Shown piece after piece: positions 1-22,726 of a stretch of DNA of 22,726 bases. A program made the position numbers and the translations under genes. The stretch lies in assembly GCA_030649735.1 (NCBI GenBank), contig JAUSFL010000025.1, positions 1 to 22,726 of the forward strand, given 5' to 3'. Source of the stretch: Candidatus Iainarchaeum sp. GTDB taxonomy: Archaea; Iainarchaeota; Iainarchaeia; Iainarchaeales; UBA10191. The notes beneath the pieces were generated by a model, which was not told where the DNA came from, searched no databases, and saw only the letters and a list, made by a program, of their open reading frames with translations. Each line of letters starts with the position of its first letter. Positions within the stretch are counted from its first letter, which is position 1.

Positions 1-3000
1 ATTTGGACAACTGATGTTTTTGGAGTTCCAAAGCTTGACTTTAATGCTTTAGAGCCAGTTTACATTAGGGGCTCTGGATTTTTGCCTTCAACTGATGTTG
101 CGCTTTCAATTACAACTCCAGATGATGATTTTTTCAATGGAAGCGCAATTTCAAGCCAGAATGGCGGTTTATTCTTTGAGTATTTGCAGCAAAAGCTTGG
201 CGGCTCTTACTTTACCACTGCTTTTGATGGAGTTAATTCTGCATCGGCTGTTTTCACTGACTGCTGTCCAGGCGCTGCCTGGACTACAAGGAGCGATTGC
301 GGTTCTGAAATACAGAATGAAAACTTTTACGGTAATGGGGAAAAAGTCTTCATTAACGGCTCTGGATTTAGTGCAGGCCATTATTCTTGGAAAATCAAGG
401 GAAAGCCCGGAAGCGCTTCCTGCGATCCAAATCAAATAGTTGCTTCCGGAAGCTTTGATGTTAATTCTGCGGGAAAATTCTGTTTTTCAGCATACACTGT
501 TGCAAACAATGATTGCGGCGAATACTCTTTCACTGCAGGCTGCAAGAATGACAATTACAATGTTGAATGCGTTGACAGGGACAATGACACTTATAAAATG
601 TACAATTTTGCCTCTTGCCCTTCAGGAAATGACTGCAATGACTCTAATTCCAGCATTCATCCGACTGCTGTGGAAGTATGCAATAACAAGGTTGATGATG
701 ATTGTGATGGAAAAGCAGATTGCGCTGATTCAAAATGCGCAAGCAGCCAGTATTGCGCCTTGGATTGCGTTCAGGCAAAAACCCTTGGCTTGTTGACTGG
801 CAGTTTCAACAATGGAGTTGCAACAATTGTCAATACTTCAAACTTTGATTTTAATGTTGGATTGGCTGTTTATGAAAAGTTTGACGAAAACATTGACAAT
901 CAACTGATTTTTGACTATAATACTGGAGTTTCAAATGCTAATGCGACTAAAAAATTGACTGTTGACCTTCCGTCCTGCAAGTACCAGATTGACTTGTTTT
1001 GCGGGGCTGTTTTGCAGTCATTGAATGGCCAAAGGTATGGCTCAAGGCTTATTGCCGGAAGCCATTTGGGCGGTCCTGATTATTGCAGTAAGTGCGGCAA
1101 TGGAGTTCTAAATTCTGGCGAAGAATGCGACGATGGCGGCAATGTTTCTGGAGACGGGTGTTCTACAATTTGTAAAATAGAGCCTTTGAAAATAATTGCG
1201 AACAAGATTGTGTGCAATTTGGAAAAAGACCTGCCTAATTGGGGAAAAGGCGGCTCTGACATTACTTCAACAACCGCGATTAATTTTGTGAATTCTCATC
1301 CTGGCTGTTATTTTGACCAGAATTGGAAATTCCAGTGGGCTTATTATTCAGTTCCAAACCCTGGAGACCACGTTGGGGAAGTTTCTTCTGCTTTGGGCTG
1401 GCATTCTTTTGGCCCGACTGACATTAATGGAAAAGCTTCAGCTTTGGTTTTTGACTTGAATGGTCAAAGCAGGCTGTGGGTCAGGGAAGTTTTCAAGACT
1501 GATTTCATTCATTTTTCTTACAATGAGCACGGCCAAAAAAACGACTACAATTACAGCGCTGAATTGTACTGCCATAATGATGTGTTGAATTATGACAATT
1601 ATGACTGGATTGGAACTACAGCAAAGCTTGGAAAAACTTACTATTGCATTGCATTCAATTCTCCAAAAGGAGAATGCGTTTCAGATGCAGACTGTCCGTC
1701 TTTAGGAAAGCCTTGCTCTGAAAACAAGTGCGTTGACAGAAAGTGCGTTGAAACCCCAAAAACTGCGGGCACTTCCTGCACTGACGGCCTGTACTGCAAT
1801 GGAAATGAAGTCTGCAATGGAAGCGGGGCTTGCGTTGCAGGAACTCCAATAAGTTGCTTTTCTTTTGACTTGAATTCAATAGGCACTTGCCTTAACTCGC
1901 CTGACAGCAATCCTTTCACTTGGGACTTTTTTGCCGGATTTGCTTCTGTTTGCAATGAAAGCAGTGATTCTTGCACTACTGGAATTGTTGACTTGACTCA
2001 TGATTGCAGCATTGAGGCTTGCAATGCAAAATGCGAAGGCAATGCAGACTGTGGCAAGACAGACTGTGACTCTTTGGACAAGTGCATTGGAAAAGACTAT
2101 TATGATTTTGACGATGTCGCCAATAATTGCGTTGGATGCGGTTGTGAAGAAAACCAGTGCGGTCCTGCCGCAAGAATCAGCCATAATGACGCGCGCTGCA
2201 CTGAATGCCAAGTTGATTCTGACTGCAGCGGCTTGAGCAAAGATTACTGCGACGGCTCTACAGTGAAGCAGGATGTGGGAAAGTGTGTTGATTTTGTTTG
2301 CACTGCAGACACTTCGACAGTGAGGGAATGCAATGATGGCTTGTTTTGCAATGGTTCTGAAACTTGCAGTAATGCCTTGTGTGTTGTCAATTCTGCAATA
2401 GACTGCAATCCATTCAACTTGCCTTCGATTGGAGAGTGTGCGTATTCTCCGGACAATAATCCGTTCACTTGGGACTTTTTTGCCGGGTTTGCTTCTGTTT
2501 GCAATGAAAGCAGTGATTCTTGCACTACTGGAATTGTTGACTTGACTCATGATTGCAGCATTGAGGCTTGCAATGCAGAATGCGAAGGCAATGCAGACTG
2601 CCCTGCCACTGAATGCGGTGTTGACACTTGCATTGGAAATGACTATTATGATTACAGCAATGCAGGCAATTCTTGCACTGGGTGTGAATGCTCTGAAAAC
2701 CAGTGCCCTTTGCCAGTAATTTCTCAGAATGACAAGAGATGTGTTGAATGCTTGATTGATTCTGATTGTGACAAGCTTGACAATGATTACTGTGATGGCT
2801 CTACAGTGAAGCAGGATGTGGGAAAGTGCGTTGATTTTGTTTGCACTGCAGACACTTCGACAGTGAGGGAATGCAATGATGGCTTGTTTTGCAATGGTTC
2901 TGAAACTTGCAGTAATGCCTTGTGTGTTGTCAGTTCTGCAATAGACTGCAATCCATTTGACTTGCCGTCAGTCGGAGAATGCAATTATTTCATTGACGGC

Positions 3001-4689
3001 TTTCCAAAAACTTGGGATTTCTTTTCAGGCTTTGAAAGCGCCTGCAATGAGCAAACAGACTCTTGCACTCAAGGAACTGAAGAAATAACTTCAAACTGCA
3101 GCATTGCAAACTGCTCTGCAGAATGTGAAAGCAATTCAGACTGCACGCCTCACTTGCTGGATAATTATTGCTATTTTGATGGAAGCTGCTCTTCAAATCC
3201 CTCTTGCGAATGCAATTATGACAATGAATTCTGCCCAGTGGCCGGAACTGTGGTTGACGGGTTTTGCTATTGGGGAGAAAGGGAATGCTCTGCTGAAGGC
3301 TGCGGCTTGAACAAGACGCCAATGAACTGTTATACAATTTGCGATCCTGAAAGCGGGCCTGTTGAATTGCCCGGTTTGAAGACTGTGAAAACAGTCACTG
3401 GCCCAAAGCTTGAATGCAATTATTTTGGAGACTTGAATGAGGCTTTCGAATGCCTGTTTGCCGCCAGCGGAACCACGCAGTATTCTTTGACTGCGGATTA
3501 TAATGGCCCGAATACTGCAAAAACATATTACAGGCAAAGATGGAAGTTTGACGTCAATTCGGCGTGGGATTCTTGGGGCTCTTGGACCTTGTATTCTGGG
3601 GCTTTTTTCTTTGCCGAATCTTCAATTCATGAATTGGAGTATTATTCTGAAGACCCAGAATGCAATATTATAGAAAAGCACAATTTTGAAATTGACATTG
3701 TTGACAATTCCTCGCCAACGCCAGTGAAGATTGTCGGGGATCCTAAAGTTCCTTGGAATGGCCTTGACTCAATATTTTACCCAAACAACAATTGCTTTAC
3801 TGGAGACATGAATTGCTGGAAAGTCTCGACTTTGACTCCAATTCATTTGGGCTGCATTGACGCCTTGCCTCATCCAGTCGGCAATGAAGGAGTTTGCTTT
3901 AACGTGGGCCTTGACGGCGACTATTACACTAAAGAGTACTGTCCAGAAAACGCGGACTTTAACAAGAATTCTGACGGCTACTGCTGTTTGAAAAACTCCA
4001 TTGATTTCTTATTTGTGGAAGAGTCAGAGCATAATCTCGCGTATTATTGCGAGGATGCATTAGGCAATAAAGGCCCAGTGGATGACGAAAAATTCAAGGT
4101 CAATGGCAGTTCTTTCAGAATAAAGCTTAACAAGAAGTGGAATTTGATCTCTGTTCCTTTCAAGCTTTTGGACAGCGATGTTTCGGCAGTGTTCAAGGAC
4201 ATTATTGGCAAAATAAATTCAGTATGGACTTTTGACGCTTTGAGTGGCCAATGGCTTGTTTTCGACCCGAAGAACATTCCAGCAAGCAATCTTTACTCAA
4301 TAGAGCCTGGAACTGGCTACTGGGTTGCTGCATTGGACAATACAGAGCTTGTTTTGGGAGGAAATATGTTCAATCCAATAACAACTCCGCCAAGCAAGCC
4401 AATAAAGCAAGGCTGGAACTTGATTGGCTATTATGGCACTGAAGGAATTCCAGAATTTAACGGCCTTAATGGCAATGGAAAGCTTGCAAGCTGTGAATTG
4501 TATTCTTTAGGAGAGTCTTTAACAGACAAGGGGTGGAATTCTCTATTGAGTTATTGGGAGCCAAGCAATCCAAACCAGTGGAAGCAATTCTATTCCAACA
4601 GCCGCCTTGATCCAGGGGCTGGCTATTGGCTTTCAGCAACTGAAGACGGAGTTTTCACTTATCCAACGACTTGCGGAGCCAGTGGTTGA
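1..4689 (+). CDS. Large Cys-rich cell-surface/secreted repeat protein, 5'-truncated (>1560 aa)
   Basis: Frame 1 is open from base 1 (IWTTDVFGVPKLDFNALEPVYIRGSGFLPSTD...), so the TTG at 82 is not the true start. MopE-like metal-binding motif (DRDNDTY...DCNDSNSSIHPTAVEVCNNKVDDDCDG, ~574-725). Myxococcus-type/DUF4215 Cys repeat (CGNGVLNSGEECDDGGNVSGDGCSTICKIE, 1093-1182). ~182-aa Cys-rich tandem repeats (~1770-3150), two Ig-like units, and a C-terminal duplicated 'WNLIS/GWNLIG...PG.GYW' domain. No C-terminal TM helix. Confidence 0.85.
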   Translation: MWTTDVFGVPKLDFNALEPVYIRGSGFLPSTDVALSITTPDDDFFNGSAISSQNGGLFFEYLQQKLGGSYFTTAFDGVNSASAVFTDCCPGAAWTTRSDCGSEIQNENFYGNGEKVFINGSGFSAGHYSWKIKGKPGSASCDPNQIVASGSFDVNSAGKFCFSAYTVANNDCGEYSFTAGCKNDNYNVECVDRDNDTYKMYNFASCPSGNDCNDSNSSIHPTAVEVCNNKVDDDCDGKADCADSKCASSQYCALDCVQAKTLGLLTGSFNNGVATIVNTSNFDFNVGLAVYEKFDENIDNQLIFDYNTGVSNANATKKLTVDLPSCKYQIDLFCGAVLQSLNGQRYGSRLIAGSHLGGPDYCSKCGNGVLNSGEECDDGGNVSGDGCSTICKIEPLKIIANKIVCNLEKDLPNWGKGGSDITSTTAINFVNSHPGCYFDQNWKFQWAYYSVPNPGDHVGEVSSALGWHSFGPTDINGKASALVFDLNGQSRLWVREVFKTDFIHFSYNEHGQKNDYNYSAELYCHNDVLNYDNYDWIGTTAKLGKTYYCIAFNSPKGECVSDADCPSLGKPCSENKCVDRKCVETPKTAGTSCTDGLYCNGNEVCNGSGACVAGTPISCFSFDLNSIGTCLNSPDSNPFTWDFFAGFASVCNESSDSCTTGIVDLTHDCSIEACNAKCEGNADCGKTDCDSLDKCIGKDYYDFDDVANNCVGCGCEENQCGPAARISHNDARCTECQVDSDCSGLSKDYCDGSTVKQDVGKCVDFVCTADTSTVRECNDGLFCNGSETCSNALCVVNSAIDCNPFNLPSIGECAYSPDNNPFTWDFFAGFASVCNESSDSCTTGIVDLTHDCSIEACNAECEGNADCPATECGVDTCIGNDYYDYSNAGNSCTGCECSENQCPLPVISQNDKRCVECLIDSDCDKLDNDYCDGSTVKQDVGKCVDFVCTADTSTVRECNDGLFCNGSETCSNALCVVSSAIDCNPFDLPSVGECNYFIDGFPKTWDFFSGFESACNEQTDSCTQGTEEITSNCSIANCSAECESNSDCTPHLLDNYCYFDGSCSSNPSCECNYDNEFCPVAGTVVDGFCYWGERECSAEGCGLNKTPMNCYTICDPESGPVELPGLKTVKTVTGPKLECNYFGDLNEAFECLFAASGTTQYSLTADYNGPNTAKTYYRQRWKFDVNSAWDSWGSWTLYSGAFFFAESSIHELEYYSEDPECNIIEKHNFEIDIVDNSSPTPVKIVGDPKVPWNGLDSIFYPNNNCFTGDMNCWKVSTLTPIHLGCIDALPHPVGNEGVCFNVGLDGDYYTKEYCPENADFNKNSDGYCCLKNSIDFLFVEESEHNLAYYCEDALGNKGPVDDEKFKVNGSSFRIKLNKKWNLISVPFKLLDSDVSAVFKDIIGKINSVWTFDALSGQWLVFDPKNIPASNLYSIEPGTGYWVAALDNTELVLGGNMFNPITTPPSKPIKQGWNLIGYYGTEGIPEFNGLNGNGKLASCELYSLGESLTDKGWNSLLSYWEPSNPNQWKQFYSNSRLDPGAGYWLSATEDGVFTYPTTCGASG
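1909..2966 (+). repeat. Intragenic tandem repeat, period 543-549 bp, with near-identical blocks
   Basis: 1909-2051 matches 2458-2600 (143 bp, 3 mismatches by eye). 2242-2423 matches 2785-2966 (182 bp, 6 mismatches by eye). The intervening segments are clearly diverged. Confidence 0.95.
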
Positions 4690-4704
4690 ATTTAAGCAAA
4701 TGAC

Positions 4705-4752
4705 AAGCTTTTTATAAGCTTTCATTTATTAACTATAGAAAGTGGGGAGTGG
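4705..4752 (+). promoter_or_regulatory. Archaeal TATA box and SD-like site for the 4759 gene
   Basis: TTTTTATAA at ~4709-4717 inside AAGCTTTTTATAAGCTT. GGGGAGTGG at 4744-4752, 6 nt before the ATG at 4759. Confidence 0.6.
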
Positions 4753-4758
4753 TTTTTA

Positions 4759-5877
4759 ATGGGGTTTGGGAAGTATTTTTCAATAATTCTTTTTGCTTTA
4801 ATGATTGCTGGAATTGCATTTGCGGTTCCTGCAATACCTCACCAGTTTTACGGGACCGTGACTGTTAATGGAAACCCGGCGCATGGGGCCGGAATCATTG
4901 CAAAAATCAATGGAGTCCAAGTCGCAAGCACTGCTTCAAGCAATGGAAATTACGGCTATTATCCCGATGTATTTTTTGTGACAGACCCCAACAGCACTAA
5001 TGCAGGAAAAAAAATTCAATTCTTCCTGAACGGAACCAATGTTGCAGAATTCACTTTCAAGAATGGCGAAAGCACACAGCTTAATCTTTCAGTCGGAACA
5101 AGCAGTGGAGTTTGCGGCGATGGAACTTGCAACGCTAGCGAAAACTGCGGCTCTTGCGCTGCAGACTGTGGAACTTGCACTGTGCCTCCAGTTGGCCCTC
5201 CAGCAGGCGGCGGTGGCGGCGGTGGAGGCGGCGGTGGAGGCGGCGGCGGAAGCGGCTTGCTTTTGAGCTTTGATGGAAACTGCATTGGAAAAACACTTAT
5301 TGTGAAAGCCACTTTGGGGACAAATTCTCCGGCAGACAATGCGACAGTCAATGTAATGCACAATCAAAAAAATGCTGGCAGTTCAACGACTGACGCGCAA
5401 GGAAAAGCAACATTCACTTTTGCCGAAATTGGAAAATACACTTTTACAGCAAACAAAGGCTACACTACAAGCATTCCCACAACAACAGAGCTTTTTGACT
5501 GCAGCAGCGGCGCGGTAAAATCAAACAATACTGGCGACAGCAACAACTCAAGCAATAACACACAGTCGCAGCCAGCCCCAACATTAGACGCTGGAAAGCT
5601 TTGCTCTGAAATAAACTGCAATGACTCAAACCCTTGCACTATTGACTCTTGCACTACCGGAGTCTGCGTTTACAATAACGCGCCTGACGGGACAAAATGC
5701 CCAACTGGAACTTGCCAAACCGGAATTTGCACTGCTCCAACACCACAGCAAAATTCTGCAACTGGCTTTGTTAGCCTGCCTGTTTTAGGCAATGTTTCAG
5801 GAATTGCAGTCGGCTTGGGATTGGTAGTTATTGTAGTTTTGGGAATTGGATTGTTTTTCATTACGAGAAAAAAGTAA
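4759..5877 (+). CDS. Secreted, C-terminally membrane-anchored surface protein (372 aa)
   Basis: Signal peptide ending in AFA; N-terminal 'PHQFYGTVTVNG' beta domain; CGDGTC...CAADC module; Gly15 linker; Ig-like domain; Dictyostelium-type CNDSNPCTIDSC repeat; C-terminal TM helix followed by RKK. Confidence 0.9.
   Translation: MGFGKYFSIILFALMIAGIAFAVPAIPHQFYGTVTVNGNPAHGAGIIAKINGVQVASTASSNGNYGYYPDVFFVTDPNSTNAGKKIQFFLNGTNVAEFTFKNGESTQLNLSVGTSSGVCGDGTCNASENCGSCAADCGTCTVPPVGPPAGGGGGGGGGGGGGGGSGLLLSFDGNCIGKTLIVKATLGTNSPADNATVNVMHNQKNAGSSTTDAQGKATFTFAEIGKYTFTANKGYTTSIPTTTELFDCSSGAVKSNNTGDSNNSSNNTQSQPAPTLDAGKLCSEINCNDSNPCTIDSCTTGVCVYNNAPDGTKCPTGTCQTGICTAPTPQQNSATGFVSLPVLGNVSGIAVGLGLVVIVVLGIGLFFITRKK
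5206..5250 (+). repeat. GGN repeat encoding 15 consecutive glycines
   Basis: ggcggcggtggcggcggtggaggcggcggtggaggcggcggcgga. Confidence 0.95.
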
Positions 5878-5906
5878 TTCTTTTTTCTCCCTTTTTCATT
5901 TTTTTC
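5878..5906 (+). terminator. Oligo-T archaeal-type terminator
   Basis: Three T5-T7 runs immediately after the TAA at 5877. Confidence 0.6.
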
Positions 5907-5968
5907 CCTAAATTATTGCGTTAAAACTCTTTCTTTAAAACTTTTCCCGCATTAAATTAATTAGAAAT

Positions 5969-6042
5969 GGGGCTGTAGTCTAGCCTGGTTAGGACCCTAG
6001 CTTCGGGAGTTAGAAACCACGGTTCAAATCCGTGCAGCCCCA
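5969..6042 (+). tRNA. tRNA-Pro (anticodon CGG), intronless, CCA not encoded
   Basis: Acceptor GGGGCTG/CAGCCCC plus discriminator A; D arm GTCTAGCCTGGTTAGGAC; anticodon arm CTAGC-TTCGGGA-GTTAG; T arm CACGG-TTCAAAT-CCGTG. TTTAAAA box ~30 nt upstream. Confidence 0.96.
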
Positions 6043-6045
6043 AAA

Positions 6046-6147
6046 CCCCTCGCTGAGTTTGCGGGCGGGAACGTCGCAGCATCTGAAGATGCTGCATAAA
6101 TTCTTGGGCGGCGCCGGAGCGTGTTCGCGACGTGTGCAATCCCGCGG
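6046..6147. ncRNA. Candidate structured non-coding RNA of unknown family
   Basis: About 64% GC (65/102 counted) in AT-rich surroundings. GCGGGA-ACGTCGC (6065-6077) pairs with GCGACGT-[GTGCAA]-TCCCGC (6127-6145). Internal hairpin GCAGCATC-TGAA-GATGCTGC (6076-6095). Confidence 0.5.
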
Positions 6148-6169
6148 TTATTTTCCGATGCTTTTAAAC

Positions 6170-6234
6170 CCGAAACTTTTTATAAATTGTTTTAACGCAA
6201 GTGTTTGTAATTGAGGGAGTTTTGGGGATGGGGG
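6170..6234 (+). promoter_or_regulatory. BRE/TATA promoter and SD-like site for the giant protease gene
   Basis: CGAAAC-TTTTTATAAAT at 6171-6187. GGGGATGGGGG at 6224-6234 precedes the in-frame TTG at 6238. Confidence 0.6.
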
Positions 6235-6237
6235 TTC

Positions 6238-9200
6238 TTGGATAGTGCTGTTTCTAAATTATTGATTGCTTCATTCTTGGTTATTGCAAGCATTGCTGTC
6301 TTATTGTTTTTTGTCCAGCCGCAACCGACTGCTTTAGTCACTGCTGTTTCCCAGCAAATCCCTGAAACTGTTTTTAATGAAAGCAAGGCTGTTCCTAATG
6401 GTTCTTTGCAAACCGAAAATTCAGATTCTGATTCTTCACAATTGGCTTCAACTGGATTGTCTGAAGCAGGCCAGGATTCAGGTTCAAAAGGCCAAAAAAA
6501 TCCCGGAATTCCAGGCAGTGGCGCTGGCGCAGGCCTTGGCGGCGGAGCTGGCAGCAGCAGTTCTTCAACTGGCTTGCAGCCAAATTCAATTCCTCCAGTA
6601 ATCAATCCTCCAGCAAGCGCAAGTTCTTTAAGCAGTGAATTTGCTGCGGTTTTTTCCCCAAGCATTGAAGAAGTTTCCTTGGCTGAAGGGGAAACAGCAA
6701 GTTTTTCAGCAAGCCCAAATAAGGATGCCAATTTTGAATGGCAGCTTGATGGAATGCAGATTTCAAGCGAAAAGAATTTTGCATTCAAGACAATGCAGGG
6801 CTTTGAAGGCTCTTATTTTTTGCAGGCTTTTGCAAGGAATGGAAATGAAATGAAATTCAAGTCCTGGAATATTACTGTGAAAAAGCCTTCAGGCGGCTAC
6901 ACTGTTGCTTCTCAGGCTTCTACTGAAGACTTGAATGCTTTGAAGAAACTGCATTCTTCATTAAAGCAATTTTTGCTTTCTGCACCTTCAATTCCGCAGA
7001 CTGTAATTTTGACTGTCAGGAAAGGAAGCGCTGAAAGCATTGTTAATCAATTGAAAAACATTGGAATCAATGACGCGAACATCATTCCGCCAGGAGTCTT
7101 GATTGCCGTAAGGCTTTCTCCAAGCAGGTTCTTGCAGCTTGCAAAAATTAGCGGCTTGGATTTCTTGAACCCGAACTTCAAGTATTCGGCAATGGAAACA
7201 GTCAACCCGAACATTTCGCAAGTTGGTGCTCCATTGGTTTGGGCAAAAGTCTTGAATGACAAGAACATTACTGGAAAAGGTGTGAAAGTTGGGGTATTGG
7301 ACACTGGAATTAACTCCAGGAATGCTTACCTTGGCTATCGTGTTGGGTTAAAGATTGTTTTTTATGACCCTTGGGGTTATGGGCCGCTGCGTCCTGAAGA
7401 TGCGCTAGGCACTGGGCATGGAAGTCATGTTGCAGGAATTGTTGCCGGCGGAAAGCAGGGAACAAGAGTTGATTATAACTGGAATTATTTTGTGGGGGAT
7501 TATGGCCTTTTTGCGTTGATTAATTCTAAAATAATTCTTGTTGATTCTCTTGGTTTCACTTTTGACAGGAATTTTGAAAGCGGAAGCTGGGACGTAAATT
7601 ATGACATTATAAAATCCACTGATTCTTTGCGTTGCACTTTGTCAAATCAGACAACATGCAGTGAAACATACCCTTATAACATTGGCACTGGAACTATTGC
7701 CGCAACCTTGCCTGCGGATGGAAACCTGAATTTGTGGGTTTATTTTTCCAATCCTGCAAGCCTTAAGGAGATTAATATTTACCTTGGGACAAACAGTTCC
7801 AATTATAGGTTGTTCAAGCAAGATTCCGGTCTTCCTGCAAGTCCCGGCTGGTTTAAGGCAAATTTCAACATAAATCAGCCATACTCTAGCATTGGCTCTT
7901 TAACTGCAGGAAATCCTTTAAACTATAGCAAAGCCCAGACTGTTTATTCTGTTCCAGTGAGCACTCAAGACTTTTTTGACTATTTAGTAATTCAGCCAGC
8001 ATATTGCAGGCATAATGCAAGCACTGATTTGCTTGAATGCTCTCAAGTGCACGACATTAATTCAATTGGAATTGCTCCTGACGCAAACATTTGGAATATT
8101 ACAGTGATGGATGAGCTTGGAAATGGGGATGTATCTGCGATTACTGGCGCAATGCTTTGGGCTGCGGATCAGGGAATCAAAGTACAAAACTTGAGCTTAG
8201 GCCGGGCGGCCAATGACCCTAATGACCCAATTGTTCTGCAAATGAAAGCATTGCATGATTTTAACTATGATGTTTCTTTTGTTGTTTCTGCAGGAAATTG
8301 CGGCAATGAAGGTCCGGATCCTAATTGCGGCAGTTATAGAGGCATTACAACTCCAGGCATAAGCCAAGACGCCATTACAGTTGCTGCTGTTGATTCAAGC
8401 AATCAAAAAGCGGGCTTTTCAAGCTCGGGAGAGGGTGTTCTTGGAAAGCCTGACTTGGCTGCGCCCGGCGTCAATATAAATTCTGGCTTTAGGATAAATC
8501 CTTATTATTATGCGTCTGACACAACTGCTGTTTTTTCAGGCACTTCAATGAGTGCTCCGCATGTTACTGGCGCTGTTGCCTTGATGCTTCAGGCAAAGCC
8601 TGACTTGAATTGGCAGGAAGTCAAGAACTTTCTTTCTTTAAGCGCAAAAGACTTGGGGCCTCAAGGCTTTGACGTGAATTATGGGTGGGGTTTGCTGGAT
8701 TTGAACTCGCTTTGGAAGCCAAGGCCAGTGTTCAGCCAAAACCCGGCTTTTTGGAGCGCTGAAGTCGGAAGCTTTGCTGACTTTAATGTAAGCCTTGCAA
8801 ATAATGGTTTTGGAGACTTGAATGTCACTGGAATAATTCCAAGCAGTCCCAGAATACAGGCATGGCTTGACTCAAACAATGTATCTGCTTTCAGCAGCAC
8901 TTTGCTGAATGTTAAAGTTGATTCAAACAATGCTTGGGGCGGCTTTAATGGCATTGTGCATTTTGAAAACCTTGGCGGTTCGTTTGATTTAAACATTTAC
9001 GGCTCTTTTTATGAGCTGAATCCTCCAGTTACAACTTCTGACATTAATGATGGGGTGTGGCGGGCTTTTGATGCAAATGTCCATTTGGCATGCAATGATG
9101 GCAATGCAAGCTCTGGCTGCGCTTGGACAAACTATCGGCTTGACTCTAATCCTTCAAGCGGCACTAGTTTTGGAGGCTGGCAGCCTTATTCTGGCCCTAT

Positions 9201-12200
9201 TTTGTTTTCAACTGACGGCAATTTTGCATTGGAGTTTTACTCAGTGGACAATGCCTTCAATTTTGAATCTGCCAAAATAGCATTTGTTCTGATTGACAAG
9301 ATTTCTCCCGCAACAATTTCCGATGCTAACAGTAATTGGCAGAATTTTGATGCTGGTGTTTCTTTAGCTTGCATTGATGATTGGTCAGGTTGTGCTTTGA
9401 CTCAGTTCAGGGTTGATTCCGACGCTTCAAATAGTGCCAGCTTTGGAGCTTGGCAGGCTTATTCTAACCCAATATTGTTTTCTGCAGATGGTAATTTTGC
9501 TTTAGACTTTAATTCTATAGATAATGCCGGCAATGTTGAAGCTACTAAAAGAGTTTTTGTTTTAATTGACAAGACTGCTCCGTTAACGATTTCTGACATT
9601 AATTCAGCTTGGCAGAATTTTGATGCCAACGTGCACCTGACTTGCTTTGACGCTAATTCTGGCTGTGCTTTAACGCAATATCGTCTTGACATTGACTCGG
9701 GTTCGGTAATTAGTTTTGGGGCTTGGCAGAATTATTCTAGCCTGATTTTGATTTCTAGTGATGGAAACTTTGCTTTGGATTTCAATTCTACAGACAATGC
9801 AGGCAATGTTGAATTGACAAAGCATGCTTTTGTTTTGATTGACAAGAATGCTCCAAGCGTTTCAGCAGTTAGTCTTTCTGGAGCTCAAAGTTTTGCAAAC
9901 TTCATTAATGGAAATTCTGTGAATTGGAGTGCGGCTGTTTCTGATGCGGCTTCTGGATTAAACCCCGCAACTTGTGAAACTTCAAGCACTGTTTCTTGGA
10001 CTGCAGGAAATTACTCTGCAGGAAATTGCTTTACCTTAATTCCAATTTCAATAAATAATGGCACAAATTACCAGTTTGGCGTCAGAATTAGAGACAATGT
10101 TTCAAACCAAGGCCAGAGTTTGACAATGTCATACACTGGAGACACTGCTGCTCCAACAACAACTGCTTCTGGCTGTCCTTTAGGCTGGAATAATTCCAAT
10201 CAAACAATTGCTTTAGCTTGTAGTGACAGTTCTGGCTCTGGCTGTTCCCTAACACGATACAGAATTGATGGCGGTGTTTGGCAGTCTGGAAATTCAATTT
10301 CTTTGACAACTGACGGAAACCACAAGGTTGACTTTAATTCTTCAGACAATTTGGGAAATTATGAAGTTCTAAAAACAATTTATTGTGCAGTTGACAAATT
10401 CCCGCCTTCGATTCCATCACTTAATGCTGGAGCAATAACAAATTCTTCAATTGAAGTTATTGCTTCAGGTTCGGTTGATTCTTTAAGCGGCTTGCATGCC
10501 TTGCCGTACTGGTTTGAAGAATATGTAACAAGCCCCAGCAATTCTGGTTGGCAAGCATCAAGCTGGATAAAGTCAAGCTTGAATCCAAACACGCAATATT
10601 TTTTCAATGTTAAAGCAAGAGATTCCGCAAATAACGAAGCCGGTTATGGTTGGCTTCAAAAATTTACCTTAGCAAACAACCCTAGAATTGTGTCAGTTTC
10701 CTGCAGCATTAGTTCTTGCAGTGTTTATTTTGACTCAAATGGCAACCCAGACACTGAATATTATATTGATGAGAATTCTGGAAATCCAGGCGGCAGTGAT
10801 TTGCAATGGAATGTTATTGTTTCGCCCTATGGTGATTCAGGCCTTAGTGCTGGAACACAATACTGTTATCAAATCAAAGCAAGAAATGGCAACCAGGCTG
10901 AAACTGTTTTTTCAACCCTGGTTTGTGCTACTACTGTAATTACAGCTCCAGTTCTTTCAGCAACTGCTCAAACAACCAAACCAATTAATAGTTCTCAAGG
11001 AGCGGTGAGTTTAAGCTGGAGCGATATTACTGGAGAAACTTCATACACTGCTTACAGAAGCGTTAATGGGGTAAATTATGCAAGAATTCTTTCAGGAGAT
11101 TGTGCAAGCACTCCAGCAAATGACATTGCTTGCTTGGATGATATTTTAAGTGATAACAATTTATACTATTACAAAATTCAAGCCAATTCTGCAGGAGGAG
11201 ACATTAACAGCAATGTTGCAGCAGCTTTCACTCCGGACAGGACGCAGCCAGAAAATTTTACTTTAAGCGTTGCAGCAAATAATTCATTGAACAGGGAAGA
11301 GCTTTCTTGGACTCAAGCCACAGACAACAACACTCCGCAAGCAAGCATTGACTATAACATTTTCAAAAGCCTTGACGGAGTTTCTTTCAATTACTTAAAC
11401 CACCTTGTTGGCTCTGCAGCCTTTAATGATGCTTCAGCGAAAGATTTTAACGCGCCTAACTCAACAAGCATTTCCGCAATTAATTCAAATTCTCCAGCAA
11501 GTATCAGCCTTAATTGGAACGCTTCCGCAGATAATGGAAGCAATTACTATTATTACCTGTCGGCAATTGACTGGCAGAAGAACTGGCGCAGCAGTAATTC
11601 AGGCAATGCAATTGTGGCAACTGGATTGAAAGGCTATTATGCAAGAAACACTACTTCAAGCACTGAAGCATTCACTTCTTTGACTAATTCCTCATTTTCT
11701 GGCCTAACTGCAAATTCGCAGTACTGCTTTACAGTAAAAGCACAGGATAATGCAGACAACAATTCCACAGCAAGCTCTCAATTATGCACTTTCACTCTTG
11801 CAAACAAGCCAAGAATTCTTTCAGTCTCTTGCGCTGTGAATGACTGCACTGTTTCAATAGACTTGAACAACAATCCTTTAGGGACTGACTTGAATGTTGG
11901 AATTGTGCAAGGAGCTGCGAACGGGGGAAGTGATTCTGGCTGGTTTGCTTCAAGCTCTAATCCAGAAACTTTCATTGATTCTGGCTTGCAGCCCGGAACT
12001 CAATACTGCTATGTAGTGAAAGCAAGGAATGGCAATTCAATTCTTACTGCAAGCTCTCAGCAAGCTTGCGGAACAACTGCTCTTTCAGGCAGCATTGTTT
12101 TAACAGCAACTGCTCAATCCAACAAGCCTAAGAATTCTTCTTTGGGAAGAATCACTTTAAGCTGGAATGACATTAGTGGAGAAATAGGTTATGATGTTTT

Positions 12201-15200
12201 CAGAAGCTTGAATGGAATTTCATTTTCCAAAATAGCCTCAAGCCTTCCCGCAAATTCAACAAGTTATGACAATGACAATTTGAACGATAATAATTCATAC
12301 TATTATAAAGTGCAGGCTATTTCGAGCACTTCTCCAATTGGAGACATGAATTCTAACACCGCCAGCGCTGTAACTCTTGACAGGACATCACCAAGCGCAG
12401 TAAGCAATTTGGCGGCTTCTTACATTGTGAATCAATCCAATCTTTCATGGACTCAAGCAACTGATAATTCCACTCCTCAATCAAGCATTGACTATAATAT
12501 TTTGCGTTCTTTGAGCGGAATTGTTTACAATAGAATTGGCGCAGTTAGAGGGCAAGGAAATTATTCTGACACTACTGCAAGAGACAATGCTGCTCCGCAA
12601 GCGCCAAGCTTGCCTTTAGTTAATGCAGATTCTAATGTCCAACTTACAGTTTCTTGGGCTTTGGTTGCGGACAATGGAAACAGTTATTACTTCAAGCTTA
12701 ATGCTGTTGATGCACAGCAGAATGATTCAAATTCTAACACATCCTTGGTTAATGCTGTTTCTGGATTGAAAGATTATAATGTTTTAACTTCTGGCGGAGC
12801 TTCAAGAATAGACTCTAACAATATCCCGAATGGTTTAAGGCTTTCTGGCTTAAACCCTAACATTAATTACTGCTTCCAAATTGCTGCAAGAGACAATGCG
12901 TTAAATTTAAGCCCTTACTCTGCACAAGCCTGCAAGTTCACTCTAGCCAATATTCCAATCATTAACGGAGTTTCTTGCAATACTTCAAGCTGTAATGCAA
13001 GCTTTAACCTTGCTGGAAATCCTGCAGGCACTCAATACTTCATTGACGAAATCACTGGAAATTCTGGCGGAACAGATTTTGGCTGGAGTACAGCAGCTTC
13101 TCCTTATGTTGATTCTGGCTTGCTTGAGGCAACGCAGTATTGTTACAGGATTAAGGCAAGGAATTTAGAGAGTGTTGAAACAGCTTTCTCCCAGCAAGTT
13201 TGCTCTACTACAGGAAGCACTCCAATAGCTTGCAGCAATGATGTGCAATGCAGTGATAGCAATTCTTACACGCAAGACTCGTGCATTAATCCAGGAACTC
13301 CGCAGTCTTACTGCTCTTATCAGCCGATAGCTTGCATTTCAAGCACTGACTGCAATGATGCCAACGCGCATACTTTTGACTCGTGCATTAATCCAGGCAC
13401 TATACAATCTTACTGTTCTTTTGAAAGCATTGCGTGCCTTACTGATTCAGAATGCGATGACAGCAATCCTTCAACAACAGACTCTTGCACTAATGCAGGC
13501 ACTCCATCAGCTTACTGCACTAACAATCTAACGCAATACTGCGGCAATGGAGCAATTGATTCAGGCGAGCAATGTGATGGCGTGAACTTGAATTCTCAAA
13601 CTTGCCAGTTTTTAGGCTTTAGCACTGGCAGTTTAGCTTGCAATGCAAACTGTACTTTCAATACTTCACAATGCATTACAGCCCCAGTGTTAAGATTGTT
13701 TTTGCCTTTAGAGCAGAATGCTCTTGACTCTTCAGCCTTTAACAATAACGGAACTTTGCTTGGAAACTCAAGAATTGCTGATGATGCAACTCGCGGAAAA
13801 GTGTTAAAGCTTGACGGAACAGCAAACTCTTATGTTAGAATTGCAGACAATGCAAGCTTGGATTTTGGAAACCAAAACTTTACAGTAATGGCCTGGGCGA
13901 AAACAAGCAACAAACTACAGCAGTTCTTGCTTGCAAAAACATACTTTGATGCTGCTCCAGGCTATGGGTTTTACAGGGAACAGGTTTACTTGAGCAATGG
14001 CCAATGGTGGAATCAAGGCGATGCTGACAGCAACAAGCCTCATTTTGCAGCTTCGGGCTCTCCTTTAGACTCTAACGACTGGCGTGATGGAAAATGGCAT
14101 CACGTTGCTGCTGTTTTTAACAGAGAGCAGAAAAGAATTGACATTTTCATTGACTCGCAGTTAAAGACTTCCTGGCGTTACTGGAATCCAGCAAAAGAAT
14201 CAAGCATTGACAATGACTTGGACTTGCTGATTGGAGCAGGCTATGCGCCTTACATTAGAGAGCCATCACAGCACGGCACTGTTTCAGGATTTTATTATGA
14301 CGGTTCAGTAGACAATGTTAGAATTTACGACAAGACTTTAACGCAAGCTCAAATTCAAGAAGTTTATACTGCAGAATTTTTGCCTGAAGCCCCAGCATCT
14401 TGCGGCAATGGAATTGCTGACGCTAACGAGCAGTGCGATTTGCAAGATTTGGCTGGCAAATCATGCAATTCTTTGGGCTTTGATTTAGGCGGAAGCCTTT
14501 CATGCACTGCTTCCTGCAGGCTTAACACTTCACAATGCAGTGAATCACCTAACTTGATTTTGAACGGAAGCTTTGCAGACTGGAACAACAGCAAGCCCGA
14601 CATTTGGTATTGGATATGGGCAGCAGGCAATGGGACCATTGAACAGTCAACAGACTCTTTTGACGCAAGCCCAGCATTCAAGCTGACTTCCAAGCAGACT
14701 TACATTGGCGTTACTTCAAACTTGATTGATGTCTTGCCTGGAGACAATGTTACTTTGATATTCAGCACTAAAGTTTTGACGCCCGGCCAGAATTACTGGG
14801 CAAAGATTTCAAGCACTGACTGGAACCAGCAGTGGTATTTGCAGGGCGGCTCTCCTGACTGGAGCGTGAAAACAATTACAGCAACTGTTCCGCAAAATCT
14901 TCGCAAGCTTGTAGTGCAGCTTGGAATAGGGCCAACAAATGACATTAACACTTCAGTATTGTTTGATGCAGTAAAATTCAGGATTAACAGGCCGCAGCCA
15001 GTTTGCGGCAATGGAGTCATTGAAGGAACTGAAAGATGCGATTCAGCAAACTTGAATAATAATTCTTGCAATTCTTTAGGGTTTGACTTGGGCGGAACAT
15101 TAACGTGCTCTCCAGCATGCGATTTTGACACTGCATTATGCAATGCTTCGCAATCGCTGGTCTTGAACGGCGGCTTTGAGCAATGGCAGAACAGCCTGCC

Positions 15201-15603
15201 TTTGAATTGGGGCAAGGCATACTGTGTTTATGGCCCGCAAGATACTGTAGTGCAGCAATCAACTGATGCTTTTGAAGGAAGCCTTGCAGTGAAGGTTTCT
15301 TCGACTGCGCCTTATTGTGGAATTTACTCCCAGCAAATTGACGTGAATTCTGGGCAAACACTCACTTTGACTTTTAGAGCGCGTTCTGGAACTGTTGGAA
15401 ACACTTACTGGGGCAGGATTGCAAGCTCTGATTACCAGCATCAGGCTTTTGTTGAGGACTGGGGGCATGAGTGGGAGTCAAACACAGTCAATTTTGTTGT
15501 CCCGCAAGGCGTGAGCAAGGTTTACATACAATTAGGCGCTGGCTATACTAATGGAATTCCAACAACAACCTTTTTTGATAACTTGCGCGTGAGAAAATCA
15601 TAA
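6238..15603 (+). CDS. Giant S8 (subtilisin-like) serine protease / adhesin, ~3120 aa
   Basis: ORF open from 6211; TTG 6238 preferred because of the SD-like site. N-terminal hydrophobic helix, Gly/Ser linker, Ig-like domain, propeptide-like region. Intact triad LDTG (D 7300), GHGSHVAG (H 7417), GTSMSAPHV (S 8545) and oxyanion SAGN. Then 91-aa Ig-like repeats, FN3-like repeats (W...Y.Y.IKARN), Cys-rich repeats, a LamG-like domain (DGKWHHVAAVF...GSVDNVRIY, ~13690-14370) and two CBM4/9-like domains (NL.LNG.F...FD). Confidence 0.93.
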   Translation: MDSAVSKLLIASFLVIASIAVLLFFVQPQPTALVTAVSQQIPETVFNESKAVPNGSLQTENSDSDSSQLASTGLSEAGQDSGSKGQKNPGIPGSGAGAGLGGGAGSSSSSTGLQPNSIPPVINPPASASSLSSEFAAVFSPSIEEVSLAEGETASFSASPNKDANFEWQLDGMQISSEKNFAFKTMQGFEGSYFLQAFARNGNEMKFKSWNITVKKPSGGYTVASQASTEDLNALKKLHSSLKQFLLSAPSIPQTVILTVRKGSAESIVNQLKNIGINDANIIPPGVLIAVRLSPSRFLQLAKISGLDFLNPNFKYSAMETVNPNISQVGAPLVWAKVLNDKNITGKGVKVGVLDTGINSRNAYLGYRVGLKIVFYDPWGYGPLRPEDALGTGHGSHVAGIVAGGKQGTRVDYNWNYFVGDYGLFALINSKIILVDSLGFTFDRNFESGSWDVNYDIIKSTDSLRCTLSNQTTCSETYPYNIGTGTIAATLPADGNLNLWVYFSNPASLKEINIYLGTNSSNYRLFKQDSGLPASPGWFKANFNINQPYSSIGSLTAGNPLNYSKAQTVYSVPVSTQDFFDYLVIQPAYCRHNASTDLLECSQVHDINSIGIAPDANIWNITVMDELGNGDVSAITGAMLWAADQGIKVQNLSLGRAANDPNDPIVLQMKALHDFNYDVSFVVSAGNCGNEGPDPNCGSYRGITTPGISQDAITVAAVDSSNQKAGFSSSGEGVLGKPDLAAPGVNINSGFRINPYYYASDTTAVFSGTSMSAPHVTGAVALMLQAKPDLNWQEVKNFLSLSAKDLGPQGFDVNYGWGLLDLNSLWKPRPVFSQNPAFWSAEVGSFADFNVSLANNGFGDLNVTGIIPSSPRIQAWLDSNNVSAFSSTLLNVKVDSNNAWGGFNGIVHFENLGGSFDLNIYGSFYELNPPVTTSDINDGVWRAFDANVHLACNDGNASSGCAWTNYRLDSNPSSGTSFGGWQPYSGPILFSTDGNFALEFYSVDNAFNFESAKIAFVLIDKISPATISDANSNWQNFDAGVSLACIDDWSGCALTQFRVDSDASNSASFGAWQAYSNPILFSADGNFALDFNSIDNAGNVEATKRVFVLIDKTAPLTISDINSAWQNFDANVHLTCFDANSGCALTQYRLDIDSGSVISFGAWQNYSSLILISSDGNFALDFNSTDNAGNVELTKHAFVLIDKNAPSVSAVSLSGAQSFANFINGNSVNWSAAVSDAASGLNPATCETSSTVSWTAGNYSAGNCFTLIPISINNGTNYQFGVRIRDNVSNQGQSLTMSYTGDTAAPTTTASGCPLGWNNSNQTIALACSDSSGSGCSLTRYRIDGGVWQSGNSISLTTDGNHKVDFNSSDNLGNYEVLKTIYCAVDKFPPSIPSLNAGAITNSSIEVIASGSVDSLSGLHALPYWFEEYVTSPSNSGWQASSWIKSSLNPNTQYFFNVKARDSANNEAGYGWLQKFTLANNPRIVSVSCSISSCSVYFDSNGNPDTEYYIDENSGNPGGSDLQWNVIVSPYGDSGLSAGTQYCYQIKARNGNQAETVFSTLVCATTVITAPVLSATAQTTKPINSSQGAVSLSWSDITGETSYTAYRSVNGVNYARILSGDCASTPANDIACLDDILSDNNLYYYKIQANSAGGDINSNVAAAFTPDRTQPENFTLSVAANNSLNREELSWTQATDNNTPQASIDYNIFKSLDGVSFNYLNHLVGSAAFNDASAKDFNAPNSTSISAINSNSPASISLNWNASADNGSNYYYYLSAIDWQKNWRSSNSGNAIVATGLKGYYARNTTSSTEAFTSLTNSSFSGLTANSQYCFTVKAQDNADNNSTASSQLCTFTLANKPRILSVSCAVNDCTVSIDLNNNPLGTDLNVGIVQGAANGGSDSGWFASSSNPETFIDSGLQPGTQYCYVVKARNGNSILTASSQQACGTTALSGSIVLTATAQSNKPKNSSLGRITLSWNDISGEIGYDVFRSLNGISFSKIASSLPANSTSYDNDNLNDNNSYYYKVQAISSTSPIGDMNSNTASAVTLDRTSPSAVSNLAASYIVNQSNLSWTQATDNSTPQSSIDYNILRSLSGIVYNRIGAVRGQGNYSDTTARDNAAPQAPSLPLVNADSNVQLTVSWALVADNGNSYYFKLNAVDAQQNDSNSNTSLVNAVSGLKDYNVLTSGGASRIDSNNIPNGLRLSGLNPNINYCFQIAARDNALNLSPYSAQACKFTLANIPIINGVSCNTSSCNASFNLAGNPAGTQYFIDEITGNSGGTDFGWSTAASPYVDSGLLEATQYCYRIKARNLESVETAFSQQVCSTTGSTPIACSNDVQCSDSNSYTQDSCINPGTPQSYCSYQPIACISSTDCNDANAHTFDSCINPGTIQSYCSFESIACLTDSECDDSNPSTTDSCTNAGTPSAYCTNNLTQYCGNGAIDSGEQCDGVNLNSQTCQFLGFSTGSLACNANCTFNTSQCITAPVLRLFLPLEQNALDSSAFNNNGTLLGNSRIADDATRGKVLKLDGTANSYVRIADNASLDFGNQNFTVMAWAKTSNKLQQFLLAKTYFDAAPGYGFYREQVYLSNGQWWNQGDADSNKPHFAASGSPLDSNDWRDGKWHHVAAVFNREQKRIDIFIDSQLKTSWRYWNPAKESSIDNDLDLLIGAGYAPYIREPSQHGTVSGFYYDGSVDNVRIYDKTLTQAQIQEVYTAEFLPEAPASCGNGIADANEQCDLQDLAGKSCNSLGFDLGGSLSCTASCRLNTSQCSESPNLILNGSFADWNNSKPDIWYWIWAAGNGTIEQSTDSFDASPAFKLTSKQTYIGVTSNLIDVLPGDNVTLIFSTKVLTPGQNYWAKISSTDWNQQWYLQGGSPDWSVKTITATVPQNLRKLVVQLGIGPTNDINTSVLFDAVKFRINRPQPVCGNGVIEGTERCDSANLNNNSCNSLGFDLGGTLTCSPACDFDTALCNASQSLVLNGGFEQWQNSLPLNWGKAYCVYGPQDTVVQQSTDAFEGSLAVKVSSTAPYCGIYSQQIDVNSGQTLTLTFRARSGTVGNTYWGRIASSDYQHQAFVEDWGHEWESNTVNFVVPQGVSKVYIQLGAGYTNGIPTTTFFDNLRVRKS
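9022..9846 (+). repeat. Three tandem ~91-aa (273 bp) Ig-like repeats; a fourth diverged copy at ~10141-10398
   Basis: Repeated P.T.SD.N..W..FDA.V.L.C.D..SGCA.T.YR.D...FG.WQ.YS..IL.S.DGNFAL.F.S.DNA.N.E..K..FVLIDK. Confidence 0.92.
10663..13215 (+). repeat. FN3-like super-repeat, ~376-382 aa period, about 2.2 copies
   Basis: FTLAN.P.I..VSC recurs at 10663, 11791 and 12937. SWTQATDN.TPQ.SIDYNI and TQYCY..KARN recur in register. Confidence 0.88.
13225..13527 (+). repeat. Three tandem 34-aa (102 bp) four-Cys repeats
   Basis: IAC.....C.D.N..T.DSC.N.GT...YC starting at 13225, 13327 and 13429. Confidence 0.92.
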
Positions 15604-15637
15604 AGCTTAAAGCAAATTCTCCAAATTTCCAAGATAG

Positions 15638-15660
15638 TAATTGCTTTATCAAAGCAATTA
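15638..15660. terminator. Perfect inverted repeat between convergent genes
   Basis: TAATTGCTTT-ATC-AAAGCAATTA (10-bp arms), followed by T-rich sequence, between the protease stop (15603) and the nadA stop (15690). Confidence 0.45.
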
Positions 15661-15689
15661 GGCCTTTTCGCTTGCTTTTTGCATTTCTT

Positions 15690-16595
15690 TCAAACACCCA
15701 CTTCCAGCATTTTTTCCAACGCGTTCCTTGCTTGCTGGAATAATCTTTTTGGGATTTTTACCTCATTTTTTTCATGTTTTAACGCATCAAGCACTGACTG
15801 AAGTGTTGTTTTTTTCATCTGCCTGCACACGGCATTAATGCCGTAAAATCTTTTTTCCGGAACTTCCTTCATGAGCCTTGAAACCATGTTTTTTTCAGTC
15901 ACTATGATGAATTCTTTCTCTTCAGATTCTTTTGCTTTAGAAATCATTTGGCTTGTAGAGCAAACAAAATCAGCAATTTCTTGTATTTCTTTCCTGCATT
16001 CCGGATGCGCTAAAACCACGGCGTTTTTTCTTTTGTTTTTAATCTCTTGGACTTGTTCCAAGCTGATGCGGTCGTGAACGCAGCAAAACCCAGGCCAGGC
16101 GATTATTTTCTTTTCAGTCTTGGGTTTTACAAAATCAGCCAAATTTTTGTCAGGAACAAAAATTATTTCCGCATTAGGCAAAGAATTGACTACTTTGGCG
16201 GCGTTTGCTGAAGTGCAGCAAGCGTCAGATTCTGCTTTTGTCTCGGCATTAGTGTTCACATAGCTTACAACAGCGGCTTTTGGGTGCTGTTTTCTCAATT
16301 CCTTGATTTCTTCACTGCAGATCATTTTAGCCATTGGACAGCTTGCTGAGCTTTCGGGAAGTAGGACTTTCTTTTCAGGATTGAGGAGTTTTGCTGTTTC
16401 AGCCATGAAGTCAACGCCGCAAAACACGATCATTTTAGAACTTGTTGCTGCCGCGGCTTTTGAAAGCTCAAAAGAGTCGCCAATAATGTCTGCAACTTTG
16501 TATATTTTCTTGTTCTGGTAGTTGTGCACTAGGATTATTGCATTTTTTTCTTTCTTCAATCTTTTAATCTCATTAATTATTTCTCCATCTTTCAA
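15690..16595 (-). CDS. nadA: Quinolinate synthase A
   Basis: HNYQ, GDS, FCGVDFMAE, YVNT, PDKNL and HPEC motifs; three [4Fe-4S] Cys ligands (SCPMA, FCCVH, VCRQMK). Start moved from 16628 to TTG 16595 because GGGGTGG lies just upstream. Confidence 0.95.
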   Translation of the reverse strand: MKDGEIINEIKRLKKEKNAIILVHNYQNKKIYKVADIIGDSFELSKAAAATSSKMIVFCGVDFMAETAKLLNPEKKVLLPESSASCPMAKMICSEEIKELRKQHPKAAVVSYVNTNAETKAESDACCTSANAAKVVNSLPNAEIIFVPDKNLADFVKPKTEKKIIAWPGFCCVHDRISLEQVQEIKNKRKNAVVLAHPECRKEIQEIADFVCSTSQMISKAKESEEKEFIIVTEKNMVSRLMKEVPEKRFYGINAVCRQMKKTTLQSVLDALKHEKNEVKIPKRLFQQARNALEKMLEVGV

Positions 16596-16646
16596 AAAAA
16601 CCACCCCAGAATCATCATCCTTAATCAAACTAGTATACCGGCCTGT

Positions 16647-17399
16647 TCAATAAAGATTCTTCAATTTCCCGAAATAATAGCTTTTTCCTTTTTCCACAGC
16701 CCAGGCTTCAAAGTTTTCCAGATTAGTTTCCAAAAAAGGGCTTAATGGAATTTCATTAAGCACATCGCTTCCTTCACTGAAAGAATTAAAGCTAGGCAAA
16801 ACAATCAATGCTTTCTTTCCGAACTTTCCTTTCAAAAAGCACTTGAATTTTTCAGCCTTTGCTCCCTCACGGATTGTAATTGCAGGATGCTCGTGGCCAA
16901 TAATCACTATTTTTGCCTTTTTGAACTCCGCGTTTTCTTTTTTTGGAATTTTGTCCCCATGCAAGAACAGCATTCTTTCCCGCTTGATGAAAAAGCTTTC
17001 CTGCACTTCCAGGCTTTCCCAAAAAGCCAAAGGCCCCAAAACATTGTCATGGTTTCCTTTCAGCAACACAACGCGCTTGCAGTGCTTCTGGAGCAAGCGC
17101 AAGAACTCAAGCACTTCTTTCCATTCCTGCTCGTTGATTGTCCCGAACTCGTGCTTCAAGTCCCCGCAAATCACTATTGTTTCAAGCCTTTGCTTTCTTT
17201 TCCTTTCAATCTCCGCAAAAATAGCGTTTGTTCTTTCAATTGTTTCCTTAAAGTTGAAGTTTGGCAATAGAACGCCTTTCTTTTGGAACTCGAATTCCAT
17301 TCCCAAATGCAAGTCTGCAATCGCCAAGAGCTTCAGCTTTGGAAGCCATAAAGCCAAGTCAAGAATTTCCGCGTTTGGAAGGATTTTTTTTGAATTCAT
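16647..17399 (-). CDS. Calcineurin-like metallophosphoesterase (archaeal SbcD/Mre11-related phosphoesterase family)
   Basis: ADLHLG, GDLKH, GNHD, HGD, GHEHP and LPSFN motifs. The likely start is ATG 17399 (MNSKKIL...); the 64-codon upstream extension looks intergenic. Confidence 0.9.
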   Translation of the reverse strand: MNSKKILPNAEILDLALWLPKLKLLAIADLHLGMEFEFQKKGVLLPNFNFKETIERTNAIFAEIERKRKQRLETIVICGDLKHEFGTINEQEWKEVLEFLRLLQKHCKRVVLLKGNHDNVLGPLAFWESLEVQESFFIKRERMLFLHGDKIPKKENAEFKKAKIVIIGHEHPAITIREGAKAEKFKCFLKGKFGKKALIVLPSFNSFSEGSDVLNEIPLSPFLETNLENFEAWAVEKGKSYYFGKLKNLY

Positions 17400-17542
17400 G
17401 ATATTAATAAATAATTGGAAATCAATAATTAATAATGCTTCCAAAAATCCAAAAAGCCAGGCGTGTTGCCTTAAGGGCAAAAAACAAGGCAATGCCTTTC
17501 CTAGACTTGCAGAATTCAAGGCAATTGAAAATTTCAGGCTTT

Positions 17543-17555
17543 GCGTGACTTTTCC
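17543..17555 (+). repeat. 13-bp direct repeat, copy 1 (GCGTGACTTTTCC)
   Basis: Identical to 17965-17977. Confidence 0.9.
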
Positions 17556-17607
17556 AGAATCCATAAGGGTTAAATTCTTCCAAGGATTCATTTATTCAGT
17601 GTTTTGA

Positions 17608-17964
17608 ATGGCTATTTTGAAACGTGCTGGAATTGCATTAAAGTGCGGAATGAAACGCGTTGTTAACAGGCAAAGGATTGGCCTGCGCAGAAGAAGCAAT
17701 TCCATTAATTTGCCTTTTATTTTGCAGAATGCGGGCAGGGCGGCCGACATTGCAGAGGCGGACAGGAATCCAGTAAGCATTCTCAAGGCAATTAAAGAGT
17801 TGAAGGCAGCGAACAAGGCAGTTCTTGACTCCGCGGTTTTGGCAAAAAGAAAAGGACAGGCCGCAAGTTATGCCGACTTGCAGAAAACTTACAAGACTCA
17901 CTTGAAGGCCATTGAATATTTTGAGAAACGATTCAAAATCAATGACAGGCGCGCAAAAGAATAG
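17608..17964 (+). CDS. Hypothetical basic, probably helical protein (118 aa)
   Basis: ATG-TAG ORF filling the gap between flanking genes; TATA-like AAGGGTTAAAT ~35-40 nt upstream; K/R-rich; no recognised motif. Confidence 0.7.
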   Translation: MAILKRAGIALKCGMKRVVNRQRIGLRRRSNSINLPFILQNAGRAADIAEADRNPVSILKAIKELKAANKAVLDSAVLAKRKGQAASYADLQKTYKTHLKAIEYFEKRFKINDRRAKE

Positions 17965-17977
17965 GCGTGACTTTTCC
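17965..17977 (+). repeat. 13-bp direct repeat, copy 2 (GCGTGACTTTTCC)
   Basis: Begins on the base after the TAG of the 17608 ORF; identical to 17543-17555. Confidence 0.9.
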
Positions 17978-18073
17978 CTGCTTTCATTAAGCCTTTTGCC
18001 TTACTAAAAAACCAAGTATTTAAACATCAGGCTGCCTAATTGTTTCAAGATTTTGCTTTGGAGGAATTTGTCA

Positions 18074-20038
18074 ATGGCTGCTAAAATTGCTGGAAAAGAA
18101 AAGAATGATTTTTTCAAGATTGGATTATTGCTTGTTGTTTTGATTTGCGCCTTGGCAGTGATTGGAGTCTTAATGGCCGCGTTACAACCCCCAAAGCCCC
18201 AAATTGAGTTCAAGCAAATGCCGCGCTTTGAAAATTACGACAAGCTCGCGGCTTATTTCAGCGAGTCAAGCCAAAGGAATTATGGCCTTGAAGACATGCT
18301 TGTAAGGACTGCAACCATGCCTTTGAGCGTGGCCAGTTCTGCAGGCAGCATGGTGAAGCAGTCTGCAGAAAGCGATTCGGGCTTTTCAAGAACCAACGTG
18401 CAGGTTGAAGGCGTTGACGAGGCAGACATTGTAAAGACTGACGGAAAGTTCATTTACAATTTTTCAAAAAACCGCTTGATAATCACTGACGCTTACCCGA
18501 TTGAAGGAAGCGAAATTGTTTCAAAGACAGACTTGAGCGATCTTTCGCCTTTGGAAATGTTCATTGAAGGAAACCGGCTTTTGGTTTTCGCAAGCTCTAA
18601 CAGCGGAAACTATTACGGCGAGAAAGTTTCAACATTAAACAAACGCTACTATTACGGCGGTTCTGGAAGCACAGTGGTAAGAATTTACAATATTGGAAAC
18701 AAGGCAAGCCCGAGCTTGGAGAAAGAGTTTTCTTTTGAGGGAAGCTATTTGACTTCAAGGCTTATTGGAAAAAACGCCTACTTTGTAGTGAATGCTTATC
18801 CTCGCTATTACGGCAATGGAGACAAGAACGGAATAATTCCTTTAATGCAGGAAGACGGCGTTGAAAGGACAATTGCAGAGCCAGTGGACATTGGCTATTT
18901 GCCCCCAATGCCTGCTGAAAGCTTTGTGACTTTGGCTTCAATAAACTTGGACTCTAAAGAATTGCAGAAGGAAACAATTGCCGGAAGCGCCGAGAGCGTT
19001 TTTGCCTCAGAGCAAGGCATTTACATTTCAGGAACCGCGTGGCTTTCTTCAGAAACTCCAGTTGTCGGAGACATTGAAAGAGTGATTGTTGGGGATTCTG
19101 AAAAAACAATAATCAACAAGTTTGGATTGGATAATGGAACAATTGGGTTTTTGGGCCAAGGAAGCGTTCCAGGCCATGTATTGAACCAGTTTTCAATGGA
19201 TGAGTTTGAAGGAAACTTTCGCATTGCAACAACTGCAGGGCAGGTTTCCCAAATGGTTTCCCAATCAACAAACAATCTTTACGTGCTTGATTCTGAAATG
19301 AACACTATCGGGAAATTGGAAGGCCTTGCGCCCGGAGAAAAAATTTACTCCGCGCGCTTCATGGGAAAAAAGGCCTACATGGTGACTTTCAAGAAAGTCG
19401 ATCCATTGTTTGTAATAGACCTTTCAATTCCAACAGCGCCTAAAGTTTTAGGCAAGCTAAAGATTCCTGGATATTCTGACTATTTGCACCCAATTGATGA
19501 AACGCACATTATTGGAATTGGGAAAGACACTATTGCATCTTCTTCCTCTGACAATTTTGCATGGTATCAAGGCTTGAAAATGGCAGTGTTTGACGTCAGC
19601 GATGTTTCAAACCCTAAGGAAATGCACAAGATTGTAATTGGCGACAGGGGAACAGACAGTTTTGCCTTGCAAAACCACAAGGCATTCTTGTACGACAAGG
19701 AAAAAGAGTTGTTGGTATTGCCAATTTCCCTTGCTGAAATTCCGGCTGCAGAAAAAAGGCCTTTGGAAGAGCAATCCCAATCTCCATCTTATGGAACTCC
19801 AGTGTTTCAAGGCGCTTTTGTTTACAGGCTGACTTTAGAGAATGGCTTTGAAGAGCGCGGCAGAATAACCCACATTGCTCCGGATGAGGAATTGAAGAGC
19901 GGCTATTATTACGGCGATGAATCGCAAGTGCAAAGGTCATTGTTCATTGGAAACGTGCTTTACACTTTGTCCGATAAAATGCTGAAGGCAAATTCATTGA
20001 CTGACTTGAAAGAGCTGAAAGAATTCAAGTTTGACTGA
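18074..20038 (+). CDS. Membrane-anchored/secreted beta-propeller domain protein (Beta_propel, COG4880-like)
   Basis: Family motifs TNVQVEGVDEADIVKTDG, LNQFSMDE..G.FRIATT, GEKIYSARF, VTFKKVDPLFVIDL and LKIPGYSDYLHP; N-terminal TM helix. GGAGG at 18060-18064 supports ATG 18074; TATTTAAA at ~18017-18024. Confidence 0.92.
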   Translation: MAAKIAGKEKNDFFKIGLLLVVLICALAVIGVLMAALQPPKPQIEFKQMPRFENYDKLAAYFSESSQRNYGLEDMLVRTATMPLSVASSAGSMVKQSAESDSGFSRTNVQVEGVDEADIVKTDGKFIYNFSKNRLIITDAYPIEGSEIVSKTDLSDLSPLEMFIEGNRLLVFASSNSGNYYGEKVSTLNKRYYYGGSGSTVVRIYNIGNKASPSLEKEFSFEGSYLTSRLIGKNAYFVVNAYPRYYGNGDKNGIIPLMQEDGVERTIAEPVDIGYLPPMPAESFVTLASINLDSKELQKETIAGSAESVFASEQGIYISGTAWLSSETPVVGDIERVIVGDSEKTIINKFGLDNGTIGFLGQGSVPGHVLNQFSMDEFEGNFRIATTAGQVSQMVSQSTNNLYVLDSEMNTIGKLEGLAPGEKIYSARFMGKKAYMVTFKKVDPLFVIDLSIPTAPKVLGKLKIPGYSDYLHPIDETHIIGIGKDTIASSSSDNFAWYQGLKMAVFDVSDVSNPKEMHKIVIGDRGTDSFALQNHKAFLYDKEKELLVLPISLAEIPAAEKRPLEEQSQSPSYGTPVFQGAFVYRLTLENGFEERGRITHIAPDEELKSGYYYGDESQVQRSLFIGNVLYTLSDKMLKANSLTDLKELKEFKFD

Positions 20039-20039
20039 A

Positions 20040-21029
20040 TCAGTCATTCGCTTTCGTGGCGGATTTTTTAGTGAAATCGTTCAATGGAGTCTGGGCATTG
20101 TTGTGGAACAATTCGCTTACAGAGCGGCTTTCATGAATCCTTAAGATTGCTTCTGAAAGGATTTTGGCAATGCTTAAAACCTTGATTTTGCCGCCATTTT
20201 CTTTTTGGGGCAGCGAGTTTGTCACAATGATTTCCTCAAGCTCGCTTTTTTCCAGTTTTTCGCGCGCATTTCCTGAAAACAGCCCGTGAGTCGCGCAGGC
20301 AAAAACCCTTAAAGCGCCTGCCTTTTTTAAAGCGCAAGCCGCCGCAACTAAAGAGCCGCCAGTGTCTATCATGTCATCAAACAAAACGCAGTTTTTTCCT
20401 TCAACTTCCCCAATAATGTTCACTGCTTCGCAAGTGTTTTCCTTAGGCCTTGACTTGTTTATTATTGCGAGTTCTGCGTTGATTTCCCTGGAAATTTTAG
20501 TGCATGCCTTTGCCGCTCCGGCGTCAGGCGCCACAATCACAATGTCTTTCAGGCCTTTTTTTTCAATCTCTTTTTCCAGGAATTTTGTCGCGGTCAAATT
20601 ATCCAGCGGGATTTCAAAAAATCCCTGAATTTGGCCTGAATGCAGGTCTAAAGCCAGCACTCTGTCAACTCCAGCTGTTTCCAAAAGCCTTGCAATAAGC
20701 TTTGCCGTTATTGGCTCTCGCGGGCTTGCTTTCCTGTCCTGCCTTGCATAGCCGTACCATGGAATGACTGCGGTGATTCTTTGCGCCGAAGCCCTCTTCA
20801 AGGCGTCAATGAAAATCAAGAGCTCCATGATGTTTGCGTCATTGCAGGTTGGCTGTATTACAAAGCAGTCTTCGCCGCGCACGTTTTCCAAAACCCTGAC
20901 GAGCTTTTCTCCATTGGCAAAACTCAGCAATTCTCTCTCGCCAAGCCTTATTCCGAGTTTTTCAGCAATTTCTTCAGCAAGCTGTTCGTGGCAGCTGCCT
21001 GAAAAAACCTTCAAGTTAAAACCGTTCAA
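20040..21029 (-). CDS. prs: Ribose-phosphate pyrophosphokinase (PRPP synthetase), class I-like
   Basis: FANGE, YGYARQDRK, DLHSGQIQGFF, PDAG, DDMIDTGGSL, ATHGLFS and C-terminal SVSELF. Confidence 0.96.
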   Translation of the reverse strand: MNGFNLKVFSGSCHEQLAEEIAEKLGIRLGERELLSFANGEKLVRVLENVRGEDCFVIQPTCNDANIMELLIFIDALKRASAQRITAVIPWYGYARQDRKASPREPITAKLIARLLETAGVDRVLALDLHSGQIQGFFEIPLDNLTATKFLEKEIEKKGLKDIVIVAPDAGAAKACTKISREINAELAIINKSRPKENTCEAVNIIGEVEGKNCVLFDDMIDTGGSLVAAACALKKAGALRVFACATHGLFSGNAREKLEKSELEEIIVTNSLPQKENGGKIKVLSIAKILSEAILRIHESRSVSELFHNNAQTPLNDFTKKSATKAND

Positions 21030-21074
21030 AAAAACCAGTCCCTGAATTTTTTGCGCTTGTTTGTTCTTAAAAAA

Positions 21075-22022
21075 CTATTCTTTTTTTCCAAACTCATTTA
21101 TTGCATTCCTGATTTCCCCGCTGGTTTTCGCCTTCATTATCTTCTCGCGCAACTGCCTTGCGCCTTGCGAGCCTTTGGAGAATTGCATTGCGATTATTTT
21201 CAAGTTTGCCTCGTCCGCCGAGCCAAATTTTTCGCAAAGCCCAAAGTACTCTTCAAAAACCGCGAGCCTTTCTGCAGGGCTCGCCTTCCATTCTTTTCCT
21301 TTCTGGAATTCCGAAATTTCCTTGAACACTAAAGGGTTTTGCATTGCTCCGCGGCCAATCATTGCAAACTCGGCGCGAGTTTTTTCCAAGCAATCAATTG
21401 CGCTTTTCGCGTCAACAATATCCCCATTCACTACTATTGGAATTCCGGAGTTTTTCACTAAAAAGGCAAGCGCGCTCCAGTCTGCCTTTCCAGAATAGCC
21501 TTGGCCAGCAAGTCTTGCGTGAACAATGATTGCATCAGCCCCTGCTTTTTCAATCAGCTTGCAGATTTCTGGGGAATTGTTTTTTTGCCATCCAAGGCGA
21601 ATTTTTACGCTCACGGGCTTTTTCGTGCTTTCTTTCACTGCGTGCACAATTTCCACTATTTTTTCAGGCTTTCTCAAAAGAGCAGCGCCAGAGCCAAGCT
21701 TTGTTTCATTGGTTGCGGGACAGCCTGCGTTAATGTTTATCATTTCAAACTTTTTTTCCAAAAGTCGTGTTGCTGCCGCAAATTCTTTCGCGTCATTGCC
21801 CACAAGCTGCAGGCAAATTGGTTTTTCTTCCTTGCAAGTTCTTAATTCCCGCAGTGTTTCAATAATTTCCGGCTTTCTGGAAATGTGGGTTGAATTCACC
21901 ATTTCAGTAAAACCCAAGCCGCTTCCGTATTTTTTGCACAAAATCCTGAACGGCAAGTTAGTGATTGCGGCCATTGGCGCGAGAAAAAAAGGCGAAGAAA
22001 CTTTTATTTTGCAGAATTTCAT
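21075..22022 (-). CDS. dus: tRNA-dihydrouridine synthase (DusB/NifR3-like)
   Basis: LAPMA, TEMV, NAGCP (catalytic Cys), GAALL, VSVKIRLG, HAR, NGDI and MIGRG motifs. Confidence 0.93.
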   Translation of the reverse strand: MKFCKIKVSSPFFLAPMAAITNLPFRILCKKYGSGLGFTEMVNSTHISRKPEIIETLRELRTCKEEKPICLQLVGNDAKEFAAATRLLEKKFEMININAGCPATNETKLGSGAALLRKPEKIVEIVHAVKESTKKPVSVKIRLGWQKNNSPEICKLIEKAGADAIIVHARLAGQGYSGKADWSALAFLVKNSGIPIVVNGDIVDAKSAIDCLEKTRAEFAMIGRGAMQNPLVFKEISEFQKGKEWKASPAERLAVFEEYFGLCEKFGSADEANLKIIAMQFSKGSQGARQLREKIMKAKTSGEIRNAINEFGKKE

Positions 22023-22501
22023 TTTGAACCAGTTTTTTTGAGCTTGAGGTTTTTTCTTATTTTGCCCGCAATTTTCTTGAGTTTTGCCTGGCTGAACTTT
22101 AGGATTTCTTCCTTGAAGAACACTCTCTTGAAATTTTCTGACGTGTTCCAGTCTTTAGAGTACATTGGAATCACATGAAAGTGAAAATGGCTTACGAGCC
22201 CGCCAGTCTGCGCAAGGCAAATCCTTCTGGGGGAATATGCTGCCTTTATTGCTTTTGCAACTTTTTTCACAAGCAGCATTGTCTTTTGAAGTTCTTTTTC
22301 AGGAATTTCTGTAATGTCTTCAAAGTGCTTTTTTGGCGCGACAATAGCGTATCCCTTGGTTGGCGGAAAAATGTCGAGGAAAGCAATGAATTCCTTGTTT
22401 TCAAAGATTGTGTCTTCCTTGCGGATTTGGCCTTTGCAAATGAAGCAGTCGCTTTTTTTCAAGTACTCGAGCTTTTTCGTGGAGAATTTCTCTTTTTTCA
22501 C
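22019..22501 (-). CDS. HIT family nucleotide hydrolase
   Basis: CFIC, AFLDIFP, PKKH and histidine triad HFHFHVIP. GTG start with AGGTGG SD; ATGA overlap with dus. Confidence 0.93.
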   Translation of the reverse strand: MKKEKFSTKKLEYLKKSDCFICKGQIRKEDTIFENKEFIAFLDIFPPTKGYAIVAPKKHFEDITEIPEKELQKTMLLVKKVAKAIKAAYSPRRICLAQTGGLVSHFHFHVIPMYSKDWNTSENFKRVFFKEEILKFSQAKLKKIAGKIRKNLKLKKTGSK

Positions 22502-22513
22502 TATTAAACCACC

Positions 22514-22726
22514 TTAATCTTCCAGCGCCACTAGCGCAATCTTTTCCAGCACTGCTTTCTCAATGCATTCATTCCCATTCTTCAAGAGTCTTGCTTCTTT
22601 TTCCGGAATTTCAAAAAGCTTTTGAAGGCTCTTAAAATCTGGCTTGAGTTTTTGCTCTTTCAGTTTTACAAGCTTTTTCATTTCAGCAATTGCCTTTTCT
22701 GAATTTTCCCCAACAGCAATTAGCGC
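22514..22726 (-). CDS. cgi121: KEOPS complex subunit Cgi121, C-terminal part (truncated by window end)
   Basis: Not in the ORF track. Manual translation: ALIAVGENSEKAIAEMKKLVKLKEQKLKPDFKSLQKLFEIPEKEARLLKNGNECIEKAVLEKIALVALED*. The L..LF.I...E and EK.VLEKIAL ending matches archaeal Cgi121. Confidence 0.75.
   Translation of the reverse strand, partial: ALIAVGENSEKAIAEMKKLVKLKEQKLKPDFKSLQKLFEIPEKEARLLKNGNECIEKAVLEKIALVALED

What the first reader, a model, noticed from the sequence alone, without database searches (positions are those of the whole stretch)
6238..15603. Strong D-x-N enrichment in the giant surface protein: possible non-canonical modification sequon
Seen: I count about 65 D-x-N tripeptides by hand in this protein, roughly a third of its Asp residues, while Asn is only about a tenth of residues. 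In 8779-9222, 10 of 11 consecutive Asp have Asn at +2 (DFN, DLN, DSN, DSN, DLN, DIN, DAN, DGN, DSN, DGN). The motif occurs in unrelated folds (S8, insert, Ig-like, FN3, CBM), so tandem duplication alone does not explain it. Only about 10 sites continue as N-x-S/T, and the cytoplasmic proteins in the window show few. Known: Campylobacter PglB needs D/E-x-N-x-S/T; archaeal AglB uses N-x-S/T. Inference: this lineage may have an oligosaccharyltransferase or other enzyme that reads D-x-N without the +2 hydroxyl residue, i.e. an undescribed surface-modification code. Ca2+ binding or Asx-turn preference is an alternative.
Basis: partly seen in the sequence, partly recalled or inferred. Interest (0 to 1): 0.8.

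Follow-up and report, generated by a model that had tools for sequence, protein, structure and literature searches.

The report
Asp-x-Asn mark on archaeal surface proteins
The large outer-surface proteins of this tiny archaeon and its relatives (Iainarchaeota) carry the pattern Asp-x-Asn three to six times more often than chance. The excess is specific to this lineage and looks like an attachment signal for a surface modification such as a sugar, though no chemistry has tested that.

Summary
The 3121-aa protein has 65 D-x-N against 18.3 expected, and D-x-N is the only outlier among all residue pairs at this spacing. After masking internal repeats it is still 40 against 10.6.

- **Exported proteins only:** 1.72x in proteins with a hydrophobic N-terminus, 0.89x in cytoplasmic ones.
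- **Relatives:** 8 genomes of the same order show 1.08-3.12x.
- **Not a property of the fold:** among 150 homologues of the Ig-like modules, 105 score below 1x and 22 score 2.5x or more. Named high scorers are DPANN archaea. Named low scorers are bacteria and one Thermoplasmata archaeon.
- **Strict and directional:** E-x-N, N-x-N, N-x-D, D-x-D and D-x-G show no excess, and Pro is excluded on both sides of the Asn.
- **Structural context varies:** strand starts, mid-strand, helix starts and loops.

I read it as a recognition site for a modification of Asn after export, with N-glycosylation the prime candidate (0.45). A structural or ion-binding Asp-Asn pair remains possible (0.33). The genome's AglB has WWNQG instead of WWDYG, but this variant does not track the excess. 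The scan has noted similar motif excesses on phage and giant-virus proteins, not D-x-N.

The parts
6238..15603 (+). Giant exported protein (3121 aa from TTG 6238; the ORF also opens at TTG 6211). Domain order: N-terminal membrane anchor, Peptidase_S8 with a large insert, Ig-like (OmpL47-type) modules, FN3 repeats, Cys-rich repeats, LamG, and C-terminal beta-sandwich repeats. It carries 65 D-x-N.
   Evidence: Pfam matches: Peptidase_S8 E 5.8e-44, fn3, Laminin_G_3.
7138..8787 (+). S8 protease domain plus insert (residues 301-850), with 14 D-x-N against 3.1 expected. By my reading of the alignment, none of the sites that align to Bacillus subtilisins is D-x-N there.
8779..9222 (+). The densest stretch: 10 of 11 Asp are followed by Asn at +2.
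9025..9855 (+). Three tandem Ig-like modules of about 91 aa (9025-9309, 9310-9582, 9583-9855). D-x-N recurs at the same alignment columns. The third module was modelled at pLDDT 92.6.
10132..10407 (+). Fourth, more divergent Ig-like module of the same family.
1..4689 (+). Neighbouring Cys-rich giant surface protein, cut at the start of the window, with a weaker excess: 22 D-x-N against 11.6 expected and 11 N-x-D.
4759..5877 (+). 372-aa protein between the two giants, with 4 D-x-N against 1.2 expected. The counts are too small to judge.

Best explanation
D-X-N (X not Pro, and the residue after Asn not Pro) is a positively selected mark on the outermost proteins of Iainarchaeota (Diapherotrites, DPANN). 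These are an S-layer-like protein, type IV pilin-like proteins and giant adhesin-like proteins such as this one.

It most likely works as a recognition site that a lineage-specific enzyme reads on the extended chain after export, leading to modification of the Asn.

- **Prime candidate:** N-glycosylation in which Asp at -2 takes the role that Ser/Thr at +2 plays elsewhere.
- **Possible enzymes:** the lineage's divergent AglB, or one of its oligosaccharyltransferase-like GT-C paralogues.
- **Shown:** the statistics, the restriction to this lineage and to exported proteins, the conservation of sites, the Pro exclusion and the independence from fold.
- **Inferred:** that an enzyme reads the motif, that the modification is a glycan, and which enzyme does it.
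For: 1. **Strength and specificity.** 65 against 18.3 in this protein, the only outlier among pairs at this spacing. In 59 high-scoring proteins (2177 sites), 32% of all Asn and 37% of all Asp lie in D-x-N. In the same proteins E-x-N is 0.57x, N-x-N 0.67x, N-x-D 0.75x, D-x-D 0.77x and D-x-G 0.74x.
2. **Exported proteins only.** This genome: 597/347 = 1.72x against 364/409 = 0.89x in cytoplasmic proteins. Seven relatives: 1.08-3.12x against 0.71-1.07x.
3. **Not a property of the fold.** The 150 best homologues of the Ig-like region split in two: 105 below 1x (median of all 150 is 0.73, and 11 have none) and 22 at 2.5x or more, with 3 between 1.5 and 2.5. Named high scorers carry Ca. Diapherotrites and Ca. 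Micrarchaeota labels. Named low scorers are bacteria and one Thermoplasmata archaeon with 0 against 4.2 expected.
4. **Independent gains.** In 136 high against 1559 low modules, D-x-N occupies four or five separate column pairs. At the Asn columns the low group has Thr, Ser, Pro or Tyr. None of the sites aligned in the S8 domain is D-x-N in Bacillus subtilisins.
5. **Sequon-like neighbours.** Pro between D and N: 14 of 2177 (0.19x). Pro after the Asn: 1.3%, against 4.8% after other Asn in the same proteins. Pro is not depleted just outside the motif (1.17x and 1.02x). Bacterial sequons are D/E-X-N-X-S/T, and Pro is strictly excluded at X of N-X-S/T (PMC8342417, abstract and Introduction passages).
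6. **No single local structure.** In the module model, 3 of 6 Asn lie in strands and 3 in loops. Among 9 confidently modelled S8 sites, 2 start strands, 2 start helices and 5 lie in loops.
7. **Selection on the sites.** In orthologues at 28% identity, 24 sites are shared out of 47 and 53. The Asp and the Asn of the motif are each kept in 27 of 45 cases, against 3 of 14 other Asp and 8 of 42 other Asn.
8. **Carriers.** From their sequences, the strongest carriers look like the protein types I recall as classic archaeal N-glycoproteins (S-layer-like, pilin-like).
9. **Drift in the Ser/Thr pocket motif.** WWD has become WWN in 8 of 28 AglB loci of the order, and the Asn aligns to the Asp of WWDYG in STT3A.
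Against: - No chemical evidence of any modification exists.
- Only part of the exported proteome carries the mark. Of 34 large non-cytoplasmic proteins (exported or membrane-bound) of this genome, 9 are at 2.6x or more and 14 are below 1x, two of them with none. Both classes lie on the same contigs with the same GC3.
- WWD is kept in 20 of 28 AglB loci. The excess does not follow the variant: WWN genomes score 1.44-1.78x and WWD genomes 1.21-3.12x.
- N-x-S/T is still about 1.2x enriched in both high and low classes, so AglB probably still reads it.
- A genome with no AglB found has a strong excess (2.35x), though it is only 67% complete. The other genome sampled with no AglB found (89% complete) shows 1.08x.
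- PMT_2-type GT-C paralogues do not track the excess either.
- Hydrophobic residues alternate around the motif (positions +1, +3 and +5), so many sites sit at the start of a beta-strand. Part of the Pro depletion could come from that.
Confidence: 0.45

Rival explanations
1. A structural or cation-binding pair. Asp and Asn two residues apart point to the same exposed side of an extended chain. They could form a hydrogen-bonded clasp, cap the start of strands and helices, or bind Ca2+ or Mg2+. Selection would act in this lineage because its surface proteins pack or stabilise in a particular way. No enzyme would read the motif.
For: - Hydrophobic residues alternate at positions +1, +3 and +5, so D and N face outwards at many strand starts.
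- In the models, 4 of 15 Asn sit in the first two residues of a strand and 2 sit at a helix start.
- The sites are conserved two to three times better than other Asp and Asn, and the two residues are kept or lost together.
- Only some exported protein families carry the excess, and family membership is stable between genomes (Spearman 0.85, 11 reciprocal best-hit pairs).
- One site (DIN at residue 606) lines up with the loop that I recall as Ca site A of subtilisin (plus recall).
Against: - Physical chemistry is universal, yet the same modules in bacteria and a Thermoplasmata archaeon score 0.5-0.7x or zero.
- D-x-D, N-x-D and E-x-N should chelate or bond about as well, but they are depleted.
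- Asp two residues after the Asn, as in EF-hand or DxDxDG loops, is 0.42x.
- Pro after Asp, which I recall as favoured in Asx-Pro turns, is 0.19x here. By contrast, 22 of 277 D-x-N in bacterial S8 proteases are DPN.
- The Asn replaces Thr, Ser, Pro or Tyr rather than Gly. It is not exchanged for Gly more often than other Asn (5.6% against 7.0%). This argues against a left-handed turn position.
- The sites span mid-strand, loops, linkers and helix starts.
Confidence: 0.33
2. The motif is read by something other than an Asn-modifying enzyme. Candidates are a lineage-specific export, sorting or assembly factor, a surface lattice or host ligand that binds D-x-N strands, or selection against the organism's own secreted proteases.
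For: - The lineage restriction, export restriction, directionality and protein-class specificity fit any directional reader.
- The carrier in this window is itself a secreted S8 protease.
Against: - The invariant residue is Asn and the neighbour rules resemble oligosaccharyltransferase sequons.
- With a median spacing of 19 residues, 1000-3000-aa proteins carry tens of sites, which is more than a sorting or docking signal needs.
- No candidate factor was found.
Confidence: 0.12
3. An artefact of composition, tandem duplication, DNA-level bias or chance.
For: The protein is rich in Asn, Ser and Asp and holds several repeat families.
Against: - Global and local shuffles never reach the observed count.
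- The excess survives repeat masking.
- The reversed pair is depleted.
- Cytoplasmic genes of the same genome show no excess.
- High and low genes share contigs and GC3.
Confidence: 0.01

Closest known systems
Bacterial extended N-glycosylation sequon D/E-X1-N-X2-S/T, read by PglB (Campylobacter)
   Same: - An acidic residue two positions before the acceptor Asn.
- Pro excluded at both X positions.
- Targets are exported proteins.
- In C. lari PglB, Arg331 is proposed to form a salt bridge with the -2 Asp (PMC4894442, passages read). All 27 AglB sequences aligned here keep a Lys 10-11 residues after the TVGE(E) motif. That is an untested lead.
   Different: - Glu does not substitute for Asp (E-x-N 0.57x).
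- Ser/Thr at +2 is not required (24.3% against 22.1% after other Asn).
- The organism is an archaeon, and its enzyme is of the AglB/STT3 type.
- No glycan has been shown.
Archaeal and eukaryotic N-X-S/T sequon, read by AglB/STT3 through the WWDYG and DK/MI Ser/Thr pocket
   Same: - One AglB gene is present (STT3 Pfam 93.7 bits).
- N-x-S/T is mildly enriched in exported proteins.
- From their sequences, the carriers look like S-layer, pilin and adhesin-type proteins.
   Different: - The excess motif lies upstream of the Asn, not downstream.
- This genome's AglB reads WWNQG, as do 7 more of the 28 loci in the order.
- PMC8342417 (passages) describes WWDYG plus DK/MI as the Ser/Thr-binding site.
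Asx turn and Asx-Pro turn, helix N-caps (general protein structural motifs; recalled, not taken from a call)
   Same: Asp at position i with a polar residue at i+2. Some sites start helices or strands. Bacterial S8 proteases show a mild excess of this generic kind: 277/168.5, of which 68 are the conserved D-x-N-G-H-G motif and 22 are DPN.
   Different: Here Pro after Asp is strongly excluded, the excess is 3-6x, it is specific to the lineage, and it includes mid-strand positions.
Ca2+-binding D-x-[DN]-x-[DN]-G loops (EF-hand-like, dockerin) and cadherin DxNDN linkers (recalled)
   Different: There is no acidic residue two after the Asn (0.42x), D-x-D is depleted, and only 4 of 65 sites here continue N-D.
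Motif excesses on phage and giant-virus surface proteins noted earlier in this scan (for example D-x-[S/C], e1-5534413)
   Same: A short directional motif enriched several-fold in Ig-like surface proteins, with the same open question of modification site against structural clasp.
   Different: In that case bacterial relatives showed a weaker form of the motif. Here non-Iainarchaeota relatives are depleted.

Membership tests
PglB-type extended sequon (D/E-X1-N-X2-S/T) | Acidic residue (Asp or Glu) at -2 | tested here: inconclusive
   Asp: strong excess. Glu: none (E-x-N 0.57x in high-scoring proteins; 0.94x in this genome's exported set).
PglB-type extended sequon (D/E-X1-N-X2-S/T) | Pro excluded at X1 and X2 | tested here: met
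   Pro at X1: 14 of 2177 (0.19x). Pro at X2: 28 of 2177 (1.3%), against 4.8% after other Asn. In this protein alone, 2 and 2 of 65.
PglB-type extended sequon (D/E-X1-N-X2-S/T) | Ser/Thr at +2 | tested here: not met
   528 of 2177 (24.3%), against 22.1% after other Asn. 11 of 65 in this protein.
PglB-type extended sequon (D/E-X1-N-X2-S/T) | Glycan found on the Asn | not testable with these tools
   Needs mass spectrometry.
AglB/STT3 oligosaccharyltransferase (GT66): the genome's candidate reader at G000:C46:133248-135320 | STT3 family match and first acidic motif in the first external loop | tested here: met
   PF02516 at 93.7 bits, over the cut-off. EFDPYWH aligns to EFDPYFN of STT3A.
AglB/STT3 oligosaccharyltransferase (GT66): the genome's candidate reader at G000:C46:133248-135320 | WWDYG motif (Ser/Thr pocket) | tested here: not met
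   It reads WWNQG, with the Asn aligned to the Asp of STT3A's WWDYG. In the order, 8 loci have WWN and 20 have WWD.
AglB/STT3 oligosaccharyltransferase (GT66): the genome's candidate reader at G000:C46:133248-135320 | DK/MI motif | tested here: inconclusive
   The region after WWxxG varies across the order (SDSARFF, GKVALFM, RDFSIFL and others). No structural alignment was obtained.
Asx-Pro turn or generic Asx turn | Pro tolerated or favoured after the Asx, and the motif present wherever the fold occurs | tested here: not met
   Pro is 0.19x after Asp. The same modules elsewhere score a median of 0.73x.
EF-hand-like or DxDxDG Ca2+ loop | Further Asp/Asn ligand at position 5, and D-x-D interchangeable with D-x-N | tested here: not met
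   Two residues after the Asn, Asp is 0.42x and Asn 0.54x. D-x-D is 0.77x.
Peptidase S8 (subtilase): the host protein | Pfam match and the catalytic Asp, His and Ser motifs | tested here: met
   PF00082 at E 5.8e-44. The translation shows VLDTG, GHGSHVAG and SGTSMSAPH, aligned to subtilisins.
OmpL47-type / Fn3-like Ig modules: residues 930-1390 of the host protein | Beta-sandwich fold and the S-x-D-x-A-G-N-x-E motif | tested here: met
   AlphaFold2 model at pLDDT 92.6. Best Foldseek match is the CbhA Fn3-like module at TM 0.62 and E 1.8e-3, which is weak. NCBI names two homologues 'OmpL47-type beta-barrel domain'. Motif columns 59-67 are shared by the high and low groups.

The most novel reading that the evidence does not exclude
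Iainarchaeota use D-X-N (X not Pro) as their main N-glycosylation sequon. The enzyme would be their divergent AglB or a GT-C paralogue without WWDYG. It would bind the Asp at -2 and no longer need the hydroxyl residue at +2. About a third of all Asn in their S-layer-like, pilin-like and adhesin-like proteins would then be glycan attachment sites. This would be a third kind of oligosaccharyltransferase acceptor code beside N-X-S/T and D/E-X-N-X-S/T.
Probability: 0.3. Interest if true: 0.9.

Novelty: new variant of a known kind. Interest (0 to 1): 0.75.

Why it matters
**If the motif is a sequon**
- It would show that the acceptor code of N-glycosylation can change within a lineage. That code is treated as N-X-S/T in eukaryotes and archaea, with an added -2 acid in some bacteria.
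- It would let glycosylation sites of an uncultivated DPANN phylum be predicted from sequence alone.
- It would supply an enzyme with a new, short acceptor tag for glyco-engineering.

**If the motif is structural**
- It would be a previously unnoticed, lineage-specific way of building exposed beta-strand edges.

**Either way**
- D-x-N density is a simple sequence marker that separates one stable class of Iainarchaeota surface proteins from the rest.
- The hypothesis can be tested directly by mass spectrometry.

Tried and rejected
- **Repeats as the cause:** rejected.
- **Local composition:** rejected.
- **WWD-to-WWN change in AglB as the cause:** no correlation across 6 genomes with a typed AglB.
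- **AglB absence as a test:** inconclusive. The 3 genomes without a match are 89%, 67% and 68% complete. The two I could sample gave 1.08x and 2.35x. The third could not be fetched.
their presence does not follow the excess in 5 genomes.
- **Left-handed turn position (Asn standing in for Gly):** rejected.
- **Recent gene transfer or contamination explaining the low-scoring proteins:** not supported. They share contigs and GC3 with the high scorers, and the class is stable between genomes.
- **Glycosyltransferase genes next to the giant gene:** none. The neighbours are NadA, a metallophosphoesterase, a beta-propeller protein, PRPP synthetase, Dus and HIT.
- **Bacterial S8 proteases as an outgroup:** they show 1.64x, but 68 of the 277 sites are the conserved D-x-N-G-H-G motif, so the baseline for that fold is not exactly 1.
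- **E. coli as a general outgroup:** one 50-kb stretch was fetched and then dropped as a poor comparison; no count was made.
- **Survey beyond the order:** the GTDB phylum turned out to be essentially one order plus one family, and no loci could be cut.
- **Aligning the AglB external loop to solved AglB or PglB structures:** no alignment of that region was obtained.
- **Deeper model of the S-layer-like protein:** only one full-length orthologue was at hand, so it was not folded.
- **Literature:** five searches found no report of D-x-N as a surface-protein motif or sequon. Searches covered AglB, PglB and sequons. One search covered Iainarchaeum, Diapherotrites and glycosylation. One search searched Asp-X-Asn, DXN motif, D-X-N motif and DxN sequon, and returned 5 unrelated papers, seen as listings only. 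Supplements were not seen.
Full report
**The object**

Window 6238-15603 (+) encodes a 3121-aa protein. The ORF can also start at TTG 6211. It has a hydrophobic N-terminal anchor. Pfam finds Peptidase_S8 (E 5.8e-44), several fn3-type repeats and a Laminin_G_3 domain. Between the S8 and FN3 parts lie four Ig-like modules of about 91 aa. The neighbours are a second giant Cys-rich surface protein (1-4689) and ordinary housekeeping genes: NadA, a metallophosphoesterase, PRPP synthetase, Dus and HIT. No glycosyltransferase lies nearby.

Yes, in every detail.
- There are 65 D-x-N against 18.3 expected. In 2000 shuffles the mean was 18.4, the sd 3.9 and the maximum 31.
- The reversed pair N-x-D occurs 10 times, which is 0.55x.
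- D-x-N is the only outlier among the residue pairs at this spacing with an expected count of at least 5 (z 10.9, the next 3.3). Shuffling within blocks of 20-100 residues does not raise the expectation above about 20.
- Masking all downstream copies of internal repeats (1168 aa) leaves 40 against 10.6.
- Six of the seven regions exceed expectation about 2.5-fold or more; the LamG region is the exception at 2 against 1.5.
- In 8779-9222, 10 of 11 Asp are followed by Asn at +2, and 11 of 65 sites have Ser/Thr two residues after the Asn.

**Genome-wide picture**

I called 1238 ORFs of at least 80 aa in the 1.28-Mb genome. I sorted them by a hydrophobicity rule, which is crude and not a trained predictor.
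- Proteins with a hydrophobic N-terminus: 597 against 347 (1.72x). Cytoplasmic proteins: 364 against 409 (0.89x). N-x-D is 0.89x and 0.87x respectively.
- The excess is not spread evenly. Of 34 large non-cytoplasmic proteins (exported or membrane-bound), 9 score 2.6-6.5x and 14 score below 1x, two of them with none against 6.5 and 4.0 expected.
- High and low scorers share contigs and GC3.
- From their sequences, the strongest carriers look like an S-layer-type protein (C3:9573-12725, 47 against 7.3) and two adjacent pilin-like proteins (C49:18071-21462, 25 against 4.2 and 12 against 1.9).
- The class is stable in evolution. Across 11 reciprocal best-hit pairs between genomes, the Spearman correlation of the excess is 0.85.

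**Relatives**

I sampled 220-400 kb from each of seven genomes of the same order. 'None found' in the AglB column means no STT3 match in that genome.

| Genome | AglB motif | D-x-N excess in exported proteins |
|---|---|---|
| G032 | WWD | 3.12x |
| G022 (67% complete) | none found | 2.35x |
| G034 | WWN | 1.78x |
| G018 | WWD | 1.49x |
| G038 | WWN | 1.44x |
| G014 | WWD | 1.21x |
| G030 (89% complete) | none found | 1.08x |

Cytoplasmic proteins score 0.71-1.07x in all seven. Every genome has at least a few strongly enriched proteins.

A scan of 185,579 species' genomes used the module motif [DN]GN[FYW]A[LI][DE][FI][NY]. It returned 35 loci, more than half of them labelled Candidatus Iainarchaeum or Diapherotrites and including I. 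andersonii; most of the rest are labelled only uncultured archaeon. The labels also include three Micrarchaeota, one Woesearchaeota and one 'bacterium'. Their non-cytoplasmic ORFs pool to 1780 against 505.7. That sample is biased, because the search motif itself contains D-x-N.

**Not a property of the fold**

- The 150 best homologues of the Ig-like region, out of 1.84 billion representatives, fall into two groups. 105 score below 1x (the median of all 150 is 0.73, and 11 have none). 22 score 2.5x or more, one of which is this protein itself. Only 3 fall between 1.5 and 2.5.
- High scorers are the closest relatives. Those with a taxon label read Ca. Diapherotrites and Ca. Micrarchaeota.
- Labelled low scorers are a Victivallaceae bacterium, an unclassified bacterium, an actinobacterium, Paenibacillus, Fictibacillus and a Thermoplasmata archaeon with 0 against 4.2 expected.
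- Column by column, I compared 136 modules of high scorers with 1559 modules of low scorers. D-x-N occupies at least four separate column pairs. At the Asn columns the low group has Thr, Ser, Pro or Tyr. For example, column 14 is N 51% against T 45%, and column 52 is N 80% against T 27% and S 14%.
- In the S8 domain, by my reading of the alignment none of the aligned sites is D-x-N in Bacillus subtilisins.
- 120 bacterial S8 proteases do show 1.64x. However, 68 of their 277 sites are the conserved D-x-N-G-H-G motif and 22 are DPN.

**Anatomy of the motif**

I pooled 59 high-scoring proteins (78,331 aa, 2177 sites). They were chosen by the excess itself, so only the neighbour statistics are informative.
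- Related pairs show no excess: E-x-N 0.57x, N-x-N 0.67x, N-x-D 0.75x, D-x-D 0.77x, D-x-G 0.74x.
- Pro between D and N is 14 of 2177 (0.19x).
- Pro right after the Asn is 1.3%, against 4.8% after other Asn of the same proteins.
- Pro just outside the motif is normal (1.17x before the Asp, 1.02x two residues after the Asn).
- Asp is excluded at both inner positions (0.18x and 0.23x).
- Ser/Thr two residues after the Asn is 24.3%, against 22.1% for other Asn.
- Hydrophobic residues are favoured at +1, +3 and +5.
- 32% of all Asn and 37% of all Asp lie in the motif.
- Sites closer than 5 residues apart are rare: 19 of 2120 spacings.

In this genome's whole exported set DPN is not depleted (25 against 24.1). 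The generic Asx-Pro type therefore coexists with the lineage-specific type.

**Structural context**

- An AlphaFold2 model of module 3 (pLDDT 92.6) places the Asn of three sites in beta-strands: two at the second residue and one mid-strand. The other three lie in loops or the linker. The alternation of hydrophobic residues implies that these Asp and Asn face the solvent. That is an inference, since the tool returns no coordinates.
- The module is a generic Fn3/PKD-like sandwich (best TM 0.62, E 1.8e-3).
- In the S8 model (mean pLDDT 71), 9 of the 14 sites lie in blocks with pLDDT of at least 70. Two Asn open a strand, two open a helix and five lie in loops.

**Selection on the sites**

- In the S-layer-like orthologues of G000 and G018 (28% identity), 24 sites coincide out of 47 and 53.
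- The Asp and the Asn of the motif are each kept in 27 of 45 aligned cases, against 3 of 14 other Asp and 8 of 42 other Asn.
- Over all HSPs between genomes, the Asn of the motif is not exchanged for Gly more often than other Asn (5.6% against 7.0%).

**The candidate reader**

- The genome has one AglB (PF02516, 93.7 bits). It reads FNWWNQGHW, and the Asn aligns with the Asp of WWDYG in mammalian STT3A.
- Among 28 AglB loci of the order with the motif, 8 have WWN and 20 have WWD. The variant does not follow the excess.
- WWDYG and DK/MI form the Ser/Thr pocket, and bacteria add Asp/Glu at -2 (PMC8342417, passages read).
- In C. lari PglB, Arg331 is proposed to pair with that Asp (PMC4894442, passages read).
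- All 27 aligned AglBs keep a Lys 10-11 residues after their TVGE(E) motif. This is a lead only.
- Two further PMT_2-type GT-C enzymes exist in this genome. Their presence does not track the excess in five genomes.
I did not test that.

**Reading**

The motif has six properties:
- a strict, directional tripeptide;
- limited to exported proteins;
- limited to one lineage;
- gained many times at exposed positions that hold other residues elsewhere;
- Pro excluded on both sides of the Asn;
- indifferent to secondary structure.

Universal physical chemistry does not explain this set well. Something in these cells that reads D-X-N explains it better. Because Asn is the fixed residue, and the carriers look like the protein types I recall as N-glycosylated in other archaea, N-glycosylation with a -2 Asp determinant is my first choice (0.45).

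A structural or cation-binding Asp-Asn pair remains a serious rival (0.33). The evidence in its favour is the preference for strand starts, the restriction to certain protein families and the complete lack of chemistry. Another kind of reader gets 0.12, and artefact 0.01.

**Novelty**

Five literature searches found no report of this motif. Supplements could not be seen.

Noticed in passing
G000:C46:133248-135320 (outside the window); loci L002-L031: The single AglB reads WWNQG instead of WWDYG. 8 of 28 AglB loci of the order have WWN. The region where the DK/MI motif should lie varies widely. All 27 aligned sequences keep TVGE(E) followed by a Lys 10-11 residues later.
   Followed up: partly
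window 9025-10407 and homologous modules (alignment columns 19 and 26): Modules of the D-x-N-rich group carry a Cys pair (70% and 67%) where the low group has Ala and Val. This looks like a lineage-specific disulfide across the sandwich.
   Followed up: no
G000 large exported proteins, e.g. C16:35264-40066, C15:3228-5684, C24:13662-18092: A second class of large exported proteins is depleted in D-x-N: 0 against 6.5, 0 against 4.0, and 1 against 7.5 expected. The pooled low class scores 0.53x, like the bacterial homologues.
   Followed up: partly
28 high-scoring genes from 8 genomes, including window 6238-15603: Asp inside D-x-N uses GAC more often than other Asp (586 of 936 against 905 of 1729, odds ratio 1.52). 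Asn shows a weaker shift to AAC (odds ratio 1.18). Pooling genomes of different GC content may confound this.
   Followed up: partly
window 7438-8040 approx. (residues 405-600): The S8 domain holds an insert of about 200 aa between the His and Ser motifs. It has no counterpart in subtilisins and was modelled with low confidence (pLDDT 27-60).
   Followed up: no
window 1-4689: The neighbouring giant protein is 7.4% Cys. It has long internal repeats and one MopE-type metal-binding motif hit.
   Followed up: no
G000:C49:17518-21462 and G032 locus L061:1363-5986: A conserved run of pilin-like genes, judged by eye to have class III-type signal peptides. Their products are among the most D-x-N-rich proteins in both genomes.
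   Followed up: partly
window 13200-15603 (C-terminal part of the giant protein): Three copies of a CGNG...C..C Cys-rich unit alternate with LamG or CBM-like beta-sandwich domains. Two of them are repeats of each other (masked 2722-2775 and 2923-3100).
   Followed up: no
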